Shown here: piece by piece, positions 1-64,000 of the stretch
Layout: each line of letters opens with the position of its first letter
Numbering within the stretch: the stretch's first letter is position 1
Source: Bacteroidota bacterium
GTDB lineage: Bacteria; Bacteroidota; Ignavibacteria; Ignavibacteriales; SURF-24
Assembly (NCBI GenBank): GCA_030706145.1
Contig: JAUZPB010000006.1
Span: forward strand, 5,135-69,134
Length of the DNA stretch: 64,000 nt
Direction of reading: 5' to 3'
Notes under the pieces: generated by a model
Told to the model about the DNA's origin: nothing
The model's database searches: none
What the model saw: only the letters and a program-made list of their open reading frames with translations
Position numbers and translations under genes: made by a program

Positions 1-1263
1 GGGGCTGTAACTGATTCAGATACTTTAAGTGGAACGGCTACACTGCCAGTTATTGTAAAATATGCACTCAGCCACCAGCCTGCTTTAAGACAGGCACTTA
101 TTGATGAGGAGATAACAAACCATACTATCAAAAGCAGATTATCCGAGTGGTTTCCTCAGCTGAATTTTAACTTTAACATCCAGCACAATTTCCAGCTTCC
201 TGTCTCAATTTTCCAGGGCAATCCTGTACAATTAGGGCAGAAGAATACTTCAAGCGGACAGTTTAGTCTTACACAGACAATCTTTAACCGGGACGTACTT
301 CTTGCAAGCTCTACTGCAGGCAGTCTGACTGAACAATCGAGGCAAAGGACCATCAGCACGCGGATCGACCTTGTGGTTAATGTCAGCAAAGCCTTTTTTG
401 CAGTACTTTTATCTAAACAGCAGAATGTTTTGCTGGATGATGATATTAGAAGGCTGGCACTAAGCCAGCAGGATACTTATGCCCAGTATAAAAGCGGTGT
501 TACTGACAAGACCGACTATGAAAGAGCTAGCGTTGCATTAAATAATGCCCGGGCAGCTAAAAAACAGGCATCCGAGGCCCTGAAGACAAGTCTGGCATTT
601 CTTAAAGAGCAGATGGGCTATCCTTCGGAAAGAAACCTTGCCGTTCAGTATGATACAACAAGAATGGAGTCTGAATTACAGATTGATACAACACAGGTAT
701 TAAATCCTGAAAACAGAATAGAGTATCAACTGCTTCGGACCCAAAGAAGTCTTTTACAGTCAAATATAAATTATAATTACTGGAGCTTCCTTCCTTCTTT
801 AAGTGCTTTCGGTAACTATAATCTCAATTACCTTAATAATAACTTCAAAGGGCTTTATGATCATGAATATCCAAGCTCATTTATCGGTGTGCAGCTCTCT
901 TTCCCGATCTTTCAGGGAGGAAAAAGATATCAGGAGATCAGAATAGCACAGCTTGAGCTCTCAAGATCCGATTTTGACATCGCTAATCTTCGCGATATAA
1001 TGAATACTCAGTATACAGAAGCTCTTGCAAGTTATAAGAGCAACCTTAATACTTATTATGTGTTAAAGGAAAATCTAACCTTAGCAAATGACGTTTATAA
1101 TACGATCCAGCTGCAATACAGGGCAGGAGTAAAAACTTATCTGGATGTCATTACTGCAGAGACTGATCTAAGGACTACGCAGATAAATTATATAAATGCG
1201 CTCTTCCAGGTCTTAAGCAGCAAACTGGATGTTCAAAGGGCATTGGGGACTATACATTATTAA
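1..1263 (+). CDS. TolC-family outer-membrane efflux protein (5' end outside the window)
   Basis: Frame is open from base 1. OEP-type repeats (FLPSLSAFG...QLSFPIFQGG; YRAGVKTYLDV). Lies upstream of MFP and RND genes. Confidence 0.9.
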   Translation, partial: GAVTDSDTLSGTATLPVIVKYALSHQPALRQALIDEEITNHTIKSRLSEWFPQLNFNFNIQHNFQLPVSIFQGNPVQLGQKNTSSGQFSLTQTIFNRDVLLASSTAGSLTEQSRQRTISTRIDLVVNVSKAFFAVLLSKQQNVLLDDDIRRLALSQQDTYAQYKSGVTDKTDYERASVALNNARAAKKQASEALKTSLAFLKEQMGYPSERNLAVQYDTTRMESELQIDTTQVLNPENRIEYQLLRTQRSLLQSNINYNYWSFLPSLSAFGNYNLNYLNNNFKGLYDHEYPSSFIGVQLSFPIFQGGKRYQEIRIAQLELSRSDFDIANLRDIMNTQYTEALASYKSNLNTYYVLKENLTLANDVYNTIQLQYRAGVKTYLDVITAETDLRTTQINYINALFQVLSSKLDVQRALGTIHY

Positions 1264-1281
1264 AAATGGAAATATCCAAAA

Positions 1282-2403
1282 ATGAGAACGATCTTCATCT
1301 TTTTAGCTTTTATGGCGCTGTTATTTATTGGAATAACAGGCTGCGGTAACAATAAGAAAAATCAGCAGGGACCACCTCCTGTGCAGGTAGCAGTTTATCA
1401 GGTAAAGGCCGAAAGCGCGAATTTCTTTGATTCATATCCTGCTACAGTCGTAGCACTCAATCAGGTTGAATTAAGACCCGAAGTATCGGGCAATATAACA
1501 AATATTTACTTTAAAGATGGGCAGCATGTAAGAAAAGGTATGAAGCTTTATACTATTGACCAGCAGCAATACCTTGCGGCATATGAGCAGTCCGTAGCCA
1601 ATCTGAATGTTGCTAAAGCTAATCTTGCCCGCGCCCTCCAGGATGCCGACAGGTATAATGAATTAGGTAAACAGGATGCAATTGCACGCCAGCAACTAGA
1701 GCACGCTCAGGCTGACCTTAGGACAGCCCAGATGCAGGTCCAGGCTGCTGAAGCTAATGTGCGCGGAGTTGAGACAAACTTAAGGTATTCTACAATTATT
1801 GCTCCTTTTGACGGAACTATTGGAATATCTTCAGTTCAATTGGGCTCTTCAGTTTCCACCGGGCAGACGCTGCTTAATACAATCTCATCAGATGATCCAA
1901 TAGCAGTGGACTTTGGCGTTGATGAAAAGCAGCTTCCTCGCTTCATACAGCTTCTTAATGTTAAGTCAAACCCAAAAGATTCTACATTTACTATTGTACT
2001 GCCGGATCAGACTATTTATCCATATACCGGACATCTTATTTTACTGGACCGGGCAGTAGATCCTACAACAGGCAATATAAGAGCAAGAGTCGAATTCCCG
2101 AATCCCAAAAATATTCTTAAAGCAGGGATAACATGTGATATGAGGGTTAAAAACACAAGCGCTTCAGGAAGCCTTATTATTCCCTTTAGAGCCGTTACAG
2201 AACAGATGGGTGAGTATTTTGTTTTCGTGGTTAATGGTAACCGTGTCTCTCAGCAGAAAATAAATGTAGGACCCAATATCGGGGCAATGATTGTTGTAAG
2301 CGAAGGCTTAAAGCCAGGAGACCAGGTTGTAACTGAAGGTATGCAGAGGCTTAAGGAAAATGCGCTAGTCACAATAAAACCTGCAGGACAAAACCAGAAA
2401 TGA
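1282..2403 (+). CDS. RND efflux periplasmic adaptor (MFP) lipoprotein
   Basis: Lipobox ITGC. ELRPEVSG...G..V.KG motif, IIAPFDG and VDPTTG. Confidence 0.95.
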   Translation: MRTIFIFLAFMALLFIGITGCGNNKKNQQGPPPVQVAVYQVKAESANFFDSYPATVVALNQVELRPEVSGNITNIYFKDGQHVRKGMKLYTIDQQQYLAAYEQSVANLNVAKANLARALQDADRYNELGKQDAIARQQLEHAQADLRTAQMQVQAAEANVRGVETNLRYSTIIAPFDGTIGISSVQLGSSVSTGQTLLNTISSDDPIAVDFGVDEKQLPRFIQLLNVKSNPKDSTFTIVLPDQTIYPYTGHLILLDRAVDPTTGNIRARVEFPNPKNILKAGITCDMRVKNTSASGSLIIPFRAVTEQMGEYFVFVVNGNRVSQQKINVGPNIGAMIVVSEGLKPGDQVVTEGMQRLKENALVTIKPAGQNQK

Positions 2404-2430
2404 AAGAAAAAGTTTTTAACAGGACCAGGT

Positions 2431-5400
2431 ATGATCGCTAATACATTTATAAAACGGCCGGTAACGGCTATTGTCACTTCAATTGTAATTGTTTTGGTAG
2501 GTGTTCTTTCTATCTTTAACCTGCCTGTAAGCCAGTATCCTGATATTACACCTCCTACTGTACAGATAACAGGAACATTTAGTGGTGCAGATGCTCTTAC
2601 AGTTGAGCAGGCAGTAACCACACCAATCGAGTCTCAGGTAAATGGTACTCCGGGCATGGCTTATATACAGGGAAATAGTACAAGCGACGGAAGAAGTACG
2701 ATTAACGTTGTCTTAAACGTTGGAACGAATCCGGACATTGCTGCCCTGGATATTCAAAACAGGGTGGGTATCGCAACTCCCCAGCTTCCGGATGATGTTA
2801 AACGGCTTGGACTGATAACCAGGAAAAGAAATCCAAGTATTTTAATGCTTGTAGCAATATTCTCTCCTAATAAAACTCACGGCATACAATTTCTGGATAA
2901 TTACACTAACATATTTGTCAGAGATGCTATTCTTAGGGTCCCAGGTGTTGGCGACGTGTTTACAAGAGCAGATGATTTCAGTATGAGAATATGGCTCGAA
3001 CCGGACAGAATGGCCCAGCTTGACCTGACTGCAAATGATGTGATAAATGCATTAAGCGAGCAGAACCTGCAGATAGCAGCCGGGTCCATCGGAGCTCCTC
3101 CACAATACAGCGGACAGGCCTTTGAATACACAGTCTTTACCAACAGTAGGCTTAATACAGTGGATCAGTTCCGCAATATTATTGTAAAATCAAATCCTCA
3201 GCAGGGAACTGAGGTTTATCTTAAAGATGTAGCCCGCGTTCAGCTTGGTAAATTTAGCTACTCAAGCAATTCATTCGTAGATGGACAAAGATCTTCATTC
3301 CTTCTTATCTATCAAACCCCTGGCAGTAATGCTCTTGAAGTAGCCAATGGTGTCTATAGCAGGATGGAACAACTGAAAAGTTCATTCCCTAAAGATGTCA
3401 GCTATATGGTCCCTTTTGAGGCTATATCAGTTGTAAGAGTTTCAATAAATGAGGTGGTAACTACACTTATAGAAGCTTTACTTCTTGTAATGCTTGTTGT
3501 ATTTCTATTTCTGCAATCCTGGAGGGCAACGCTGATCCCAATGCTGGCAATACCTGTATCAATAATAGGTACTTTTGCTTTTTTTATCCCACTTAATTTC
3601 TCCATTAATACTCTTACAATGTTCGGCTTTGTATTGGCTATTGGAATTGTAGTTGATGATGCTATCATTGTAGTTGAAGCTGTTCAGCATTATATAGATA
3701 CAGAGCATCTTTCGCCTAAGGAAGCTACCGTGAAGGCCATGGCGGATATCTCTGGCCCAGTAATTGCAATTGCACTGATCCTGGCTGCAGTATTTATCCC
3801 CGTAGGCTTTATACCGGGAATTGTTGGCAGGCTTTACCAGCAGTTTGCAATTACAATTGCTATATCGGTTCTTATCTCTGCATTTAATGCACTGTCTCTT
3901 TCACCTGCACTTTGTTCACTGCTTTTAAGACCGGCTCAGCAGGGAAAAAAGTCAAGGGGCCTAAACAGATTTTTCGATAAGTTTAATCAATGGTTCCAGA
4001 AGACAAACAGCAAGTATACCAGGGGTGTAAGAAAAAGTATCGAACTTTCAAAGTATGCTATAATAATTTTGATTTGCCTTTACTTTGGTACTGTATTATT
4101 GTTTGAGACTAAACCTACAGGGTTTATCCCATCAGAAGACGAAGGGCGTTTATATGTGACATATGAACTTCCTGAAGCATCATCAACTTCAAGAAGTCTT
4201 GAAGTTATTTCCTCAATGATGAAAATACTTCAGGAGACTCCGGGAATTGGGCACTTTGCAGCTTTGACTGGGCTTAATGTAGTTACGTTCTCAACGAAAT
4301 CAAACAGTGGAACTATCTTCGTTCAGCTTAAACCCTGGGACGAAAGAAAAGATAAATCACTTCAGGTAAGTGCACTCATTGCAACGCTGCAAAAGAAGTT
4401 TGCCTCAATAATGAGTGCAAATACAGTCGTTATTTCACCTCCTGCCATTCCAGGCCTTGGCGCAACAGGCGGCTTTACCTTTGAAATAGAACAGAGGCAG
4501 AGCAATGACGATATAAAGCAGTTTGAAGGCGTTGTAAGGTCATTTGTTGCTGCGGCAAATAAACGCCCTGAGCTTAGCCGAACCTTTTCATTCTTTTCTG
4601 CCCATACACCAGGCTACCAGCTTGATGTAAACAGGGAGAACTGTAAGAAACTCGGGATCTCAATAGCAGACGTTTATAACACTATACAGACATATCTTGG
4701 CAGCAGGTTAATAAACGATTTCACAATTTATGGCAGAAACTTTCATGTTGTAGCGCAGGCTGATACTGCATACAGAGGTGCAATACAGGACCTTTCACAC
4801 TACTATGTAAAAAATACAGTAGGGGAGATGATCCCCTTAAGCAACCTGGTAACATACAAGGTGACTGAAAACGCTCCTTTGATCTCGCACTATAATCTTT
4901 TCCGTTCGGCAGAGCTTAACGGTAATGCTGCAGAAGGTTACTCAAGCGGACAGGCACTTAATGCATTACAAGAACTTGCGGCAAATGTGCTTCCTGCAGG
5001 TTATAGCTTTGAATTTTCAGGTTTAAGCCGTGAAGAGATAAATGCCGGGAGCAGTACTTTAGCCATATTCGGTCTATCGGTATTGGTTGTCTTCCTGTTC
5101 CTTGCAGCCCTCTATGAAAGCTGGTCTGTTCCGTTTTCAGTACTGCTGGCTGTACCGCTAGGAGCATTTGGAGCAATACTGACCCTGATTTTTATCCCCA
5201 GATTGAACAATAACATTTATGCACAAATAGGACTGATAACATTGATTGGACTAGCTGCAAAAAATGCAATTCTGATAGTTGAATTTGCAAAAGAACGCGT
5301 TGAAAGAGGCATAGAGCTTGTTTCTGCAACCCTGCAGGCGGTAAGTCTTCGTCTGCGCCCTATCCTTATGACATCACTAGCCTTTATTTTGGGCGTTTCA

Positions 5401-5607
5401 CCTTTGGCACTTGCCACAGGTGCGGGTGCTCAGGCAAGGTCAACTATTGGTTATACTGTGCTTGGTGGAATGCTTGCTGCAACAATGTTTGGAATATTTG
5501 TAGTACCTGTCTTATTTGTAACTATCACAAGAATTGCATATGGTAAAAAGAAACTTGAAGAGCTAAGGTCTAAAGGTACTGCAGGCAGCGAAGAACATCC
5601 CTCCTGA
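2431..5607 (+). CDS. HAE1 (AcrB/MexB-like) RND efflux permease
   Basis: 1058 aa. FIKRPV start, GIVVDDAIIVVE, AAKNAILIVEFA and RLRPILMTS motifs. Confidence 0.97.
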   Translation: MIANTFIKRPVTAIVTSIVIVLVGVLSIFNLPVSQYPDITPPTVQITGTFSGADALTVEQAVTTPIESQVNGTPGMAYIQGNSTSDGRSTINVVLNVGTNPDIAALDIQNRVGIATPQLPDDVKRLGLITRKRNPSILMLVAIFSPNKTHGIQFLDNYTNIFVRDAILRVPGVGDVFTRADDFSMRIWLEPDRMAQLDLTANDVINALSEQNLQIAAGSIGAPPQYSGQAFEYTVFTNSRLNTVDQFRNIIVKSNPQQGTEVYLKDVARVQLGKFSYSSNSFVDGQRSSFLLIYQTPGSNALEVANGVYSRMEQLKSSFPKDVSYMVPFEAISVVRVSINEVVTTLIEALLLVMLVVFLFLQSWRATLIPMLAIPVSIIGTFAFFIPLNFSINTLTMFGFVLAIGIVVDDAIIVVEAVQHYIDTEHLSPKEATVKAMADISGPVIAIALILAAVFIPVGFIPGIVGRLYQQFAITIAISVLISAFNALSLSPALCSLLLRPAQQGKKSRGLNRFFDKFNQWFQKTNSKYTRGVRKSIELSKYAIIILICLYFGTVLLFETKPTGFIPSEDEGRLYVTYELPEASSTSRSLEVISSMMKILQETPGIGHFAALTGLNVVTFSTKSNSGTIFVQLKPWDERKDKSLQVSALIATLQKKFASIMSANTVVISPPAIPGLGATGGFTFEIEQRQSNDDIKQFEGVVRSFVAAANKRPELSRTFSFFSAHTPGYQLDVNRENCKKLGISIADVYNTIQTYLGSRLINDFTIYGRNFHVVAQADTAYRGAIQDLSHYYVKNTVGEMIPLSNLVTYKVTENAPLISHYNLFRSAELNGNAAEGYSSGQALNALQELAANVLPAGYSFEFSGLSREEINAGSSTLAIFGLSVLVVFLFLAALYESWSVPFSVLLAVPLGAFGAILTLIFIPRLNNNIYAQIGLITLIGLAAKNAILIVEFAKERVERGIELVSATLQAVSLRLRPILMTSLAFILGVSPLALATGAGAQARSTIGYTVLGGMLAATMFGIFVVPVLFVTITRIAYGKKKLEELRSKGTAGSEEHPS

Positions 5608-5646
5608 GATTATAAATTCGCCGAGTTAAACAGGGTAGGGAATGTT

Positions 5647-6507
5647 CTAGTCATTTAAACCATGCAGGATACTTCTCAGGATATTAAGATAATGTTCGTA
5701 TTTACCCTCCCTGATATCGAATAAATAATTACTCTTAATCATATCTTCTATAAACCTTAGTTTTCCCGTTTCATTCGTTTCCTCCTCTAGCAATGCAGTA
5801 AGGAAATTTTTTTTGTGTTCATTTATAATCTTTGCAATATGCCTGCCTAGTAATCTTGAACCAAGAATATCAAAATCGAATTCAACTTCCATCAATTCAG
5901 CATTGTCATTAATCAAAGTATCCATATTTCCTGCGTTAATATAATTTTGAACTATAAACAAGATATCAGAAGCGTCTCTTTCACGTGCCGGGAATGCGTC
6001 TTTCCAGGAAATGAATTTCAGCATGACGAGAGATGGAAGTGATGCTATTCGAACGGAAACTTCTGGAGAATGTGAAATTATCATTATTTCGGAATTTGCC
6101 ATAGCTTCATTAAATCCTAATACTGTCATTTCCTTAGCAGCAATATCAGGCCATTTTATTGTAACATCATTCACAGAAATCTTTCCAAACGGGATAACAT
6201 CAATACTCGGTATATCTTTATAACTGAAACGATGTAATACATCGGAGCGTTTAAATCCCGCATTCAGCAGTTCATTAATTAATTTTCTATAATCATCCCA
6301 GCTGCCTACTCTCACGCTGAAATCGATGTCATTTGTAGCGCGGCCTGCACGTATTCCATATTCTTTTTCGAGTATAATGTCGCGGGCAGTTGCACCTATT
6401 AAAAGAAAATCAATATTTAGCTGAATTGCGGTATTGTTGATTAGTTTTATTACCTCTAAAGTAAATGCATCTATTTTATCAGATAAGTCCAGCAATTTTC
6501 CTCTCAT
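5647..6507 (-). CDS. AbiEii-like nucleotidyltransferase (type IV TA toxin-like, COG4849-type)
   Basis: LIGATARD...RATNDIDF NTase motif and K..SW...RERDASD. Overlaps the upstream AbiEi-like gene by 29 nt. Confidence 0.85.
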   Translation of the reverse strand: MRGKLLDLSDKIDAFTLEVIKLINNTAIQLNIDFLLIGATARDIILEKEYGIRAGRATNDIDFSVRVGSWDDYRKLINELLNAGFKRSDVLHRFSYKDIPSIDVIPFGKISVNDVTIKWPDIAAKEMTVLGFNEAMANSEIMIISHSPEVSVRIASLPSLVMLKFISWKDAFPARERDASDILFIVQNYINAGNMDTLINDNAELMEVEFDFDILGSRLLGRHIAKIINEHKKNFLTALLEEETNETGKLRFIEDMIKSNYLFDIREGKYEHYLNILRSILHGLND

Positions 6508-7474
6508 AAATAATATTGGCAGTTTCTATGTCACGCTGGTCACCCATTGCAATCAAATCGGCATAAATCAAAATCGGATGAACAATTGAAGGAGGATCAT
6601 AATCCGGATTAAAATTCCAGAAACGCTTTATGATTTCAATGTTTCCGGCCGGATCTTTTCTTAATCTGTTCCTGAGCAGAAATTCTCCAATCCTGTTACT
6701 GTCTACATAAATAGTGTGAAATGCTGGTCGAATATAATTTGTCAGCATAGAAGCGGCTGTTTCCCCTCCCCATTGAGCTCCCATGTTTAAAATATCTTTA
6801 ATATCAAAAATATTATTATTATCTGCTTTAAATCTGCCGACAAAATACTTGGGCTTTAGTTTTTCTGGATAAAGAACGGTCCATTTTTTTATCAAAGATC
6901 CCTTGTTAATAAGCTTATACTTCTTATTTGATTGAAAGGCTAAGAACCCCTGTTTTTCCAGATCCTTTAAGGTCTTTTGAACTGTTGTCAGCCCAACACC
7001 GGAATATTCTGCAATCTCCCGTAAAGGATTTTCCTCTAACCTGGGATTACATATGAGAGTAAAAATCAGCTGCATACCCGCGGGTTGAAATGCTCTCCCA
7101 GATTTTATAACACCCTCAGGTTCTTTTAATCGCTTACCCTGGATATTTATGTATAAAGGGGGCAATTTAATAAAAGCATTTCCTGCAGTATCAATAAAAT
7201 TGATATTAAGATTTCTAAGAATTTCCATCAATTCGGGACTTACATACCTGGTTACCAGAAGTAGTAGATCCTGGGGTGGAGCTAGTCGTGATTTTAATAT
7301 ACTCACACTGCTTTTACTGATATGCTGCACAACCTTAACATTAAACATAATATCATAGTCTTCGATCTTTAAGATTAATTGTACTTCTTTTCCGTTCAAA
7401 ATAGGTTGTAGTTCGCCATCAGTATTTCCCTTAAATTTTGCGATAGCGGTATTTAAGACATCAAATTCTAACAT
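6479..7474 (-). CDS. AbiEi-like antitoxin / HTH regulator (COG4861-type)
   Basis: FIDTAGN, HTH (LREIAEYSGVGLTTVQKTLKDLE), WGGETAA and HPILIYADL...GDQR motifs. Confidence 0.85.
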   Translation of the reverse strand: MLEFDVLNTAIAKFKGNTDGELQPILNGKEVQLILKIEDYDIMFNVKVVQHISKSSVSILKSRLAPPQDLLLLVTRYVSPELMEILRNLNINFIDTAGNAFIKLPPLYINIQGKRLKEPEGVIKSGRAFQPAGMQLIFTLICNPRLEENPLREIAEYSGVGLTTVQKTLKDLEKQGFLAFQSNKKYKLINKGSLIKKWTVLYPEKLKPKYFVGRFKADNNNIFDIKDILNMGAQWGGETAASMLTNYIRPAFHTIYVDSNRIGEFLLRNRLRKDPAGNIEIIKRFWNFNPDYDPPSIVHPILIYADLIAMGDQRDIETANIIYERKIAGLI

Positions 7475-7619
7475 TTAATTGCCTTCTTCTGAGATATTGT
7501 TTTGTTTTAGGAAACATAATGAAATAGAGAACAAAAATCAATAAAAACCGCATAAATAGGCGGGTAATGTTCCCTATATTAAAATGTTTCCAAAGTCAGC
7601 AATTCTCGATAGGCTAGCA

Positions 7620-7646
7620 AAAAAGAACCTGCTGTTCTGCGGTTCC
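7620..7646 (-). terminator. Intrinsic terminator after the 7652-8137 gene
   Basis: Minus strand GAACCGCAGAACAGCAGGTTC followed by TTTTTT. Confidence 0.55.
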
Positions 7647-7651
7647 AAAAT

Positions 7652-8137
7652 TTACTCAAGGCAGACTTCGGAAGTTCTGAAGTCCACGTTACGAATATTC
7701 AGCTTATCCCACTGTTCCAGTGGGTACATCTTAATCATAGCCCATCCTTTCCTCCGGCATATAGCATTAAATCTGAACTCGTAAAGATTATTTGAATAAA
7801 GAGGTTTTGATTCATTGTTCAGAATCTCATTGTACCGGCTTCCGTCTGGAAATATAAGTGTTAATCCAAATGGCGTCTTCCAGGCAAGGTTTTCTCCAGT
7901 AAGCTTAATTGTAAGGATTATTTCATATTTCCATCCGTCCATTATCTTCTGATTAACTCTAGGATAAGAATTGGTAACACTAGGTGAAAATCCGTAATTG
8001 TTTTCGACAAATTGACCTTCAACCGAGTTGACAGAGATTTCGTAAGGGCCTTGATTATCAAAGTTTTGGGCATAGGTCGCTTCAAGCATTAACATATAAA
8101 TGCTTATTGCAGATAGAAGCTTTATTATATTTCTCAT
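7652..8137 (-). CDS. Hypothetical secreted protein (161 aa)
   Basis: ATG at 8137 with GGAGG RBS. Sec signal peptide (...ATYA|QN). Confidence 0.75.
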   Translation of the reverse strand: MRNIIKLLSAISIYMLMLEATYAQNFDNQGPYEISVNSVEGQFVENNYGFSPSVTNSYPRVNQKIMDGWKYEIILTIKLTGENLAWKTPFGLTLIFPDGSRYNEILNNESKPLYSNNLYEFRFNAICRRKGWAMIKMYPLEQWDKLNIRNVDFRTSEVCLE

Positions 8138-8201
8138 TATCAGACCTCCTTGGAATAAAAAACTGCAATGCTTTCTGAATGGGACCTTTTTAATACAGTG
8201 C

Positions 8202-8217
8202 TGCAATATTAATGCCA
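8202..8217 (-). promoter_or_regulatory. Sigma54 -24/-12 promoter
   Basis: Minus strand TGGCAT-TAATA-TTGCA, about 65 nt upstream of the ATG at 8137. Confidence 0.65.
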
Positions 8218-8326
8218 AGGAGTTCTAAAGATTAAGTAAAGTTTCCGGATTTTAAGGCGCATACAGGCTGTATCTCCATTAAATTGAATTTAGTAATATC
8301 CTAGGCTGAGGTCGATGTTCCAGTTT

Positions 8327-8773
8327 TTAAAGTTTGGATTTCTCGAGCTCTTTATTGCCGTCAATAAACTTAAGATTGAATTTAAACCTGTCAATTTCCC
8401 ATTTGTCCTGTGACTTTATTAGATGAATATCATAACTGCCTACAAATACTCTTGTATTATTATCTGAGGGGTTCGGCAAATAGTGATAAGCAATTCCATA
8501 ACAGAATACATCAGCCTGATTTCCATTTAGATCTATCAAATAGTTTCCCATTTGATGATGGATTGCCTTAAGCTCTTTTAGTCCTTTTTCCCAACCTTCT
8601 GTTATTTGCTCTGGACTGACTTGCTGTGCTTCTCCTGTCATGTCGAATGTGACGCTAGGGGCAAAGCATTCCTGGACTTTATTCCAACTGCGCTTATCCG
8701 TATTGGTTACCATTAAATTTATGACTTTGATTATTTCCTCTTTTGCAATAAGATCAGCCAATGCTTTTTCCAT
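8327..8773 (-). CDS. SnoaL-like / NTF2 family protein
   Basis: Start MEKALAD. D.R.W...F, HHQMGN..I, G.Y and W.I pattern of SnoaL_4. Confidence 0.85.
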   Translation of the reverse strand: MEKALADLIAKEEIIKVINLMVTNTDKRSWNKVQECFAPSVTFDMTGEAQQVSPEQITEGWEKGLKELKAIHHQMGNYLIDLNGNQADVFCYGIAYHYLPNPSDNNTRVFVGSYDIHLIKSQDKWEIDRFKFNLKFIDGNKELEKSKL

Positions 8774-8976
8774 GTCTGTTCTCCAGTATTTGTTTTCTTT
8801 GGAATCATAATAATATACATAATAGCTTTCGTAAGCTCTAGTCAAGAGTTAATTTATGGCATTATACCGGATAGGGTAGTAGAGCATTTACCAGTAAAAA
8901 CCTTCACTTTTGTCCGCTAGCAGGAATACAGAAACTGTAAATGTGAGTTCTGTATTCCCCTATTGTGCTGCGCATT

Positions 8977-11418
8977 TTATTTTACTGATATGCCGTCTAA
9001 CAGGATTGCGGTGTCGTAGGCGCTGTCGCCTACATCGTGTACGGAAATTGTTAAGCGAACTACTTTCCCTCTGTATGCGGAAACATCAAATTTACTTGTC
9101 ATCCATGGAGTTCCATAAACTCCACCCTGGTCGAATTTAATATCGGATCTGGCTTTAAGATTTCCGGGCGATTCTTTTGTGGCACCGAAATCAATTGCAA
9201 TCTGATCAATAGTTTTTTCCAGCAGAACATTTTCCTGAGCATTAACTTCATTCAAAGTTATTTTGAAACTATCCTGGTATTTTGAGTTAATAAATTCAAG
9301 GAATTCTTCAGAGAGGAAAAGCCATTTTATAGTAAGCTCTGATTCATTTTCTTTTATTCTGAAATCCTGACTGATCGAACCGGATTGTGTAACCGAACCG
9401 AAACCTGTGGAAATAATTCCCATGTTATTGCCTTCCGGAGCTTTTTCAGATCCTATTATTCTTATAACCCTTGCATCTCCGGTATGATCCCAGCCCACGA
9501 TCTCACCAGGTTCGTGTTGTGAATATTCAAATTGCCCATTGATCATTCCTGAAGTAAATCTTACAGGTTCTAAAGTACTGCTGCCATGCATATAAAATTC
9601 GTTAGGATAAGGAGTATTTGTTTTTTTTGATTTAAAGGCATCGAAGATATTCTTTTCACCTACAACAAGGTTTTCAATAAAATCCGGTGCAGTTTCATTT
9701 GCAAATGTTGGAGTTAAATAACCTGTGTAGCCGACATATGCTGATACTCCTTTTTCAAGAAATGCCGTATACTGTTTTGGTATCATATTAGCATATGCCA
9801 TATTCATAGTTGCACTTTCACAGTCCAAAGCAACTACTATAGTCTTGGGAAATTTCTTCAACCACTTCTGAACAAAGGATGGATAAAAACCATAAGTGCT
9901 GCCGGTTTTCAAAGGTATTGTGGTCCACAAAGTACTGGCGATATAAACCCCTGTATTTATAACAACATCCCCCTTATCAAGAAGATCGCGGTAAAGTTGG
10001 CTTTTTTGTGGTGTTACTTCTTCCTTTGATTCCACATACATTCCATAGGCTCCATGGGCCATTAAAATTACCATGCCATAATCATCAAAGTGAAGCGCCT
10101 CAGAGATTGTTGCGTCACCTGCTACAAGGTGTTTTATATAAAGTCCCATTTTATTTTTAGCCAGGCGCTTATCGATCTCTGCAGCAACATCGACTTCCTG
10201 AGCAAAATCATCCTCACAGGCTCCCCAGAGTAAAACGTCCTTATTCAATATGAGATGAGTATCTGCGTCAGCAAAGTTATTTGGGATTATGTGGAATTCA
10301 CCTTTTGTCTGCTCAAATGGTTTAAGTCTGGGGACTCTTGTAGGGTAAATAGTATCCCGACTGCTGAGGGCTGAGGTTCTGCTTAGACCTGAAATGCTAC
10401 TACTGGCCGGTGGACTGCCGCTGCCGATATATAAAGGTTTTCCATTCTGGTCAACTTCCCTTGCGATAATCAGTCCGGACTGGCCCGAAGAATATTTTAC
10501 CAGGATGGTCCTGTCGCCTTCTACTACGACTGATTTTACATTGCTCTGTGTAGTCAGCCATTCAGCGGTTTTGTTAAGAGCAGTTTTTATATCTTTGTTG
10601 TCATAAGCAAAATTATAGAGCTTTTCTGCTGCAGTGGTTTGAAGTTTTTTCTGCTCTTCGTAAACGGCAAGATCCCTCCGTGCAAAAAAGTCTAATGAAT
10701 TAACCGAAGACTTCCCCTCTACAGGACCGGAAGCCTCGTCGGTCTGTGCAACAACTCTGAATCTTTTTGATCCTGTCTGGGATTGTGACATACTAATGAT
10801 ATTATTATAAACATTATCCCCCTGGATATCATCGCCGTGACTTAACACACCGTCATCATAGAGTGTAACTGTTTCAGCTATTATATTATTGCTCTTATCT
10901 ACCTCTACAAGTTTTACCGCCGATACATTCAGGTTTGAAACAGGTGCTATCTCTACCTGAACATGGACATCAGTTGGTTCATTTACCGGAATGCTTGAAG
11001 GAGTAAACTGTGGCTTGCTAAGGAAGTTCAGGTATTTGTTTTTTGTGATCATTATTGTGTCAGAAGAAGATAAACTGGAGTTATCAGTAGCTGTAACAAT
11101 TATGATATTATCTCCCTCCAGCATCGGGATTTCGGCAATTGTCCAGTTATCTGTACCTGTGGCTGTCCCTTTTGTTGAGGAAGATTTCCAGTTAACTTCT
11201 TTAATTGGATTTGCAGAAATTACAATGCCTGCTACAGAGATTTTTTCATTGGTAGTTACATAGCCTTCCTCTGTAGTCGGAGATTGAATAATGACAGAAA
11301 TTGATGGTGAAGACTGCTGAATAGGTTCGGGTTCAGTGGGATTTTTTTTGCAGCTATTAAGAATTACTCCCATGGAAATAGCCGAAGCTAAGACAAAGAG
11401 TAAGATAAAACGATTCAT
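8977..11418 (-). CDS. Large surface lipoprotein with Ig-like and choice-of-anchor-X-like domains
   Basis: Lipobox LNSC. EGDNIIIVTATD Ig motif, LYDDG...DDIQGDNVY motif and a C-terminal beta-sandwich (DVGDSAYDTAILLD). Confidence 0.8.
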   Translation of the reverse strand: MNRFILLFVLASAISMGVILNSCKKNPTEPEPIQQSSPSISVIIQSPTTEEGYVTTNEKISVAGIVISANPIKEVNWKSSSTKGTATGTDNWTIAEIPMLEGDNIIIVTATDNSSLSSSDTIMITKNKYLNFLSKPQFTPSSIPVNEPTDVHVQVEIAPVSNLNVSAVKLVEVDKSNNIIAETVTLYDDGVLSHGDDIQGDNVYNNIISMSQSQTGSKRFRVVAQTDEASGPVEGKSSVNSLDFFARRDLAVYEEQKKLQTTAAEKLYNFAYDNKDIKTALNKTAEWLTTQSNVKSVVVEGDRTILVKYSSGQSGLIIAREVDQNGKPLYIGSGSPPASSSISGLSRTSALSSRDTIYPTRVPRLKPFEQTKGEFHIIPNNFADADTHLILNKDVLLWGACEDDFAQEVDVAAEIDKRLAKNKMGLYIKHLVAGDATISEALHFDDYGMVILMAHGAYGMYVESKEEVTPQKSQLYRDLLDKGDVVINTGVYIASTLWTTIPLKTGSTYGFYPSFVQKWLKKFPKTIVVALDCESATMNMAYANMIPKQYTAFLEKGVSAYVGYTGYLTPTFANETAPDFIENLVVGEKNIFDAFKSKKTNTPYPNEFYMHGSSTLEPVRFTSGMINGQFEYSQHEPGEIVGWDHTGDARVIRIIGSEKAPEGNNMGIISTGFGSVTQSGSISQDFRIKENESELTIKWLFLSEEFLEFINSKYQDSFKITLNEVNAQENVLLEKTIDQIAIDFGATKESPGNLKARSDIKFDQGGVYGTPWMTSKFDVSAYRGKVVRLTISVHDVGDSAYDTAILLDGISVK

Positions 11419-11572
11419 ACTCGCCTCCTGTTTTCAAAGTATTTTAAGAAAACGAAACGGTATTGCTATCGCAGAGGTGTTAATTCGTTTTAGCTATAAG
11501 ATAAAAGTTTCCGGGTAAAAAGCTATTCCATTATGTAATGTTGATAGGGGCAATGGTACAAAATAGCAAACT

Positions 11573-11677
11573 TCCATTACTGGACTCCCATTTGTACTCC
11601 AGATTATCTGATGCTTGAACCGTTTAACCACTATGGATAACAATTTTGTCAGTTTGAAATTGAATAGGGATCATTAA
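11573..11677 (+). repeat. att-like scar A1 (most decayed): hairpin, tRNA 3'-end core TTGTACTCC and conserved arm
   Basis: Aligns with 13068-13177, 15596-15701 and the tRNA-Arg terminator/3' end at 17851-17880. Confidence 0.75.
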
Positions 11678-11735
11678 AGTCCAAGCAATGTTGATGATTA
11701 TGGATTTTTTGCAGATATATTTAAATGAGAAGGCA

Positions 11736-12200
11736 TTAATTCTCCATTGGATTTATTAAATCTTCGGTCATGATTAATTGTAGTGAATCAAGATTTAGTT
11801 TATTATCATTACAATAAATATATCCATCAGGAATTACTGTTATTGTATCACCTTTTTTGATTTTATCATCTATTCTAAAGGCTGTCCTGATTTGTTTTTT
11901 ACCTTCGACTACAATTACTTTTGATTCATCATCAACAAAGTGGCAGGGAATCATTCGACCTTTATATCTGATTGTAAGTGAATCAACATAAAGTTTAACG
12001 CTATTTTCAAGTTTATAGTTTTGATAAAAATCAAAGACATGCCCTTGCCAGTTCTGTAGAGTTATATCAACTTTCCCACATTCAAACTTTACGTTGAGAG
12101 TATCTGAATTAGTATTTAAAGGGATTGAGTAGAAAGTATCACAACCTGAAAGGTAAAAAATACTGAAAATAATTGCAGTGAGAAACAGTTTCAATTTCAA
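11736..12200 (-). CDS. Hypothetical lipoprotein
   Basis: TTG start with GAGG RBS. Lipobox LSGC. Confidence 0.75.
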   Translation of the reverse strand: MKLKLFLTAIIFSIFYLSGCDTFYSIPLNTNSDTLNVKFECGKVDITLQNWQGHVFDFYQNYKLENSVKLYVDSLTIRYKGRMIPCHFVDDESKVIVVEGKKQIRTAFRIDDKIKKGDTITVIPDGYIYCNDNKLNLDSLQLIMTEDLINPMEN

Positions 12201-12306
12201 TTGTTTACCTCAGAAAACAGTAGGCGTATAGGGAATTTAACTGACCTTAAATTAAATGTAATCAGGATTATAGATTTCCCATATTTATTTAAGGGACAAA
12301 GCATAT

Positions 12307-12723
12307 TCATAAGAATTTACTTATTTCACTTTTGAATAAACTATATGTATCTCCAAGATTTTCAACAAGCGGTTCCATTTTCTCTGCATATAGATCCAGA
12401 GCATAAGCATGGCTGAAGAAATGCCTGAATGCCAGATATTGCCCTAAAAGCAATTTGCAATCTTCCGACAATATATTTTCTTTAACAGCTTGATCAATCA
12501 GCTCTTTATGCCAAGATTTTCCGGTGGGAATAGGGATTTGATTGTAAATGAAGACCTGCTTGAATATGTTCTCGACTCCATTATAAAAATTATGAAGAAG
12601 CGCCGCTACACCAGCCAGTTCAAGAACAGATAGGTATGGAAGTTTTACTGATAGAGGCATTTCTTTTAATATCTCATCTATATTCTCAAGTTCGGCCTTT
12701 ATCTTCAGGGATAATTTATCCAT
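12307..12723 (-). CDS. HEPN (HepT-like) ribonuclease toxin
   Basis: RHFFSHAY (R-X4-H-X-Y) motif, LHNFYNGVE and G.SWH. Overlaps the MNT gene. Confidence 0.88.
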   Translation of the reverse strand: MDKLSLKIKAELENIDEILKEMPLSVKLPYLSVLELAGVAALLHNFYNGVENIFKQVFIYNQIPIPTGKSWHKELIDQAVKENILSEDCKLLLGQYLAFRHFFSHAYALDLYAEKMEPLVENLGDTYSLFKSEISKFL

Positions 12724-12985
12724 AGATCAGCAGGCCGTCAGATTTAACCATATCAGTAAGCAAGCTTTTTTTCTTCAGGTCAATCAAGTCGACAGGCTTG
12801 GAGAGACTGAAGATCAGTTCGCTGTAAAACTTAAAAAATATATTATCTGGCAGGCCTTCAACTCCAAGGTCAATGTCATTTGATTCCTTGGATGAATCAA
12901 GGTTTGAGCCGAAAAGATATATCTTCGAAACCTTATACCTTTCAGCTATTTCGAGTAGTATTGTTTTATCTTCATTTGAAATCAT
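12716..12985 (-). CDS. Minimal nucleotidyltransferase (MNT/MntA-like) antitoxin
   Basis: LFGS-X8-DIDL and VDLI motifs, 89 aa. Confidence 0.9.
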   Translation of the reverse strand: MISNEDKTILLEIAERYKVSKIYLFGSNLDSSKESNDIDLGVEGLPDNIFFKFYSELIFSLSKPVDLIDLKKKSLLTDMVKSDGLLIYG

Positions 12986-13067
12986 ACCTCAAAATAGCTC
13001 AAAAAATATATTTTTTCAATATGGAGTGAATTATGAGAATTTGGGCTCAATGACCTAGAATAGCAAT

Positions 13068-13177
13068 AGTCCATTGCTGGACTTTCATTTTTGTGCTCCA
13101 GATTATTTGAAGTTAGAACCTGTATGATGACCACGAATTACAACTTCGCAAGGTTGGGGTTCAATTGTACTGAATAA
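13068..13177 (+). repeat. att-like scar A2: hairpin AGTCCA-TTGC-TGGACT, core TTGTGCTCC and conserved arm
   Basis: agtccattgctggactttcatttttgtgctcc versus the tRNA flank agcccagtagtgggctttcatttgtacccc. Confidence 0.8.
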
Positions 13178-13377
13178 AAGGTACAGACTATACATCCTAA
13201 GGTTAAGTCTTTGCATTAGAAGAGAAATGCATCATATGAGGAAAATTAAGTGTAATCAAATCATGATTTCAGCTCATGCAGACTAAAATATAAAATTTCT
13301 CCATGAAAACTATTTTACTTCATAAAAGGTCAGAAGTGTATTGTCTATCATACATCGGGATAAATGCTCTGTTAATG

Positions 13378-13773
13378 CTACCCTTTTATCTGCACTGCTG
13401 GTTCATGCTTATGCTTTCGGCTGATTCTTAGAGCCAATATGCACGCGTAAACGTTCAAAATCAGTCCAATGAAATAAGGTATCCATACATAAGTGCTCCA
13501 GAAATTCATTACCATAATTGGTTCGAAAAGAAACAATGCATTAATGATAATTGGAGCGTACCAGATGCTTATCCGGAAATTTAAAACCATAAAGAAGCAG
13601 CAGATGGCAGTCGAAATTCCCCAGACTAAGCACGTCTTATTTTCCCCGTAAGCAGTTAACCTGAAAATGCTGTCTGCAATAAACCCAACTGCTGTAGTGC
13701 CTATAAGCGCGAAAAGTGCTAAGGCCAGGGCTGCCAGATGCTGACGCAGTAACTGAGCTTTGCTTTTTTCCAT
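13378..13773 (-). CDS. Hypothetical 4-TM membrane protein
   Basis: ATG with GGAGG RBS. Four hydrophobic segments. Confidence 0.7.
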   Translation of the reverse strand: MEKSKAQLLRQHLAALALALFALIGTTAVGFIADSIFRLTAYGENKTCLVWGISTAICCFFMVLNFRISIWYAPIIINALFLFEPIMVMNFWSTYVWIPYFIGLILNVYACILALRISRKHKHEPAVQIKG

Positions 13774-13806
13774 TTCAACCTCCCAAAAGGAAAAGCCTAT
13801 ATGTTT

Positions 13807-15348
13807 TTATTTCAAAAGGATAAATTTCTTTGCAGCCCTGAAACTGCCAGATTCAAGCTTGTATAAATATATACCGCTTGGTAAGTTGCTTCCATTAAAT
13901 TGGACTGAGTAATTTCCAGCCGGTTTATATTCGTCTACAATTGCAGCAATCTTTTCACCTATTGTATTATAGATCGTGAGCTTTACATCTCCATCTCTTG
14001 CAATCGAATAATTTATAGTAGTGGATGGATTAAAGGGATTTGGATAGTTTTGTGATAAATTATATTCCGATGGAATATTAGAACCGCCCTGTTTGACATC
14101 GGTCAATGTAAAATTGATCAGTATGTTTTTTTGGCCGGGATGTACAAGAATTGGTGTCTGACTCAATCCAGATGGCTGGTTAACTGGAAATATATAATAA
14201 TTGTAAATTTTGCTGCTCACATGAAAAACGAAATTACCATTAGGATCGGTGAACAAATTTGTAGAGGCTGAGTCCTTATTTGATGCACTTAGCTGCATAG
14301 AAAAATTAGGAGGATTTCCATTTAAAGTTACTTTACCGCTTATAGTAGAATTTGATTTGAATATCGTTAGATCATGTGTCAGTGTATTGCCTGAGTTTAC
14401 TGTAGGAAAAGTATAAATTGCCATCATCTGTGTTGTATCAAACTGATCACCGGCGGAAATCTGGATGTTATTTTGCGGTAACTCAGTTGATAGTAAGCCT
14501 ATGCGAAAAGCTCCAGCGGTATCACTCAATCCATAACGGTAATAACTGCCATTGTTCCAGGAAATGAAAGCTGCATCCCTGATTAAAGGAGTGCCATCCT
14601 CGTATCTTGCTGTTCCTTTTATCTCTGCAGAAGCCGCAGTTACGGTAAAGTTTTTGGTTGTATAGTTTGGTGTATTGGGGTTTAAAGTAAATTCATATTC
14701 CATTGGTGAAAGAACAGCCGAGCCAAAGACGAGATTATTGTCGGTAGTAAGACGCCAGGGATTTCCTGTAGTATCGGCATTCATCTGAATTGTAAAGTTC
14801 CCATTTGCATCTGTGAGGGCATCCCAGAACTGAGTAGTCTGTCCATTTCCCTGTGCTTCAAGCGTAAGCATAATATTTTGCTTACTAATTCCCGGTGGTA
14901 CAGAAACAGTACCGGAAATAGTTATTGCAGGTGAAGCTAATTTATTGACAATCCCTGTAACAGTTTTATAATTATTATGGTTTTTGAAAAGCATTATATA
15001 ATGAGCAGGAGCAAGACCAAGTTTTGACTGAAAGAGTACATGCCCGTTTTTTGTTCCATCTATATCCGGCGGTCCATGCTGTCCTTTTGGGTCACCGTCT
15101 ATATGGTTAAAAAATATCCATAAAACATCTGTCGAAGGATTAAGAACGCCATTCTGGTCAGTATCAATCCATATCTCAATGAGTGTGGTATCTCCTGGAG
15201 TAGGAACATCATAGCTCCAACCCAACTGATCGCCGCTTGTAATAGTGAAACTGCTGGTTTGACCGTTAACAAGCAGGTTTGTGATTTGTCCATATGACAT
15301 AGCCGTCAAAATGGACATAAATGTCAGAAAAAGTAATATTTTTTTCAT
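13807..15348 (-). CDS. Secreted beta-sandwich repeat protein with T9SS C-terminal sorting domain
   Basis: Signal peptide, ISG.V...TD.NG.F repeats and LSQNYPNPFNPST...SGIYLYKL...KKFILLK. Confidence 0.85.
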   Translation of the reverse strand: MKKILLFLTFMSILTAMSYGQITNLLVNGQTSSFTITSGDQLGWSYDVPTPGDTTLIEIWIDTDQNGVLNPSTDVLWIFFNHIDGDPKGQHGPPDIDGTKNGHVLFQSKLGLAPAHYIMLFKNHNNYKTVTGIVNKLASPAITISGTVSVPPGISKQNIMLTLEAQGNGQTTQFWDALTDANGNFTIQMNADTTGNPWRLTTDNNLVFGSAVLSPMEYEFTLNPNTPNYTTKNFTVTAASAEIKGTARYEDGTPLIRDAAFISWNNGSYYRYGLSDTAGAFRIGLLSTELPQNNIQISAGDQFDTTQMMAIYTFPTVNSGNTLTHDLTIFKSNSTISGKVTLNGNPPNFSMQLSASNKDSASTNLFTDPNGNFVFHVSSKIYNYYIFPVNQPSGLSQTPILVHPGQKNILINFTLTDVKQGGSNIPSEYNLSQNYPNPFNPSTTINYSIARDGDVKLTIYNTIGEKIAAIVDEYKPAGNYSVQFNGSNLPSGIYLYKLESGSFRAAKKFILLK

Positions 15349-15595
15349 TCTAAGGTCCTCAATTATTTCAATTAATTTAATTAGGGGGGACTTAGAAAAA
15401 AGGTCATAAAATTTGCATTTAATACAGGGAAACCAGAATTAAATAAAAGTGATACTTCTTAAGAGAGTAGATATTAGTTTTGAATTTAAGTCCTGAAAAA
15501 GATCACAACTTATGTGGCCGAAAAGATTATTCTTGATTTTCCGGGTAGCACCTTAATTATTGTCGGGATAGAAAACCACCGCTTATCTTTAAGAC

Positions 15596-15701
15596 AAAGA
15601 AAGCTCAGATAAATGAGTCTTTCTTTTTGTACCCCAGATTATATGACGTTAGAACTTGTTTGTTAAAGATAGATTACAATTTTGCCGGATTGAGGCAATG
15701 A
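15596..15701 (+). repeat. att-like scar A3 (best conserved): hairpin, exact core TTTGTACCCC and conserved arm
   Basis: Core is identical to 17871-17880 (tRNA-Arg 3' end). Arm reads LYPRLYDVRTCLLKIDYNFAGLRQ*. Confidence 0.82.
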
Positions 15702-15707
15702 TTAGTG

Positions 15708-15747
15708 TTGACAAAAGGCACACAATGTTATAAATTGAGATATAACA
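15708..15747 (+). promoter_or_regulatory. Sigma70 promoter of the TA operon with an overlapping operator palindrome
   Basis: TTGACA-17-TAAATT. A perfect inverted repeat TGTTATA-N8-TATAACA (15726-15747) overlaps the -10. Confidence 0.7.
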
Positions 15748-15761
15748 AAATAACATGCCGG

Positions 15762-16034
15762 ATGAAGTATTTCGAATGGAATGAAGCGAAAAATGAGCGG
15801 CTTAAAGATGAAAGAAAGATTTCATTTGAGATTATAATAAGCCAGATTGAGATGGGATACCTTCTCGATGTTTTAAGGCATCCGAATAAGGAGAAATATG
15901 ACGACCAGAAGATATTTGTAGTTGAATATGAAAGTTATGCGTATTTGGTCCCGTTTGTAGAAGATGATGAAAAGGTATTCTTAAAGACAATTATTCCAAG
16001 TAGAAAGACCACAAAGAAGTATTTAGAAGGGTAG
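15762..16034 (+). CDS. BrnT-like toxin
   Basis: MKYFEWNEAKNERLK..R.ISFE and FLKTIIPSRK. Confidence 0.85.
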   Translation: MKYFEWNEAKNERLKDERKISFEIIISQIEMGYLLDVLRHPNKEKYDDQKIFVVEYESYAYLVPFVEDDEKVFLKTIIPSRKTTKKYLEG

Positions 16035-16038
16035 TAAA

Positions 16039-16305
16039 ATGAAAAAGTTGGAGAAAAGTGAGGCAGAGCTCCTGAAGTCTGTTGAAGATGGCGAATGGCA
16101 GTCAGTAGGGGGTGAGAAAAAGAAAGCTGAATACGAACGTTATGCAAAAAATACTGCGGCCAAGAATAAAAGGATAAACATACGTTTATCGGAAAAGGAC
16201 CTTGCCAACCTAAAGGCTAAATCTCTGGAAGAGGGGATTCCGTATCAGACACTTATCGCCAGTATTATTCATAAATATGTACATGGAAAGTTCAGAGAAA
16301 TCTGA
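16039..16305 (+). CDS. CopG/BrnA-like RHH antitoxin
   Basis: RINIRLS..DL..LK.K...EGIPYQTLI. Confidence 0.85.
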   Translation: MKKLEKSEAELLKSVEDGEWQSVGGEKKKAEYERYAKNTAAKNKRINIRLSEKDLANLKAKSLEEGIPYQTLIASIIHKYVHGKFREI

Positions 16306-16327
16306 GCTGTAAACAGGTTTTTAAAAC

Positions 16328-16357
16328 AAATAATCCCGGCGTGGACCGGGATTATTT
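16328..16357. terminator. Bidirectional terminator between convergent genes
   Basis: AAATAATCCCGG-CGTGGA-CCGGGATTATTT. Confidence 0.85.
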
Positions 16358-16368
16358 TGCTTATACTG

Positions 16369-17355
16369 TTATAAATTATTCTTCATAAATTTTTCATATC
16401 CGCTTAACCTGAAAACCTCGCCGGGAGAGAGGTTGTAAATATCTTTCCAGGATTCTGCTCCGTTATTGTTTATGTAGGCCTGGCAAATCCTGAAGCCTAT
16501 GAAATAAGCTATCCTGTCGGGAGCCCCGTCAAAGATAAACCGGTGGGCTCTGGCAAATTTATTTTTCATATTATCATCAGTTGAATCCAATCGGCCCTTT
16601 GTATAATCATATATCTTGTTTTCGTTGTTTATGCACCATTGCCATTCTTTATCTGTAAAACCTATGTTTTTAGCCGGAGATATTTTTTTATCCCAATACA
16701 AGTAATTAACAAAACAGGAGAATCCTTCATTTATAATTCTGCATAATAAGGTCCCGTCATCAGCCTGAATTTTGCCCATTATCTGATGATTGATTTCATG
16801 GGGCAATGCAAATAATAGCTGTTCGTATCCTTCACCCCCGATGCCGAAAAAATCTGCAAACATTCCTATATTTGCAAGGCCTTCCATATTAGCTGCCTTA
16901 TTCCCATATATCAGATACCATTTCCCCTCAGGCACTCTGCCTGTCAGTTGTTTTAATTTGCCGGCAGTTGCAGTGAACACTGAATCGAAGTCAACTTGAA
17001 ATGGGATTAAAAAGCCGGGGGTCGCAGAGCTAATCAAATTTTCCCAGTTTTTGCCGGTCCACTCTTTAAAACCCTGTTCATCAAAAAATCCGTTCCAGAA
17101 ATCCTCACAAGGGAAGTAAACGTCCTTAATAAATTGTGCGATTCTTTCCTCTCTGCCTTTGCCCTTAGAATTGTACACCGATATGACTTCTTGTTTATAG
17201 ATATTAAACACCTGAACTTGACCGTTCAAAATGGACAGATGAATCTGCGGCTTTTTCTGAACAAGGGAATAGAACTTTTCAAAATCATCCTGAGGAAAGC
17301 CTGAAGAGCTGAAAGCCAGGGCAGCAAGAACACTAATAAGAATAAACTTCCACAT
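16369..17355 (-). CDS. Secreted putative Zn metalloprotease (DUF2268/GldB-like)
   Basis: Signal peptide, HEINH (HExxH) plus INEG, and PDRIAYFIGFRI. Confidence 0.75.
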   Translation of the reverse strand: MWKFILISVLAALAFSSSGFPQDDFEKFYSLVQKKPQIHLSILNGQVQVFNIYKQEVISVYNSKGKGREERIAQFIKDVYFPCEDFWNGFFDEQGFKEWTGKNWENLISSATPGFLIPFQVDFDSVFTATAGKLKQLTGRVPEGKWYLIYGNKAANMEGLANIGMFADFFGIGGEGYEQLLFALPHEINHQIMGKIQADDGTLLCRIINEGFSCFVNYLYWDKKISPAKNIGFTDKEWQWCINNENKIYDYTKGRLDSTDDNMKNKFARAHRFIFDGAPDRIAYFIGFRICQAYINNNGAESWKDIYNLSPGEVFRLSGYEKFMKNNL

Positions 17356-17496
17356 TGTTCCTCCAGATATAATTAGGTCGGAAGTATTATGTATCCTTAG
17401 ATTTCTATCAAGTTATTACAGGGGGAAGGGGAAAATAGTGATTTTGTCAAATAAATACAGAATAATCTTTAAAGTATTTTCAGGCTGTGAATCCAT

Positions 17497-17729
17497 AAGT
17501 TTCCCATTTGATGATGGATTGCCTAAAGCTCTTTTAGTCCTGTTTCCCACCCGTCTGTTATTTGCCCGGGACTGACCTGTCGTGCTTCGCCAGTCATGTC
17601 GAATAAGACGCTTGGGGCAAAGCACTCCCGGACTTTGTCCCAATTGCGCTTATCCGTATTAATTACCATGAGGTTTATGACTTTGGTTATTTCGTCCTTT
17701 GCAATAAGATCAGCCAATGCTTTTTCCAT
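17497..17729 (-). pseudogene. Truncated copy of the SnoaL-like gene at 8327-8773
   Basis: Clear nucleotide paralogue. AAG>TAG at 17523-17525, and homology is lost after ...HHQMGN. Confidence 0.85.
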
Positions 17730-17843
17730 GCCTGGTCCCCTGTATTTGTTTTCTTTGGAATAAAATAATATACATAATAGCATTCTGAAGCTCTAGTGCA
17801 GAGTTTATAGACAATATACCGGGTAGGATGGTGTGGTTTAAAA

Positions 17844-17870
17844 TGAGAAAAGCCCAGTAGTGGGCTTTCA
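17844..17870 (-). terminator. tRNA terminator
   Basis: Minus strand AAAGCCCA-CTAC-TGGGCTTT followed by TCTCATTTT. Confidence 0.8.
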
Positions 17871-17874
17871 TTTG

Positions 17875-17948
17875 TACCCCCGAGAGGATTCGAACCTCCG
17901 ACCTGCGGTTTAGGAAACCGTCGCTCTATCCTGCTGAGCTACGGGGGC
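17875..17948 (-). tRNA. tRNA-Arg (anticodon CCT)
   Basis: GCCCCCGTAGCTCAGCAGGATAGAGCGACGGTTTCCTAAACCGCAGGTCGGAGGTTCGAATCCTCTCGGGGGTA folds as a cloverleaf. CCA is not encoded. Confidence 0.95.
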
Positions 17949-18047
17949 ATCTACAGAATTGTTTTATTCTTAGACCAATAAGATAACCAAAATTCGGCAA
18001 AAATGAAATAAAAAGATATGCCTTTGATAATTGAATCACCTTATTTC

Positions 18048-19217
18048 TTACTTCAATATTACAAGCTTCTTTGACTCCCTGAAGCTTCCGGCTTCAATTC
18101 TGTATATGTATACTCCTGCAGGCAGTGTGTTGGCCCTTAACCTGTATGAGTAGCTCCCTGGTTCCTTAAATTCATTAACAAGTGTCATAACCTCTTTACC
18201 AAGCATGTCAAAAAGCTTTAGCCTTACCTGCGCGCTTTGTTCAACTGAATACTCAATTGTTGTCTCTGGATTAAATGGGTTTGGGTAGTTCTGCTTTAAT
18301 CTGTAGCTTGCTGGCACCTTAAAGGTCTCAAGCCCTGTGATTGAAAGGGGAAATACATCTGTAATTGTAAAGTCTACCCAAAATAGTCCCGAAGTATTTG
18401 GAATTGCATTTCTTATGGCATCACCAAGAGCTTTTGGTGGATTTGTATACTTGCTCCACCACGGCTTATCATCCGGGTAGCCAAACTGGTATTCAACCCG
18501 GTTTGATGAGAACTTATTACCCCATTTTTTGAAGTAATAGAGCATTTCACTTAGATCTGTAAACTGCTGACTGTCATCAACAAATATTATGTCACCCCTG
18601 TAGCTTGGCGGCATGTGACTTTCGGTAAAGTGCTTCAGAAAGAGGGAATACTTAGGATTTATTGCCTTAACTGTCTTTTCCCATGATTCTGCTGCCGAAT
18701 CACTTACTTGAATTCCATAGTTGTTGTTTGGGTATATGCCATTGTTAAAATACCACTCGGCGTCCATTCCAAAGCCTGTCACGCATTTGTGGCCTTTATA
18801 ACGGTTAAGTACCAGCTTTATCAAAGAGTTCATATCTGCTTTTCCAGACTCAACCTGCAGCCATACTTTTATTCCTGCACTGTCAAACTTCGAAAGATAT
18901 TCTTCAGCTTTGTCAGTCCCGGCAAAACTTACATTTGGATAGTCATTTCCATCCGATGGAAATACCATCTGTGTTGATCCGTCATCCTGAAAAAAACTGA
19001 CAATCCAGACTGCAGCAGGAGAGTAATTCTCAAAGTTTTTGCTCATTGCTTTTCCTACAGCCTGCCAGTAGTCAGTCTTGTATTTATAAATATGGGAGCC
19101 TCTGAAACCAGCAACTTTTAAAGTTGAATCTGCTTGTGCAAATACTGAATTGCTGCTATATATAAGTCCTGCAAGAATTATGGTCAAAACAATTGGCTTA
19201 AAGAACTGAACTCTCAT
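18048..19217 (-). CDS. Secreted protein (possible TIM-barrel glycosidase-like domain) with T9SS C-terminal sorting domain
   Basis: Signal peptide, GFGMDAEWY and LKQNYPNPFNP...AGVYIYRI...KKLVILK. Confidence 0.8.
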   Translation of the reverse strand: MRVQFFKPIVLTIILAGLIYSSNSVFAQADSTLKVAGFRGSHIYKYKTDYWQAVGKAMSKNFENYSPAAVWIVSFFQDDGSTQMVFPSDGNDYPNVSFAGTDKAEEYLSKFDSAGIKVWLQVESGKADMNSLIKLVLNRYKGHKCVTGFGMDAEWYFNNGIYPNNNYGIQVSDSAAESWEKTVKAINPKYSLFLKHFTESHMPPSYRGDIIFVDDSQQFTDLSEMLYYFKKWGNKFSSNRVEYQFGYPDDKPWWSKYTNPPKALGDAIRNAIPNTSGLFWVDFTITDVFPLSITGLETFKVPASYRLKQNYPNPFNPETTIEYSVEQSAQVRLKLFDMLGKEVMTLVNEFKEPGSYSYRLRANTLPAGVYIYRIEAGSFRESKKLVILK

Positions 19218-19425
19218 AAGGTCTTCCTCTTTTTCTGATGGGATTATACTGAAAAATAGTTCTGGAAAATTCTATATGCCTATATAAAGAATAATTTGGT
19301 CCTAATATTCAGAAAAATTGGCTAAAATATTTTGTTGACTTTTATAAGAATTCGACATAATCATCTCTAATTTAAATTGCTTTTACTCCCCCTTATTTAT
19401 AATTTTGTATAATGAATTTCACTAA

Positions 19426-20739
<1,314 letters not shown>

Positions 20740-20772
20740 TAATTCTTTTGAAAGAATAACTAACTTAGATAT

Positions 20773-20807
20773 AAAGCGCCTGTCAAGTTTTCGTCAGGCG
20801 CTTTTTT
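20773..20807 (+). terminator. Intrinsic terminator after eno
   Basis: AAAGCGCCTG...CAGGCGCTTTTTT. Confidence 0.85.
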
Positions 20808-20845
20808 GTCTGAACAAATAATAAATCCTGCCTTAGAGGTATTTT

Positions 20846-22228
20846 ATGCCAACAAGTGTTCTTCAAGAATGTAATGACCTGATCAACAAAAATAATATTG
20901 AGGTTATCGATCTTAAGTGCATAGACCTTTCCGGCCGTTTGCACCACATCTCTCTTCCGGTCTATCCTAATTTGCTCCAGAAACTATTGAATGAAGGCGT
21001 CGGCTTTGACGGCTCCAGCTATGGCTTCAGTAAGGTCGAAAATAGCGATATGATACTTATCCCTGACCTTGAAACTGCTGTTATCGACCCCTTTAGAGAT
21101 GCCCCGACTCTCAGCTTCTATTCGCATATTGTACTAACAGATGAAAATAAAACTCCTTTTTCTCAGGACGGCAGATATCTGGCCAAGAAGGCAGAGCTGC
21201 TCCTTAAGGATGTAACAGGCGCCGATAAATCACTGTGGGGTCCTGAATTTGAATTCTATATCTTTTCAAAAGTTGAATACGATACAAGAACTGCCTCTTC
21301 ATACTACAGGGTCGAACACGCAGAGGAGTTCTATAAGAAAGCATACCATGCTGCAAATCCTTTTGATGTCTATGATGATTTCCGCGATGAGGCTTCTAAA
21401 CTGCTTCAGAAGTTCGGAATCAAGGTCAAATATCACCACCACGAGGCAGGTGAAAGAGGCCAGCAGGAAATTGAAACATATTTTTCTGACCTGCTTTCAA
21501 CTTCCGATAATATCGTGACGTGCAAATATGTCCTTTTCAACCTGGCCAGACAGAAGGATCTTTTTATAACATTTATGCCCAAGCCAATGTATCAGCAGGC
21601 TGGCAATGGTATGCACCTGCACCTTTTCCTTACAAAAGAAGGTGAAAATGCTTTCTATAAAAAAGGCGAATATGGAAACATCAATGAGCTTGGAAGATTT
21701 TTTATCGGCGGTATGCTAAAGCACGGCCCGGCTCTCTCGGCTTTTACTAATCCAAGCACAAATTCTTATAAAAGACTTGTTCCAGGATTTGAGGCTCCTG
21801 TGGCAATGACATACGGGCAGGGCAACAGGGCCTCGGCTATAAGAATACCTAAATATGTTACTAACCCACAGGAGGTCAGGTTCGAATACCGCCCGCCTGA
21901 TGCAACGGCTAATCCTTATCTCTGCCTTTCAGCTATGCTTCTTGCTGGAATTGACGGAGTTGTAAATAAGATCGATCCTGTAAAGGAAGGATATGGCCCG
22001 TTTGACAAAAATATTAATGATGAATCCTTTAAAGATCAGATCCATTTCCTCCCTAGAAATCTTTCTGAAGCTCTGGATGCTCTTCAGGTTGATAACGATT
22101 TCTTAAGAATGGGTGGAATCTTTACAGATGATCTGCTTGACCAGTGGGTGAAACTAAAACAGGAAGAAATTAAATCGATTGGCACAATGCCGCATCCTTT
22201 CGAGTATAAAATGTATTTTAACCTGTAA
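20846..22228 (+). CDS. glnA: Type I glutamine synthetase
   Basis: FDGSS, GPEFEF, TFMPKP, GNGMH.H, NSYKRLVPGFEAP and RFEYRPPD. Confidence 0.95.
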   Translation: MPTSVLQECNDLINKNNIEVIDLKCIDLSGRLHHISLPVYPNLLQKLLNEGVGFDGSSYGFSKVENSDMILIPDLETAVIDPFRDAPTLSFYSHIVLTDENKTPFSQDGRYLAKKAELLLKDVTGADKSLWGPEFEFYIFSKVEYDTRTASSYYRVEHAEEFYKKAYHAANPFDVYDDFRDEASKLLQKFGIKVKYHHHEAGERGQQEIETYFSDLLSTSDNIVTCKYVLFNLARQKDLFITFMPKPMYQQAGNGMHLHLFLTKEGENAFYKKGEYGNINELGRFFIGGMLKHGPALSAFTNPSTNSYKRLVPGFEAPVAMTYGQGNRASAIRIPKYVTNPQEVRFEYRPPDATANPYLCLSAMLLAGIDGVVNKIDPVKEGYGPFDKNINDESFKDQIHFLPRNLSEALDALQVDNDFLRMGGIFTDDLLDQWVKLKQEEIKSIGTMPHPFEYKMYFNL

Positions 22229-22251
22229 ACTTCTTAAATTTGAAAAGGCCC

Positions 22252-22282
22252 CCTCTCCTGCACTGAAAAAGGACAGGAGAGG
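22252..22282. terminator. Hairpin between convergent glnA and the small ORF
   Basis: CCTCTCCTG...CAGGAGAGG stem. Confidence 0.5.
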
Positions 22283-22330
22283 ATTGCCCTCTGTGTCTTT
22301 TTATTTTTATACCCATCCATAATTTCTTTT

Positions 22331-22531
22331 TTAGCCATCATGTGCACGCATCATATCCTGTATCCATTCCAACTGCTCTTCCGCCGTAATTTCTATTACT
22401 TGCCAGTGGAAATCACAGCTACCTCCAAGATAATCTTTAACAATGCTGTTAATCTTCTCTGTGTCTGTAATATCAATATCAGGGATATCAATTATCTCAT
22501 CAACCTTTTCGGAGATTATTCTTATTTTCAT
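22331..22531 (-). CDS. Small acidic hypothetical protein (66 aa)
   Basis: ATG with a G-rich RBS (CGGGGGAC). Protein-like composition. Confidence 0.55.
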   Translation of the reverse strand: MKIRIISEKVDEIIDIPDIDITDTEKINSIVKDYLGGSCDFHWQVIEITAEEQLEWIQDMMRAHDG

Positions 22532-22717
22532 AAGTCCCCCGTGTCTTGTTTATAAATAATAAAGTAATCTTTCCCCGCTTATTCTGCAAAATTATTTTGT
22601 GCTAAAAAAGTACTAAAATGATGGGGATTATTTTTTGCCCTAAAATGCTGCTGAACTTTTTGACAATTCAGGAGTCATAACTAATAAAGACTCCCAAATG
22701 CGTTCGCGTTGATCTCC

Positions 22718-22751
22718 AACAAAGGCCTGCAGTGATGCAGGCCTTTGTTTT
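22718..22751 (+). terminator. Orphan terminator-like hairpin between divergent genes
   Basis: Perfect 14-bp stem AACAAAGGCCTGCA-GTGA-TGCAGGCCTTTGTT followed by T residues. Confidence 0.7.
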
Positions 22752-23051
22752 AACTAATCTGTGACCGAAGATTACTTAAAATGACCACTTACAGTAAAAA
22801 ATGCCCGCTAAAACAAATTCTCCGCCAACTCTTTTCTATTGGTTTATCTTTCTATTTTGATAGGATTCTCTAAAAAAACAAGGACTGCGATTAAATATAA
22901 ATTCGAAAGTACGGAATCTTCTTTTTATTGACTTACAGATTGATGCTTCACCTAAAAAATGCTTCTTTTTCTAAAAGGTTCTCTTACCGCAATACGTTAA
23001 AGAAAATGAGAATAAATATTAAACCTGATAATAAACAATAAGTAAGGTATT

Positions 23052-24386
23052 ATGATGCATAAATTCACTAAATGGAAATATGCCGGCAATTCTGTAAAAA
23101 AAAATATCGAAGATAATAATGAAATTCTGAATGATCCTGAAGAACTGGGAAAACGAATCGATGAGCTGAAAGAAGAATTAAAAGTGCCGACCCCTGGTTT
23201 CCTTCATCTCTCCAAAGGTGCCTTGTTAGTCAACCTTCTGGTGATTGTTATATCATTAATAATGGATCTGTGTTTTCATAACCTCCTTTCTTTTAGTCCA
23301 ATTAATGAATCTATTGACAGATCAGGCTCACCTTCAAAGGTTGCAGCCCCTGAATTCTTTATTCCTGAGGATCTGCATAAAAATAATAAAATAGTATATA
23401 ACAAGACCTTAGATAGACTGGAACTTAATGAGCGCCTGCAAAATAGCGAAAAGGATCTGCTCGTTAAACTTAATCAGCCCTATCAAAAAGAAATTGAGAA
23501 ACTCTGGAGCCGCTCCCACCCATTTGGCGATATCGATTTTAATCCTGCCAACGGGATTCTGATACCAATTCCTATCTTAGCCTATCTGATCTTTCTTGCT
23601 GTTGCCTTCAGGTGCTATCTGGTTATGGAAAATGAGTACAGACTTAACCGCATACCTGATCCGGATGCACTCGAGGAAATTGAAGGCTCATATAATAACT
23701 TGATAGATATAATAGGCTTTGGAACTCCTCTTCTGGGAGCGGCGATTCTTCTTTTAAGCGTGCTTGTTGGATCCTGGCTATTTGTTAACTTCTCTGTTCC
23801 TTTCGAAATAAAAGCTATTATGGTACTTGTACTTTCAAAATCTTTTACAATGGTTACAGATAAAGTAACAGATGAATATAGAACCAGGATTTATAAAAAG
23901 ATAAAAATAAAAGAACTTGAAGACGCACTGAAAGAACTTAGGGAAAATCTTCACAAAAATATTGCAGTTGAACGTGAAAAAGAAATTATTAAAAGGGAGC
24001 AGGAAAGACGTGCTTTCGAAGAAGAACAGATGATGCTTTTAAGAACTGCCATGCTTGCAAATCTTAATTATGACCCTGCAATACTGGATAGTTTTGAAAG
24101 AGCTATTAAAAACAACGCCCTCTTTACTGATCAGATATCCTCTAACCTAAAACAAATTGCTGAGATTAGCAGCCATCTGGAAAAAGCAGGTAAAATAACT
24201 CAGAATTTTTTGCTGGATCTAAGACCTTTTTATGAACTGACTAATACTCTTATTAGCGGATTAAAAGATCAGGAAGTACAAAAATCATTACAGAGACTTA
24301 CTAGCTTTGCTAAATCACTTTCACCCGAGATGACAAAAAGAAAAACAAATCAATTTGTCGGCGATTCAATGTTCTCTGGAGAGTAG
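23052..24386 (+). CDS. Multi-TM membrane protein with MotA/ExbB-like TM motif and long coiled-coil tail
   Basis: About 4 TMs, GFGTPLLGAAILL, PFEIKA and a C-terminal heptad-rich tail. Confidence 0.7.
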   Translation: MMHKFTKWKYAGNSVKKNIEDNNEILNDPEELGKRIDELKEELKVPTPGFLHLSKGALLVNLLVIVISLIMDLCFHNLLSFSPINESIDRSGSPSKVAAPEFFIPEDLHKNNKIVYNKTLDRLELNERLQNSEKDLLVKLNQPYQKEIEKLWSRSHPFGDIDFNPANGILIPIPILAYLIFLAVAFRCYLVMENEYRLNRIPDPDALEEIEGSYNNLIDIIGFGTPLLGAAILLLSVLVGSWLFVNFSVPFEIKAIMVLVLSKSFTMVTDKVTDEYRTRIYKKIKIKELEDALKELRENLHKNIAVEREKEIIKREQERRAFEEEQMMLLRTAMLANLNYDPAILDSFERAIKNNALFTDQISSNLKQIAEISSHLEKAGKITQNFLLDLRPFYELTNTLISGLKDQEVQKSLQRLTSFAKSLSPEMTKRKTNQFVGDSMFSGE

Positions 24387-25409
24387 ATGACTAAGAAATT
24401 AGAAAAAGATACAAAATTTATTCTCTACCAGGTCCTCTACATTATCATTATATCAGTAATGGTATATAAAGGTGCAGAATTGAACCTGAGAAAAGTTACT
24501 GAATCAGATGCCTCCGAGATTGTTCCACGCTCTGATGTTGAAAAAGTTATTCTTGAAAGGGATAGGATAAAGGATTCAATTAAAGTACTTATTGAAAAGG
24601 CAATTTTTCTTGCAAGCGATGAACAGGTCGCAAAGATAGCCGATATATTAAAAATTCAACAGATACCTGTACTTAAAAAAGAACTGCTGGATAAGGAAAC
24701 TGAACTTGCAGCAATCAGACAAAAAATCACATTAAATGCAGGCGCTATTGAGGGTCCGGCTAAAAGCTCATTTAATCCTTTTCGCTCTAAACTCTTCTTC
24801 GAAAATATGCTGATCTATCAGATGGCAAAAAATAATATCAAAAATCCATCTGATAGCATTTCTATAAAACTTGTCGATTTTGACAACCCATCTAAAGTAA
24901 TATCTGAGATCCCGCCAAATGCAGAGACTGAAATTATGATTCATCATGAATCTAAAATACTGGCCACCTATTTGGGTTACAAAGATACAATAACTACTAT
25001 GCCTCTGCCTTCAATCGATGGAAAACAAACCTTTGTTCTTGATACAAGAACTCTTATTCAAACTATAGGTAAGAAAAGCATAATGGAGTTTAGATACACT
25101 TATCCAAAGGTTAAGCAGCTCAAATTCAAAGTTTGGACAGATCCAAAGTATCAGGATAAATGGGATTATGTGGCCGATACTGCGATTTTTTCAGGAGTAA
25201 ATGAAGTAACTCTGAAGATCTCACTAAAAGAAGGATTATTGAACTCTGAAAACGGATTCAAATATTTTAGCCAGAAATTTGAAGAGGACTATTTTAGCGA
25301 TGAGAAGAACCGCTATTTTATTAATGTCCATATTGGATGTGAAGATGTTATCTCTGGTCAAGAAGCCAAATCCTTCAGTGTTCCTTTTTATTTTAAATCT
25401 TTTAATTAG
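24387..25409 (+). CDS. Single-pass membrane protein with large extracytoplasmic domain (GldM-like topology)
   Basis: N-terminal TM FILYQVLYIIIISVMVY. Abuts the upstream stop codon. Confidence 0.7.
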   Translation: MTKKLEKDTKFILYQVLYIIIISVMVYKGAELNLRKVTESDASEIVPRSDVEKVILERDRIKDSIKVLIEKAIFLASDEQVAKIADILKIQQIPVLKKELLDKETELAAIRQKITLNAGAIEGPAKSSFNPFRSKLFFENMLIYQMAKNNIKNPSDSISIKLVDFDNPSKVISEIPPNAETEIMIHHESKILATYLGYKDTITTMPLPSIDGKQTFVLDTRTLIQTIGKKSIMEFRYTYPKVKQLKFKVWTDPKYQDKWDYVADTAIFSGVNEVTLKISLKEGLLNSENGFKYFSQKFEEDYFSDEKNRYFINVHIGCEDVISGQEAKSFSVPFYFKSFN

Positions 25410-25421
25410 ACAGAGGACAAA

Positions 25422-26582
25422 ATGAAATTCACGATTATCTTTCTGCTTGCATTCATCTTATGCCCCTATTTATTTGCGCAGGAACTGGAGCAGTCAAAAT
25501 GGTATTCTATTAACCTGGGATATGTCGACAATGACTCCTGTATCTATAAATTGCAGAACGAGGCAGGAATAATTCCGGTTGACCCAAAGGCTTATGTTGA
25601 AATTGATGTCAGGGATCAATCCAAGGAAATTGTAAGAATTCTAGGAAGAACTTATCCTCTTGTAAGTTTCTCCCCAAAACTGCAGACCTCTATTCGCAAG
25701 CTGCCCGAATATGCAAAACAACCCCTGGATTTTTATGTTACTTATACTTCTATTTTTACTAACGTAATAAAAAAGATAAAATTGAGAGATGTTATTAGCG
25801 AACCTAAAAATGACCAGAATACTCAGTTCCCGCTCAGGAATTTTGTTAATTCTTACTTTACACTTTTTGGCGGAGAAAGACTTGGAATTCCTTTGCAGAT
25901 TGAAAATGGTATCGGAATTTCTTTTGGAATAGGTTCTCCTTATTCCGGAGCTCTGGAGACTAATCACTACGAGGTGAATTTTCATGTCCTTGGCGGATCA
26001 GTAGGACTTTTTAATTCTTTCGGCGATATTACAGATTTTACAAAAAGTAACAACCATAATAATATATATACTACGCTTGGTTTTCAGGCAAACTATATTT
26101 TCCCTCTATCAAATATTCTGGAATTCCAATATCAGAGAGTCATAAATGAATTATCCCAGTCATATAAAAATTCTATAATCGAAAAAACGGTTATGGTAAA
26201 TTCCGATGGCAGTAAATTTCAGCCAAAGTTTATTACAGGTGAATATGTAAACTTTGAAATCCGCTATCCCATTCAGCTCTTTAATTCGCAAAGGGGTAAG
26301 GTATATATTGCTAGATATCAAAGGGAGATGTTTCTGGGTTTCAAGTTCTACGAGATGACCCTTGCAAATAACATTTTCGATTTCAGAGTAGACTATATGT
26401 TTAGCAGCACCGAACGTAATACGCAGATAAACACTGATCTTCTGGTCTCTAAGATTTTTTCCGGATTTGGAAGCAGAAATTTCGCATTCGGCCCTTCATT
26501 AAGTTTTTCAAAGATAAAGGATAATAGGTTCGGTTTGCTTAAAGCATTTTTAAACTTAAGGGTTAAACTTTCAGATATCTGA
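25422..26582 (+). CDS. Secreted / outer-membrane beta-rich protein
   Basis: Signal peptide (LFA|QE) and alternating amphipathic beta-strands in the C-terminal half. Confidence 0.65.
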   Translation: MKFTIIFLLAFILCPYLFAQELEQSKWYSINLGYVDNDSCIYKLQNEAGIIPVDPKAYVEIDVRDQSKEIVRILGRTYPLVSFSPKLQTSIRKLPEYAKQPLDFYVTYTSIFTNVIKKIKLRDVISEPKNDQNTQFPLRNFVNSYFTLFGGERLGIPLQIENGIGISFGIGSPYSGALETNHYEVNFHVLGGSVGLFNSFGDITDFTKSNNHNNIYTTLGFQANYIFPLSNILEFQYQRVINELSQSYKNSIIEKTVMVNSDGSKFQPKFITGEYVNFEIRYPIQLFNSQRGKVYIARYQREMFLGFKFYEMTLANNIFDFRVDYMFSSTERNTQINTDLLVSKIFSGFGSRNFAFGPSLSFSKIKDNRFGLLKAFLNLRVKLSDI

Positions 26583-26708
26583 TTTGTCTTTAGCCCTTTA
26601 TGCTAATTTGAACTAATTAGAAAAAAGCGTATTTTTCACCTTCGCTTCGTAAACTATTTGTTTTTAAGAAGATACCTACTAAAAGTTCGGGAAAAAATAA
26701 GGAAACCA

Positions 26709-27599
26709 ATGGCCTATTCAGGTGAATTAAGTGCTTTAGTGACTGCTATATTATGGTCTTTTACTTCATTGTGTTTTTCAGAAGCTTCTGTAAGGGTGGG
26801 GTCCCTTCAGGTAAATGTAACACGACTCTTGATAGCTGCCTTATTTTTAATCTTAACTATCCTTTTAATGGGATTTCCTGTTAACCTTTCTTCTTCACAG
26901 CTTATTAATCTGTCGCTTTCAGGACTTATTGGACTTATCTTCGGAGATACATTTTTATTCCGCGCTTATCAGAATATTGGTGCAAGGCTGAGCCAGCTTT
27001 TAATGGCCGCTGCTCCTGCTATGACTGCCATTTTGGCTTTCTTCTGGCTAGGCGAGGTCTTCTCCATCTGGGGAATTATTGGTATGATTGTAACTCTTGT
27101 TGGCATTGCAATGGTTGTTATGGAGAAAAACGAAGTCCCTTCTTCAAAATACAAGATAAGTAAAAGCGGAATCTTTTATGGATTCCTTGGCGCTTTAGGA
27201 CAAGCTGCAGGTCTTATTTTTGCAAAAAAGGCATTTGCAGAAGGTGATATAAACGGGTTTGTCGCTACATTTATTAGAATATTTGCTTCTATTATTGTAA
27301 TACTTCCTGCTGGAATTATTATTAAACGCTACAAAAATCCTTTCCGCATTTTTTCGAAAGATAAAAAGGCTCTGGGCTTTACTACCGCTGGATCAATACT
27401 CGGCCCTTACCTTGGAATTACTTTCAGCCTTATTGCTGTTGCAAATACAAAGGTTGGAATAGCAGCTACTATTATGGCTACTTCTCCTATTATTATGCTT
27501 CCTATGATAAAGTATTTCTATAAGGAAAAACTTTCCTGGAGATCTATTACAGGGGCATTTGTTGCAGTTGCGGGCGTTGCAATTCTTTTCTTGCGCTAG
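26709..27599 (+). CDS. EamA/DMT family transporter
   Basis: Two EamA repeats, about 10 TMs, ending ...KEKLSWRSITGA. Confidence 0.92.
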   Translation: MAYSGELSALVTAILWSFTSLCFSEASVRVGSLQVNVTRLLIAALFLILTILLMGFPVNLSSSQLINLSLSGLIGLIFGDTFLFRAYQNIGARLSQLLMAAAPAMTAILAFFWLGEVFSIWGIIGMIVTLVGIAMVVMEKNEVPSSKYKISKSGIFYGFLGALGQAAGLIFAKKAFAEGDINGFVATFIRIFASIIVILPAGIIIKRYKNPFRIFSKDKKALGFTTAGSILGPYLGITFSLIAVANTKVGIAATIMATSPIIMLPMIKYFYKEKLSWRSITGAFVAVAGVAILFLR

Positions 27600-27658
27600 T
27601 TAATCACGTTAGTTAATCAAATGCCTCTGTAAAATTTGTCACCTGAATATTCTTATTT

Positions 27659-28954
27659 TTATTGGACTAATGCAGCATCGCTGTAATTAATCCTGAACTT
27701 CTTTAGGTCAGCTAAGTGCTTTCTTGGCCTGCTTAGTTCGTAGTTATAAATAACTTTCCCCAGGTTTGCAAGGAAAGGATAACCTATCTTATCATATTCA
27801 TACTTGTCATCATTAAATATCTGATCTTCATTTACGTAAATTACGGCAGTTAGCATAAACTCTATGTTTTTGTCCAGATCTACTACATAAGCATTATCTA
27901 TCATAAAACCGTAGGCAAGACCTATCTTGTTGAATATTCTGATGTTTCTTGGAATTGTGTCTTTGCTGTCTCCAAACATTAAGAACTTGCAGTAACTATC
28001 ATATTCTTCCTTTGGATCATAATGCGGATACTGGCTTTCTCTTGGGAGCATCGACATATAGCGATATAGAAATTCGTAATCATCTTTTCTAAGATTGAAT
28101 CTTTGCGCCTTTGGAACATATTCCGGAAAGATAATAGATTTTAATATACCCTGAAGTGACTCAACTGAAATATAGTTGCTCTTGTTGAAATTCTTGGGCT
28201 CTTTTATAAGGCTGTCACCTGAATAGTAGCCAATCCCTTTTATAGCAGATGGAAGATCGTTTTTATATTCCTCAGTGTTGACCTGTTCAGGCTGAGAATA
28301 AATTGTCTTTCCATCTTTATTATAAAATGTAATTGGGTTAGTGTGACGGTTCTCTTCCTGGCTTAATGCAATGGAAACTCTATGAAACAGTCTTAAATCC
28401 TTAAAACCTCTTCTCCATAACTGCTCGTTTAAGTATTTCTGTCCAAGAAACTCATATGTCCTGTTAAAAGCGTCGTTATCGCTTACAAGAAATATCTTCC
28501 TTATATACTGAGCTATCGAGGGAAGGCCATTCTGAGATGACTTGTCACTGTCGACTTTTGTCTGTCCTGAAAATGAACTGTCAATTCGTAAAGAAGTGTA
28601 TTTGTTGAGTCCTTTAATGTGCAGCTCGTTTAATTTCTGGAGTGAAAGCACAGCTCCTGCAATTTTTACAGAGCTTGCCGGATAAAAGTATTTCTTAGGG
28701 TCAACATGGTACTTATATGAAGTAAATGATGGCCTGTTGTGCTTATCCCTGTTTATCTGAGTATATAATATCTGAATTTCATATTTGTCCGGATTTGCTG
28801 CTACTTCAGGAAACTTATCTTTGTTATTCCTTATTAAATTGTCCAGAAAGTTATCACTTCCTGAAGCATTTCTACCGTCCTGTGCAGCTATACTTATTGT
28901 TAGCAATAATAAAAATAAAAAAGCTAAAGCTAAATGATGTGTCCGCTTTTCCAT
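27659..28954 (-). CDS. Secreted serine hydrolase, class A beta-lactamase-related fold
   Basis: PASSVK (SxxK), SDN and NKIG motifs plus a signal peptide. Confidence 0.85.
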   Translation of the reverse strand: MEKRTHHLALAFLFLLLLTISIAAQDGRNASGSDNFLDNLIRNNKDKFPEVAANPDKYEIQILYTQINRDKHNRPSFTSYKYHVDPKKYFYPASSVKIAGAVLSLQKLNELHIKGLNKYTSLRIDSSFSGQTKVDSDKSSQNGLPSIAQYIRKIFLVSDNDAFNRTYEFLGQKYLNEQLWRRGFKDLRLFHRVSIALSQEENRHTNPITFYNKDGKTIYSQPEQVNTEEYKNDLPSAIKGIGYYSGDSLIKEPKNFNKSNYISVESLQGILKSIIFPEYVPKAQRFNLRKDDYEFLYRYMSMLPRESQYPHYDPKEEYDSYCKFLMFGDSKDTIPRNIRIFNKIGLAYGFMIDNAYVVDLDKNIEFMLTAVIYVNEDQIFNDDKYEYDKIGYPFLANLGKVIYNYELSRPRKHLADLKKFRINYSDAALVQ

Positions 28955-29055
28955 AAATAGTTTGATAATTTATTGAGTAAAATATTTGGCGGTAAAATAA
29001 TACCAGCCCAAATACAATCCAAGTAAATACTCAAAATATGGATGACATTTAAATT

Positions 29056-29571
29056 CTACTCTAGCTCCTTTGCTATCTTATTATAGGTCTGAAGATCACT
29101 TGAACTAAAACAAACAAAAATTACCTTCTCTATTGTTGTATTAAGCCTTAAGAACTCCTTTACCTCTGAAATTGCAATTCTTGTGGCCCTGTCAATTGGG
29201 AAACCATAAATGCCTGTACTGATGGCAGGGAAGGCAATGGTCTTTAAGTTATTTGCTATTGCAAGCTTTAAAGAGTTTCTGTAACAGCTTCTAAGAAGTT
29301 CGTCTTCCTCGTAATTTCCTCCTCGCCAGACCGGTCCAACCGTATGTATAACATGCCTGGCAGGTAATCTATATCCACCGGTGATTTTTGCCTCTCCGGT
29401 CTCACACCCTCCTAATGTCCTGCACTCATCTACTAACCCTTTCCCAGCAGCTCTGTGTATCGCTCCATCTACTCCCCCTCCACCTAATAGACTTGGATTA
29501 GCAGCATTTACAATGGCATCTGCTTCAAGTTTTGTTATATCTCCCTGTAAGATCTGTATCTTTTCTGTCAT
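29056..29571 (-). CDS. ymdB: Macrodomain O-acetyl-ADP-ribose deacetylase (YmdB-like)
   Basis: [26 protein letters not shown] and [11 protein letters not shown]. Confidence 0.92.
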
Positions 29572-29860
29572 TATTACTTCCTCTTTTGTCAGTTTGCTAT
29601 TCTCAATCATCAAATTAAATTACCTAAAAATTTTATATGTGCAAAATATGTTAAAATATTCACCAGTTAGGCGTTGAAAAAATACACACAAAAAAGAGCG
29701 ATTATGTAAGGAAAATCAAGTGTTGAAGTTTCTATCATTTAATACTGATGAATATATTTACAAGGCGGATTTTTGCCCTTAATTAATACAATAAGCTTTT
29801 GTGAGCGTAAGTCCCTTATAAATAACAACTTAGGAAAAGAGTAGGAGCTATGTCATGCTC

Positions 29861-29876
29861 TGGTATGCAATTTGCA
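29861..29876 (+). promoter_or_regulatory. Sigma54 -24/-12 promoter of the redox operon
   Basis: TGGTAT-GCAAT-TTGCA, 42 nt upstream of the ATG at 29919. Confidence 0.8.
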
Positions 29877-29918
29877 TCATATGTTACAAACAAAAACAAC
29901 AACAAAAGGATTAATATC

Positions 29919-30575
29919 ATGGTCGCATTATTTGTTGTCTTCACATTTATAATTTTAATTGTGATTGACATTGTTGTACTAAAAGCACAAAAAAGGAAAC
30001 ATCCGGCATTTGCCGATGCTGCCAAAGCAGTTTTTAACAAGAATAGTCTTTCACTGCCCGAAAGGATATTTGTCTCCAAGGGGCATACCTGGGCAGAACT
30101 GGTCCCCGGAGGCTTTGCTAGAGTCGGTGTCGATGAGTTCGTTCTTAAATCTCTTGGGAAAATATCTGTTAATTACATTGCAAAAGAACAGACTTTAGTT
30201 AAACAGGGAGAGGTTATATTCCAGGGTACTTCCGGTAAGGGGTCCTTTAGCTTCAGATCCCCTATCGATGGTGTTATTCAGGATGTAAATAGGAACCTTA
30301 CAAATATTCAGGACCCATATAGAAACGACTGGGGAGTTATTATTTCTCCATCTAACTGGGCAGACAATACAAAGTCACTAAAGAACGGTCAAGCTTTAGT
30401 CTCCTGGCTCAAAGATGAGTTCTCAAGGTTAAAGGACTTTCTTGCAGTTAATTCGATGAATACTGAGCTGGCTGGCGTAACGATGCACGATGGTGGTAAT
30501 ATTATGGAAGGTGCTGTCACTTATATGAAGGCTGAAGGCCTTAAGAATTTTGAAAATGAATTTCTAACCTTTTAA
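29919..30575 (+). CDS. Membrane-anchored GcvH-like (lipoyl-domain) protein
   Basis: N-terminal TM, GHTWA...ARVGVDEF, SPIDG, DPYRNDW and C-terminal GVTMHDGG. Confidence 0.85.
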   Translation: MVALFVVFTFIILIVIDIVVLKAQKRKHPAFADAAKAVFNKNSLSLPERIFVSKGHTWAELVPGGFARVGVDEFVLKSLGKISVNYIAKEQTLVKQGEVIFQGTSGKGSFSFRSPIDGVIQDVNRNLTNIQDPYRNDWGVIISPSNWADNTKSLKNGQALVSWLKDEFSRLKDFLAVNSMNTELAGVTMHDGGNIMEGAVTYMKAEGLKNFENEFLTF

Positions 30576-30586
30576 CTGAGGAATCA

Positions 30587-31360
30587 ATGGTCAAACAAAA
30601 GGGTATTTTGTACGATTCAACTATGTGCGTTGGATGTGGAGAATGTTATTCGGCTTGTAAAAAACAGAACAAGCTTCCTGAGACTAATTCGGATTTCTTA
30701 AAAGACCACCTTTCTGCTAATACTTATACTGTCGTTGAACAGCATGGCGATCTCTATGCAAGAAAAATGTGTATGCACTGCGCTGAGCCAACTTGCGCTT
30801 CGGTTTGCCCGGTAAAAGCTTTTGAAAAAACAAAAGAAGGCGCCGTTATTTATGACGCCGAAAAATGTATTGGCTGTAGATATTGTATGCAGGCCTGCCC
30901 TCATCAGATACCTAGATACGAATGGAGCCAGGTTAGCCCACGGGTTCGCAAATGCGTCCTTTGCCAAAATAGAATTTCTAAAGGTTTGCCTACGGCTTGC
31001 TCTGAAGCTTGTCCTACGGGGGCTACTATTTGCGGCGATTTAGATGACCTTAAAATTGAAGCAAAGAAAAGGCTATCTGAAGGCTCTGATAAATATTACC
31101 AGCATATCTATGGACTCGATGAAGCCGGTGGAGGAAGTGTTTTAATATTAGCTTCTGTTCCTTTTGAAAAATTAGGCTACACTCCTAACCTGCCTAAACA
31201 ACCTATGCCGCAGCTTACTAACCGTGTAATGGAAAAAATCCCTACGGTTGCTACTGTTGGCGGACTGTTCTTAGGCTCAATGTACTGGCTTACTAAAAGA
31301 AAAAATGAAATAGCCAGAGAAGAAAAAGAAGCAAAATTCAAGAGGAATGAAGTAAAATGA
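30587..31360 (+). CDS. 4x[4Fe-4S] electron-transfer subunit (HybA/FdnH/NrfC-like) with C-terminal TM
   Basis: CVGCGECYSAC, CMHCAEPTCASVC, CIGCRYCMQAC and CVLC...ACSEAC. Confidence 0.92.
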   Translation: MVKQKGILYDSTMCVGCGECYSACKKQNKLPETNSDFLKDHLSANTYTVVEQHGDLYARKMCMHCAEPTCASVCPVKAFEKTKEGAVIYDAEKCIGCRYCMQACPHQIPRYEWSQVSPRVRKCVLCQNRISKGLPTACSEACPTGATICGDLDDLKIEAKKRLSEGSDKYYQHIYGLDEAGGGSVLILASVPFEKLGYTPNLPKQPMPQLTNRVMEKIPTVATVGGLFLGSMYWLTKRKNEIAREEKEAKFKRNEVK

Positions 31361-32526
31361 AAAATTCGAATGCATCTAAATTGTCGTTCTGGAAGATTGT
31401 TGCTGCTGTTATTATGATCTGTGGACTGTATTCCAGCTATATAAGGTTTACTAAGGGACTTGGCGCCTCAACTCATCTAAGTGATTCTATACCATGGGGA
31501 CTATGGATCGGCTTCGACTTTCTTGGAGTCGGACTTGCCGCTGCTGGCTTTACAATTGCTGTTATGGTACACGTTTTTAACATTCATAAGTTTGAACCCA
31601 TTGTTAGACCTGCTATTCTTACAGCTTATATAGGCTACACACTCGTGGTTCTGCTTCTTATTATTGACCTTGGAAGACCTCAGAACTTCTGGCACCCTCT
31701 CGTCATGTGGAACCTTCATTCGGTCATGTTTGAGATAACATGGTGCGTTATTTGTTACAGCGCTATACTTACTCTGGAGTTTGCTCCTGTTGTTCTTGAA
31801 AAATATAATCTGACAGCTCCTATTAAAATTCTTAGGAAAATTTCCATTCCTGTAGTAATTTTGGGAGTAATTTTTTCAACATTGCATCAGTCATCTTTTG
31901 GTTCTCTTTATTTGATTGTGCCAGGCAGATTATATCCTCTATGGTATTCCACACTTTTACCGGTGAACTTTTATATATCATGTATAGCTGCCGGTCTTTC
32001 GATGATTATTTTTGAATCCTATTTAAACGCAAGAGCTTTTAATCTTGGCCTGAGACTGGACATACTTTCCGGCCTGGCAAAGATCGTTCTTTATGTCCTT
32101 ATAATAGGTTTTCTGGTAAGAATAACCGACATGATTATTACAGGAAAAACCCCTTTCCTTTTCTTGCCTCGTACTGAAACCTATATGTTCTATGCCGAGG
32201 TTATTGTCGGGACTTTTATTCCTGTCTACCTGCTTAGTCAGGCAAAGTATAGAAAAAGCAGAATGTGGCTCTATGTGATTTCGATATTTACTTTATCGGG
32301 ATTCGTTCTTAACAGGATCAATGTCGCAGTTACAGGACTCGTTGCATCTAGCAAAACTAGCTATTTCCCCTCGTTTGATGAAATAAGTATTACAATGATG
32401 CTCGTTGTTCTTGGCATGTGGGCTTTCAAATTGGTCTCAACAAAGTTCCCTGTCTTTGTTGAACTTGAAAATCTAAAGGAAGAAAAACTTCCCGAAGATA
32501 GCAGGGAAATGATCTTAAGTGAGTAA
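31357..32526 (+). CDS. NrfD/HybB/HmcC-family integral membrane subunit
   Basis: PWGLWIG.D, DLGRP..FWH, SVMFEI and LHQSS.GSL. Confidence 0.92.
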   Translation: MKNSNASKLSFWKIVAAVIMICGLYSSYIRFTKGLGASTHLSDSIPWGLWIGFDFLGVGLAAAGFTIAVMVHVFNIHKFEPIVRPAILTAYIGYTLVVLLLIIDLGRPQNFWHPLVMWNLHSVMFEITWCVICYSAILTLEFAPVVLEKYNLTAPIKILRKISIPVVILGVIFSTLHQSSFGSLYLIVPGRLYPLWYSTLLPVNFYISCIAAGLSMIIFESYLNARAFNLGLRLDILSGLAKIVLYVLIIGFLVRITDMIITGKTPFLFLPRTETYMFYAEVIVGTFIPVYLLSQAKYRKSRMWLYVISIFTLSGFVLNRINVAVTGLVASSKTSYFPSFDEISITMMLVVLGMWAFKLVSTKFPVFVELENLKEEKLPEDSREMILSE

Positions 32527-32558
32527 TCTTTTATTTCCTAAAAAAACATGTGATTACT

Positions 32559-33278
32559 ATGAAATATAAAAACAACTATTTCCGCGATCTTCAATGTATA
32601 TGGATGGCTTCCAATGTCGTTGATTATAAACTGTGCGATAGAGAGTTCGACTGCGATAATTGCTTCTTCGATAAGTCGATGCGCAATATTCAGCACCAGT
32701 TTAGCTCAATGGACATTGAAGATAAAAAAGATAAATTGAACAAGATCGTTCAAACCATAATCCATAATATTGAAAACGCCGAGTTTAATAGTCAATATTC
32801 GTATTTCCGTAACCATTTAGTTGCAAAAAATCTTTTTGCTAATACCTATTATCTTGGCTTTAGCCCTGTTGCTATAGATATTCTTGATAGCAGTACTTCT
32901 GTAGAGCAGAATGCCAGGGTAGAAAAAATCAAAAAAGGAGAACAACTTCTTAAGATTACAGGACCATGGGGAAAAGTTGATCTTTGTGCTCCAATTGATT
33001 TCTCTTACCTCGGACATATCAATGAAGCCCATAACTCACACGAAAGATGGTTTGGCCTAATTGAAACTTCAAAAGAAGAAATGAATTCAAACTGTATTTC
33101 AGTCTCTGATTATCATAGGGACATTATAGATATATCCAAAGAGTTGACTAAATTCCAAAATGATTATCCGGAAATCGGTGCCTCTATGCTCGATGGCGGC
33201 GTGGAGACTAGATTCCTCTACCAGGTAATTGGCAATACAAAATACAATAAAATACTCGAGACGTTATTCAATAAATAA
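32559..33278 (+). CDS. Degenerate GcvH-like protein with N-terminal Cys cluster
   Basis: CIWM...YKLCDREFDCDNCFFD (C-X12-C-X5-C-X2-C), H...YLG, KKGE.L...AP and GASMLDGG. Confidence 0.75.
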   Translation: MKYKNNYFRDLQCIWMASNVVDYKLCDREFDCDNCFFDKSMRNIQHQFSSMDIEDKKDKLNKIVQTIIHNIENAEFNSQYSYFRNHLVAKNLFANTYYLGFSPVAIDILDSSTSVEQNARVEKIKKGEQLLKITGPWGKVDLCAPIDFSYLGHINEAHNSHERWFGLIETSKEEMNSNCISVSDYHRDIIDISKELTKFQNDYPEIGASMLDGGVETRFLYQVIGNTKYNKILETLFNK

Positions 33279-33323
33279 TCTTTTTTCACAATACTTTAAT
33301 TAATTTATTATTCAGGGGTCGAT

Positions 33324-33833
33324 ATGAAAAAGTCTAGCTTAATGTTGTGTGTTTTTGTTCTCTCAGCTTTTGTGTTTTCGCAGAGTCTTTATTCTCAGGC
33401 TAAGTATACTGGAGTTAAAACTTGTTCAGCTTGCCATAGAGGTGAAAAGGGTAAAAATGTTTTCGAAAAATGGCAGTCCTCTGCTCACTCCAAGGCTTTT
33501 GAAACCTTAAAGAGTGATAAGTCTAAGGAAATTGCAAAAAAAATGGGTATCTCTGATCCTGCTTCTTCTGATAAATGTCTTACTTGCCATGTTACTAACG
33601 GCGGAAACGGCGCTGGTATTAAGAAAGAAGAAGGCGTTACTTGCGAAAGCTGCCATGGCGCTGGCTCAGAATATAAGGCAATGAACGTTATGAAAGATCA
33701 TGACCTTGCTGTTAAAAAAGGACTTATCCTAGGTAAAAATAATCCTGACCTTTGTAAAAAATGCCATAACCCCAAAAGCCCAACTTATAAACCCTTTGAC
33801 TTTGCAAAGAAAATGGCTATGATAAAACATTAA
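33324..33833 (+). CDS. Periplasmic tetraheme cytochrome c (c554-like)
   Basis: Signal peptide plus CSACH, CLTCH, CESCH and CKKCH. Confidence 0.92.
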   Translation: MKKSSLMLCVFVLSAFVFSQSLYSQAKYTGVKTCSACHRGEKGKNVFEKWQSSAHSKAFETLKSDKSKEIAKKMGISDPASSDKCLTCHVTNGGNGAGIKKEEGVTCESCHGAGSEYKAMNVMKDHDLAVKKGLILGKNNPDLCKKCHNPKSPTYKPFDFAKKMAMIKH

Positions 33834-33869
33834 TAAAATTCGATAGAATGTCTTATAATTATCAAAAAT

Positions 33870-33902
33870 AAGAAAAGGCGGACCATCCCGCCTTTTCTTT
33901 TT
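33870..33902 (+). terminator. Intrinsic terminator ending the redox operon
   Basis: AAGAAAAGGCGG-ACCATC-CCGCCTTTTCTTTTT. Confidence 0.85.
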
Positions 33903-34064
33903 CTGCGGCCCTGCAAATCTCTCAACTCCCTGTTATTACTTAATATTATGAGAATTTCCCCCAAGGTTATTATTGCCTCTTATTCTCTCTCTTTTTTATT
34001 TTATGTGCTTGCTATTCTAAGCTTTGTTGAATAATTTTACATCAGATTTTACAATTGATGTTCC

Positions 34065-35657
34065 ATGAGAATCAAATTTTATAATAAGTTAAGTTTTAAT
34101 TTAATTATTGTTGTTTCATCGATATTATTAATTAATTTAGCTTTTCATACATTCTTTACTCTCAATAAGCTTGAAAAAGACCTTACAAGCTCCTATTCTC
34201 AGAATGCTTATAATATCAGTGATATTATAAAGAAGTCTACTCGCTATAGTATGCTTCTTAACAGAAGCTACGATGTACACCAAATTATTAAAACTATCGG
34301 GACAGAAAAAGGCGTTGAAAAGATAAGGATCTACAACAAGTTAGGTAAAATTATTTTTTCTACTGATAGTACTGAGATCTTTTCAACTGTTGATAAGAAT
34401 GCCGAGGCCTGCGTTGTCTGTCATAGCAATGGTAAAACTGTTAAAACTCTTACAGTTAAAGACAAGATAAGAATCTTCAAAAAGAAGGGCTCAGGTGAGC
34501 GCGTCATGGGCCTTATCAATCCTATCTATAATGAAAAGGATTGCTATAGCTCTGATTGCCATGCACACGAATCTAATGTTGAACTCCTGGGCGTCCTGGA
34601 TGTCGTTATATCGATGAAAATGGTTGACCAAATTATTGCTTCTAATATAAAAGGAGTAATTACAACATATATAGTCGTGACTTTTATTATCTCACTTTTT
34701 AGCTGGCTTTTCATTTCTCTTCTGGTAAATAGGCCAATTAGAAAAATTACTAGGGGAATTGAAGAAATTGGAAAGGGGAATCTCGATTATAAAATAAAGG
34801 TAAGTTCAAAAAATGAATTGGGTAAAATGGCTACACAGTTTAATGATATGTCAGGTAAATTAGATCTGGCTTATAAAGAAATTAAACAATGGTCTGAAAC
34901 ATTAAATGAAAAGGTAAAGGAAAAGACTGAAGAACTAAAAAAAATATATGATCAGATAATCCAGATCGAAAAACTTGCCTCCCTGGGCAAGCTTTCTGCA
35001 ACTGTTGCCCACGAGCTCAATAATCCGCTTGAGGGAATTCTGACTTACAGTAAACTAATAGCCAGAAAACTCCAAAAGGTTCAGAAAGATAATGAATTTG
35101 AAAAGGTGCTTGAATACTTGTGCCTTATTTCTGAAGAATCAAGCCGCTGCGGAAGAATAGTAAAGGATCTGCTCTTGTTCTCTCACAGAGGCGATGAGGA
35201 ATTTACAGAGGAAAACCTTGAAGCAATTGTTGATAAAAGCATTTTGCTTATTAGCCACCATCTGGAAATACATAAGATAAAACTTGATAAAGAATATGAG
35301 GACTGCACACTTAATATTGTGGGTGATTCACAAAAAATTCAGCAGGCTTTGATCACTATTCTTATCAATGCCATTGAGGCCATGCCAAATGGTGGAACCC
35401 TAAAGGTTAAGACTCGAAAAGAAAACGATGCAACTGCAGTTATTCGTATAATTGATGAGGGTTATGGTATCTCCGAAAAGGACCTTCCTCACATATTTGA
35501 ACCATTTTATTCTACTAAACAGAAATCCAAAGGTACAGGACTCGGACTTGCTGTTGCCTATGGTATTATAGATCATCATAAAGGTAAGATTGAGGTGGAG
35601 AATACCTCTCAAAAAGGAACTACATTTAAGATTACATTACCAATAAAGAAAAAATAA
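34065..35657 (+). CDS. Sensor histidine kinase with periplasmic c-heme motifs and HAMP domain
   Basis: CVVCH and CYSSDCH between two TMs. AHELNNPL, N box, DEGYG, F and G2 boxes. Confidence 0.93.
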   Translation: MRIKFYNKLSFNLIIVVSSILLINLAFHTFFTLNKLEKDLTSSYSQNAYNISDIIKKSTRYSMLLNRSYDVHQIIKTIGTEKGVEKIRIYNKLGKIIFSTDSTEIFSTVDKNAEACVVCHSNGKTVKTLTVKDKIRIFKKKGSGERVMGLINPIYNEKDCYSSDCHAHESNVELLGVLDVVISMKMVDQIIASNIKGVITTYIVVTFIISLFSWLFISLLVNRPIRKITRGIEEIGKGNLDYKIKVSSKNELGKMATQFNDMSGKLDLAYKEIKQWSETLNEKVKEKTEELKKIYDQIIQIEKLASLGKLSATVAHELNNPLEGILTYSKLIARKLQKVQKDNEFEKVLEYLCLISEESSRCGRIVKDLLLFSHRGDEEFTEENLEAIVDKSILLISHHLEIHKIKLDKEYEDCTLNIVGDSQKIQQALITILINAIEAMPNGGTLKVKTRKENDATAVIRIIDEGYGISEKDLPHIFEPFYSTKQKSKGTGLGLAVAYGIIDHHKGKIEVENTSQKGTTFKITLPIKKK

Positions 35658-35671
35658 CGGTAGAGAAAAAG

Positions 35672-37018
35672 ATGAAAAGTAAATCAACTATTTTAATTGT
35701 AGATGACGAAAGAATTGTTCGGGAATCTTTGTTGCATTGGTTTGAGGAAGAAGGCTATCAGGTGGATATTGCTGAAAGCGGAGAAGATGCATTAAAAATT
35801 ATTGATAAAGACAAATATGATCTTATGCTTGTCGATATGAAAATGCCTGGTATTAGCGGGCTTGAACTTCTTGACAGGGTTAAAGAGATCGATCCGGATT
35901 GCATCTTTATTCTTATAACTGCTTTTGCATCTGTTCCAACTGCCATTAAAGCTCTTAAGAACGGAGCTCATGATTATATTACTAAGCCTATCGACCCGGA
36001 TGAACTTGCCCATATAGTTGAAAAAGCTATTCATCAAAGACAGCTTCTGCAGGAAAATACTCAGCTTAAAGATAGCCTGGATGAGATCATTAAACCGGAT
36101 AACCTGATCGGTGAATGCAGGCAGATGAAAAAGATTTATGACCTTATTAATACTGTCTCCCTGACAGATACTACCGTTATGATTCGCGGTGAAAGCGGAA
36201 CAGGAAAAGAACTAGTTGCAAAAGCAATCCACATTAACAGCAAACGCCGATATTTTCCTATAATTACTGTTAACTGCGGCGCTTTAGCTGAATCTCTCCT
36301 TGAAAGTGAACTCTTTGGACATGAAAAAGGTGCTTTTACTGGAGCTCACTATAAAAGAAAGGGAAAATTTGAAATGGCCGATGGCGGTACAATCTTTTTG
36401 GACGAAATTGGTTCTATTTCATCAAAGATGCAGGTTGAACTGCTTCGCGTAATTGAAACTAAACAGTTTATGAGAGTTGGCGGTAATGAAAATATAAAAA
36501 GCGATTTCAGGATTATTGCTGCTACTAATGAGCCTTTGGAGGATCTGCTTAAAGAAGGTAAGTTCAGGGAAGACCTTTATTACAGGCTTAATGTTTTTAC
36601 CATCTTTATTCCGCCACTGCGCGAAAGAAGGGAAGATATACCCATTCTTTCCTATTATTTTATGAATAAGTTCAACGCGGCTATGAATAAAAGTTTTAAG
36701 AACATTTCTGACGAAGCTATGGACTTCTTGATGAACTATAATTGGCCTGGTAACGTAAGAGAACTTGAAAATGCTATCGAAAGGGCTCTTGTTGTTGGTA
36801 AGGCCGATACAATTGAGCTTGAGGATTTGCCATTCCACATAACTCCAAATAATAGAATTGATCTTAACGACCTCAGCCTGGCTTCAATTGAAAGGAAACA
36901 TATTCTTAATGTTCTTGAAGCAAATAACTGGAATATCTCAAGAAGTGCAGAAGCTCTTCAGATTGACCGTGTAACTCTTTATAATAAAATTAACAAATAT
37001 GGATTCCGGAAAACTTGA
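35672..37018 (+). CDS. Sigma54-dependent NtrC/AtoC-family response regulator
   Basis: REC domain, GESGTGKE, GAFTGA, WPGNVRELEN and a Fis-type HTH. Confidence 0.96.
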   Translation: MKSKSTILIVDDERIVRESLLHWFEEEGYQVDIAESGEDALKIIDKDKYDLMLVDMKMPGISGLELLDRVKEIDPDCIFILITAFASVPTAIKALKNGAHDYITKPIDPDELAHIVEKAIHQRQLLQENTQLKDSLDEIIKPDNLIGECRQMKKIYDLINTVSLTDTTVMIRGESGTGKELVAKAIHINSKRRYFPIITVNCGALAESLLESELFGHEKGAFTGAHYKRKGKFEMADGGTIFLDEIGSISSKMQVELLRVIETKQFMRVGGNENIKSDFRIIAATNEPLEDLLKEGKFREDLYYRLNVFTIFIPPLRERREDIPILSYYFMNKFNAAMNKSFKNISDEAMDFLMNYNWPGNVRELENAIERALVVGKADTIELEDLPFHITPNNRIDLNDLSLASIERKHILNVLEANNWNISRSAEALQIDRVTLYNKINKYGFRKT

Positions 37019-37578
37019 TGGACATTAATATTGCCCCTATTGAGTTTTCTAACACTTCACTTCTAAGCAGCATCTTTTCAGAAGTTCAAAAAGCCTTCAG
37101 CAGCGGGAGCCGGACTAATATTATTTCACTCCCGCTGGAAGTTAAATCTGCATATTATAGCGACCGGGGACAGTATTTTTCGACTCAGATCATTGCCGAT
37201 ACTATAAAGCTTACAGGCCAAATTAGTGGCAAAGTCCTCCTCCTTGTCGAATTTGACCTCTTCGTCCCTGTCTTTACTTATGTCTTCGGTGAGGCACAAC
37301 TAAATGGAAAACATTCTATTGTTTCTGTCAGCAGACTTCATGAAGAACTATATTCTGGAAAAACAAATGAAAATCTTCTGCGGGAAAGAACAAAAAAAGA
37401 AGTCCTGCACGAATTAGGACACAATTTCGGCCTTACTCATTGTAAAGATTGGGATTGCGTTATGCACCAGTCACAGGGTGTTGAAGAAATAGATATCAAA
37501 GGAAGCTATTACTGCAAGAACTGCTCGAAAATAATCGATATTCATAACCATATCGCTGCCTCTGAGACTCTCTTTTAG
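37015..37578 (+). CDS. Archaemetzincin-family Zn metalloprotease
   Basis: HELGHNFGLTHC, CVM, C..C and FVPVFTYVFGEAQL. Confidence 0.9.
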   Translation: MMDINIAPIEFSNTSLLSSIFSEVQKAFSSGSRTNIISLPLEVKSAYYSDRGQYFSTQIIADTIKLTGQISGKVLLLVEFDLFVPVFTYVFGEAQLNGKHSIVSVSRLHEELYSGKTNENLLRERTKKEVLHELGHNFGLTHCKDWDCVMHQSQGVEEIDIKGSYYCKNCSKIIDIHNHIAASETLF

Positions 37579-37660
37579 ACCAAAAAAACTCTCTTCCCCT
37601 CCAAAAATAAATCCCTCTAAACAAATTCTCTAAAAACAAAATAATGTATTAATTAGCGAA

Positions 37661-37681
37661 AGTGTATCATTACAATACACT
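37661..37681. promoter_or_regulatory. Palindromic putative regulator site
   Basis: AGTGTAT-N7-ATACACT just upstream of a sigma54 promoter. Confidence 0.5.
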
Positions 37682-37722
37682 AAATTAAGTGCTAATCCTC
37701 GACTTTCAGGCTTATTTAGCTG

Positions 37723-37738
37723 TGGCATAACCTTTGCA
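37723..37738 (+). promoter_or_regulatory. Sigma54 -24/-12 promoter
   Basis: TGGCAT-AACCT-TTGCA upstream of 37792. Confidence 0.8.
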
Positions 37739-37791
37739 AAACTCTTTGTAAAGAAAATGACCCCAAAAAGAAAGGAATGGATTAAGTAATT

Positions 37792-38274
37792 ATGGAACTA
37801 ATACCAATTGTTGAAACGACTTTAAGTATCTTTACTGGACTGCTCATTTTAGGAGTGCTAATTTCATATATCGCTAGCAAAATTAGGAAGAATGAAAATA
37901 ATTCTTCTACAAAATCAGATAGATATAATCAGGAGAGTCGCGCAAGAAATATAATTCCAAATCAACATGACTTTTCTATGCAGTATCAGCATATGCAGTA
38001 TAAACCGGCAATCGCTTCAAGTTCACCTGCAGGGTATGTTCCTTCAGGCAATCAGTTTAAAGGTGATGAATTTCGCTCCAACTATTTTGCCCAAAGGCCT
38101 GTTGAGAATAATTTGGAAAGTAAACCAAGACATGCAAAGTCTGCCCCTTCTAAATTTACAGTCCTAAACAATTTACCTCTTCGGGGCACAACACAAATAA
38201 CTGAATCTATTGAAATGAATAATAATAGAGATGCTGCATTTAATACAAAAAACAATTCTATTATGTTCAAGTAA
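37792..38274 (+). CDS. Hypothetical protein with N-terminal TM and low-complexity polar tail
   Basis: TM at residues ~8-29, then an N/Q/S-rich tail. Has its own promoter and terminator. Confidence 0.7.
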   Translation: MELIPIVETTLSIFTGLLILGVLISYIASKIRKNENNSSTKSDRYNQESRARNIIPNQHDFSMQYQHMQYKPAIASSSPAGYVPSGNQFKGDEFRSNYFAQRPVENNLESKPRHAKSAPSKFTVLNNLPLRGTTQITESIEMNNNRDAAFNTKNNSIMFK

Positions 38275-38303
38275 GATAAATAAACTGAATTTTCTTATGA
38301 AAG

Positions 38304-38344
38304 AAAAAAGTCCTGGCCCATTTAAATGCCGGGACTTTTTTTTT
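38304..38344 (+). terminator. Intrinsic terminator
   Basis: AAAAAAGTCCTGGC...GCCGGGACTTTTTTTTT. Confidence 0.8.
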
Positions 38345-38503
38345 GTATGATTTTTGAAGGCATATTCAGAAAAAGGTAAGAATAATCCAAAATCATTCAC
38401 CTGGCTAATAATAACCAAAGTACCTTTTGACGGAAACCGCATTTTTGAATTAAAATTGGACTTTTTTTGAACACCTGGCCCCAAAATTTCAGATAAATAG
38501 TAG

Positions 38504-38519
38504 TGGTATATTCTTTGCA
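38504..38519 (+). promoter_or_regulatory. Sigma54 -24/-12 promoter of the flagellar operon
   Basis: TGGTAT-ATTCT-TTGCA, 33 nt upstream of 38553. Confidence 0.78.
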
Positions 38520-38552
38520 CTTATCTGACAAAATATAAAAAAACAGAGCAAT

Positions 38553-38777
38553 ATGAATAAGATAATTCTGCATACTGGCTTACTGATATTCTTCATCTCA
38601 GTCATCTTTTTCAGCCAAAAAGGTATGGCTCTGCAGGATATTATTATTAGGTCGCTGGTAGTATTTGTTGTTTCTACAATAATGCTGAGTATTCTGGTCC
38701 TGGTTGTTGTAAGATCAATAAATAAAACCTCGCTTTCAAAGAGTAAAAGTATAACAGAAACCATCACCAGGGAATAG
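38553..38777 (+). CDS. Small 2-TM hypothetical protein
   Basis: Two hydrophobic helices. First gene of the operon, 5 nt before fliA. Confidence 0.7.
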   Translation: MNKIILHTGLLIFFISVIFFSQKGMALQDIIIRSLVVFVVSTIMLSILVLVVVRSINKTSLSKSKSITETITRE

Positions 38778-38782
38778 TAACC

Positions 38783-39406
38783 ATGAATACATCTTTACTG
38801 TGGTCAAAATTTAAGCAGTCTAATAGTCCCGACTTGAAACGTCAGATAATGATGAATTACACAAATCTGGTCCATTATGTAATACATAATTCAAAATTTG
38901 TAAGCATCAATATTGTAGACGATAGGGACTACTTCCAGTTCGGTATTGAGGGTCTTAGTGAAGCAATTGACAGGTTTGACCCTGAATATGGCACTAAATT
39001 CGAGACTTATGCTATTCAAAGGATCCGTGGTAAGATTATTGACGAGCTGCGAAAGATCCAAATTAAACCTCGCAGCGCTAATGGCGAAAGTGATGTAATG
39101 TATACTAATATATCACTAAATAATTCCTATGATGAAGAAGATGGTTATATGCTTTATGAGGTGATTCCTAACGAAGGTGAACTCCCTGATGAAGCAATCG
39201 ATAAAAGTGAAGCTAAAGAACTTTTAATTAATGCTATTAAAGAATTAAATGAAAGGGACAGGCTGGTTTTAACTTTATACTATTACGAAAACTTAAATTA
39301 CAAAGAAATTGCTCAGGTGCTTAACATTACTGTCTCTAGAGTTTCGCAGATCCATTCGAAAATCGTTCACGATCTAAAAATAAAATTAGTTAAGCAATAT
39401 GATTGA
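38783..39406 (+). CDS. fliA: FliA/WhiG-family sigma28 (short, region 3 reduced)
   Basis: GL.EAIDRFDP..GTKFETYA..RIRG.IIDELR and LYYYE.L..KEIA.VL..T.SRVSQIHS. Confidence 0.9.
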   Translation: MNTSLLWSKFKQSNSPDLKRQIMMNYTNLVHYVIHNSKFVSINIVDDRDYFQFGIEGLSEAIDRFDPEYGTKFETYAIQRIRGKIIDELRKIQIKPRSANGESDVMYTNISLNNSYDEEDGYMLYEVIPNEGELPDEAIDKSEAKELLINAIKELNERDRLVLTLYYYENLNYKEIAQVLNITVSRVSQIHSKIVHDLKIKLVKQYD

Positions 39407-40277
39407 AAACTCACCCGAGCTACAGAAAAAAAGGGATAGGGGTAAGTTGATCCTTTCTCAGGTCTATAATCTCCCCTCCATACCACTTGTTATGATGGAG
39501 GTTACGAGACTTTTGGGAAATCCTATGACTAGCGCCGCAGAACTTGGGCGCGTTATTAGCAAAGATCAGGCTCTTGTAACAAAAATCCTTACTGTTGCAA
39601 ACTCTCCTCTCTATGGACTCCCCAGGAGAGTCTCTACGATTGATTTCGCTATTATTATTCTAGGCTTTGAACATATAAAGAACATTGTTATTGCTCTTTC
39701 TATGATGGAAGCTTTTAAGAATAAAAGCGATAAAAACCTTGACCAGAAAAAATATTGGGTACATTCAATTCTTACAGCTGGAGCTGCTAAAAGACTTGCT
39801 GATGATCTTGGCTATCATTTTACTGGCGAAGCCTTTACAGCCGGACTGCTGCATGATTTGGGAATTCCAGTTATTCATAAATATTTTACAGCCGATTTTC
39901 TAAAAATATGCGAACTCGCTGAAGCTAAATCTCTTTCATATTCTGAAGCACAGGATGAAATTCTGGGTATTAGGCACGAGGAGATCGGTAATCAGCTTGC
40001 TCAGAGATGGAACCTTCCGTTGACTCTTAGCGATTCTATTTTAAATCATCATAAACCTTCCGGTTCAGAACAAAATAAAATTCTGGCCTCTATTGTTCAT
40101 CTGGCCGATTATATGACTACTAAGCTTGAGATTGGTAACTTCTCTTGGGATGACGACTATTCACTGGACCTGGGTATTCTTAACACTCTTAAGTTTAATG
40201 ATGAATCTCATCTTGAAAGGTTTATTAACGGCTATAAGGACCTTTTCTTAGAACAGGTCAATTCGATAAAAATTTAA
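39399..40277 (+). CDS. HDOD domain protein
   Basis: LPSIP, KDQAL..KIL.VANSP.YG and AGLLHDLG. Confidence 0.92.
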   Translation: MIENSPELQKKRDRGKLILSQVYNLPSIPLVMMEVTRLLGNPMTSAAELGRVISKDQALVTKILTVANSPLYGLPRRVSTIDFAIIILGFEHIKNIVIALSMMEAFKNKSDKNLDQKKYWVHSILTAGAAKRLADDLGYHFTGEAFTAGLLHDLGIPVIHKYFTADFLKICELAEAKSLSYSEAQDEILGIRHEEIGNQLAQRWNLPLTLSDSILNHHKPSGSEQNKILASIVHLADYMTTKLEIGNFSWDDDYSLDLGILNTLKFNDESHLERFINGYKDLFLEQVNSIKI

Positions 40278-40311
40278 TTAATAAAATTTCATAACTCACA
40301 AGTAATTAAGA

Positions 40312-41190
40312 ATGGAACTAGAATTATTTAACAGGCAGGAAAAAAGAGAAAAAACGGAACTGGTTTTATCAAATGTTTATAACCTTCCGGCTATTCCTTC
40401 AATCATGATGGAAATCTCCAGACTACTGGAAAAATCAAATACTACGACGGCTGAACTGGCAAAAGTTATTGGTAAGGACCAGGGAATCGCTTCAAAAGTC
40501 CTTTCTATTGCCAATTCTCCTTTATATGGACTGCCTAGAAAGGTTTCCACTATCGATTTCGCTATTCTTATTATTGGATATCAGGATATAAAAAATATCA
40601 TTACTGCTCTTTCAATGGTTGAGTCCTTTAAGAATAAGACTGATAAGAATCTGAATCAGAAAGATTTTTGGCTCCATTCACTTATTACTGGACTGGCTTC
40701 AAAAAGAATAGCTGAGGACCTGGGCTACAGAAGCGGTAGCGAGGCATTTGTCGCAGGACTAATTCATGACCTTGGAATCCCGGTTATCCATAAGTATTTC
40801 CATACTAACTTTATTGTCGTTTGTGAAAAGGTCGCAACTCATAAGATTAGCTTTATGGAAGCAGAATTTGATACTCTGGGACTTAGCCATCAGGAAATTG
40901 GCCGCTTCCTTGCTGTAAAATGGAATCTGCCTTTGGCTCTGTGCGATACTATTTTGAACCACCATACGCCGCACCTTGCTAATGAGAACAAGACACTTAC
41001 TGCTATTGTTCACCTTGCGGATTATGCTACTCAGAAACTTAAGGTAGCAGACTTTTATTGGGATACTGACTTCCTTCTTGATGAATCTATTGTCGAGGCT
41101 CTCAGGGTCGATAACTTGTCGCAACTTGAGAAAATGATTGATACTTATAAGGATCTTTTAATCCAGGAAGCTAATTCACTTAGGATCTAA
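40312..41190 (+). CDS. HDOD domain protein (tandem paralogue)
   Basis: Same motifs (ANSPLYGLPR.VSTIDFAI, AGLIHDLG). Confidence 0.92.
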   Translation: MELELFNRQEKREKTELVLSNVYNLPAIPSIMMEISRLLEKSNTTTAELAKVIGKDQGIASKVLSIANSPLYGLPRKVSTIDFAILIIGYQDIKNIITALSMVESFKNKTDKNLNQKDFWLHSLITGLASKRIAEDLGYRSGSEAFVAGLIHDLGIPVIHKYFHTNFIVVCEKVATHKISFMEAEFDTLGLSHQEIGRFLAVKWNLPLALCDTILNHHTPHLANENKTLTAIVHLADYATQKLKVADFYWDTDFLLDESIVEALRVDNLSQLEKMIDTYKDLLIQEANSLRI

Positions 41191-41191
41191 A

Positions 41192-42517
41192 TTGAGATTG
41201 TTAAAAGATAATACTAATAAATATATATCTTTCTATGATTCGCTTCAGTCTTTACCAAGTATTGAGCAGGGCGATCCTCTTAGAGAAGAGTTGAGGGGAA
41301 ATCTTTTCCCGGCTGAGACTTCAGTTAATGCTGGAAATATGCTGGAAAAATATTTCTATATGGTTCAAAGTATTGTCTCCTTCGAAAAACAGATCTCTTT
41401 GGCTCAGGACATTCATGCAATTTCTAACTTGCTAAAACTGTCCTTAAAAAGAATAATTCCTATTAAGGAAGCTGATCTTTTTTTCTTTAACGATACAAGA
41501 ACCTGCCTTTTCCCTTTGGATGCTACTGGCGATGACCAGTTCTCAATAATGGTTAATAATGTTTATAAAGAAGGTATTCTCGATTGGGTCTTTGATAATA
41601 ATAAACCTACTGTTATTCCGGAAGTTAATAATTTTACTTCTGCCGGCTCTAAGCTGAACTTTATCTTCTTCCCTGTTATTGAAGATAAAAAAAAGAAGGG
41701 ACTGCTTGCAGTTTTAACTACTCTTTCAAAAGAGGACTTCTCGGATTTTGAGTCTCAGAGCATTCAGATTATGCTCGGCGTGAGTCTTGCTAAGATTGAT
41801 AAAATTGATCTTAAGGAAAAGCTAAATAAAACATATTCCGAACTTCAAACCTACCAGGCAAAGCTGTCAAATGACTTCAGACTATCTGCTATAGGTGAGT
41901 TGACAGAAGGTATTGTCGAAGATATAAAGTCACCCCTTCAGGTAATCTTAAGCTGTGCCGACCTTATGTGCAGAGATGAATCCGACCAGCAGACTGCTGG
42001 TAAGGTAAAAGAACAAGTCAGAAGAATTAACTATATGGTTAACAGGCTTGTGAAATTTTCTAGCATCAATGAAGAGAAAATTAAAATCCATCCCTGTGAT
42101 ATTAATACTATACTGACTGAATATTATAACCTTATTAAATCTTCTCTTGAAAATGCAAATATTGAATGTGTGCTTGATTTCGAGAAGAATATTCCATCTG
42201 TATTAAGCCACCCTAGCTATATTTATCAGCTGATGAGCAACATTGTCAGCATGGTTAAATCCAGCAGTCAGGATGGCGGAGGAATTATTATTCAGACTAG
42301 GTCTGTCTCTGAAGATGTTGTTATTAAGGTTATTAATACGGTGCATATTGCTCCCTTACATACTGAAAACAATTCATTAAATAAATCTTCGGATTTAAAT
42401 CTTAAAATAATTGATAACATAATGAGAATGCACGAGGGGATTTTTAAGTTGGATTCATTTCAGAAAAATAGCTCAGTTATAATGCTAAGATTCCCTCTGA
42501 GGAGAAGATTTAGATGA
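41192..42517 (+). CDS. GAF + degenerate histidine kinase (pseudokinase)
   Basis: RLSAIGELTEGIVEDIKSPL: the H-box His is replaced by Glu. No DxGxG or GxGxG ATP-lid motifs. Confidence 0.75.
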   Translation: MRLLKDNTNKYISFYDSLQSLPSIEQGDPLREELRGNLFPAETSVNAGNMLEKYFYMVQSIVSFEKQISLAQDIHAISNLLKLSLKRIIPIKEADLFFFNDTRTCLFPLDATGDDQFSIMVNNVYKEGILDWVFDNNKPTVIPEVNNFTSAGSKLNFIFFPVIEDKKKKGLLAVLTTLSKEDFSDFESQSIQIMLGVSLAKIDKIDLKEKLNKTYSELQTYQAKLSNDFRLSAIGELTEGIVEDIKSPLQVILSCADLMCRDESDQQTAGKVKEQVRRINYMVNRLVKFSSINEEKIKIHPCDINTILTEYYNLIKSSLENANIECVLDFEKNIPSVLSHPSYIYQLMSNIVSMVKSSSQDGGGIIIQTRSVSEDVVIKVINTVHIAPLHTENNSLNKSSDLNLKIIDNIMRMHEGIFKLDSFQKNSSVIMLRFPLRRRFR

Positions 42518-43107
42518 TAAGAAAACTGCTTACACTCGGAATTTTTTTGCTGTTTTCTTTCTCAAACAGTGCTGTCTTAGCTTCTAATTCAAAAGCAGCA
42601 AGTACTGATTCTGTTAATATTAAGCAACTTATTCTAGGGCAGATCCAAAAAGCAAAAGAAAACCAGAAAAACCAGTCTGACGATCTTGGCAGTAAAGCTA
42701 ATTTAAATGCCGGTAAGTACGATAATAATCAAGAAGCTAAATCTGTAGGCCTTTTTTCAACGAAAGGGATAAACCTTTCGAACAGTATTTTTATGAGAAT
42801 ATTCATACTGCTTGATATCGGTCTATCGATCTTCGTTTTCATTATATGGCGCAGGAGAAAGCTTAAGAGCGCTGTCTCTGAGAAGAAACAGCTTAAAACT
42901 AACATAATGAAATTAAGGGAAGAGAAGGTAGGTAAAAAATCCGACGAACTGCTAGATTCGAAAAGAAAAAAGATTAGATTGGAACCTGCTTTCCAATTCG
43001 GGGCTAATGAAGAACTTTTAGTAAGACAAGCAAAAAGAATGTCTGTCTCTGTAGGCGAATTGCAGCTTGCTGCAAGAATTAGCTCATTTGAAAGAGAAAG
43101 AAGATGA
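42514..43107 (+). CDS. Hypothetical membrane protein
   Basis: Signal peptide, a central TM and a basic cytoplasmic tail. Overlaps both neighbours. Confidence 0.7.
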   Translation: MIRKLLTLGIFLLFSFSNSAVLASNSKAASTDSVNIKQLILGQIQKAKENQKNQSDDLGSKANLNAGKYDNNQEAKSVGLFSTKGINLSNSIFMRIFILLDIGLSIFVFIIWRRRKLKSAVSEKKQLKTNIMKLREEKVGKKSDELLDSKRKKIRLEPAFQFGANEELLVRQAKRMSVSVGELQLAARISSFERERR

Positions 43108-44303
43108 TTTCGCTAACTCAAAATATTGCAGGACTCCAACAGCTTGATTCCCTCAAGCCTTCTGTTGTTACTGTGATTGGTAAAGCTTTGCCTGCAGTTA
43201 ATTCCTTTGTTGAGATCAGTGTCCTTGGAAAATCATCAAACATTTTTCGCCTTCTGATAGATGGAAATGTTTTTCAGTCAAAGCTGCCTGTTAATTTATT
43301 AGCAGGAGAGTCATTTCTTGCTAAGGTAATCAGTACTGATCCTTTTACTCTTTCTCTTGATAACCTTTTGTCACTTTCTAATTTAAGTGAATTAAAAATT
43401 GCTCAGCTTCTTTCGAAACTGAATATAAAAGCTTCTCCATTGTCTGATCAGCTTTTTAAGGCCTTTGTAAGTGCAAGGAAAGTTATTGTAAAATCAAGGT
43501 TCGAAAAGCTTCTGGATATAATTGAGAAGAATAATTTGAAGCTAGATGATTCTCAGCTTCAATTCCTTATAAATGTTCTTGATACAAATGAAAATAGCTA
43601 TGAAAATCTGAGTGAGTCTTTTGTAAGTACATTTAAGCATTCTTCTGCAGCTTTATCTGAAGAGATACTTAATTGTGCGACTGATCTTCTGGGCTCTCAT
43701 CAGATGCCTGAGGAATTGAAGACCAAAGTAAAAGATGCCTTGCTAATAAGGCAAAATTTATCTGAAGAAGAGTCAGTCTCTGAACTGCTAATGGTCTTTA
43801 GGAAAAGAACCAAACTGCAGGCTGAACTTATTCAATCCCTAAATGAAGCACTGCATTCGGGAGCGCTGAATGAGTCTGTAGGTAAGAACGTTTTCAGGAT
43901 GATTGACCTTTTAACCCGATATATTTTTCTAAAGGCAAACAACTGTAAAGTTGGAATTTATAATGACTTTTTTATTGCTGAAACAGAAGATGGGCTCCAG
44001 ATCTTTGAATATAGTGTTGAAAAACCATCTTTCACAAATGAAAGCTATGGCTTTCATCTTAAGATGAAACCAGATTTGCTCGGTCAGATACAGATAGATG
44101 GATATTTTTCGGGAAATAATCTTTTTACGACTTTTATATCTTCAGACAATACTGCTGAAAGTCTGAAAAGCTTAAGTGGAGAACTGGTAGAAAAGATTAA
44201 AAATGGTCTGAACATTAATGTTTCTTCAGAATTTTGTGGCCGTGGGTCAATAGAACTTTCTAAAAAGTGGAAGGGATTACAGAACATTAATGTCTCGGTC
44301 TAA
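43104..44303 (+). CDS. fliK: FliK-like hook-length control protein
   Basis: C-terminal LKMKPDLLGQIQI...L...F......L......L T3S4-like domain, followed by an FlhB-C homologue. Confidence 0.6.
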   Translation: MISLTQNIAGLQQLDSLKPSVVTVIGKALPAVNSFVEISVLGKSSNIFRLLIDGNVFQSKLPVNLLAGESFLAKVISTDPFTLSLDNLLSLSNLSELKIAQLLSKLNIKASPLSDQLFKAFVSARKVIVKSRFEKLLDIIEKNNLKLDDSQLQFLINVLDTNENSYENLSESFVSTFKHSSAALSEEILNCATDLLGSHQMPEELKTKVKDALLIRQNLSEEESVSELLMVFRKRTKLQAELIQSLNEALHSGALNESVGKNVFRMIDLLTRYIFLKANNCKVGIYNDFFIAETEDGLQIFEYSVEKPSFTNESYGFHLKMKPDLLGQIQIDGYFSGNNLFTTFISSDNTAESLKSLSGELVEKIKNGLNINVSSEFCGRGSIELSKKWKGLQNINVSV

Positions 44304-44580
44304 AAGCTTAAATGGAAAAGGTGCAATTGCACTTGGTTATAATATTGAAAAAGATAATGCTCCAAAAATTCTTGCAAAAGGTAGCGGAGAACTAGCTGAA
44401 AGAATTATAGCAATAGCAAAGGAAAATAAGATCCTGATTAAAGACGATCCTTTGCTGTTTGATTCTTTATATTCTCTTGAGGTCGGAGAAGAAATTCCAG
44501 TTAGACTTTTTCAGGTAATTGCAGAGCTTTTGGCTTTTGTCTATAGAGTTAACGGTAAAAAGAAAAAAGGTATTATATGA
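44290..44580 (+). CDS. FlhB C-terminal-like export switch protein (FlhX / EscU-YscU-HrcU family)
   Basis: AIALGY......APKILAKG.G.LAERI...A and EEIP..LF.VIAELLAFVY. Confidence 0.92.
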   Translation: MSRSKSLNGKGAIALGYNIEKDNAPKILAKGSGELAERIIAIAKENKILIKDDPLLFDSLYSLEVGEEIPVRLFQVIAELLAFVYRVNGKKKKGII

Positions 44581-45284
44581 TAAAAGGAATTTACTACGTA
44601 TCCAGGAACCTGGAGTTAAAGTCTAAGAACCTGGAGGTTGTTGCAAATAACCTGGCAAATATTAATACAACAGGTTTTAAACGCGAGCTTCCTTTTTCTG
44701 AACTGGTTTCTCAGTATTCAAATGCACCTGTTAAGCAGCTTACTGATTATACTCAAGGTAACCTTATTGAAACCGGTAACCAACTCGACCTTGCAATCAG
44801 TGGCGATGCTTTCTTTGCCATTGAAGGCAAAACTGGAACTGAATATACAAAAAATGGCCGCTTCAGAATCTCTGACGAAGGCTTCCTTGTAAATGAACAG
44901 GGCTATAAAGTACTTGGGAAAAATGGTGAGATCGACTTAAGCGAATTTTCTACAGAAGACCTCCAAAAACTCAACATTACAAAAAAAGGCGAAATTAGAG
45001 TCGGCGACCGTTTGATTGATCAGCTGCAGATAAGCCAGATAAATGATCCATCGCTCCTTAATAGAAAAGAAGGACTTAATTTCTTTTCTCCTGATAATAC
45101 TTTTAAGGATGCTGATATTGATCATTATGATATTCAGCAGGGATATCTGGAGGAATCTAATACTAATCCGATCATTGAAATGCAATCGATGATTGAAATA
45201 AACAAAGATTACGAAGCTGGACAAAAGATGATGAATTTCCTGGATTCATCTCTTGAAAAAGCAAACGAAATAGGTAAGGTGTAA
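44577..45284 (+). CDS. flgF: Flagellar basal-body rod protein FlgF
   Basis: ANNLANINTTGFK, TGNQLDLAI.G..FF and QGYLEESN. Confidence 0.88.
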   Translation: MIKGIYYVSRNLELKSKNLEVVANNLANINTTGFKRELPFSELVSQYSNAPVKQLTDYTQGNLIETGNQLDLAISGDAFFAIEGKTGTEYTKNGRFRISDEGFLVNEQGYKVLGKNGEIDLSEFSTEDLQKLNITKKGEIRVGDRLIDQLQISQINDPSLLNRKEGLNFFSPDNTFKDADIDHYDIQQGYLEESNTNPIIEMQSMIEINKDYEAGQKMMNFLDSSLEKANEIGKV

Positions 45285-45362
45285 AAATATATTAGAAAAT
45301 ATTTCTAAGAGTAAATTTTTAGCTTTGAAAAGTAAAGAAATTATAATCAAAAGGGTAATAAA

Positions 45363-46163
45363 ATGTCAACAAGAGCTTTAAGAACAGCCGCCTCTGGAAT
45401 GTATGCTCAGCAGATAAATGTTGAAACGATTTCTAATAATATTGCCAATATTAATACGACGGCTTTTAAGAAAAATAAAGCTGAGTTTAAGGATATGATG
45501 TATCAGGAGGTCTCAATTAACCCGCAGTTCTCTTCGACTCAGGCTCAGAATGAAACTGCTAGTGTTAAGATTCAGGTTGGTAACGGAGTTCAGCCGGCTT
45601 CTACTCAAAAGCTCTTTCTTCAGGGCGACCTTCAGTCAACTGGAAATCAGTTTGACATAGCTATTCAGGGAGAAGGATTCCTACAGGTAAAAAGACCTGA
45701 TGGAACAATTGCCTATACAAGAGATGGAGCTTTGAAGGTCTCTGCCAACGGAACTATTGTTACAGCTAATGGCTTTCCTCTGGACCCTGGTTTCACACTT
45801 AATGATGATATTACAGGAATTACAATTGCTAAAGATGGTACAATAGAAGCTAAGGAAGTCGGCGGTGGTACTAATGTACTTGGTAATATTGAACTTGTTA
45901 AATTCATTAATCCTGGTGGACTTCAACCAATCGGCGATAACCTCTATTTGGAGACCACGGCTTCAGGTGCTCCAATTACAGGAACTCCGGGTGCTAATGG
46001 CTTTGGTGAGGTCAATCAAGGCTACCTGGAACAATCAAATGTTGATATTGTTGAGGAAATGATCGCAATGATTACAGCTCAAAGAGCTTATGAGGTTAAC
46101 TCTAAGACTGTAAAAACAGTAGAAGATATGATGTCAATGGCAAATAACCTTAAGAGATCCTAA
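45363..46163 (+). CDS. flgG: Flagellar distal rod protein FlgG
   Basis: ALRTAASGM.AQQ, QVGNGV, YTRDG and QRAYEVNSK. Confidence 0.96.
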   Translation: MSTRALRTAASGMYAQQINVETISNNIANINTTAFKKNKAEFKDMMYQEVSINPQFSSTQAQNETASVKIQVGNGVQPASTQKLFLQGDLQSTGNQFDIAIQGEGFLQVKRPDGTIAYTRDGALKVSANGTIVTANGFPLDPGFTLNDDITGITIAKDGTIEAKEVGGGTNVLGNIELVKFINPGGLQPIGDNLYLETTASGAPITGTPGANGFGEVNQGYLEQSNVDIVEEMIAMITAQRAYEVNSKTVKTVEDMMSMANNLKRS

Positions 46164-46178
46164 GAGGTTTTTTGATCT

Positions 46179-46847
46179 ATGAGAATTCTGCTACTTATTT
46201 TTTCTTTCTTATTTGCAGCGGCTTTGCAGGCTGATCCTATTCTGCAAAAGAATATTGAAAATTATTTGAAAGAGCAGCTAAAAGGTTATGAAAAGTTCGA
46301 ATTTGAACTTGTTTCTTCTCCTGCGACAAAACCTTCTGATAAGATAAGTATTGATCAGGATCGCCAGTTTAGGCTGAGTGGAAATATGGCTTATGTACCT
46401 GTAAAGATTTATAGTATTGATGGAAGAAATTCTTCCTCATCTCTTTTATCTGTTAGAGTAAAACTCTACAAAATGATTTTTGTAGCAACAACTGCTATTA
46501 AATATGGCACTGAATTAAAGGAAAGTAATTTTGTCCAGAAACTCTCTGATGTTGCACAGCTAAGAGGTCTGCCAGTTGAAGACCTTAAGGAAATTTCTTC
46601 TACAAAGTCTAAGTTTAACATTAGAGAAGGGGATATACTGACAAAAGAGTCGATTCAACCCCTGCCGTTGATCAGAAACGGTGAAAAAGTAGTGGCTATT
46701 TTTTCGAGCGGAAACCTTTCAATTACCCTTGATGCAGCTGCTAGGCAGGATGGAGCTAAAGGCGATATCATTAGAATTGTTACCCCCGATAAAAAGCTCT
46801 TTAAAGCAAAAGTTGTCGATGAAAATAGTGTAATTATTCAAGAGTAG
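46179..46847 (+). CDS. flgA: P-ring chaperone FlgA
   Basis: Signal peptide, SAF domain and ARQDGAKGDIIRI. Sits between flgG and flgH. Confidence 0.88.
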   Translation: MRILLLIFSFLFAAALQADPILQKNIENYLKEQLKGYEKFEFELVSSPATKPSDKISIDQDRQFRLSGNMAYVPVKIYSIDGRNSSSSLLSVRVKLYKMIFVATTAIKYGTELKESNFVQKLSDVAQLRGLPVEDLKEISSTKSKFNIREGDILTKESIQPLPLIRNGEKVVAIFSSGNLSITLDAAARQDGAKGDIIRIVTPDKKLFKAKVVDENSVIIQE

Positions 46848-46851
46848 CTTT

Positions 46852-47430
46852 ATGAAAAAGTTTTTTTTAGCAACAACTATTTCATTATTTGTTTCTTTTG
46901 GCATTTATGCCCAGGATCTTAGGCAAAATGCTTATTCGTCTTTGTTTTCTGACCAGAAGGCAAATCATGTCGGAGACGCTATAACGATAATTGTTATTGA
47001 GTCTTCACAGGCGTCAAATAATGCAGAGACAAGCGCAGGAAGGTCAAGCAACCTTAGCTTTAATGGCCAGGCCAGCATGGGATCAACCTCCTCTCCAAGT
47101 GCGGGAGTAGCTGTGGGGACAAAAAACGATTTCTCCGGAACGGGTTCTACTAAGACTACTGGCTTAATTAAAACAAAAATTAGTGCCATGATTGATTCTG
47201 TGCTCCCAAATGGTAATCTCCATATAAAAGGAAGCAGAAAAATTGTAATTAATGGCGAAGAACAGGTGATCAAAATTAAAGGAATTGTTAGAAATTCCGA
47301 CATTATGGCTGATAATTCAGTTATATCATATAATATTTCTGAAGCAGAGATAGGTTTTGAGGGTAGTGGTATTATCAATGACTCTCAAAAACCTGGCTGG
47401 ATAACAAAATTTTTACATTGGCTGTTTTAA
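46852..47430 (+). CDS. flgH: L-ring protein FlgH
   Basis: LFSDQKA..VGD.ITI, VLPNGNL.I.G and PGWITKF. No obvious lipobox. Confidence 0.92.
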   Translation: MKKFFLATTISLFVSFGIYAQDLRQNAYSSLFSDQKANHVGDAITIIVIESSQASNNAETSAGRSSNLSFNGQASMGSTSSPSAGVAVGTKNDFSGTGSTKTTGLIKTKISAMIDSVLPNGNLHIKGSRKIVINGEEQVIKIKGIVRNSDIMADNSVISYNISEAEIGFEGSGIINDSQKPGWITKFLHWLF

Positions 47431-47473
47431 CAAACTGTTTGCTTTCAAGAAAATGCCTTTGGACCAAATAAAA

Positions 47474-48577
47474 ATGAAAAGAGTTTTTTTTAATATAGCC
47501 GTTTTACTTTTAATCCTTTGCAGCAGCAGCAATCTTTTTGCTCAAAGGATAAAAGACATTGCCTACTTTAAGGGAACTGGATCTGAGCAGATTATCGGAT
47601 ATGGGCTTGTTGTAGGTCTGGCTGGCACGGGTGATACTTACCGCTCATCGTTTACTATTCAATCTGTAACAAGTATGCTTAAGAGATTTGGTATTACTGT
47701 CCCACAGACAGACCTTAAGACACGAAATGTTGCAGCCGTAATGGTAACCGGAAAGCTTAAAGGCTCTCTAAAGGAAAAAGCCGAGTTTGATGTTAATGTC
47801 GCCTCAATGGGTGATGCTACTAGCCTTCAGGGTGGTGTTCTTCTTATGACTCCACTTTCTGCTCTTGATGGACAGGTCTATGGCTTTGCACAAGGCCCTA
47901 TATCAGTCGGTGGTTTTGATATTAGTACACCTTCTGGCGGGAGAGTCGCAAAAAACCACACACTTGCAGGCAGAATTCCTTCGGGTGGAATTCTAAACAG
48001 GCCAATTGCACAAGCTCCAATTTCAAACCAGAATTTAAGCATTGTTCTTAGGGACCCTGACTTTACTACATCTAATAACGTGGCTAATGCTATTAACCAA
48101 AAGGCCGGCAACCAGATTGCTAAAGCCCTGGATGCCTCTGAAATAACGGTAACTGTACCTGGAGAAAAACAAAATAATATTACTGCTTTTTTAGCTGAGC
48201 TGGAAGCTATTCAGGTTCAAAGTGATGTAGTTGCTAAAGTCGTTCTTAATGAAAGAACTGGCACGGTTGTCTCAGGAAGCAACGTTAGAATCCTTCCGGC
48301 TTCTATTACTCATGGAAATCTGAACATTAATATTAGATCATATCCATTGATCTCTCAGCCAAATAGCTTCTCAAACGGACAAACAGTTGTATTTAATAAC
48401 CTTGTCCCATTTGAAGAAGAAGATTCAACAAGAACCGTCGCCCTTAATGGCGCTTCAACTGTTCAGGAAGTCGCCTCTGCACTGAATTCCTTGAAAGTTG
48501 CACCGCGCGACGTGATTGCTATTTTCCAGGCCTTAAAAGAAGCTGGGGCTCTTGTAGCAGAACTAATTATTATGTAA
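47474..48577 (+). CDS. flgI: P-ring protein FlgI
   Basis: RIKDIA, GYGLVVGLAGTGD, NVAAVMVT and NERTGTVV. Confidence 0.96.
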   Translation: MKRVFFNIAVLLLILCSSSNLFAQRIKDIAYFKGTGSEQIIGYGLVVGLAGTGDTYRSSFTIQSVTSMLKRFGITVPQTDLKTRNVAAVMVTGKLKGSLKEKAEFDVNVASMGDATSLQGGVLLMTPLSALDGQVYGFAQGPISVGGFDISTPSGGRVAKNHTLAGRIPSGGILNRPIAQAPISNQNLSIVLRDPDFTTSNNVANAINQKAGNQIAKALDASEITVTVPGEKQNNITAFLAELEAIQVQSDVVAKVVLNERTGTVVSGSNVRILPASITHGNLNINIRSYPLISQPNSFSNGQTVVFNNLVPFEEEDSTRTVALNGASTVQEVASALNSLKVAPRDVIAIFQALKEAGALVAELIIM

Positions 48578-48640
48578 ATGTGAAATTATATTAAATCTAA
48601 GCACTGATAACTCAACACTAAAACTAACTTAAGCAGGTCT

Positions 48641-49498
48641 ATGAACTTAAAAGTTACAAATGAAGCAAAGCACTTTACCAGTACTCCTGAAGTTACTGAT
48701 AAATATACCGCTGAGCAGAAGACAAAACTTGCAAAGGCCTCAAGGGACTTTGAAGGCTTGCTTACTTCAATGATGCTTAAAAGTATGACGAAAAATACCG
48801 AAGGCCTCTTTGGTGGTGAAGAGGGATTAGGCTCTGATATGTATCAGTCAATGTTTGAAAATGAAATCTCTTCTATGATCTCAAAATCCAAAGGTTTGGG
48901 CGTAGCAGAGGAACTCTATAAAAAACTAACAGGAGAGGACCTTCCTGCCGATGTCGTTGAAAGACTTTCTCATCTGGAAAAAGATACAAAAAAGGCTGAG
49001 GATGGCAAAAATGCACAGAGTAGTAGTACTGATGTAAAAAACGATGTTACGGGGGCAAAGACTGATAATTCAAATACTGCTATTGAACCTGCTAAAAAGA
49101 CTATGAATAGAATTAATAAATATGAAGATATTATCAATCAAGCCTCAAAAACCTATGGGGTCGATACAAATATTATTAAATCTGTCATTCTTGCAGAATC
49201 TGCAGGTAATGCTCGGGCTCAGTCTTCCACCAAAGCAAAAGGGCTTATGCAGCTAATGGATTCAACTGCCAGATCATTGGGAGTAAATAATGTTTGGGAT
49301 CCGAAAGAAAATATCTTTGGGGGGACTAAATATTTAGCGGGTTTGCTTCGACAATATAATGGAAATCTGAAGCTTGCTTTAGCTGCTTATAATGCTGGAC
49401 CAGGAAATGTTGATAGGTATAACGGGGTTCCTCCTTTTAATGAAACAAAAACTTATATCTCAAGAGTTATGGGATATCTTAATCACTTGAACGGATAA
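48641..49498 (+). CDS. flgJ: FlgJ rod-cap domain fused to an SLT lytic transglycosylase
   Basis: N-terminal ASRDFEGLL..MMLKSM. C-terminal AES.G...A.S...AKGLMQL and ALAAYNAGPG. Confidence 0.88.
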   Translation: MNLKVTNEAKHFTSTPEVTDKYTAEQKTKLAKASRDFEGLLTSMMLKSMTKNTEGLFGGEEGLGSDMYQSMFENEISSMISKSKGLGVAEELYKKLTGEDLPADVVERLSHLEKDTKKAEDGKNAQSSSTDVKNDVTGAKTDNSNTAIEPAKKTMNRINKYEDIINQASKTYGVDTNIIKSVILAESAGNARAQSSTKAKGLMQLMDSTARSLGVNNVWDPKENIFGGTKYLAGLLRQYNGNLKLALAAYNAGPGNVDRYNGVPPFNETKTYISRVMGYLNHLNG

Positions 49499-49507
49499 AA
49501 GGTTATT

Positions 49508-49960
49508 ATGGAAGTCAAAGATTTAATCGAAAATCTGAAACAACAGAAGAAAAACCTCTCACAACTATTTAATGCGGCTTCTTTAAAGCAGAAGGCTTTA
49601 GTACAGTTAAACTATGAGGATCTTGAAAAATCGATCTCAACTGAAGAAAGGACACTTGTTAATATTCAGCAGACCGAAAAGCACAGAATAAGTATTCTTG
49701 CAGAACTCTATTTGGGTTATTCAATTCATTGTGAGACTCCAAAACTCTCTGAGTTTATTGAGAAAACAAAAGAGCATATTGGTGCTAAGACTCTTGAAAA
49801 CATTTCTTTGCATGAAAAAGAGTTAAAGAAGCTCATAAAACAGATTTCTGTAATAAATCAGCAAAATAAATATTTAATAGAAAATTCCAGGGCCTTTATT
49901 AAAGAAACAATTACTTCGCTTCTTAATAAAAATAAATCTCTGCTAGACAGAAGAGTATAA
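49508..49960 (+). CDS. flgN: FlgN export chaperone
   Basis: Helical 150 aa protein with N..N..LI motif and LLDRRV end, directly before flgK. Confidence 0.8.
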   Translation: MEVKDLIENLKQQKKNLSQLFNAASLKQKALVQLNYEDLEKSISTEERTLVNIQQTEKHRISILAELYLGYSIHCETPKLSEFIEKTKEHIGAKTLENISLHEKELKKLIKQISVINQQNKYLIENSRAFIKETITSLLNKNKSLLDRRV

Positions 49961-49966
49961 ACAATC

Positions 49967-51361
49967 ATGGGAATATCAAGAGTTTTTGACATAGCAAGCC
50001 GCAGTTTGGGGGTTTATCAAAGAGCACTCGATGCAACATCCCATAACGTAGCAAATGCCAGTAACCCGGATTATACGCGCTCAAAGGTTATTCTCGCTAC
50101 CGAAAGAGCCGAACCAATCGCTGGTGGCGAATGGGGCTCTGGTGTAAAAGTGCAGGACATACAGAGGATAAGAATGAGTCTTCTGGATTCACAAACCAGG
50201 CTTTATAATTCTAAACATTCAGATGCTAGCAAACGCTCGGATGTCCTTTCACAGGTGGAGACTTTCCTCTCTGAACCTTCTGATCAGGGGATATCTAAGC
50301 TTACAAATGCTTTCTTTAGCTCATGGGATAAACTTTCTTCAACTCCAAGTTCAATCCCTTTAAGAAATGATGTAATTCAGGCGGCTCAGAATCTTACAAC
50401 TAAAATTCAGAATGTTTATGAGGGCCTGACTCAAACTAAAATGGACCTCCGTACCGACCTAAATGATAATCTTACTGAGCTGAATAACGGACTTAAAAAT
50501 ATTCAAAGTTTGAATAGACAGATTTTTGAGGCCAGATCAGCTGACCAGTCGGTTAATGATCTTCTTGATTCAAGAGATAAAGCTATTGATGATTTAAGCA
50601 AACTGGCTAACCTTTCTATTGGTTTCGACGATAAAGGAAATGCTAATATTTCAATAGGTGGCGCTTTTGCTGTTGATGGCTCTAATTATTCTGAGTTTAA
50701 GTCTGATGTCCAAAACGGACAGCTTCAGATTACTACTTCAGATGGGAGCGCTAAGGTTACACTAAATAGCGGTGAACTTTATGCCATTACAGATCTCTAT
50801 ACGAATACTATTTCCGGATATCAGAATAAAATTGATACTTTTGCTCAGCAGATTATGACCTCTGTCAACCAAATTCATAAACAGGGTTATGACCTAAATG
50901 CTACTAGTGCAACAACTTCACCTAACGGAGAGGATTTCTTTTCCAGTTATGGTAGTGGAATACTGAAAATTAATCCTAACATTGCAGGAGATCCAAGCGT
51001 AGGAATTGCTTCTGACCCCCGGAAAATTGCAGTCTCTTCGAATAATCAGAATGGAAATGGAGACATTGCTGTAAAACTTGCTCAAGCTGCCTCCAGTAAA
51101 GCAATTAATGGGCAGACTATTAGTGAGTATTATTCTTCGCTTGTCAGTTCAATTGGAGGTGATAAGCAGCTTAGCGATCAGAATGCTGATTCGAACCAGC
51201 TGGTATTAGATCAGTTGGGTGTTCAGAAGTCATCAGTTTCCGGCGTTTCAGTCGATGAGGAAATGACAAACGTTATTAAATTTCAAAGATCCTATGATGC
51301 TTCTGCAAAACTTATAAAAGTTGCCGATGAAATGCTCCAGACTCTAATCAATATGGTGTAA
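49967..51361 (+). CDS. flgK: Hook-associated protein FlgK
   Basis: HNVANASNPDYTR and SVSGVSVDEEMTN...FQRSYDASAK. Confidence 0.96.
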   Translation: MGISRVFDIASRSLGVYQRALDATSHNVANASNPDYTRSKVILATERAEPIAGGEWGSGVKVQDIQRIRMSLLDSQTRLYNSKHSDASKRSDVLSQVETFLSEPSDQGISKLTNAFFSSWDKLSSTPSSIPLRNDVIQAAQNLTTKIQNVYEGLTQTKMDLRTDLNDNLTELNNGLKNIQSLNRQIFEARSADQSVNDLLDSRDKAIDDLSKLANLSIGFDDKGNANISIGGAFAVDGSNYSEFKSDVQNGQLQITTSDGSAKVTLNSGELYAITDLYTNTISGYQNKIDTFAQQIMTSVNQIHKQGYDLNATSATTSPNGEDFFSSYGSGILKINPNIAGDPSVGIASDPRKIAVSSNNQNGNGDIAVKLAQAASSKAINGQTISEYYSSLVSSIGGDKQLSDQNADSNQLVLDQLGVQKSSVSGVSVDEEMTNVIKFQRSYDASAKLIKVADEMLQTLINMV

Positions 51362-51363
51362 AA

Positions 51364-52323
51364 ATGAGAATAACAGATTCAATACTGGCATCTAACCTTA
51401 TTACGTCTTTGAATAAATCAAAAGAATCTATTAATTCTTTGCAAAATCAGATCGCAACAAATTCAAAGATCAATAAACCCTCAGATTCACCTAGCGGTAT
51501 TTCCAGGGTTTTACGCCTTGATGACCAGATTGCAAATATTGATACATTTAAAAGTAATATTGATAATTCACTGGCCTTTGCCCAAACCTCTATCGACTCT
51601 ATGCAGGCTATTCAGGATGAGATCGAGAAAATTAATGTCATGTTTACAGATATTAATAATCCTACAAACCAGTCTAGCTTTAATACTTATGGAGACAAGA
51701 TCGATCTTGCCATTAAATCTCTTGTCGATCTGGCAAATGCTGAATATGACGGAAAATATGTATTCGGTGGCACCGATTTTTCGAAAAAGCCATTTGACTT
51801 TAGCTCGACAACTGTCGTAAACCCCGCAACAGGGCAGAATACGACGACTGTTATGCAAAATGTAAATACACAAGGTGTTCAAAACGTAAGAATTAGTACT
51901 AATATAATACAAAAGATCAATACTACAGGACAGGAAGTATTCGGGACCTTGCCAAATACCGGCAATACCCCTCCTGATAGCCCAAATCTTGCTAGTACTG
52001 ATATTTTTAACACTCTTATTAGAGTAAGAGACAATCTGAAAAGCGGCCAGAAACCAGCTAATGCCGATATTCAGATTGTAAAAAAATTTGGAGAAAATCT
52101 TCTTGTAAAGACTACCTCGGCAGGTGAAATTCAAAACCGCCTGGATTCGACTAGTGATATGCTCGATAATCAGAAATTGGAGCTCCAGAACCTGCTTTCA
52201 AAGGAAAAAGATACTGATGTTGCCAAGGCTGTAATCGACCTGCAGAACCAGCAGTACTTTCTTGAGATGTCCTATAAAATGGCTTCAATGACTTTACCTA
52301 AATCTTTACTGGATTACTTATAA
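51364..52323 (+). CDS. flgL: Hook-associated protein FlgL
   Basis: MRIT, KINKPSDSP, GKYVFGG and SLLDYL. Confidence 0.94.
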   Translation: MRITDSILASNLITSLNKSKESINSLQNQIATNSKINKPSDSPSGISRVLRLDDQIANIDTFKSNIDNSLAFAQTSIDSMQAIQDEIEKINVMFTDINNPTNQSSFNTYGDKIDLAIKSLVDLANAEYDGKYVFGGTDFSKKPFDFSSTTVVNPATGQNTTTVMQNVNTQGVQNVRISTNIIQKINTTGQEVFGTLPNTGNTPPDSPNLASTDIFNTLIRVRDNLKSGQKPANADIQIVKKFGENLLVKTTSAGEIQNRLDSTSDMLDNQKLELQNLLSKEKDTDVAKAVIDLQNQQYFLEMSYKMASMTLPKSLLDYL

Positions 52324-53102
52324 TGCTAAAGAAACTGGGTAGTATAAATGGCCTTGTTTTAGGTGCCGCCTGTATCTTCGGCGCTTATCTTTTTGAGGGC
52401 GGATCCGTAAAAGCTTTATTCCTTATCCCCCCAATAATAATTGTCTTTGGCGGGACATTTTCTGCTGCAATTATTGGATTTGGTTTTAACAGGTTTAAGA
52501 ATATCATTTCTCTAATGAAAATGGCTTACTTTAAAGAGAAATATGATATTAATGCTCTTGTATATTCTCTGATCGAGTTTTCTATTATTTCTCGGAAAGA
52601 AGGACTGCTTTCGCTGGAAAAACAACTTGATAAAGTTAGTTATACTTACCCTAGAAAACTGGTTAGATTAGTTGTCGATGGCACTGACCCTGATTCTTTG
52701 CAAAATATTGCTCATGCTGAGATGAAGGCTATGCAAGATAGACATTACTCAAATATAATGATCTTTACAAAAATGGGGGGATATGCCCCAACAATGGGAA
52801 TTCTTGGAACAGTAATGGGTCTTGTTATGACTCTAGCTCATGCCGGTGAGGACCCGAATAACTTAATTCATAGTATTGCAACTGCATTTATTGCTACTTT
52901 ATGGGGAGTCCTTAGTGCAAATCTTATTTGGCTTCCAGTTGGAGATAAACTAAAACAATGTCATCTGGAAGAAAAACATATGATGGAGATCTCTTTGGAG
53001 GGAGTACTGGCATTGCAGAGTGGGGAGATTCCCTCGGTAGTGAAAGCCAGACTGTTAAGTATGCTCCCACAAAGCGAACAAGAAAAAATTATGACAGTCT
53101 AG
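52323..53102 (+). CDS. motA: Stator protein MotA (set 1, MotP/PomA-like)
   Basis: SRKEGLLSLE, GGYAPTMGILGTVMG and AFIATLWG. Confidence 0.93.
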   Translation: MLKKLGSINGLVLGAACIFGAYLFEGGSVKALFLIPPIIIVFGGTFSAAIIGFGFNRFKNIISLMKMAYFKEKYDINALVYSLIEFSIISRKEGLLSLEKQLDKVSYTYPRKLVRLVVDGTDPDSLQNIAHAEMKAMQDRHYSNIMIFTKMGGYAPTMGILGTVMGLVMTLAHAGEDPNNLIHSIATAFIATLWGVLSANLIWLPVGDKLKQCHLEEKHMMEISLEGVLALQSGEIPSVVKARLLSMLPQSEQEKIMTV

Positions 53103-53782
53103 AGACTGAGGATGCTTTCTTTAACGAAGAAAACGATAAAGATAGGTATTTAGTTACTTACGCCGATCTTATTACACTTCTTCTTGGATTGTTTATCATT
53201 CTTTATGCAATGTCTAATATTGACCTTGAGAAGTATCACAAAGTAATGTTTGCTATGGGCAACGTACTGGGTGTTAAGGAAAGTGTTATTCCGGGAGTCT
53301 CGGACAAAAAAGTTGAAATAAGGAATAATATTAACCCAATAAATGGTCTAAAGTCTAATCTTCAGAACGTAATTTCTCAAAACTCACTCGATAATTCAAT
53401 TCGGCTCGAGGAAAACGAAAGAGGAATTACTATTCATATACTTGATGATATACTCTTTGCTTCTGCTAATGCGGAAATAAATGAAAGTTCAAAGGGAATC
53501 TTAGATAGACTTGCTTCTGTAATAAAGACATTGCCCAATGATATTAGAATTGAAGGGCATACAGACAATGTCCCGATCAAAGCTTCAGTTTATGCCTCAA
53601 ACTGGCATTTATCGGTTGCAAGAGCCTTAAATACGGCATACTATTTAATTAACAGCCAGGGACTTTCGCCCGAAAAGGTCTCAATTGTCGGATATTCTGA
53701 ATACCGTCCTGTTACTACTAATAAAACTTCTGAAGGAAGACGTAGCAATAGACGTGTAGATATCGTAATTTTGAAGAAATAA
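52958..53782 (+). CDS. motB: Stator protein MotB (set 1)
   Basis: YLVTYADLITLL TM, OmpA-like IEGHTD, NWHLS.ARA and NRRVDI. Start overlaps motA by 145 nt. Confidence 0.9.
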   Translation: MSSGRKTYDGDLFGGSTGIAEWGDSLGSESQTVKYAPTKRTRKNYDSLETEDAFFNEENDKDRYLVTYADLITLLLGLFIILYAMSNIDLEKYHKVMFAMGNVLGVKESVIPGVSDKKVEIRNNINPINGLKSNLQNVISQNSLDNSIRLEENERGITIHILDDILFASANAEINESSKGILDRLASVIKTLPNDIRIEGHTDNVPIKASVYASNWHLSVARALNTAYYLINSQGLSPEKVSIVGYSEYRPVTTNKTSEGRRSNRRVDIVILKK

Positions 53783-53797
53783 TTTTTAGACACACAA

Positions 53798-54181
53798 ATG
53801 AAAATCTATACAAATCAATTTGGTGAGATTGAATTCGATGAAAATATGATAATCGAATTCAAGGATGGCATTATAGGCTTTGAGGAGTACAAAAAATACC
53901 TCCTTATTAATTCAGGTGAAGAGCTGATTATGTGGCTTACTTCGGTCGACGAACCGGAAATAGTATTCCCTTTGTGCAGTATCCGGATACTCATGGATGA
54001 ATATCCGGAAGAATCAGGCTCGGAACCCTTCGGAATTGTTAAACTTGATCCCGATCCATTAAAAATTACTATAAATCTAAAGGCTCCGGTCTATATTGAC
54101 CAGGATAAAAAGAGCGGATTTCAAAAGATTTTAGATGAAGATAATCTGCCTATTGATTATATTCTCTTCACAGAAAATTAA
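53798..54181 (+). CDS. fliW: Flagellar assembly factor FliW
   Basis: T.QFGEIE, F..GIIGFE and T.NLKAPV. Confidence 0.92.
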
Positions 54182-54192
54182 CAGGTGAGATT

Positions 54193-54435
54193 ATGCTTGT
54201 TTTGTCAAGAAAATTGAACGAAGAAATTAGAATTAGCGCTGATATTGTTATTAAAGTCATCTCACTATCTGAAAATCAGGTAAAGATAGGAATTGAAGCT
54301 CCTGGAAGTGTGAAAATTCTGCGCGGAGAGGTATATGAGAAAATTAAGGAAAACACAATTGCTGCCTCTGAAAGCAGTAAACAAAAACTTGCAGGCGATA
54401 TATCCAAATTAAGGGTAAATAAAATAAAGAAATGA
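54193..54435 (+). CDS. csrA: Carbon storage regulator CsrA
   Basis: MLVLSRK..E.I.I and [15 protein letters not shown]. Confidence 0.96.
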
Positions 54436-55157
54436 TGGAACAAACTGGTAAAATTAAAGTTTTAGTAGTAGATGATTCTGATGTAATCCGCCATGCATTA
54501 AAAACTTTTTTTGAGGATTACAACTTTGAGGTGATAACTTGCTTAGATGGCTTAGAGGGATTACAAAAGGCTACGGAGTTTAAACCGAATTTAATATTCC
54601 TTGACCTTATGATGCCTAACTTTGATGGCTTAAAAATGCTGCAAGTTATCAAAGTCTTAGATAATCTTAAGCATATCCCTGTTATTGTTATTAGTGCTAA
54701 TACAGATAGGCGTAATGTACTGGCTGCTATTGAGGCAGGAGCAAACCGCGTCTTATCAAAACCATTGCAAAAGGAAATGATTATTAAATATGTAAATGAA
54801 ATCCTTGGCAGTGAAACTTTAACAAAGTCTAAAAAGAAAAAGGTCTTCTCAGATGGTGAAAAAAATGATATTCAGAAAACTCTTCTTAGATTTTTCCTGA
54901 ATAGTTTCCCAGAGAAGAAAAACAGAATGCAATCGGCTTTGGAGCAAAAGAATAAGGATCTCCTTAGAATAGTTGCCCATGAACTAAGAGGTAATGGAGG
55001 CACTATTGGCTTTCAGGAACTGACTGTAATGGGTGGTGAAATTGAAGATAAAATTATCGCCGGCGAAATTGACTGGCCGCTGATGGAAACAAAGTGTGAA
55101 AAGATTCTGGCACTCGTCAGCGAAATTGAAAATATTAATCAAACACAGGGTAAATAG
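54432..55157 (+). CDS. Receiver + HPt domain protein
   Basis: VVDDS...LDLMMP...KP REC domain and [13 protein letters not shown] HPt motif. Confidence 0.88.
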
Positions 55158-55159
55158 GA

Positions 55160-56017
55160 ATGTTCATACTTGTCGGCGGAGCAGTCGTTCTCGTCTCAGT
55201 TGTCGTTGGTTTTATGCTTTCTGGTGGAAATGTAATGCTATTGTTCCAACCCTATGAATTCCTTGTTATAGGTGGCGCAGCTATTGGTAGCTTACTGATA
55301 AACGCTCCTTTATCTACTATTAAAAAGATTATTGCTGCTATTCCCGGCGCCATTTCTTTTAAGGGAAGTCATAAGGAAGATTATCTGGAACTCCTAAAAG
55401 CATTTAATGACCTTTTCCTGGTCGCTCAAAGAGATGGACTTATTGCTATTGAAAAACATATTGAAAAACCTGAGGAAAGCGAAATACTCTCTCGCAACAA
55501 AAAGTTTATTAAAGATAATTTTGCCCGTAGCTTCTTTTGCGATACTATGAAGGTTATGCTCTCCGGTGGTGTCCCGGCTCATGAAATTGAAGCTCTGCTC
55601 GATACTGAGATCGAAACCTTTGAAATGGAACAGAAACCTATTCCTGCAATTCTGAATAAGACAGGTGATGCTTTACCTGGACTTGGAATTGTTGCGGCAG
55701 TACTGGGTATTATTATTACTATGGGTGCTATTAGTGAAGGTGCCGAAACTGTAGGTCACCATGTGGCTTCTGCACTGGTAGGTACTTTTACAGGTATTCT
55801 TTTGTCTTATGGATTTGTCGGACCACTAGCCGGAAATATAGAGCAGAATCTCGAACACCAGGTACGCTACCTTGAAACAATCAAAGCATGTATTGTTGCT
55901 TATGCTAAAGGTAACCCACCAATTATCGCAGTAGAAATTGCAAGAAGAACTATTTTTACTGATGAAAGACCTACCTTCCAGGAACTTGAAAACTACATCA
56001 GAGGAAAGAAGGACTAA
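55160..56017 (+). CDS. motA: Stator protein MotA (set 2, E. coli-like)
   Basis: QPYEFLVIGGAA, RDGLIAIE and DALPGLGIVAAVLG. Confidence 0.95.
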   Translation: MFILVGGAVVLVSVVVGFMLSGGNVMLLFQPYEFLVIGGAAIGSLLINAPLSTIKKIIAAIPGAISFKGSHKEDYLELLKAFNDLFLVAQRDGLIAIEKHIEKPEESEILSRNKKFIKDNFARSFFCDTMKVMLSGGVPAHEIEALLDTEIETFEMEQKPIPAILNKTGDALPGLGIVAAVLGIIITMGAISEGAETVGHHVASALVGTFTGILLSYGFVGPLAGNIEQNLEHQVRYLETIKACIVAYAKGNPPIIAVEIARRTIFTDERPTFQELENYIRGKKD

Positions 56018-56019
56018 AA

Positions 56020-56799
56020 ATGAGTTTGGGCGAAGGTAATGGTCCTATAATAATACAGAAGAAAAAGAAGGGCCATGAAGGCCACCACGGCGGAGCATGG
56101 AAGGTGGCTTATGCCGATTTCGTAACGGCAATGATGGCTCTTTTTATTGTCCTTTGGATACTTGGTCAAAGCGAACAGGTAAAACAAGCTGTCTCTGGCT
56201 ATTTTAAGGATCCTGTGGGCTTTGAATCTAAAAGCCGGGGCATGCTCAACGGTAAGGGCGCTGCTATTATCGATATGAATGCAAAAGCTGAAATGGACTT
56301 TAAAGCCAAGGAAATGCAAAAACTCGCCTCTATGGGTGAAGCCCTTTCTCAGGAGTTAAAGGCTAATCCTGAATTCAAGGATCTGATGGATCAAATAAAA
56401 ATTGAGATAGTCGATGAGGGCCTAAAAATTGAAATTCAGGACTCATATAAGGATGTTTTCTTCGAAATTGGTACCTCAGAGCTTAAACCTGCTGCGCAGC
56501 TTCTTCTTGAAAGGATCGGCGGTGAACTTGAAAAACTTCCCAATATGGTAATTGTTGAGGGCCATACGGATTCACGCCCTTATAGCGGTAACGGCCGCGG
56601 TTATACTAACTTCGAACTTAGCGCTGATAGAGCTAATTCCGCTAGAAGAGCACTTACTAAGGGTGGACTTAGCCCTGTCCAGTTTGATGAGATAAGAGGG
56701 TATGCTGATAGAAGGCTTAAGAATAAACAAGATCCTTATGATATTACAAATAGAAGAATTAGTATTATTGTAAAATATAGTGGAAAGAAAAATGGATAA
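56020..56799 (+). CDS. motB: Stator protein MotB (set 2, proton-type)
   Basis: HHGGAWKVAYADFVTAMMALF, GHTDS, LSADRAN and NRRISI. Confidence 0.95.
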   Translation: MSLGEGNGPIIIQKKKKGHEGHHGGAWKVAYADFVTAMMALFIVLWILGQSEQVKQAVSGYFKDPVGFESKSRGMLNGKGAAIIDMNAKAEMDFKAKEMQKLASMGEALSQELKANPEFKDLMDQIKIEIVDEGLKIEIQDSYKDVFFEIGTSELKPAAQLLLERIGGELEKLPNMVIVEGHTDSRPYSGNGRGYTNFELSADRANSARRALTKGGLSPVQFDEIRGYADRRLKNKQDPYDITNRRISIIVKYSGKKNG

Positions 56800-57190
56800 A
56801 AACATTATTATTGTCGAGGATGACCCCTTTACACAGGAATTCTATAAGTATTTGTTCTCTAAGACAAAATATAAATCTATTACGATGGAAGATGGCGACA
56901 AACTTATGGATATTATCCAAAATGATAATGTCGGTATGATAATTATGGATATTAACCTTAAAAATACTTATCTGAATGGCGAAAAAGTTGACGGTGTTAT
57001 TTTATCAAAAAAAATTAAACAAAGCGAAAAACACTCTAAAATCCCTATTCTTTTGGTTACTGCATACCAGAAAAATATTGGGCCAAATAACTACTTTGAA
57101 GAAAGCCTTGCTGATGACTATATTGTAAAACCGATACTTGATTACAATGACCTTTTAAAGAAGGTTAATAGCTTAATATCTGAAAATTAA
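56792..57190 (+). CDS. Single-domain response regulator
   Basis: IVEDD, MDI, VTA and KP. Confidence 0.88.
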   Translation: MDKNIIIVEDDPFTQEFYKYLFSKTKYKSITMEDGDKLMDIIQNDNVGMIIMDINLKNTYLNGEKVDGVILSKKIKQSEKHSKIPILLVTAYQKNIGPNNYFEESLADDYIVKPILDYNDLLKKVNSLISEN

Positions 57191-57207
57191 ACTAGATAAA
57201 TGTTACG

Positions 57208-57867
57208 ATGGAAAAAGATAGAATTTTAATAGTTGAAGATGAAGAAGATACAAGATTTATTCTTGAGCGTCTCTTAAGCAAAAATGATTACGAGGCTAAG
57301 TCCGCCAGAAATGGATCCGAAGCCCTTGAGATCATTGAACAATACCAGCCAAAGGTGATCATTGCCGACTGGACTATGCCGGTTATGGATGGACTGGAAT
57401 TGTGTAATTTGGTTAAGAAAAATGAAAAATATAAGCTTATCTATTTTATTCTTCTTACAGCTAGAGCCTCTTTGAAAGATAGAGTTATGGGACTCGATAT
57501 TGGCGCCGATGATTTCCTTGTAAAACCTGTCGAAAACCAGGAACTTTTGGCCCGAATTCGCTCGGGTATAAGGATTCATAACCTCCAGAATGAACTCAGA
57601 AGCATTGAGCATAATAAAGCTCTTGTCGAAATGGCTTGTACAATTGGCCATCAGATAAACAATCCACTAAGTAGCCTTATTATGTCTGTAAAAACTCTCC
57701 AGGAAGAACTAGATAGCTCAAAGGCTAAGAAAGTGGAAGACGACTTCTATATCATTAATGAATCAATTGAAAGAATTAAGAAGTTTGTTCAGGCCCTTGT
57801 GAACCTGGAAAACCCGGAAATCGTTAATTATACCTCTGATAGTAAGATGATCAGAATAAAACAGTAA
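57208..57867 (+). CDS. Receiver + HisKA-only protein (no ATPase domain)
   Basis: REC (DWTMPVMDG) followed by IGHQINNPL and ending without an HATPase domain. Confidence 0.85.
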   Translation: MEKDRILIVEDEEDTRFILERLLSKNDYEAKSARNGSEALEIIEQYQPKVIIADWTMPVMDGLELCNLVKKNEKYKLIYFILLTARASLKDRVMGLDIGADDFLVKPVENQELLARIRSGIRIHNLQNELRSIEHNKALVEMACTIGHQINNPLSSLIMSVKTLQEELDSSKAKKVEDDFYIINESIERIKKFVQALVNLENPEIVNYTSDSKMIRIKQ

Positions 57868-57878
57868 AAGACATTTCA

Positions 57879-57947
57879 CCCCCCCATCCCTACGCCCCTT
57901 GTCCTGTTTGTCCCCTAGTCACCTTGTCTCCCCGTCCTTTTCCCCCC
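57879..57947. repeat. C-rich low-complexity tract (G-rich on the minus strand)
   Basis: Six runs of 3-7 C with recurring TTGTC units. Confidence 0.6.
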
Positions 57948-57999
57948 GCTTACCTTTGGGGGCCAGCCTAAAAGTAATTATTTCTTTTCTATCATCTCC

Positions 58000-58026
58000 T
58001 CAACATTGGAAAAAACATGCCGATAA
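58000..58026 (+). promoter_or_regulatory. Sigma28 (FliA) promoter
   Basis: TCAA-N15-GCCGATAA, 24 nt upstream of 58051. Confidence 0.8.
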
Positions 58027-58050
58027 TAATATAAGGAATAATCTATCTAT

Positions 58051-58707
58051 ATGTTAGACCGAATTATCAATATTAAAACCGATTTAAACTATAAAGGTAG
58101 TAAATACTCTGGCCCGGCTACTAAGTACAGGAATGTCTTGCCGGGAAAGATGAGTATTAATGATACAATCTCCTTTTCTCCGGCTGTTCATTACCTGGCC
58201 AGGATCAACTGGCGCTTAAAGGAAATTATTGGCCGTGGCAAGGAAACAGTAAAAATTGTCTTTCTTGTAAGTGAATTTGAATTTCAGGCTGAAATTGACC
58301 TGGTTAGATTCAATAGCCAGAGCCGTCAGTTTTTTGATATTATTAAGACTATTCAGAATGCAAAAAACAAAGAAGAACGAATTATTCTTACAGTATCGGT
58401 TGGAAAAGATAATTATAGCCTAAGAGATGATATTCAGGTCCTTGAATTAAATGGACTTAGAAAGCTGTTCCAAAGAATTGCTTTTCTTGAAGTCGCAAAT
58501 GAAATAAGTAAATTTGATAGTATTGCACTTAAAGATCTGATGGATGAAATAAATTTCAATATTATCAGAGAATTTGAATATATTAATACAGCTTTTTTTA
58601 CTTTAGTTGAAAAGCTGATACCTGAAAAAAGCCTTCAAGGCCACAAATTTGAAGAACAGGTCGAACCCGTAATAATTGAAAAAATAAAAGTGCTGGCTAA
58701 TGAGTAG
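58051..58707 (+). CDS. Hypothetical protein
   Basis: ORF with AAGGA RBS, overlapping the next gene. Confidence 0.7.
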   Translation: MLDRIINIKTDLNYKGSKYSGPATKYRNVLPGKMSINDTISFSPAVHYLARINWRLKEIIGRGKETVKIVFLVSEFEFQAEIDLVRFNSQSRQFFDIIKTIQNAKNKEERIILTVSVGKDNYSLRDDIQVLELNGLRKLFQRIAFLEVANEISKFDSIALKDLMDEINFNIIREFEYINTAFFTLVEKLIPEKSLQGHKFEEQVEPVIIEKIKVLANE

Positions 58708-60592
58708 TAATTCCCAGGATAGTGAAAAGCCATTTTTGCAAAATCCTAAAAGATTTAACTCAATCAAAGATTTTAAGTCTCTTGAAGAGTTCCCTGACAC
58801 AAAGTCTATGGCTATTGCTGATTGCAGCGGGAATATTATCTATGCAAATCATTCCTTTGAATTATCCTTTCATCTAAAGGAAGGGGATAATTTTGGCACT
58901 TTCGAGTCTGAACCCAATATAAATTCTTTAATTGAAGGCCTCTCGCTTAGCAAGTATAGCAGCTTCCATTGTGACCTTTTTTATTTTCGCAATACTTCTG
59001 GTGCTAGTCCAAATTTTTATGTCGAAGTTGAAAGAATCCTTGTAAATGAATCTGACTTTTTTGTCTTTATCTTCTCTTCTCTTGAAGAAAGACAGAAACT
59101 TGAAAGTAAAATCAATACGCTCCACAATGCTTTGGAGTTCGGTAATGTCCCGGTAATTATAACTGATTCTGATGGCAGGATAACATACTCGACAAAATCT
59201 TTTGAAAAGATACTTAATACTACAATTGAATTTCTTTATAGCAGAAATATAATCGATGTTCTCTCTAATATACTAGATCATCCTGACCTCGAAGACCTTC
59301 GAGTAAAAATTGCTGGTTATGAAAAATGTACAAAAGTCGTCTCCGATATTAATGACGATGGGAGCTTATCTTACATAGAACTGACTATTAATCCCGTAAA
59401 AAGAGATGATGTTGCTGCAGAAGCAATGAACTTTATTATTACAGCAAACGACATCACTAATTACGTGCAGAAAAACAGGATCATCAAACGTTCAGAGGAA
59501 AGACAAAAATCAATTATTAATAATATTTCTGACCTACTTTTGATTGTCCGGAGTGAAAAGGGAAATCTATACTTCGAAAATGCAAATGATAACTTCTATG
59601 AGGTATTTTCTCTAAAAAGAGAAAAAGCTATGGAGAAAAACATAGAAGACATTTTTGATAAACATTTCCACCTGATACTTACCCAGGCAATAAATAATCT
59701 AACCAAGTTTAAGAATGCATACCAGGAATTCAGATATAAGAACTATATTATTGACCGCGAATATCTTGGCTCCATTACTTTTACTGATGACCATTATGAA
59801 GAGCAGAGGATCTTCATTATAAGCCTTAAGGATATTACCGAGCAGCTGATCAACGATGAAAAGCTGAGAAAGGCTTATCAGAAGGAAACTCACGTAAACA
59901 AACTGAAAAGTTCATTCCTTGCAAATATGTCTCATGAGATACGTACTCCACTTAATGCTATTGTAGGTTACTCAGAGCTCATTGAAGATGATGTGAAATC
60001 TGGAAGTATTGATTCAGCAATAGAATTTTTCCCCTACCTGAAAGAAGGCTTTAATAGACTTTTAAGCCTGGTAGATAACATCCTGGAAGTATCCTTGATA
60101 CAATCGGGCGAGACTGAATTAGATATTGTCTCAACAAATGTAGCTTCAGTCCTTAAAGCTGTTTACCGCAATATGATGCATTTTGCATTAGATAAAACTA
60201 TGATCTTCGATATTGACATAGAGGATGAAGAGCTTTCAATTAAAGCTGACAGAATAAAACTTGAGAAAATTGTAAACGTTCTTGTCGATAATGCCATTAA
60301 GTATACAGATCGTAATGGAAAAGTTAAACTAAAATGCTACTATGATGAAACAGCAAAAATAACAATATCTGATACGGGAAAGGGCATTGCTCAGGAAAAT
60401 CTTACCCGTATGTTCGAGCCTTTTGCACAGGAAGATGAAGGACATACAAGAAAATATGAAGGTGCAGGTCTTGGACTGACAATTGCTTATAATCTGACTA
60501 AACTCATGGGAGGAGAGTTAATTGTAGATAGCATTATAAATGAGGGCACTATCATCACTCTGAGCTTCCCGTGCAGCCTTCCAGCTAATTAA
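58700..60592 (+). CDS. Cytoplasmic multi-PAS sensor histidine kinase
   Basis: About 3 PAS repeats, FLANMSHEIRTPL, NAIKYT, DTGKG and GAGLGL. Confidence 0.92.
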   Translation: MSSNSQDSEKPFLQNPKRFNSIKDFKSLEEFPDTKSMAIADCSGNIIYANHSFELSFHLKEGDNFGTFESEPNINSLIEGLSLSKYSSFHCDLFYFRNTSGASPNFYVEVERILVNESDFFVFIFSSLEERQKLESKINTLHNALEFGNVPVIITDSDGRITYSTKSFEKILNTTIEFLYSRNIIDVLSNILDHPDLEDLRVKIAGYEKCTKVVSDINDDGSLSYIELTINPVKRDDVAAEAMNFIITANDITNYVQKNRIIKRSEERQKSIINNISDLLLIVRSEKGNLYFENANDNFYEVFSLKREKAMEKNIEDIFDKHFHLILTQAINNLTKFKNAYQEFRYKNYIIDREYLGSITFTDDHYEEQRIFIISLKDITEQLINDEKLRKAYQKETHVNKLKSSFLANMSHEIRTPLNAIVGYSELIEDDVKSGSIDSAIEFFPYLKEGFNRLLSLVDNILEVSLIQSGETELDIVSTNVASVLKAVYRNMMHFALDKTMIFDIDIEDEELSIKADRIKLEKIVNVLVDNAIKYTDRNGKVKLKCYYDETAKITISDTGKGIAQENLTRMFEPFAQEDEGHTRKYEGAGLGLTIAYNLTKLMGGELIVDSIINEGTIITLSFPCSLPAN

Positions 60593-60726
60593 AATATATC
60601 CTGTTCCAAAGCGCCCCAAGTCAAGAAGTTATAATAACTTATATTTCCTCTTCTTAATTCAAATAGTCCTTTCCTTTCAAATCATATTTATTTAATTTTT
60701 CGGATCAAATAAGAAAGAAGTTGCAC

Positions 60727-63597
60727 ATGAAATTTAGATATTTACTTTTTTTATTGGTTGCTTTTTCCTTCAGCAACTTACATTCACAAGATACAACGCA
60801 GACATTTCTGGACCTAAAACCTACAGGTGTTGAAGACTTTTTAAATAAATACCCTAAGTATGATGGCCGGGGTACAATTATTCTTATACTCGATACTGGT
60901 GTGGATATGGGCATTGATGGCCTAAAAACGACTCCTTTAGGCCAGACAAAAATGATCGATGTCAGGGATTTTACTGGTCAGGGGGATATTGAATTATTTG
61001 ATACAAAACTTAAAAATGAGCAGAATGAAGTTGTTTTGGCTGATGCCCTTGGAAAAAATGGAACAGGGGAAATTACTATTACTAACGATGAGCATAAGCT
61101 CTCTATAAAAGGCATTAATAAACTCTCACTTAAAGCTGCAGATGATAAATATTATATAGGAAATTTCGACGAAAACAGGTTCAAAAATTCTAATTCACTC
61201 GTTCGCGACCTTAATTCTAACGGGAAATTTGATGATAATTTCATAGTCGTTGCCTTTAAGGTATCAAAAGGGGGAGAAGAGTACTGGGTCGCTTATTTTG
61301 ATACTAATTCTGATGGAAGTATTGCAGATGAAAAGCCTGTACGCAGCTACCAGGAAAAATATGATACTTTCCAGATTGCTACTTCTGCAAAAATTGCTCC
61401 TTTTAACTTTGCAATTAATATTTTCCCCGGACAAAAGAAGATTAGCCTCTTTTATGATGACGGTGGGCATGGTACACATGTTGCCGGCATTGCAGGTGGA
61501 TATCAGATAGGAAAAGAAAAACATTTTAACGGTGTTGCTCCAGGATCAAGACTTATTGCACTTAAAATAGGCCATAATACTATGTCTGGTGGTGCAACTG
61601 TAACTGAAAGTATGAAAAGGGCATTCTTGTATGCTGACTCTCTTTCTAAAAAACTTGATGAACCCTGCATTATTAATATGAGTTTTGGTATTGGCAGCGT
61701 AATTGAAGGCTATTCAGATATGGAGCTATTCCTTCAGGACCTGTTAAGGAAAAACCCTTATTTATATGTATGTGTTTCAAATGGCAATAATGGACCCGGA
61801 ATTTCAACTGCAGGACTTCCTGCTTCAGGAAAATATGTCTTTTCATCTGGCGCTGTCCTTACTAATGCAGTAGCGCGCGATGTCTATGGTGCAGAGATTG
61901 GTGAGGATATTGTGCTGCATTTTAGCTCAAGAGGTGGTGAGGTACCAAAACCTGATGTCGTTTCCCCTGGAGCCTGTGTATCTACTGTTACGAATTGGTC
62001 CACAAATGACAGAATGTGGGGTACAAGCATGGCTTCTCCATATACAACGGGCGTCGTTTCTTTGCTTATGAGTGCTGTTAGCCAGAAATATCCTGGAATA
62101 AAGATTCCCTCTCAACTTCTTTTTAAGGCAATCCGTCAGGGCGCCGTAAAACTTAAAGATTACAATTATCTCGATCAGGGAGCAGGTTACATTAATGTTT
62201 TGAATGCATACAGCGTACTTGAAAAATATATTAAAGACAAAGAATATATGGACTATGTTGACTATACCGTCAGCGCTTATGTACCATCTATGCCTAATAA
62301 CAGAGCTCCTAACCTTTATTTTAGAAACGGATTAGTAATAAATAAAGAAGACAGCTTTAACTTTTTTATTTCAAAGGTTAACGCTCTTCAAAGTGATAAG
62401 TTCTACCGCATCTACAACCTTAAGAGCGATTGCGACTGGCTGCTTCCTGTACAGAAAAAAACTTATTTAAGAAACCAGCAGGGTGCTAACGTTTCAGTTC
62501 GTTTTGACAAAAGCAAAATGACCGAACCTGGCCTATATTCCGGAAAGATCACTGCTTACCGTGATGACAACAAGACAAAATTCCCTGAATTTGAACTTCA
62601 GGCCTCTGTAATTATTCCCTACGAGTTTACTAGAAGTAACAACTATAGCATGAGCTGGGAAAATGAAAAACTAATGCCCGGAAAACATAAAAGGTATTTT
62701 ATTCATGTTCCCCAGGGTGCAAGTGCAATGATAGTTAAGATGAATACTCCAAAAAAGGGGTATTCTCAGGTCATCTACAGACTCTTTGATCAAGATGGAG
62801 TCAATACTTATACTTCATCTCTTCTTTCATCAAATAATAAAGAGGTAGAATCCATTGTAAGTCATCAGGACCTTAAACCTGGAGTTTATGAGTTAGTTGT
62901 ACACGGATATTTTATGGCAAAGGAACTCTCTAACTATAACTTGTCGGTCGAATTTACAGGCGTTAAAGCTGTAGGCGAAGATGCCATAGTTGACGCTAAA
63001 ACTAAATCAATTAAGATCAGTAATTCTCTCGACCAGGTAAAGAGTTATCAGCTTAGCGGAAGACTCCTTGGATATCAAAAGAACTTTCAGGCCGAATTTT
63101 CTTCTACTGATAAATACTCTTATGACTTTGTCATAAGAAAGGGAGAAAGCCTTAAGCAGTTTGAAGTAAATACAACTAAAGAAGACTTCAATAAGCTTAC
63201 AGATCTATCTCTTCTGGTTTATGATGAATCAGGAAAAGCGATCTTAAAAGATGGCCTTAATTATCCTAATGGTGTAATTAGCATTCAAAATACATTTGGT
63301 AATGCCGATAGCACAACACTGAGATTGGTAATAGTTCCTGCCTTTGCACTAAAGGCAGGTAACGCTACAATAAACGTTAAAGAAATCACCGAGATGACTA
63401 CCCCGGCTGAATTTGAAGTTGAATCAAATCATTCTGACCAGGTTGAGTGGTACCCGGAGGTTGAAAAAAGAATTCGCCTTGGAATAGTGAAACCTGAATA
63501 CTATTATCCATCAGGTTCATGTCCTTATGGAAAGTTATATCTCAAATCTATAAAAGATGAGAGAGTTGAATTAGAAATACCATTTTTGATAAAATAA
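60727..63597 (+). CDS. Secreted S8 subtilase, tripeptidyl-peptidase II-like
   Basis: Signal peptide, YPKYDGRG..I.ILDTGVD, HGTHVAGI and GTSMASP, with a long D-H insert. Confidence 0.88.
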   Translation: MKFRYLLFLLVAFSFSNLHSQDTTQTFLDLKPTGVEDFLNKYPKYDGRGTIILILDTGVDMGIDGLKTTPLGQTKMIDVRDFTGQGDIELFDTKLKNEQNEVVLADALGKNGTGEITITNDEHKLSIKGINKLSLKAADDKYYIGNFDENRFKNSNSLVRDLNSNGKFDDNFIVVAFKVSKGGEEYWVAYFDTNSDGSIADEKPVRSYQEKYDTFQIATSAKIAPFNFAINIFPGQKKISLFYDDGGHGTHVAGIAGGYQIGKEKHFNGVAPGSRLIALKIGHNTMSGGATVTESMKRAFLYADSLSKKLDEPCIINMSFGIGSVIEGYSDMELFLQDLLRKNPYLYVCVSNGNNGPGISTAGLPASGKYVFSSGAVLTNAVARDVYGAEIGEDIVLHFSSRGGEVPKPDVVSPGACVSTVTNWSTNDRMWGTSMASPYTTGVVSLLMSAVSQKYPGIKIPSQLLFKAIRQGAVKLKDYNYLDQGAGYINVLNAYSVLEKYIKDKEYMDYVDYTVSAYVPSMPNNRAPNLYFRNGLVINKEDSFNFFISKVNALQSDKFYRIYNLKSDCDWLLPVQKKTYLRNQQGANVSVRFDKSKMTEPGLYSGKITAYRDDNKTKFPEFELQASVIIPYEFTRSNNYSMSWENEKLMPGKHKRYFIHVPQGASAMIVKMNTPKKGYSQVIYRLFDQDGVNTYTSSLLSSNNKEVESIVSHQDLKPGVYELVVHGYFMAKELSNYNLSVEFTGVKAVGEDAIVDAKTKSIKISNSLDQVKSYQLSGRLLGYQKNFQAEFSSTDKYSYDFVIRKGESLKQFEVNTTKEDFNKLTDLSLLVYDESGKAILKDGLNYPNGVISIQNTFGNADSTTLRLVIVPAFALKAGNATINVKEITEMTTPAEFEVESNHSDQVEWYPEVEKRIRLGIVKPEYYYPSGSCPYGKLYLKSIKDERVELEIPFLIK

Positions 63598-63617
63598 AAA
63601 AGGAGAAGAACAAGAAT

Positions 63618-64000
63618 ATGAGCGCTGAACCTGTACCAAAAACAAATGGTGGATTACCTTCAAATGCTTATACTGAATTAAAACCGGGTGAAGAATATGT
63701 CCCGGTAATGTTCCCTACAAAAACTTTTCCTGAGGTTACACTCTGGTCTGTATGCTGGGGACTTATAATGTCTGCTATCTTTTCAGCTGCTGCTGCATAT
63801 CTTGGATTAAAGATAGGGCAGGTCTTTGAAGCAGCAATACCAATTGCAATTATTGCCGTTGGACTTTCGACTGTATTTAAGAGGAAAAACGCTCTTGGCG
63901 AAAATGTGATTATTCAGTCCATTGGCGCTAGCTCGGGCGTTATTGTTGCGGGTGCGGTCTTTACAATTCCTGCACTTTACATATTAAACCTGCACGTCCA
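63618..64000 (+). CDS. OPT-family oligopeptide transporter (3' end outside the window)
   Basis: AGGAG RBS. Translates MSAEP...EVT.....G...AAAAYLGLKIGQVFEAAIPIAII...ENVIIQSIG. Confidence 0.9.
   Translation, partial: MSAEPVPKTNGGLPSNAYTELKPGEEYVPVMFPTKTFPEVTLWSVCWGLIMSAIFSAAAAYLGLKIGQVFEAAIPIAIIAVGLSTVFKRKNALGENVIIQSIGASSGVIVAGAVFTIPALYILNLHV

Follow-up and report, generated by a model that had tools for sequence, protein, structure and literature searches.

Repeated arms beside a tRNA-Arg(CCT) gene as candidate junction relics of large serine recombinase elements

The analyzed DNA stretch of 64,000 nt (hereafter, the window) contains three direct repeats, A1, A2 and A3. With confidence slightly above even, they are interpreted here as relic attL-type junctions of elements integrated by large serine recombinases (LSRs) at the 3' end of the tRNA-Arg(CCT) gene, and the short peptide encoded by the arms as the orphaned end of the phage form of such an LSR. 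The repeats have a common anatomy and differ from the tRNA gene by a 5-bp shift of an outer motif. In related genomes, LSR genes run through the att core, one of them at tRNA-Arg(CCT) with a matching frame, and one LSR occurs with two different tails.

Arm A1 (position 11586-11661, plus strand) consists of the core TTTGTACTCC followed by an element-side (P') arm. Arm A2 (13085-13161, plus strand, core TTTGTGCTCC) and arm A3 (15621-15696, plus strand, core TTTGTACCCC) have the same composition, and their frames are open to TAA at 13175-13177 and to TGA at 15699-15701, respectively. Repeat finding and alignment showed that the arms are 74-84% alike in pairs and that A1 has decayed: TGA replaces an AGA codon, and 1 nt is deleted. 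All three are located on the window's contig, and an nhmmer search of the 5.3-Mb genome found only these copies (E <= 6e-20; next match, E 0.53). The core TTTGT(A/G)C(C/T)CC is common to the arms and the 3' end of the tRNA-Arg(CCT) gene (17874-17948, minus strand; ARAGORN; Rfam, 64.6 bits), which probably represents the B' half-site of attB. The tRNA stretch duplicated in the arms is only 7-10 nt long. Directly after the tRNA gene there is an intrinsic-terminator-like hairpin (17848-17869, minus strand), and its counterparts were found by alignment left of A2 (13068-13083; AGTCCA..TGGACT and then a T run, terminator-like on both strands) and left of A1 (11554-11590; degenerate, repeat family D1, homologous to the A2 and tRNA flanks). 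A unit consists of a terminator hairpin, the short core TTTGT(A/G)C and a P' half-site; A3 does not have the left hairpin in the window's genome.

The gene groups separating the arms and the tRNA gene were annotated using a Pfam scan. Cassette 1 (11736-12985, minus strand) includes a 154-aa ORF of no family, a HepT-like gene (12307-12723, minus strand) and an MNT nucleotidyltransferase gene (12716-12985, minus strand), the last two being a toxin-antitoxin pair. Cassette 2 (13378-15348, minus strand) encodes two products: one of 131 aa without a family, and one of 513 aa that has the C-terminal sorting domain of type IX secretion. Segment 3 (15705-17783) contains a promoter-like site (15708-15736), BrnT-like and BrnA/CopG-like genes (15705-16034 and 16039-16305, plus strand), a GldB_lipo/DUF2268-like gene (16369-17355, minus strand) and a frameshifted SnoaL_4 fragment (17416-17783, minus strand). 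A piece of the SnoaL sequence (17498-17827) is 86% identical to positions 8542-8875; a broken duplicate of this kind beside the tRNA gene fits poorly with plain successive insertion at that site.

The spacing within the half-sites was read from the sequence. From GTAC to TTAGAAC there are 20 nt in A1, A2 and A3, and from GTAC to TTCGAAC there are 15 nt in tRNA-Arg(CCT); the T-arm motif of the tRNA (TTAGAACC) recurs in the P' half, and the outer motif is present in both P' and B'. According to the available part of PMC3783163, the zinc-ribbon-domain (ZD) motif of LSR sites is located 5 bp nearer the center in attB than in attP. An intact LSR element inserted at tRNA-Asn in genome G007 shows the same 20-versus-15 spacing at its distal end, where the block TTAGAACCTGTTTKATGAC is shared at 18 of 19 nt, and so does the distal arm of a decayed LSR element at tRNA-Asn on contig C323 of the window's own genome, which has the same block. 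The closest described counterpart is the Listeria phage A118/LI integrase, whose sites, as far as PMC3783163 was available, share with the arms a short common core within a phage or element integration system, an element-side outer motif identical to the host-side one but 5 bp farther from the crossover, and no need for accessory arm sites. In contrast to A118/LI, the target here is a tRNA 3' end and T-arm rather than a protein-coding gene, the site is crossed by the ORF of the recombinase itself, sequence is conserved beyond 25 bp, and the window's sites stand in tandem series without a recombinase gene.

The length of the conserved region counts against the LSR interpretation, since it reaches 45-75 nt from the core, past the LSR half-site of ~25 bp. 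In addition, a by-eye reading of the hairpin flanks revealed no clear inverted ZD motif or pseudo-palindromic partner, and the left flanks contain stops in the arm frame. The 3' ends of tRNA genes are classic targets of tyrosine integrases. The arms could accordingly be non-coding arm-type or core-type binding DNA of such an enzyme, with a coincidental likeness to LSR sites; this is unlikely in our estimation, although the target, the long conservation, the direct repeat CAGATTAYA occurring twice in the arm ~39 nt apart in the manner of arm-type sites, and the 4-5 tyrosine recombinases of the genome are in its favor. Against it, no tyrosine integrase was found on any array contig of the five array-bearing genomes, the tRNA duplication is very short, the 5-bp shift is an LSR hallmark in the available part of PMC3783163, and in the same order LSRs occupy exactly this position on tRNA-Arg(CCT), tRNA-Arg(CCG) and tRNA-Asn.

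A sequence-only reading of the window had proposed that an ancestral integrase ORF, of either a serine or a tyrosine enzyme, ran through attP and exchanged its C-terminus upon integration. In 401 genomes of the same order, an LSR ORF crosses the att core and ends inside the antisense tRNA at 20 of 30 loci (18 tRNA-Asn, 1 tRNA-Arg(CCG) and 1 tRNA-Arg(CCT)). The recombinases it expected, ending in LYPREDSNL next to tRNA-Arg, do exist: LSR P0002 of genome G201 has an ORF extending over tRNA-Arg(CCT) and terminating in ALYPRQDSNLWPTV, and the ending LYPRQDSNLWPTV of the LSR ORF at tRNA-Arg(CCT), followed by a stop, is in the frame in which TTG TAC CC. gives LYP. Another LSR, P0008, ends in WYPREDSNLRPTV, and a protein search showed that a tRNA-antisense-like motif forms the end of 38 of its 96 relatives. 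Moreover, DWL followed by HVHSNSEYSIYY and DWL followed by REQDSNLQPFG both occur in one LSR cluster at 90% identity (P0004/P0214 versus P0215), so that a tRNA-antisense tail and a different tail are present in a single cluster and the swap of the C-terminus is directly visible. Of the two alternatives, the serine enzyme is the one borne out; the arm-type tail was seen in none of 209 LSR homologues. A search of genome contigs for close relatives of the G201 LSR returned only the record itself, and the 80 LSRs found in viral contigs using an LSR profile were generic, none being tRNA-ended or carrying an arm. The distal att site of the tRNA-Arg(CCG) element of G023 was not found within 60 kb, and the distal-site search in G388, G391, G016, G199 and G155 gave chance-level k-mer matches only.

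Taken together, these data suggest the following scheme. Mobile elements would integrate at the tRNA-Arg(CCT) 3' end by means of an LSR and leave attL-type junctions; the arms would be the element-side (P') halves of the att sites, now bounding recombinase-less cassettes, and the T-arm motif, 5 bp farther from the crossover in P' than in the tRNA, would allow the LSR to tell attP from attB. The LSR gene of this lineage would have no stop before the core, so that in the free element its ORF would end in the P' arm. After integration, it would end in antisense tRNA sequence, and the phage-form end would be stranded at the far junction. The recombinase genes would have been lost since, and we infer that A1-A3 themselves were made by such an LSR. 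To our knowledge, the published rules do not allow LSRs to recombine attP with attR, and for this reason the tandem array is not simply explained.

The coding capacity of the arms was then considered in the frame of the sequence-only reading (plus strand from the core, TTG TAC CC. = LYP). The translations it gave are correct: A3 reads RLYDVRTCLLKIDYNFAGLRQ and A2 reads RLFEVRTCMMTTNYNFARLGFNCTE, each followed by a stop, A1 reads RLSDA and a stop before the 1-nt deletion, and the frame across the tRNA reads HLYPREDSNLRPAV and a stop. The coding signature that it saw in the arm differences turned out to be weak, and neither codon positions, permutation nor pN/pS over the collected arms made it significant. 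The A2/A3 differences counted on the alignment are distributed over codon positions 1:2:3 as 7:5:10 (chi-square not significant), and the third-position excess in 13 distinct arms has a one-sided permutation p of 0.05-0.15. In seven long arms, pN/pS is 0.59 in this frame; the other five frames give 0.65-1.00, and 8% of column shuffles equal or beat the value (p 0.08). The lowest rank among the six frames favors an origin as a gene end, and the non-significant coding tests count against it. A small protein translated today, for example from TTG in the core, would agree with this lowest value, with the open frame of 21-25 codons kept in A3, A2 and two relatives, and with a Leu preserved despite TTG/TTA/CTA changes. 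It is nevertheless highly improbable: most arms have no start codon and have a same-frame stop in the hairpin just upstream, in 3 of 13 distinct arms the frame is broken by a stop or a frameshift no later than the RTC codons, the 209 LSR homologues gave no protein match, and the coding tests were not significant. The first ~32 nt are the best conserved, and recognition at the DNA level, through an LSR half-site whose motif is shifted by 5 bp, suffices to account for this, without the peptide being needed. The arm is likely to be conserved mainly as binding DNA, and its peptide is probably the abandoned end of a recombinase gene, not a working protein.

In the sister genus, model R1 revealed 4 arms in G010, 3 in G013, 3 in G012 and 2 in G007, and tRNA-Arg(CCT) was present in the expected orientation at 3 of the 8 loci retrieved. 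No LSR gene or remnant was found in the window array or the four related arrays; a cognate LSR gene does accompany this tRNA species in G201, and other tRNAs at 19 more loci. These arrays bear on another reading, according to which the arms are live sites of recombinase-less cassettes that are moved by a recombinase encoded elsewhere and are conserved because they work, in the manner of integron cassette arrays or of SCC elements without a recombinase. Unrelated cargo with common arms in five genomes (HepT/MNT, BrnTA and T9SS proteins in the window; Wadjet, AbiE and a zeta-like kinase in relatives), the varying order of shared genes among these genomes, and the fragmentation of MAG arrays into short contigs at the arms (3.7-7.1 kb in G012) agree with such mobility. 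So do contigs of one independent soil sequencing run, one of which joins a different, canonical hairpin flank exactly at position 15627, in the A3 core, while another ends at 15616. We nevertheless regard live sites as rather unlikely: 3 of 13 arms are visibly decayed, the arms of one genome are only 74-84% alike, the only serine recombinase of the genome (contig C277) has an unrelated P' side, and no circular junction or empty site was observed among the run contigs, which drop rare forms. The best sequencing runs contain 0.25-0.45 of the window's words. Their contigs leave bins uncovered, such as 11905-12506 (X1) and 16420-17322 (X5), which carries no evidential weight, and a 936-nt skip (11745 to 12682) in two runs of one study is a deletion within cassette 1 that is not bounded by arms.

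The LSR of contig C277 also counts against the preferred reading of the arms as stranded LSR gene ends, since an 18-nt copy of the core coincides with its start codon, not with its end, and on the opposite strand. If A1-A3 came from elements like this phage, the minus-strand recombinase gene would begin at the core and take its promoter and ribosome site from the arm (TATAAT, GGGG, ATG, in this order on the minus strand). The 18-nt stretch matches the tRNA end and flank exactly, the phage genes of C277 are in free-phage order, A3 contains a minus-strand promoter-like site (15666 to 15638; TTAACA-17-TATAAT, 11/12), and ATGAAAG directly follows the core in the tRNA and A2 flanks. However, the P' side of C277 is unlike the arms, a good -35 element is present in A3 only, TATAAT is missing from the tRNA-Asn-type arms, which do have the TTAGAACC block, and the flanks are not LSR-like beyond ATGAAAGC; such an origin appears quite improbable.

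Further arms were sought by pattern in genome, viral and metagenome contigs. A strict arm pattern recovered only the two known relatives among genome contigs, and a loose one 67 loci, none scoring with model R1; the arm pattern was absent from viral contigs, and none of 22 metagenome loci was convincing, the best (L230) being an unrelated intergenic stretch. Weak R1 matches in other families (E 0.001-0.1) look arm-like in alignment. No tRNA was found in any of their 3-kb loci or, for four examined further, within 35-40 kb, and PF00239 is absent from 4 of 5 checked genomes with such matches, which again counts against an LSR origin. A match on contig C150 of G201 was rejected as an att site; its sequence looks coding. 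Structured RNA was rejected as well, as neither strand showed a fold signal and no Rfam family was found. With Rfam, even an E cutoff of 1 gave no match besides the real tRNA, and shuffled sequences aligned as well as the arms and the tRNA did (fractions of shuffles reaching or exceeding the real score, 0.77, 1.0 and 0.36); a decayed tRNA copy was thus dismissed. A relaxed ARAGORN call of tRNA-Ser inside the HepT gene was taken as false.

Junction relics of LSR elements would explain the variable island with toxin-antitoxin and defense genes beside tRNA-Arg(CCT) in several soil Ignavibacteriales-like genomes, and they point to a serine integrase lineage that reads tRNA T-arms and could for that reason pass between tRNA-Asn, tRNA-Arg(CCG) and tRNA-Arg(CCT). 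A more speculative and rather doubtful extension is that the attachment site serves as a switch on the enzyme: the LSR would have a P'-encoded tail when made by the free element and a tRNA-antisense tail when made by the prophage, this difference would control stability, activity or direction, and the stranded arms would stay in use as docking sites at tRNA genes, where defense and toxin-antitoxin cassettes lacking a recombinase would be shuffled in trans. Such a system would be integron-like but based on a serine recombinase. Should activity or direction depend on the tail, an enzyme class widely used in genome engineering would gain a new point of control.

A comparison with known systems shows partial similarities. 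Like integron cassette arrays and CALINs, the array is made of short cassettes (1-4 genes) in which toxin-antitoxin pairs are frequent, with a conserved repeat of 60-100 nt between them and no recombinase inside. Unlike them, it is anchored on a tRNA gene and has no integron integrase, and its arms have no attC hairpin fold (z -0.10 to 0.46 on both strands) and no R''/R' core pair seen by eye; an identity as attC was rejected, also in the absence of a PF00589 match on the contig. SCCmec composite islands are tandem series of LSR-dependent elements, delimited by short direct repeats, at the 3' end of a single host gene, and some of their units (pseudo-SCC) have no recombinase. The window shares the tandem units, the repeats and the recombinase-less units with them, but the SCC target is rlmH, not a tRNA, and Ccr belongs to a different LSR branch. 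In SSV1-type archaeal viruses, attP lies within the gene of a tyrosine integrase, the target is a tRNA, and the gene is left in two large parts after integration. The site within the recombinase gene and the tRNA target are the same here; unlike in SSV1, a serine recombinase is involved and the exchange is limited to the final 12-37 codons. No description of a core-crossing serine integrase gene whose C-terminus changes on integration was found in the literature searched, to the extent of the text available. The known parallel to this change is the repressor of BPs-type mycobacteriophages with their integration-dependent immunity, in which, according to the available part of PMC3694055, attP also lies inside an ORF, the free and integrated C-termini differ, and attB is a tRNA gene. 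In BPs, it is the repressor gene that is split, and a tyrosine integrase acts as the recombinase (PMC3694055, same part), whereas here the serine recombinase gene changes its own end.

Three direct repeats were located in the window on the 3' side of a tRNA-Arg(CCT) gene, which was identified at 17874–17948 on the minus strand using ARAGORN and Rfam. The cores of these repeats, namely the arms A1 (11586–11661), A2 (13085–13161) and A3 (15621–15696), read TTTGTACTCC, TTTGTGCTCC and TTTGTACCCC and copy the final bases of the tRNA, which reads TTTGTACCCCC. Rightward of each core lies an arm of about 75 nt; terminator-like hairpins stand to the left of A1 and A2, with another at the tRNA. Re-reading of all three arms bore out the repeats and the arm translations described in the sequence-only reading. 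A three-arm profile searched against the whole 5.3-Mb genome matched A1–A3 only. At C333:1951–1996 in the same genome, where a response-regulator-like gene begins, a 47-nt stretch is 83% identical to the A3 left flank and core (E 7e-6), by chance or as a remnant. Inside A3, a sigma-70-like site on the minus strand (15666→15638; TTAACA-17-TATAAT, 11/12) is directed at the core and is followed by GGGG; in the flanks of A2 and of the tRNA, ATGAAAG follows. A3-type arms run on into a conserved promoter-like block (TTGACA..N17..TAAAT) ahead of BrnT/BrnA in three genomes (window 15700–15740; fetched loci L039:16361–16400 and L040:17862–17900).

The Pfam scan revealed three small gene sets between the repeats, namely a 154-aa ORF with a HepT/MNT pair, a 131-aa ORF with a type IX secretion substrate, and BrnT/BrnA with a GldB_lipo-like protein and a broken SnoaL_4 gene. 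No recombinase genes were found on the contig of the window using the Pfam scan and recombinase profile searches. Contigs from two soil runs of one study skip 936 nt (11745–12682), a deletion internal to the first cassette that takes out the greater part of both the 154-aa ORF and HepT. In one soil sequencing run (X7), a contig carries a different, canonical hairpin flank joined exactly at 15627 and another contig stops at 15616, which is a weak hint that genuine breakpoints lie at the cores.

With R1, a sequence model built on the arms, the repeat was also detected in a sister genus belonging to the same family, with four copies in genome G010, three each in G013 and G012, and two in G007. 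The tRNA-Arg(CCT) lies in matching orientation at the G010, G007 and G012 arrays. Their cargo differs and includes complete Wadjet, AbiEi/AbiEii, BrnA, MNT, a zeta-like kinase and T9SS proteins, with no recombinase among the 51 ORFs scanned. Since the same arms enclose differing cargo devoid of recombinases across relatives, they delimit a conserved, variable island. The complete Wadjet system (JetABCD-like) of G010 forms a single cassette between two arms (contig C30; L040:11203–17725), and AbiEi/AbiEii adjoins the tRNA in G007, G010 and G012. On the minus strand of locus L018 (G003:C13), at about 1382 and 1499, 117 nt separate an arm of the Asn type from the distal half of one of the Arg type, which reads ..GTFLITSDYSFARL*.

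The arms had also been proposed to be coding, as the C-terminal tail of a recombinase that spans its own att site. The differences between aligned A2 and A3 fall at first, second and third codon positions in a ratio of 7/5/10, and the excess at third positions gave a permutation p of 0.05–0.15 when 13 distinct arms, drawn from five genomes, were analysed. In seven long arms, pN/pS was 0.59 in the proposed frame, the lowest of six (others 0.65–1.00), and was matched by 8% of column shuffles. In 3/13 arms the frame is broken by a stop or frameshift no later than the conserved RTC codons; most arms have an in-frame stop in the hairpin just upstream and no start codon. The distal 40 nt of the arm (..DYNFAGLRQ) carry a weak coding-like signal. 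Overall, these data provide weak evidence of coding and leave the claim unproven. A structured RNA was ruled out by a fold test on the arms, membership of an Rfam family by the lack of any match, and a decayed tRNA copy by comparison of the arms with the tRNA.

The sole serine recombinase of the source genome is a 542-aa large serine recombinase (LSR) encoded on contig C277, which has phage-like genes (tail, holin, endolysin, ParB, repressors, DnaD-like) and resembles a temperate phage in free-phage gene order. The LSR start codon lies directly at an exact 18-nt match to the 3' end and flank of tRNA-Arg(CCT) (C277:25303–25320; L116:11304–11321), and this match ties the phage contig to this host. 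The site probably serves a second, unrelated phage, which uses the same tRNA end, as its attP. When 401 genomes of the order were searched with this protein and 16 other LSR loci were examined with ARAGORN, a tRNA was found at 12 of them; of the latter, 11 have a recombinase ORF that enters the 3' end of this tRNA on the opposite strand. A profile of these recombinases (A4) yielded 30 loci, in 20 of which the ORF terminates within a tRNA gene read in antisense (18 Asn, one Arg(CCG), one Arg(CCT)); in one further locus it stops 11 nt short of tRNA-Ser. The Arg(CCT) case, protein P0002 of G201, ends in ...NFRRALYPRQDSNLWPTV* and passes through the core as TTG TAC CC., in the frame read through the arms, so the predicted recombinase ending over tRNA-Arg exists.

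Protein P0008 from a large protein collection ends in ...WYPREDSNLRPTV; tRNA-antisense-like ends were found in 38 of 96 of its relatives, and a stop directly after the core in 19. A single cluster at 90% identity contains P0004 and P0214, which end in ..SSYYLDWL-HVHSNSEYSIYY, together with P0215, which ends in ..SSYYLDWL-REQDSNLQPFG, so the same enzyme exists with two ends, as would be predicted if integration swaps the tail. Long, mutually alike non-tRNA tails occur in P0016 and P0018, and P0017 has a tRNA-type tail. The proposed architecture, an LSR spanning its own att site, is thus right in kind, given the 20/30 loci and the two-tailed cluster; a recombinase with an arm-type C-terminus was found in none of 209 LSR homologues.

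Counted from the G of GTAC, TTAGAAC lies at 20 nt in all three arms, and TTCGAAC of the T-arm lies at 15 nt in tRNA-Arg(CCT). According to PMC3783163, a serine-integrase half-site spans about 25 bp, and the outer motif bound by the zinc-ribbon domain is placed 5 bp closer to the centre in attB than it is in attP. The 20-versus-15 spacing recurs at two tRNA-Asn sites. One is in G007, where an intact LSR borders the tRNA and, at a distance of about 20.7 kb, hairpin-GCTCCGC-13 nt-TTAGAACCTGTTTTATGACC shares 18/19 nt with the window arms and differs in the core. The other is in the source genome, where only the last 147 residues of a G007-like LSR (70% identity; C323:1346–1822) remain, overlapping tRNA-Asn; 16 kb from there (~17499) is a distal arm of the same build, hairpin-GCTATGC-13 nt-TTAAAACCTGTTT. 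This LSR element on C323 is in decay, and both of its ends can still be recognized. In the G007 tRNA-Asn element, the distal end (G007:C71, minus; L046:11590–11730) consists of two tandem units, and the outer one contains a 55-nt segment that resembles tRNA-Asn and has a changed anticodon arm; a similar segment is present upstream of the tRNA. Because of the 5-bp motif shift and the shared build at tRNA-Asn, the best-conserved 32 nt of the arm can be explained as putative recombinase-binding DNA, which leaves the distal 40 nt unaccounted for. Most likely, the arms, which bear the motif TTAGAACC, represent orphan P' halves of the att site of an LSR that would span that site.

Several observations sit uneasily with this reading. 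No LSR remnants were found in the window or the four related arrays, and on reading, the hairpin flanks showed no clear partner motif. LSRs should not take attR as a target, so the tandem arm series needs another route. The SnoaL_4 fragment at the tRNA does not fit either: the 5' part of this gene and its upstream flank are duplicated (8542–8875 versus 17498–17827, 86% identity), with an intact copy at 8327–8845 and a frameshifted one adjoining the tRNA (ORFs 17523–17783 and 17416–17643).

The mechanism proposed for the arms is the same as that of serine integrases; in the part of the literature available to us, no description of an ORF that runs across attP and changes its C-terminus on integration was found for serine integrases at tRNAs. 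The ORF of the SSV1 integrase likewise crosses attP and its C-terminus is altered by integration, and both features are shared with the arrangement proposed here. In BPs-type mycobacteriophages, an ORF also crosses attP and its C-terminus changes on integration, but this ORF encodes the repressor (PMC3694055).

Follow-up and report, generated by a model that had tools for sequence, protein, structure and literature searches.

Integrase-less units that stand in tandem in ssrA or tRNA islands are a known architecture, as in Dehalococcoides and Prochlorococcus. Units that have no recombinase, lie between short recombination sites, and rely on an enzyme from elsewhere for their movement are also found in the SCC composite islands (rlmH/orfX), which use Ccr serine recombinases and the end of a protein gene, and in the pdif modules of Acinetobacter, which reside on plasmids, have 28-bp XerC/XerD sites in alternating orientation and often bear toxin-antitoxin pairs. 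In the tRNA-linked repeats downstream of E. coli tyrT, short head-to-tail repeats contain the tRNA 3' end, with no genes between them.

As far as they are described in PMC3146451, the tandem ssrA islands of Dehalococcoides have a conserved 15-bp motif beside each 20-bp direct repeat. Fifteen of these islands have no integration module, for which the authors suggest cis-mobilizable elements, and 16 carry the serine integrase module DsiB, so the enzyme of this system is known (PMC3146451). The definition of CIMEs, and accretion in streptococcal ICE/IME tandems, are covered by a review (PMC5704250, citing Pavlovic 2004 and Bellanger 2011). In Prochlorococcus, partial tRNAs lie between and inside islands (bioRxiv 10.1101/2020.12.28.424599).

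The window analyzed here is a stretch of 64,000 nt from a Bacteroidota bacterium (genome G000). The part reaching from ~7.6 kb up to the tRNA (17.9 kb) is probably a genomic-island hot spot built on the 3' end of tRNA-Arg(CCT). Downstream of this tRNA, and pointing the same way, lie three direct repeats (scars A1, A2, and A3). Every scar is made up of four parts: an arm, a conserved block of ~25 nt, a core that is a degenerate, TTGTACCCC-like version of the tRNA 3' end, and a terminator hairpin. The features of the region are as follows:

7652-11418, minus strand: distal variable part, beyond A1
7652-8218, minus strand: 188-aa ORF "X", distal part
8327-8845, minus strand: intact SnoaL-like gene, 87% identical to the tRNA-adjacent SnoaL pseudogene
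8977-11418, minus strand: 813-aa lipoprotein-like ORF, distal part
About 11571-11696, minus strand: scar A1; hairpin 11571-11588, core 11592-11600 (TTGTACTCC), block with a 1-nt gap, arm
11697-13067, minus strand: unit 1, between A1 and A2
11736-12200, minus strand: lipoprotein-like ORF, unit 1
12307-12723, minus strand: HepT-like toxin (Pfam)
12716-12985, minus strand: MNT antitoxin (Pfam; PADLOC PDC-S09)
13068-13177, minus strand: scar A2; hairpin 13068-13083, core 13091-13099 (TTGTGCTCC), block 13100-13126, then arm
13178-15595, minus strand: unit 2, between A2 and A3
13378-13773, minus strand: small membrane protein, unit 2
13807-15348, minus strand: T9SS-sorted protein (Pfam Por_Secre_tail, 1.6e-10)
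15596-15706, minus strand: scar A3; hairpin about 15595-15629, core 15627-15635 (TTGTACCCC), block 15636-15661, arm reaching the BrnT promoter
15707-17835, mixed strands: unit 3, between A3 and the tRNA junction
15705-16034, plus strand: BrnT-like (Pfam match below the Pfam cut-off)
16039-16305, plus strand: BrnA/CopG-like (Pfam match below the Pfam cut-off)
16369-17355, minus strand: GldB/DUF2268-like lipoprotein (Pfam)
17416-17783, minus strand: SnoaL-like pseudogene with in-frame stops
17836-17883, minus strand: tRNA junction; final tRNA bases GGGGGTAC, then AAATG, terminator hairpin 17848-17869, and T tail (terminator scan, repeat family)
17874-17948, minus strand: intact tRNA-Arg(CCT) (ARAGORN; Rfam tRNA, 64.6 bits), its 3' end being the proposed attB core

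Like the Dehalococcoides islands, in the description given by PMC3146451, the units follow one another behind a small RNA gene, each flanked by a direct repeat of the 3' end of that gene, and a short conserved motif that does not align to the target gene lies beside each repeat. Unlike those islands, the present array has a tRNA plus its terminator as target, its units, at about 1.5-7 kb, are smaller, their genes encode toxin-antitoxin and defense functions rather than dehalogenases, and no recombinase-bearing unit is found in five species. The locus also resembles CIMEs, which, as presented in PMC5704250, keep attL and attR, have lost integration and transfer genes, and line up one after another at a target gene's 3' end, where newcomers integrate at the site holding the end of the gene. 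However, CIMEs are defined there beside a related functional ICE/IME that moves them in cis, and no such partner is seen at this locus. With the Prochlorococcus tRNA islands and tycheposons, the likeness lies in adjacency to a tRNA, in scattered older partial tRNAs, and in newcomers pushing older units inward (bioRxiv 10.1101/2020.12.28.424599). In that account, tycheposons carry tyrosine recombinases, their excision was shown by PCR, and fragmented integrases remain, whereas none is seen here; moreover, what the scars of the present locus repeat is just about 10 nt of the tRNA proper and the terminator.

Like integrons, the locus holds small, mostly co-oriented units that have no recombinase of their own and are split by repeats resembling recombination sites. 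Unlike integrons, it has no intI beside the array (no PF00589 match on the 80-kb contig) and no folded attC-type site (RNAalifold predicts 0 pairs over arm and block in 12 copies), its cassettes have their own predicted promoter-like sites and terminators, and the docking site is the end of a tRNA. Xer-dependent modules (IMEX, pdif) are bounded by XerC-spacer-XerD sites of partial dyad symmetry; judged by visual inspection, the locus appears to differ from them, in that the block reveals no 11-6-11 dyad and the copies are all direct. It differs from tRNA-linked repeats in that 1.5-2.5 kb of genes separate successive copies.

An earlier note on this DNA had described three repeats echoing the tRNA junction, and these are present, with core spacings of 1499 nt (A1-A2), 2536 nt (A2-A3), and 2245 nt (A3 to the tRNA core). 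Its account of the unit contents holds as well: HepT/MNT, a T9SS substrate, a weak BrnT/BrnA pair, a GldB/DUF2268-like lipoprotein, and a broken SnoaL-like frame. In pairwise blastn against the whole 5.34-Mb assembly, A1 and A2 are 79% identical over 62 nt (E 1.5e-7), A2 and A3 76% over 68 nt (E 1.9e-6), and A1 and A3 73.5% over 68 nt (E 1e-3). At 17872-17880, the motif TTGTACCCC corresponds, in reverse complement, to the tRNA 3' end with 2-4 flanking bases. The 9-10-nt core and the terminator recur three times in direct orientation; over about 50 nt, their identity to the tRNA junction is 65-71% (34/52 in A3, 33/51 in A2, and 35/49 in A1), and the share internal to the tRNA is short. A profile of the three scars matches the tRNA junction with an E-value of 0.44 genome-wide and 0.014 among loci; 0.44 alone is weak, and the weight of this match comes from position and orientation. 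Decay had been said to rise with distance from the tRNA, with the newest unit next to it, but this gradient is not seen: the cores of A3, A2, and A1 have 0, 2, and 1 changes, respectively, and the farthest copy, A1, is the most similar to the tRNA junction. Regarding the damage reported in the A1 arm, the 1-nt gap is real, while the "stop" is meaningless because the arms are non-coding.

Twelve copies from five species could be aligned, all of them on array contigs and in the orientation of the tRNA wherever it lies on the same contig. Pairwise identity among them averages 77.2% for the block, 53.6% for the arm, and 40.5% for the downstream part. Copies inside one genome are only 65-80% alike. 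With an identity of 72%, the cores are degenerate, and many of the scars may for this reason be dead. The sole hairpin kept in the scars is the T-tailed, terminator-type stem, which is preserved by compensatory changes (85.9% of cells paired; double changes in 4 of 9 pairs). The block is absent beside the tRNA and takes the place of the T arm at every scar; its own likeness to the tRNA is not significant, as 351 of 5000 shuffles equal its score and other tRNAs score equally. Half of the arms (6/12) extend into the BrnT promoter region, and some of the "arm" sequence may therefore just belong to the flank of a BrnTA module spread within arrays. A3 plus BrnTA is 86% identical to G013:C58.

The repeats had been taken for att-like scars linked to a tRNA rather than a genome-wide REP element, and their distribution agrees with this. 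Elsewhere in G000, the three-scar profile finds one weak partial copy (C333:1950-1995, E 0.14), the next match being the tRNA junction. Allowing at most one mismatch, the 23-nt block pattern occurs in 7 of 401 genomes of the order, namely G000, four of the six genomes of genus g6, and two genomes with single matches; a reversed-pattern control also yielded 2 matches. Outside G000, the family is found in four species only, all of the sister genus and on array contigs only, with the tRNA linkage assembled in three of the four. In the four g6 genomes, 9 of 9 matches at E<=0.01 lie on array contigs, two of them being the tRNA junction itself. True copies are absent from all 28 metagenome stretches and all 19 viral stretches, and occur in 3 of 14 genome_contigs stretches, which represent the same g6 arrays. 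The target RNA gene is intact at one end of the array; it is tRNA-Arg(CCT) here and in G007, G010, G012, and G013, and it is 79-100% identical across seven relatives.

Cassette-level variation among relatives is evident. The tRNA and its upstream gene are common to them, and the cargo between scars varies by species (AbiE, Wadjet, MNT/HEPN, BrnTA, T9SS proteins). AbiE is present in four g6 genomes and JetABCD in G010; elsewhere, the cargo includes a zeta-like kinase, OmpA, and T9SS proteins. In G007, the order is tRNA, terminator, AbiEi/AbiEii, scar, terminator, and SnoaL; in G000, it is tRNA, terminator, and SnoaL pseudogene, and homology to G007 switches at 17830/17831. Judged from this alignment, the AbiE cassette and its scar appear to sit exactly at the tRNA-terminator-SnoaL spot of G000, and the pair looks like a clean insertion and its empty site. 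The modules MNT, BrnTA, SnoaL, and X are ordered differently in G000, G010, G013, and G007. Real displaced tRNA pieces follow the terminator at the junctions of G012 and G013 (a partial anticodon arm, and a recognizable T arm with acceptor strand), and GTTCGGGGGTAC lies behind a HEPN-MNT pair in G002, 9.7 kb from the tRNA. In G010, the tRNA junction and the first scar form a direct repeat of about 48 nt at 85%.

Some modules also occur outside arrays. The BrnTA module (15707-16306) is present in G007:C38, and G007:C14 holds terminator plus MNT at a non-tRNA site, where homology ends at 13090, the edge of the A2 core. Unit 1 has an 86% identical counterpart without the arm in G001:C1, with homology beginning at 11697. 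Cargo differs among strains as well, according to metagenome contigs from four runs. A joint between 7936 and 17872 reaches the edge of the tRNA core and is the only one of eight listed joints to touch a core; non-core joints lie at 8854, 8920, 11745/12682 (3-nt microhomology), 15696, 16313-16321, and 17399. These contigs, which drop rare forms, contain neither a scar-to-scar joint nor a scar-to-tRNA-core joint spanning a whole unit.

The absence of an integrase from the window, pointed out earlier, extends to the whole 80-kb contig (C302), where PF00589, PF00239, and PF07508 have no match. PF00589 matches 5 times in G000 and 32 times in five relatives, always off the array contigs; G012, which is 97% complete, has two matches genome-wide. 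This search revealed no partner recombinase acting on the scars, and the five array genomes have no recombinase in common. The arrays of G012 and G013 are split across short contigs, so a recombinase gene may sit in an assembly gap.

The locus resembles the footprint of repeated site-specific insertion, and its history was probably one of small, integrase-less, CIME-like islets accreting in tandem at a tRNA attB, with recombination of other kinds rearranging them afterwards. Small DNA units would enter through site-specific recombination between the tRNA 3' end with its terminator (attB) and a matching site on the unit, presumably carried out by a site-specific recombinase. Every entry would restore the tRNA and terminator and shift the prior junction outward, leaving direct scars made of a unit-derived arm with the ~25-nt block, a degenerate tRNA-end core, and a terminator. 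The block is the putative recombinase-binding side. The units hold toxin-antitoxin, defense, and secreted-protein genes but no recombinase, and therefore resemble CIMEs or decayed islets. Deletions, duplications, and module insertions (in particular of BrnTA) would then have reshuffled the array by routes other than the scars.

The earlier note had instead favored an integron-like platform. In its active form, block, core, and terminator would be a cassette-borne site, the tRNA end would be the dock, and a host or phage recombinase from elsewhere would excise and insert single cassettes today, which we regard as unlikely. The block is better conserved than its flanks in 12 diverged scars (77.2% vs. 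40-54%), which suggests selection on a binding site and leaves a slim chance that the site still functions. Small, recombinase-free units in five species and the variable module order are consistent with such activity, as is the "terminator + SnoaL" copy of unit 3, which is expected if the stretch between the tRNA core and a scar of a different array was cut out as a multi-unit circle and subsequently re-inserted. In addition, an exact 18-nt copy of the tRNA junction opens the only large serine recombinase gene of G000, on a phage contig. However, of 78 contigs this one correlates least with the genome in tetranucleotide usage, the integrase is nearest to those of Clostridium and Terrisporobacter phages (43% identity) and lacks a close homologue in the family's 13 other genomes (G010 alone gives a match, partial and at 35%), the phage arm adjoining the 18-mer is unlike the block, and none of 120 other genomes of the order holds the predicted phage-tRNA junction. 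The degenerate cores, the lack of a shared recombinase, the absence of an attC-like fold, the cassettes' own promoter-like sites and terminators, the seven of eight joints off cores, and the lack of whole-unit joints in the contigs, in which rare forms would be hidden, likewise argue against integron-like capture.

The off-core joints, one with microhomology, also fit a process with no site-specific recombination, in which the tRNA 3' flank (core and terminator plus an old tRNA fragment) was duplicated locally, as in tRNA-linked repeats, and genes were swapped by homologous or illegitimate recombination after DNA uptake at a mere hot spot. The modules outside arrays lack the block (G007:C38, G007:C14), the repeat in G010 would suffice for homologous exchange between strains, and no recombinase was found in the genomes searched. 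Such an origin is nonetheless improbable, as it leaves unexplained a conserved block that is missing beside the tRNA and that every scar has in place of the T arm; furthermore, within-genome copies of 65-80% similarity are ill suited to homologous recombination, every copy is direct and limited to one tRNA, and the G007/G000 pair resembles a clean insertion. It is very doubtful that the repeats are instead a functional RNA or regulatory module (a small RNA, or promoter plus terminator) kept for control of cassette expression, with an incidental likeness to the tRNA end. On the tRNA strand, A3 does contain a sequence that strongly resembles a sigma-70 promoter (TTAACA-17-TATAAT, 11/12), ATAAT is near-invariant in the block, and a T-tailed hairpin is kept after each block. 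Nevertheless, the other copies do not keep the -35-like hexamer, a promoter scan calls one of the three window scars, and transcription from the predicted start would reach the terminator within about 15-40 nt. The arm and block have 0 consensus pairs, the scars have no Rfam match, and copies occur only behind one tRNA. Accretion at the tRNA, followed by reshuffling, remains the preferred reading.

Beyond A1, the distal part (7652-11418) has no synteny in relatives. On the other side of the tRNA, the segment 19353-20000 is syntenic beside the tRNA in five relatives, and two further strain joints lie outside the array, at 17958/19363 and 18876/18996.

The only tRNA of the window, tRNA-Arg(CCT) (Rfam 64.6 bits), is followed on its 3' side, in the tRNA direction, by AAATG, a 9-bp hairpin (17848-17869) and a T tail. 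This junction recurs in three intergenic repeats (scars), A3 being nearest to the tRNA and A1 farthest from it:

17874-17948, minus strand: tRNA-Arg(CCT)
15627-15635: core of scar A3, TTGTACCCC on the plus strand
13091-13099: core of scar A2, TTGTGCTCC on the plus strand
11592-11600: core of scar A1, TTGTACTCC on the plus strand

All three scars are oriented as the tRNA junction, with a hairpin after each core and a common arm of ~70-100 nt before it; their start-to-start distances are 1499 and 2536 nt, and the tRNA core is a further 2245 nt away. Pairwise blastn across the whole 5.34-Mb, 345-contig assembly returned the scar pairs at E 1.5e-7, 1.9e-6, and 1e-3, and the observation of three repeats reproducing the tRNA junction, made in the earlier note, is therefore confirmed. 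Pfam searches and a frame check also agree with the gene content described there:

Between repeats: a lipoprotein-like ORF, HepT and MNT
Between repeats: a small membrane protein and a T9SS-sorted protein
Between repeats: BrnT-like and BrnA-like proteins (weak Pfam matches), a GldB/DUF2268-like lipoprotein and a broken SnoaL-like frame

Twelve scar copies from five species were aligned, and conservation was taken segment by segment.

Mean pairwise identity of scar segments, twelve copies from five species
Outer arm: 53.6%
25-nt block (AACAGGTTCTAACGTCATATAATCT on the tRNA strand): 77.2%
Core: 72.3%
Hairpin: 63.7%
Downstream: 40.5%

The hairpin is maintained through compensatory changes: 85.9% of its cells are paired (a share equalled by 2 of 500 shuffles), and double changes occur in four of nine pairs. 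A structured RNA was rejected for the scar, as Rfam contains no family here besides the tRNA and the consensus fold of arm plus block has 0 pairs. The first MAFFT alignment had suggested that the block mimics a T arm (a "pseudo-tRNA 3' half"); however, 351 of 5000 shuffles reached the same score, as did several other tRNAs. With this mimicry unsupported, what the scars and the tRNA locus have in common is therefore ~10 nt of tRNA end plus the terminator (65-71% over ~50 nt). Half of the twelve arms (A1, A2, A3, and three in the sister-genus genomes G010 and G013) reach into the BrnT promoter region, so that the "arm" is in part flanking sequence of a BrnTA-type module. An inverted block copy after the BrnA stop (16313-16335) was discarded, being no better than many chance pairs and not kept after BrnA in four of five other copies.

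In the source genome, a three-copy profile found one partial copy elsewhere (C333:1950-1995, E 0.14; 82% to A3 over 50 nt by blastn), the next match being the tRNA junction itself (E 0.44). This partial fourth block and core (TTTCAGATAATCTGGGGTATAAATG) has no terminator, lies immediately 5' of a response-regulator start codon, and would be a relic or, alternatively, a secondary site. A 23-nt block pattern, with at most one mismatch, matched in 7 of 401 genomes sampled from the order: the source genome, four of the six genomes of the sister genus (G007, G010, G012, and G013), and two with single matches in another family; the reversed pattern, used as a control, likewise gave two matches. In the four sister-genus genomes, all nine matches at E<=0.01 fall on array contigs, two of them being the tRNA junction itself, and the search gave no match better than E 0.04 in the congeners G001 and G002 or in G009, G011, and G006. 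A generic repeat is ruled out by the single partial extra copy and this confinement; the repeat is not genome-wide and is tied to the arrays behind the tRNA. The block pattern was also used to seek an integrase-bearing parent element, and none was found in genome_contigs (3 of 14 stretches true, all already-known arrays), metagenome_contigs (true copies in 0 of 28) or viral_contigs (0 of 19; a second pattern gave 0 stretches).

The gene 5' of the tRNA (window 19353-20000) is syntenic in five relatives, and the gene content on the 3' side differs, as two sister-genus arrays illustrate (ORF X is a 188-aa ORF at 7652-8218 of the window):

G010: tRNA, AbiEi/AbiEii and a 338-aa ORF, scar, MNT and BrnA, scar, JetA-D (Wadjet), scar, several genes including an intact SnoaL-like gene, scar, ORF X
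G007: tRNA-terminator, AbiEi/AbiEii, scar-terminator, SnoaL

At the place matching the G007 insert, the source genome reads tRNA-terminator-SnoaL pseudogene, and homology between the two switches at 17830/17831. To judge from this alignment, G007 versus the source genome would be insertion versus empty site, with core and terminator repeated on both sides. On another G007 contig (C14), where a terminator and MNT lie beside a GroES-like gene, homology to the window stops at 13090, the edge of the A2 core. At the G012 and G013 junctions the terminator is followed by genuine fragments of the tRNA that have been displaced, in which the anticodon arm is partial and the T arm and acceptor strand can still be recognized, and in the congener G002 GTTCGGGGGTAC follows a HEPN-MNT pair 9.7 kb behind the tRNA. 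These patterns look like classic footprints of tRNA-gene integration. A distal conserved flank was also sought, and window 2431-7640 has no synteny with the arrays of relatives.

The displaced tRNA-Arg pieces lie at ~1300-1420 of locus L015 (G012:C286) and ~9100-9260 of locus L013 (G013:C58); they have the palindrome TCCCGAAAG/CTTTCGGGA where a tRNA would have its variable loop and the 3' strand of its anticodon stem. Several scars have shorter tRNA remnants (GGTTTCCT...) behind their terminators, and another such remnant is at window ~8880-8900, within the region upstream of SnoaL. The public record assigns G013:C58 (L026) to the Acidobacteriota; its sequence fits Ignavibacteriales arrays, a genome search puts it in the window's family, and the name is probably a labelling or binning issue. 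A T9SS-sorted protein gene (window 18048-19217) separates the tRNA from the conserved upstream gene in the source genome only (the G011 homologue is 10 kb off), and therefore the 5' side of the tRNA is slightly variable too.

The proposal that the newest unit lies next to the tRNA, with decay increasing outward, was not borne out. Core changes from the tRNA outward number 0, 2, and 1, and the farthest scar is the closest to the tRNA junction (A1, 35/49; A2, 33/51; A3, 34/52). In unit 3, which adjoins the tRNA, a SnoaL-like gene occurs a second time, broken and together with the region upstream of it (87% over 271 nt); the intact copy is at the opposite end of the array. Excision of a segment from another array, between a tRNA core and a scar, and its insertion here would fit this pattern. 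The duplicates, at 8535-8853 (intact) and 17491-17808 (broken), form a direct repeat 9 kb apart with the entire array between them.

Contigs from four soil-metagenome runs of three studies were placed on window 7000-20000, uncovered stretches (such as 11774-12641 in runs X1 and X2; 17416-17849 in X1, X2, and X7) being counted only where a contig bridges them. A 28-kb contig of X1 reads as follows:

7000-8854, then 1476 nt of new sequence
A BrnTA-like copy (15696-16313, ~84% identical), 108 nt, then 8920-11745
A 936-nt deletion from 11745 to 12682, with 3-nt microhomology and loss of the lipoprotein ORF and HepT
12682-17399, 146 nt, then a second ORF X piece (7659-7936)

On an X2 contig the sequence passes from 7936 to 17872, at the tRNA-core edge. 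Such altered contigs imply that the locus is in flux among close strains. Of the eight joints listed from the assembled contigs of the four runs, a single one reaches a core, and no joint connects one scar with another; contigs miss rare forms and some may be chimeric, so that these joints neither prove nor exclude scar excision. The X2 joint breaks ORF X just past AGATAATGGAC (7937-7950, minus strand), which faintly resembles the block end plus core (ATAATCTGGGGTAC); this may be a secondary site, or chance.

The claim that the array lacks an integrase holds on the window's contig, which has no match to PF00589, PF00239 or PF07508. None of 32 PF00589 matches in G001, G007, G010, G012, and G013 is on an array contig, and the whole G012 genome has only two; the G012 and G013 arrays are split over short contigs, whose gaps could hide a recombinase gene. 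An exact 18-mer of the tRNA junction (window 17864-17881, GGGGGTACAAATGAAAGC) recurs once in the assembly, at C277:25303-25320 (blastn E 0.037); this 37-kb contig is phage-like and encodes tail, endolysin, and replication proteins. There the 18-mer covers the translation start (ribosome-binding site plus start codon) of a gene for a large serine recombinase of 542 aa (C277:23682-25310), the only such gene of the source genome. The start of an integrase gene is a frequent location of phage attP, and the 18-mer could be an attP for tRNA-Arg(CCT), or a coincidence. The phage arm flanking it is unlike the scar block. C277 may be mis-binned, because of 78 contigs it correlates least with the genome in tetranucleotide composition and its integrase is nearest (~43% identity) to those of Clostridium and Terrisporobacter phages. 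No close homologue of the integrase occurs in the family's other 13 genomes, the predicted phage-tRNA junction is absent from 120 other genomes of the order, and 24 IMG/VR loci with related integrases have no tRNA within the fetched flanks, the closest having a different gene start. As a partner of the array this integrase is a lead, possibly a coincidental one.

The tRNA-anchored, integrase-less, scar-separated array of the earlier note is thus real. The best-supported reading, and a fairly probable one, is that small islets without an integrase would have been added in tandem at the tRNA attB, with decay and reshuffling following accretion; an array so built is a structure of an already known kind. 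An integron-like activity is doubtful. It would make the scars live sites, at which a recombinase from outside the array shuttles 1-7-kb defense and toxin-antitoxin cassettes in and out; on that view, block, core, and terminator would correspond to a cassette-borne attC, and the tRNA-Arg 3' end with its terminator to an attI docking site. The enzyme could be a housekeeping Xer-like enzyme, the integrase of a visiting element, or the phage serine integrase with the exact 18-nt junction copy at its gene start; candidates are two Xer-like recombinases of the source genome (C2 and C304), the C105 integrase, and the C277 serine integrase. Conservation of the block and the reordering of modules between genomes are consistent with live sites, but neither a partner enzyme nor an excision product supports them. 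A recombination hot spot devoid of site-specific recombination is similarly unlikely: it would suit the strain breakpoints that fall off the cores, yet leaves unaccounted for the block, which is missing beside the tRNA. Very improbable is a small-RNA or promoter-terminator module, to which a sigma-70-like match (in A3 only) and an almost invariant ATAAT would point.

For accretion of islets, the closest precedent in the literature consulted is the Dehalococcoides ssrA island array; it has 20-bp direct repeats, each beside a conserved 15-bp motif with no alignment to ssrA, and in 15 of its islands, proposed by the authors to be cis-mobilizable elements, the integration module is missing (PMC3146451). 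The scheme of cis-mobilizable elements and accretion is laid out in PMC5704250, and Prochlorococcus islands have a partial tRNA between neighboring elements and older partial tRNAs within islands (bioRxiv 10.1101/2020.12.28.424599). SCC composite islands and pdif modules are looser analogies. A literature search for an integron-like tRNA cassette platform found none of that kind among the papers that it listed. Unlike these precedents, the tRNA-Arg arrays of five species contain no unit with a recombinase, their units are very small, and the core-adjacent block is better conserved than the core.

The locus shows, in a little-studied phylum, a defense and toxin-antitoxin island assembled behind a tRNA from tiny recombinase-less units, and offers a precise site, the 25-nt block beside a tRNA-end core. 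If the sites are active, they would form a simple natural system in which a tRNA gene is the dock for gene cassettes and the enzyme is supplied in trans, a gene-capture platform of the Ignavibacteriales that would help explain defense-gene exchange among soil members of the order; if they are dead, the array would be a clean case of island growth through accretion, then decay.

The BrnT/BrnA-like module (window 15707-16306) is itself a mobile piece. It is present outside the arrays (G007:C38), in another family (G020:C35, 71%), and up to three times in G013, and metagenome contigs place it at new positions through joints of 16313 to 8920 (X1, X2, and X7) and 16321 to 8336 (X5).

Follow-up and report, generated by a model that had tools for sequence, protein, structure and literature searches.

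A conserved gene cluster that combines an FeS/quinone membrane module with H-protein-like partners, a haem-c sensor kinase and a sigma-54 activator

Introduction

Why should proteins with the H-protein (GcvH) fold be encoded beside a membrane-bound FeS/quinone module, and do the genes around them form one system? The question is raised by a locus in the window, by which we mean the whole 64,000-nucleotide stretch of DNA analysed. The operon encodes a membrane-anchored H-fold protein (G1), an FeS protein (G2), an NrfD-family protein (G3), a second H-fold protein (G4) and a cytochrome c (G5); genes for a histidine kinase (G6), an NtrC-type activator (G7) and an archaemetzincin (G8) follow. An earlier note had proposed an uncharacterised respiratory or sulfur-redox complex, and the ten features that it listed were all found in the open reading frames and by Pfam and NCBIfam. 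Its conserved system, sigma-54 control and haem-c sensor stood; its analogy to LbpA-like carriers of sulfur or lipoate found no support, the lipoyl-lysine column not being conserved.

Many bacterial phyla share the gene cluster of which this locus is one copy. In it, a membrane FeS/quinone module is accompanied by two H-protein-like partners, together with a haem-sensing kinase, an activator of the sigma-54 type and a protease about which little is understood. In this lineage the operon adds a tetrahaem cytochrome c, and the di-haem-c kinase, NtrC-type activator and archaemetzincin come after it. Literature searches found no earlier description of this cluster. The explanation that we place first, and to which we give an even chance, is a cytochrome c/quinone module like HybAB or HmcBC, whose cytoplasmic H-fold subunits would be signalling parts tied to the two-component system.

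Conservation of the gene cluster

All 80 genome loci retrieved with a G4 profile were surveyed, 52 of them having at least 5 kb on each side of the G4 gene. G1 was found in 65 of the 80 (45 of the 52), G2 in 66 (46), G3 in 64 (46), the kinase in 65 (46), the activator in 64 (48) and the archaemetzincin in 46 (36); G1, G2, G3, G4, kinase, activator and archaemetzincin, all seven together, occur in 37 of the 80. A second, metagenomic set comprised 48 G4-matching loci, of which 27, each at least 6 kb long, were examined: G1 and G4 are present in 26 each, G3 and the archaemetzincin in 21 each and the activator in 20. According to record titles, the cluster occurs in Ignavibacteria, Bacteroidota, Calditrichota, Gemmatimonadota, Acidobacteriota, Planctomycetota, Myxococcota, Eisenbacteria and KSB1. 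Co-occurrence in other genomes had been set beforehand as the test of whether the genes belong together; they were found together far outside the source genome, and the neighbourhoods of genome and metagenome loci alike bear out a single conserved system.

Transcriptional control

A sigma-54 (-24/-12) promoter of the G1-G5 operon was placed at 29861..29876 (TGGTATGCAATTTGCA, TGGTAT-N5-TTGCA), 43 nt before the ATG of G1 at 29919; the promoter and all eight genes are on the + strand. A start of G1 at 29850 was rejected in favour of this ATG because homologues begin at MVALF. Taken alone the site is weak, with 34 sites of at most two mismatches in the window against 25.7 expected. Among the 48 G1 homologues that have an MVALF-type start, however, a relaxed -24/-12 motif was found 15-110 nt upstream in 32 (the motifs themselves lie 30-71 nt upstream), as against 98 of 4800 control windows. 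This conserved upstream motif bears out the sigma-54 control that had been claimed for the operon, and rpoN was found in the source genome. The operon is closed by a hairpin terminator at 33870..33899 (no strand assigned), with a 13-pair stem, six G-C pairs and T runs on both sides.

The H-fold proteins

G1 (29919..30575) opens directly with a TM helix and a K/R flank, continues with a non-canonical GcvH fold (Pfam GCV_H, 36.7 bits against a cut-off of 22.2) and ends in a helical extension with the motif G-x-TM-x-DGG. Its model (pLDDT 84) matches H protein 1dxm with Z 17.2 and rmsd 1.4 over 126 residues. G4 (32550..33278) has no Pfam match, but alignment, Foldseek and hhalign identify it as a paralogue of G1: its model matches GcvH 1onl (Foldseek E 1.6e-5, TM 0.70), and hhalign pairs it with G1 at 99.2% probability (E 1.8e-19). 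The two share a C-terminal helical extension of about 60 residues in which DGG is invariant, and G4 adds a four-Cys motif (C-x12-C-x5-C-x2-C) that is invariant in 80 of 80 loci.

The fold is thus that of the H protein and LbpA, and the differences lie elsewhere. We take the lysine in the SVKA motif of E. coli GcvH to be the lipoylated one. Its column holds K in 3 of 21 G1 relatives (K there or in the next column in 11 of 21), and in G4 a nearly invariant Trp; the G1 of the window itself keeps Lys. As families, G1 and G4 accordingly lack a conserved lipoyl-lysine, and the likeness to lipoate-binding LbpA sulfur carriers that had been suggested for them is not supported by this column. Neither the membrane helix of G1, the four-Cys motif of G4 nor the DGG extension belongs to the H protein or LbpA. 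The NCBIfam gcvH score is also below its cut-off (32.5 bits against 115.85), and the source genome has its own canonical gcvH as a separate gene on contig C46.

The quinone module

G2 (30587..31360) is a HybA/HmcB-like protein with 16 invariant Cys, corresponding to four [4Fe-4S] clusters; it has no signal peptide and ends in a TM helix and a K/R-rich tail. G3 (31357..32526) is a HybB/HmcC-like membrane protein of the NrfD family with 10 helices (Pfam NrfD, 79.7 bits). G2 shares 40% identity with E. coli HybA, the alignment starting at HybA residue 39, and G3 is 30% identical to HybB (E 5e-48). Of 25 HybB residues of the quinone site and proton path, as listed in the accessible part of PMC8076601, 16 are identical and 2 conservative in G3. 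Those retained include D58, R89, Y99, D109, S129, E133, E148, H184, E291 and R329, and the same part of that paper reports D58, R89, Y99, E148 and H184 to be mutationally important. Judged by sequence, G3 is a predicted quinone-site NrfD protein paired with the four-cluster FeS protein G2.

These likenesses, together with best NCBIfam matches to HmcB/HybA and HmcC/HybB, would also suit a known accessory of a hydrogenase (HybAB) or of an Hmc complex whose catalytic subunits are encoded elsewhere in the genome. All four scores nevertheless lie under the curated equivalog cut-offs (for G2, HmcB 249 bits against 420 and HybA 198 against 263; for G3, HmcC 282 against 550 and HybB 258 against 450), the source genome has just one NrfD gene besides G3, and the cluster forms a self-contained unit that is accompanied by its own regulators in phylum after phylum. 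A hydrogenase accessory, named beforehand as the finding that would count against a new system, is ruled out because the NiFe large subunit (PF00374) has no match in the whole source genome, which is 98.5% complete. We regard the accessory reading in general as highly improbable. The earlier note was also right that the window itself encodes neither a NiFe catalytic subunit nor a molybdopterin subunit; matches to the latter are confined to three other contigs (C7, C113 and C289), whereas the window lies on C302.

With HybA/HybB the module has in common a four-cluster FeS protein with a C-terminal anchor and a 10-helix NrfD protein; it differs in its sub-cut-off scores, the absence of a HybO/HybC hydrogenase from the source genome, the absence of a Tat signal from G2, the two extra H-fold subunits and the dedicated sigma-54 regulation. 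The cytochrome c:quinone complexes Hmc (HmcABCDEF, of Desulfovibrio) and nine-haem Nhc (NhcABCD) likewise combine a multihaem cytochrome c with an HmcB-like FeS protein and an HmcC-like NrfD protein, and HmcB and HmcC are the top NCBIfam matches here. NhcC is listed as NrfD-like in the accessible part of PMC8076601. In contrast to these complexes, G2 and G3 fall below the equivalog cut-offs, and neither a cytochrome b of the HmcE/F type nor an HdrD-like subunit turned up in the cluster; H-fold proteins are placed on the cytoplasmic side instead, and the cytochrome is a small one, missing from most loci. The latter, G5 (33324..33833), is a Sec-exported tetrahaem cytochrome of the c554 type (four CxxCH; PF13435, Cytochrome_C554, 59.6 bits) and is lineage-specific, occurring in 14 of the 80 G4-profile loci and 11 of the 52 with long flanks. 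In loci where the FeS protein bears a Tat signal, the genes after NrfD encode class III multihaem cytochromes.

In the explanation that we place first, electrons would pass between a periplasmic cytochrome c, the FeS protein and menaquinone/menaquinol at NrfD, which would make the module a small cytochrome c:quinone oxidoreductase of the Nhc/Hmc kind; the direction of transfer, the partners and any enzymatic activity are what we infer. Its main conflict is that a folded FeS domain without a signal has no nameable route to the periplasm. No Tat or Sec signal was found on G2 here or on the partners of 42 of 66 classified G3 homologues, and no protein of the operon carries a twin-arginine signal. 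In all loci of the Tat-less class, about 10 residues precede the first cluster motif of G2.

An alternative is a complex facing the cytoplasm, where in the Tat-less lineages, that of the window among them, the FeS protein would stay and exchange electrons with G1 and G4, which would replace the catalytic subunit as redox, thiol or sulfur carriers. Such a complex, close to the idea of the earlier note, would connect the quinone pool with a substrate bound to a carrier in the cytoplasm, much as SoeABC connects it with sulfite; SoeAB face the cytoplasm. The short, signal-less start of G2 and its alignment from HybA residue 39 fit this arrangement, as do the cytoplasmic placement of G1 and G4 by sequence features, the Lys that the window's G1 retains and the invariant Cys of G4. 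SoeABC is moreover listed among complexes with an NrfD-like subunit in the accessible part of PMC8076601. However, K/R counts in the loops of G3 (N-terminal side against the other) average 10.6 against 4.1 with a Tat-less partner, in 42 of 42 homologues, and 10.6 against 5.0 with a Tat-bearing partner, in 17 of 19; G3 therefore has the same orientation in both classes. If G2 were cytoplasmic, it would thus have to dock by a new face and turn its anchor helix round, despite homology of the two G2 classes over their whole length; both classes, moreover, retain a K/R-rich tail after that helix. Taken with the periplasmic cytochrome c gene in the operon, the class III cytochromes of the Tat-bearing loci and the lipoyl column of G1 and G4, this makes a cytoplasm-facing complex quite unlikely.

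A proposed signalling role for the H-fold proteins

A complex of three chains (G1, G3 and G2) was modelled from alignments made here; a job of three chains is unlike those of the tool's calibration set. G1 against G3 plus G2 scored 0.79, the best of three controls 0.00. In the calibration this mark was attained by 58 of the 80 complexes of solved structure and by 2 of the 110 mismatched pairs. The runs share at least 62% of contacts, and partner pLDDT is at least 73. Confident contacts of G1 involve only its residues 1-21 and 28-32, and are made with G3 (residues 11-12, 48-49, 222-232, 277-284, 302-326 and 336-338) and none with G2, residues not named by the tool being merely uncertain; this too speaks against carriers that serve a cytoplasmic G2. 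The model places the N-terminus of G1 at the side of G3 that is poor in K/R. It packs the conserved N-terminal helix of G1 on NrfD helices 8 and 9 and puts the H-fold domain on the cytoplasmic side. Such a position, at the NrfD face opposite to a periplasmic FeS domain, would point to signalling. Against this, NrfD proteins to our knowledge hold no cofactor, and nothing wires periplasmic clusters to cytoplasmic H-fold proteins.

Longer homologues of G4 point the same way. In 13 of 14 (13 protein clusters), Pfam finds HisKA and HATPase_c domains on the same chain as the G4 module. Such fusions are a minority, found in 4 of the 48 G4-matching metagenome loci (L119-L122), but in L121 and L122 the fusion stands at the exact position of G4, in the order G2-G3-G1-[G4::kinase], after which come archaemetzincin, activator and haem kinase. 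G4 adjoins kinase/activator genes in nearly all arrangements. Fusion to histidine-kinase cores points to signalling instead of lipoate or sulfur carriage.

The same data bear on a plainer respiratory module, in which G2 and G3, with or without a cytochrome, would form an inducible quinol:cytochrome c (or cytochrome c:quinone) oxidoreductase. G1 and G4 would then be assembly or stabilising subunits, for instance for cluster insertion or export of the signal-less G2; kinase, activator and archaemetzincin would just regulate, and the H-fold proteins would not signal. Conserved quinone-site and proton-path residues, sigma-54 control, cytochromes c inside the clusters, the modelled binding of G1 through its membrane helix only and the fact that G4 is as a rule unfused are all consistent with this. 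Were G4 a mere assembly factor, it would be hard to see why its whole module is repeatedly found fused to a kinase core at one and the same cluster position, and G1 and G4 cannot be simply an export aid because they are kept in lineages where G2 has its own Tat signal. We find the plainer module rather unlikely.

In the signalling explanation that we prefer, G1 would be a fixed subunit, its helix lying on NrfD helices 8 and 9, which bear the conserved E281 and R320, and its H-fold domain in the cytoplasm; G4 would be its soluble paralogue with a four-Cys metal or cluster site. Both would be signalling or regulatory parts, not lipoate or sulfur carriers, and would inform the kinase/activator pair of the state of the module or of redox conditions in the cytoplasm, the sensed signal being conjecture.

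Kinase, activator and archaemetzincin

G6 (34065..35657) is a histidine kinase by Pfam, with a periplasmic sensor followed by HAMP, HisKA and HATPase_c. The sensor carries CxxCH (CVVCH in the window) and Cx4CH, and both motifs, about 43 residues apart, are present in 66 of 67 homologues, which upholds the haem-c sensor kinase proposed earlier. G7 (35672..37018) is an NtrC-type sigma-54 activator with receiver, AAA+ and HTH_8 domains (Sigma54_activat, 232.9 bits) and the GAFTGA motif. The kinase would also sense periplasmic redox state via its haems, and the phosphorylated activator would turn on the operon; other genes may be further targets of the activator, or its targets in place of the operon.

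The start of G8 (37015..37578) overlaps the stop of G7. G8 is an archaemetzincin with the motif HExxHxxGxxH-C-x4-C...CxxC: its 155.3 bits for the family-level NCBIfam model NF033823 exceed the cut-off of 145, and it matches PDB 2x7m at E 2.6e-22. In a reverse test on 301 genomes of the phylum, a sigma-54 activator adjoins 28 of the 30 best archaemetzincin loci. The extended motif given in the accessible part of PMC3427221 is HExxHxxGxxHCx4CxM...CxxC, and very little is said there to be known of the biological role of archaemetzincins. Compared with the described proteins (AmzA; PDB 2x7m, 3zvs), G8 shares the motif, with a spacer of 16 residues instead of 17, but is bacterial and is encoded in overlap with a sigma-54 activator. 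It would probably process some component of the circuit. In five related loci, nrfH/nrfA-like genes lie directly downstream of the archaemetzincin gene; in four of the five, no sigma-54 motif was found upstream of nrfH.

A known parallel is NrfS-NrfR of Desulfovibrio vulgaris, described in the accessible part of PMC5701242 as a sigma-54 two-component system for a respiratory operon. Here likewise a sensor kinase and an NtrC-type activator would drive a -24/-12 promoter of periplasmic electron-transfer genes, but the sensor has two c-haem motifs, and a putative H-fold co-sensor and a protease stand alongside.

Gene content and distribution of the cluster

Eight closely spaced genes lie on the forward (+) strand of the window at 29861-37578, as defined by open reading frames and by Pfam and NCBIfam searches. 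In order, they encode a GCV_H-domain protein (36.7 bits) with an N-terminal membrane helix (G1), an HmcB/HybA-like 4Fe-4S protein (G2), an HmcC/HybB-like NrfD protein (G3), a GcvH-like protein with four conserved cysteines and no Pfam or NCBIfam family match (G4), a c554-type cytochrome with four CxxCH motifs (G5), a HAMP/HisKA/HATPase_c kinase (G6), a receiver/Sigma54_activat/HTH_8 activator (G7), and an archaemetzincin that exceeds the NCBIfam cut-off (G8). A 13-pair hairpin with T runs is located 3' of G5. The features listed for this region in the earlier note were all present; the single correction concerns the start of G1, which is set at the ATG at 29919 rather than at 29850 because homologues start with MVALF, and the promoter therefore falls upstream of G1, not within it. 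Joining of G1 and G2 by read-through or frameshift was considered and rejected: the two genes are in different frames in the window, and a stop lies between them in the related locus L003.

A profile of G4 relatives was run against one genome per species and returned 80 loci, whose open reading frames were searched by phmmer with the eight window proteins, using fixed thresholds for the counts. According to their record titles, these loci belong to Ignavibacteria, Bacteroidota, Calditrichota, Gemmatimonadota, Acidobacteriota, Planctomycetota, Myxococcota, Eisenbacteria, and KSB1. Homologues of G1, G2, and G3 were found in 65, 66, and 64 of the 80 loci, respectively, homologues of the kinase and the activator in 65 and 64, and archaemetzincin in 46; among the 52 loci flanked by 5 kb or more on either side, the corresponding counts were 45, 46, 46, 46, 48, and 36. 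The cytochrome G5 was found in 14 of the 80 loci (11 of the 52). The complete set of seven core genes was present in 37/80. Gene order differs among loci: the window has G1-G2-G3-G4-(G5)-G6-G7-G8, and in Planctomycetota and some Acidobacteriota G6, G7, and G8 are encoded on the strand opposite G4-G1-G2-G3. The same cluster was observed in an independent set of metagenome contigs, of whose 48 loci the 27 of at least 6 kb were analysed. The co-occurrence that the earlier note had proposed to look for in gene neighbourhoods is found in both the genome loci and the independent metagenome loci.

At thresholds of E <=1e-3, 1e-10, and 1e-30, the G4 profile matched 1512, 695, and 139 representatives of 50%-identity clusters, the weakest of which probably include ordinary GcvH. 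The matching loci come from mostly uncultured soil and sediment phyla; relatives also occur in lineages with cultured members, including, by record title, Ignavibacterium album (L035), Melioribacter (L008), and Caldithrix (L054), and the questions raised here are therefore open to bench tests. Contigs from RNA libraries, 90-98% alike, cover parts of G1, G2, G3, G5, G6, G7, G8, and the ORF at 37792-38274; they derive from relatives in two runs of one study, possibly represent DNA, are uninformative on starts or levels, and weigh neither for nor against any reading. No contig from these two runs covers G4, a gap that proves nothing.

The redox module

G2 contains 16 cysteines (C14, 17, 20, 24, 62, 65, 70, 74, 94, 97, 100, 104, 123, 126, 138, and 142), invariant in 17 sequences and enough for four predicted [4Fe-4S] clusters. 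G3 falls within the NrfD family (PF03916; 79.7 bits against a cut-off of 25.8) and, as expected of a member, is a polytopic membrane protein, with about 10 hydrophobic segments and without cofactor motifs. Identity to the E. coli proteins is 40% for G2 with HybA and 30% for G3 with HybB. Among the 25 HybB residues assigned to the quinone site or proton path in the accessible text of PMC8076601, 16 are identical and 2 conservatively replaced in G3; those kept include D58, R89, Y99, D109, S129, E133, E148, and H184. All four equivalog scores were below cut-off, both for G3 (HybB, NF008133, 258.3 against 450; HmcC, NF045714, 282 against 550) and for G2 (HybA, NF008134, 198 against 263; HmcB, NF045715, 249.3 against 420), which places the pair in a sister group rather than in HybAB or HmcBC proper.

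The earlier note had allowed that the module might prove to be the accessory part of a hydrogenase or Hmc complex encoded elsewhere. The 98.5%-complete genome has no NiFe large subunit and only one NrfD gene besides G3, and the hydrogenase case was rejected on that ground; accessory status of either kind now appears extremely improbable. Cytochromes c do accompany the module, as tetrahaem G5 in the window's lineage and as class III multihaem proteins encoded 3' of NrfD in clusters whose G2 relative bears a twin-arginine (Tat) signal. The closest functional analogues are therefore the small Nhc/Hmc-type cytochrome c:quinone oxidoreductases.

Several related loci carry additional redox genes. 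In L019, L020, L022-L024, and L059 (Ignavibacteria), a second, Tat-bearing HybA/HybB-like pair is found near the Tat-less cluster, with a class III multihaem cytochrome of 379 residues encoded after it. In L029 (Gemmatimonadaceae), a single 792-residue ORF (8968-11346) contains both FeS (Fer4_11) and NrfD domains next to a class III cytochrome; it may be a genuine fusion or an ORF-calling artefact of GC-rich DNA. Directly 3' of the archaemetzincin gene in L003, L005, L008, L009, and L060 (Ignavibacteria/Melioribacter-type) are nrfH-like (220 residues) and nrfA-like (489 residues) genes. No link to nitrite reduction is claimed, since a -24/-12 motif is absent upstream of nrfH in 4 of these 5 loci.

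H-protein-fold proteins and the fusion of the G4 module to kinases

Both G1 (Z 17.2 to 1dxm, rmsd 1.4, 126 residues aligned) and G4 (Foldseek E 1.6e-5 to 1onl, TM 0.70 normalised by target) have the H-protein fold. The two are paralogues (hhalign probability 99.2%, E 1.8e-19, 156 columns), and each ends in a helical extension, absent from ordinary GcvH, that bears an invariant G-x-T-M-x-D-G-G motif. Neither is a GcvH equivalog by NCBIfam, G1 scoring 32.5 against a cut-off of 115.85 and G4 giving no match. The earlier note had drawn an analogy to LbpA, a lipoate-binding sulfur carrier. The lysine of the SVKA motif in E. coli GcvH, K65, is the lipoylated residue, and its column was read from an alignment of G1 and G4 with E. 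coli GcvH and the canonical GcvH of the host genome. The column holds K in the window's G1 and in 3 of 21 G1 relatives (11/21 if the next column is also counted); the aligned position in G4 is Trp in 18 of 20 relatives. With no conserved lipoyl-lysine, the analogy is not supported: to judge from these aligned residues, lipoate carriage cannot be the function of the two families, although the window's own K-bearing G1 may itself be lipoylated.

G4 carries a C-x12-C-x5-C-x2-C motif, found in 80/80 loci; since the search pattern contained only the YKLCD part, the other three cysteines are independent observations. Neither the four-Cys segment nor the C-terminal extensions had a sequence match in Pfam or the PDB, and a protein-cluster search (Atlas) with G4 gave nothing beyond clusters labelled GCV_H or 'hypothetical protein'. 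Two G4-related proteins, P0106 (450 residues, with four stretches matched in the profile search) and P0161 (381 residues), have apparent repeats of the Cys-motif segment ahead of one GCV_H domain, which suggests that the segment is a separable module. A third type of GcvH-like domain, which matches profile positions ~80-205 (E 1e-8 to 1e-11) and lies within ORFs of about 390 residues, is common in the order to which the window belongs (genomes G041, G057, G097, G101, G105, G185, G193, G225, and others).

Longer relatives of G4 number 14, of which 13 consist of a complete G4 module (four-Cys motif, H fold, and DGG extension) followed by HisKA and HATPase_c domains. In the metagenomic loci L121 and L122 the fused kinase occupies the exact position of G4, after G2-G3-G1, and is followed by convergent archaemetzincin, activator, and haem-kinase genes. 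Because these fusions stand in G4's place, the G4 module in them is a kinase input domain within the same system. By analogy with the fusions, a kinase is probably also the target of free G4, in keeping with the nearly constant location of its gene next to those for the kinase and the activator. That G1 and G4 are instead purely structural is the nearest alternative, and we consider it unlikely: neither the fusion to kinases nor the position of G4 fits a mere assembly factor. In L019, L024, and L025, G4 is found beside two kinase/activator pairs, without G1 or archaemetzincin.

Predicted sigma-54 control and the haem-motif kinase

A -24/-12 type site, TGGTATGCAATTTGCA, is located at 29861-29876. 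Taken alone it is unremarkable, as the window contains 34 sigma-54-type sites with two or fewer mismatches against 25.7 expected. The earlier prediction of a sigma-54 promoter is nonetheless supported by phylogenetic footprinting: in 32 of 48 homologous loci TGGYAY-N5-TTG[CTA] was found 30-71 nt 5' of the start of G1, compared with 98 of 4800 random control windows drawn from the same loci. Most of the 16 loci without the motif have a different first gene in the operon, and several of them have the motif upstream of that gene. The genome also encodes rpoN (contig C68). G7 has the expected parts of an NtrC-type activator, namely receiver (113.5 bits), Sigma54_activat (232.9 bits), and HTH_8 (47.4 bits) domains and a readable GAFTGA motif. 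No activator-binding site could be defined upstream of G1 in the window. An inverted repeat, CTYATAA-N17-19-TTATRAG, about 110-125 nt 5' of the G1 ATG in L003, L004, L007, L013, L022, L026, and L030, may be such a site; neither the window nor L001 has a clear copy.

The sensor region of G6 is a periplasmic loop between two membrane helices with CxxCH and Cx4CH motifs about 43 residues apart, a pair found in 66 of 67 kinase homologues, the sole exception being a fragment. By these attachment motifs G6 is a predicted c-type haem sensor kinase. Searches of the PDB with the sensor domain gave only sub-threshold matches, among them the Geobacter haem-PAS sensor 3b42 (E 0.099).

Topology and a model of the membrane complex

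G1 begins at once with a strongly conserved helix, in which M1, V2, A3, V6, and D17 vary little or not at all; a K/R flank comes next, and this suggests an N-out, C-in orientation. In a model of the complex, G1 scored 0.79 against G3 plus G2, with 0.00 for the best of three controls. When the scoring was calibrated, 58 of 80 solved complexes attained this level, as did 2 of 110 mismatched pairs, figures that hold only roughly for custom alignments and three chains. Contact agreement among runs was at least 62% and partner pLDDT at least 73. Confident contacts join G1 residues 1-21 and 28-32 to G3 residues 11-12, 48-49, 222-232, 277-284, 302-326, and 336-338. The contacted region consists of helices 8 and 9; E281 and R320 in these helices correspond to E291 and R329 of HybB. 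No experimental structure of NrfD bound to an H-fold protein is known to us, and it therefore seems unlikely that the score reflects a structure already familiar to the modelling tool. The first residues of modelled G1 lie at K/R-poor helix ends and residues 17-32 at K/R-rich loops, which puts the H-fold domain, as modelled, on the cytoplasmic side.

G2 has no Tat or Sec signal, none of the operon proteins has an RR signal, and G2 thus has neither its own Tat signal nor a Tat-bearing catalytic partner, one or the other of which would mark an NrfC/HybA-type periplasmic subunit; TatC is present in the genome. Tat-less partners accompany 42 of 66 classified G3 homologues, and a clear RRxFLK, a signal borne by G2 relatives from other phyla, is found in the partners of 19 others; all 18 G2 proteins of the metagenome set (18/18) have an RRxFLK-type signal. 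No export route can be named for Tat-less G2, and the alternative is an FeS protein that faces the cytoplasm and works with the H-fold proteins as carriers. Against such an arrangement, the Tat-less and Tat-bearing classes do not differ in how G3 is oriented or in the anchor helix and K/R tail of their G2. K/R counts in G3 loops on the N-terminal versus the other side averaged 10.6 versus 4.1 with a Tat-less partner (42/42 homologues) and 10.6 versus 5.0 with a Tat-bearing partner (17/19). We consider a cytoplasm-facing FeS protein improbable. Given like topology in both classes, a periplasmic FeS domain in each is the simplest interpretation, despite the lack of a nameable export route for the Tat-less form.

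The archaemetzincin

G8 scores 155.3 against the NF033823 cut-off of 145 and 87.1 bits against Peptidase_M54 (PF07998), carries the HExxHxxGxxH and four-Cys motifs, and aligns to 2x7m. Archaemetzincin above cut-off was found in 29 of 301 genomes of the host's phylum, and a sigma-54 activator adjoins the gene in 28 of the best 30 archaemetzincin loci in the same 301 genomes. A strong archaemetzincin match was present in 21 of 22 genomes with full-length G4 (E <1e-17), by a hand count at a threshold picked post hoc.

Proposed role of the system

Gene content, conservation of the cluster and of its promoter motif, the haem motifs, the kept quinone-site residues, the folds, the want of a conserved lipoyl-lysine, and the fused forms are observed; how the parts work together is inferred. 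The proposed arrangement is as follows: G2/G3 would link periplasmic cytochromes c to menaquinone by electron transfer; the helix of G1 would pack against helices 8 and 9 of NrfD and its domain would lie on the cytoplasmic side, as modelled; the haems of G6 would sense the redox state of the periplasm; G1 and G4 may add a signal that originates in the membrane module or in the cytoplasm; G7 would switch the operon on; and the archaemetzincin may trim some component of the circuit. We regard this whole package of redox module, haem kinase, G1/G4 input, activator, and archaemetzincin as about evenly poised between right and wrong. A more ambitious version, which we advance tentatively and with more doubt than belief, is that the H-protein fold was co-opted for signal input, with archaemetzincin as the circuit's protease and NrfCD as a sensor of respiratory state. 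Non-lipoylated, four-Cys G4, working either free or fused to a kinase, and membrane-anchored G1 would then couple the state of NrfCD, perhaps its proton path or quinone site, to the histidine kinase and the sigma-54 activator. If true, the NrfCD module would be, partly or wholly, a sensor of respiratory state in at least nine phyla, and bacterial archaemetzincins would have a first physiological context.

Taken singly, G2/G3, the activator, the haem-motif kinase, and the protease are members of known families. NrfCD-type modules are a main link in anaerobes between the quinone pool and periplasmic redox chemistry. All of those described in the accessible text of PMC8076601 have catalytic or cytochrome partners, and none has H-protein-fold subunits. 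In the literature searched we found no description of the combination of H-fold subunits on an NrfCD module, an H-fold/four-Cys kinase input domain, and a constant archaemetzincin partner; as far as their accessible text extends, the Melioribacter genome paper does not describe the cluster and the Melioribacter multi-omics paper does not discuss it. The cluster offers a kind of subunit new to respiratory membrane complexes, what is probably a new family of histidine-kinase sensor domains, a genomic handle on the role of archaemetzincins, and a topological puzzle in the form of a HybA-like FeS protein without an export signal.

Flanking genes

Upstream of the cluster (26658-29613) are genes for an EamA-family transporter, a 431-residue secreted protein of beta-lactamase fold, and a Macro-domain protein; as the same three precede the cluster in the closest related loci, they represent local synteny outside the system. 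Immediately 3' of the archaemetzincin gene, the ORF at 37792-38274 encodes a membrane-anchored protein of 160 residues with no Pfam family, whose own family is found in six closely related loci. A stronger sigma-54-type site with one mismatch, TGGCATAACCTTTGCA (37723-37738), lies 54 nt 5' of this ORF, and a -24/-12-like motif also precedes its homologues in L001 and L002; the ORF may be an additional target of G7. Another -24/-12-like site, TGGTATATTCTTTGCA (38504-38519), lies 5' of a 74-residue ORF (38553-38777). The region beyond it, 38783-41190, encodes a sigma-70-family factor that has just regions 2 and 4 and, in tandem, two paralogous proteins with HDOD/HD domains, both 292 residues long.
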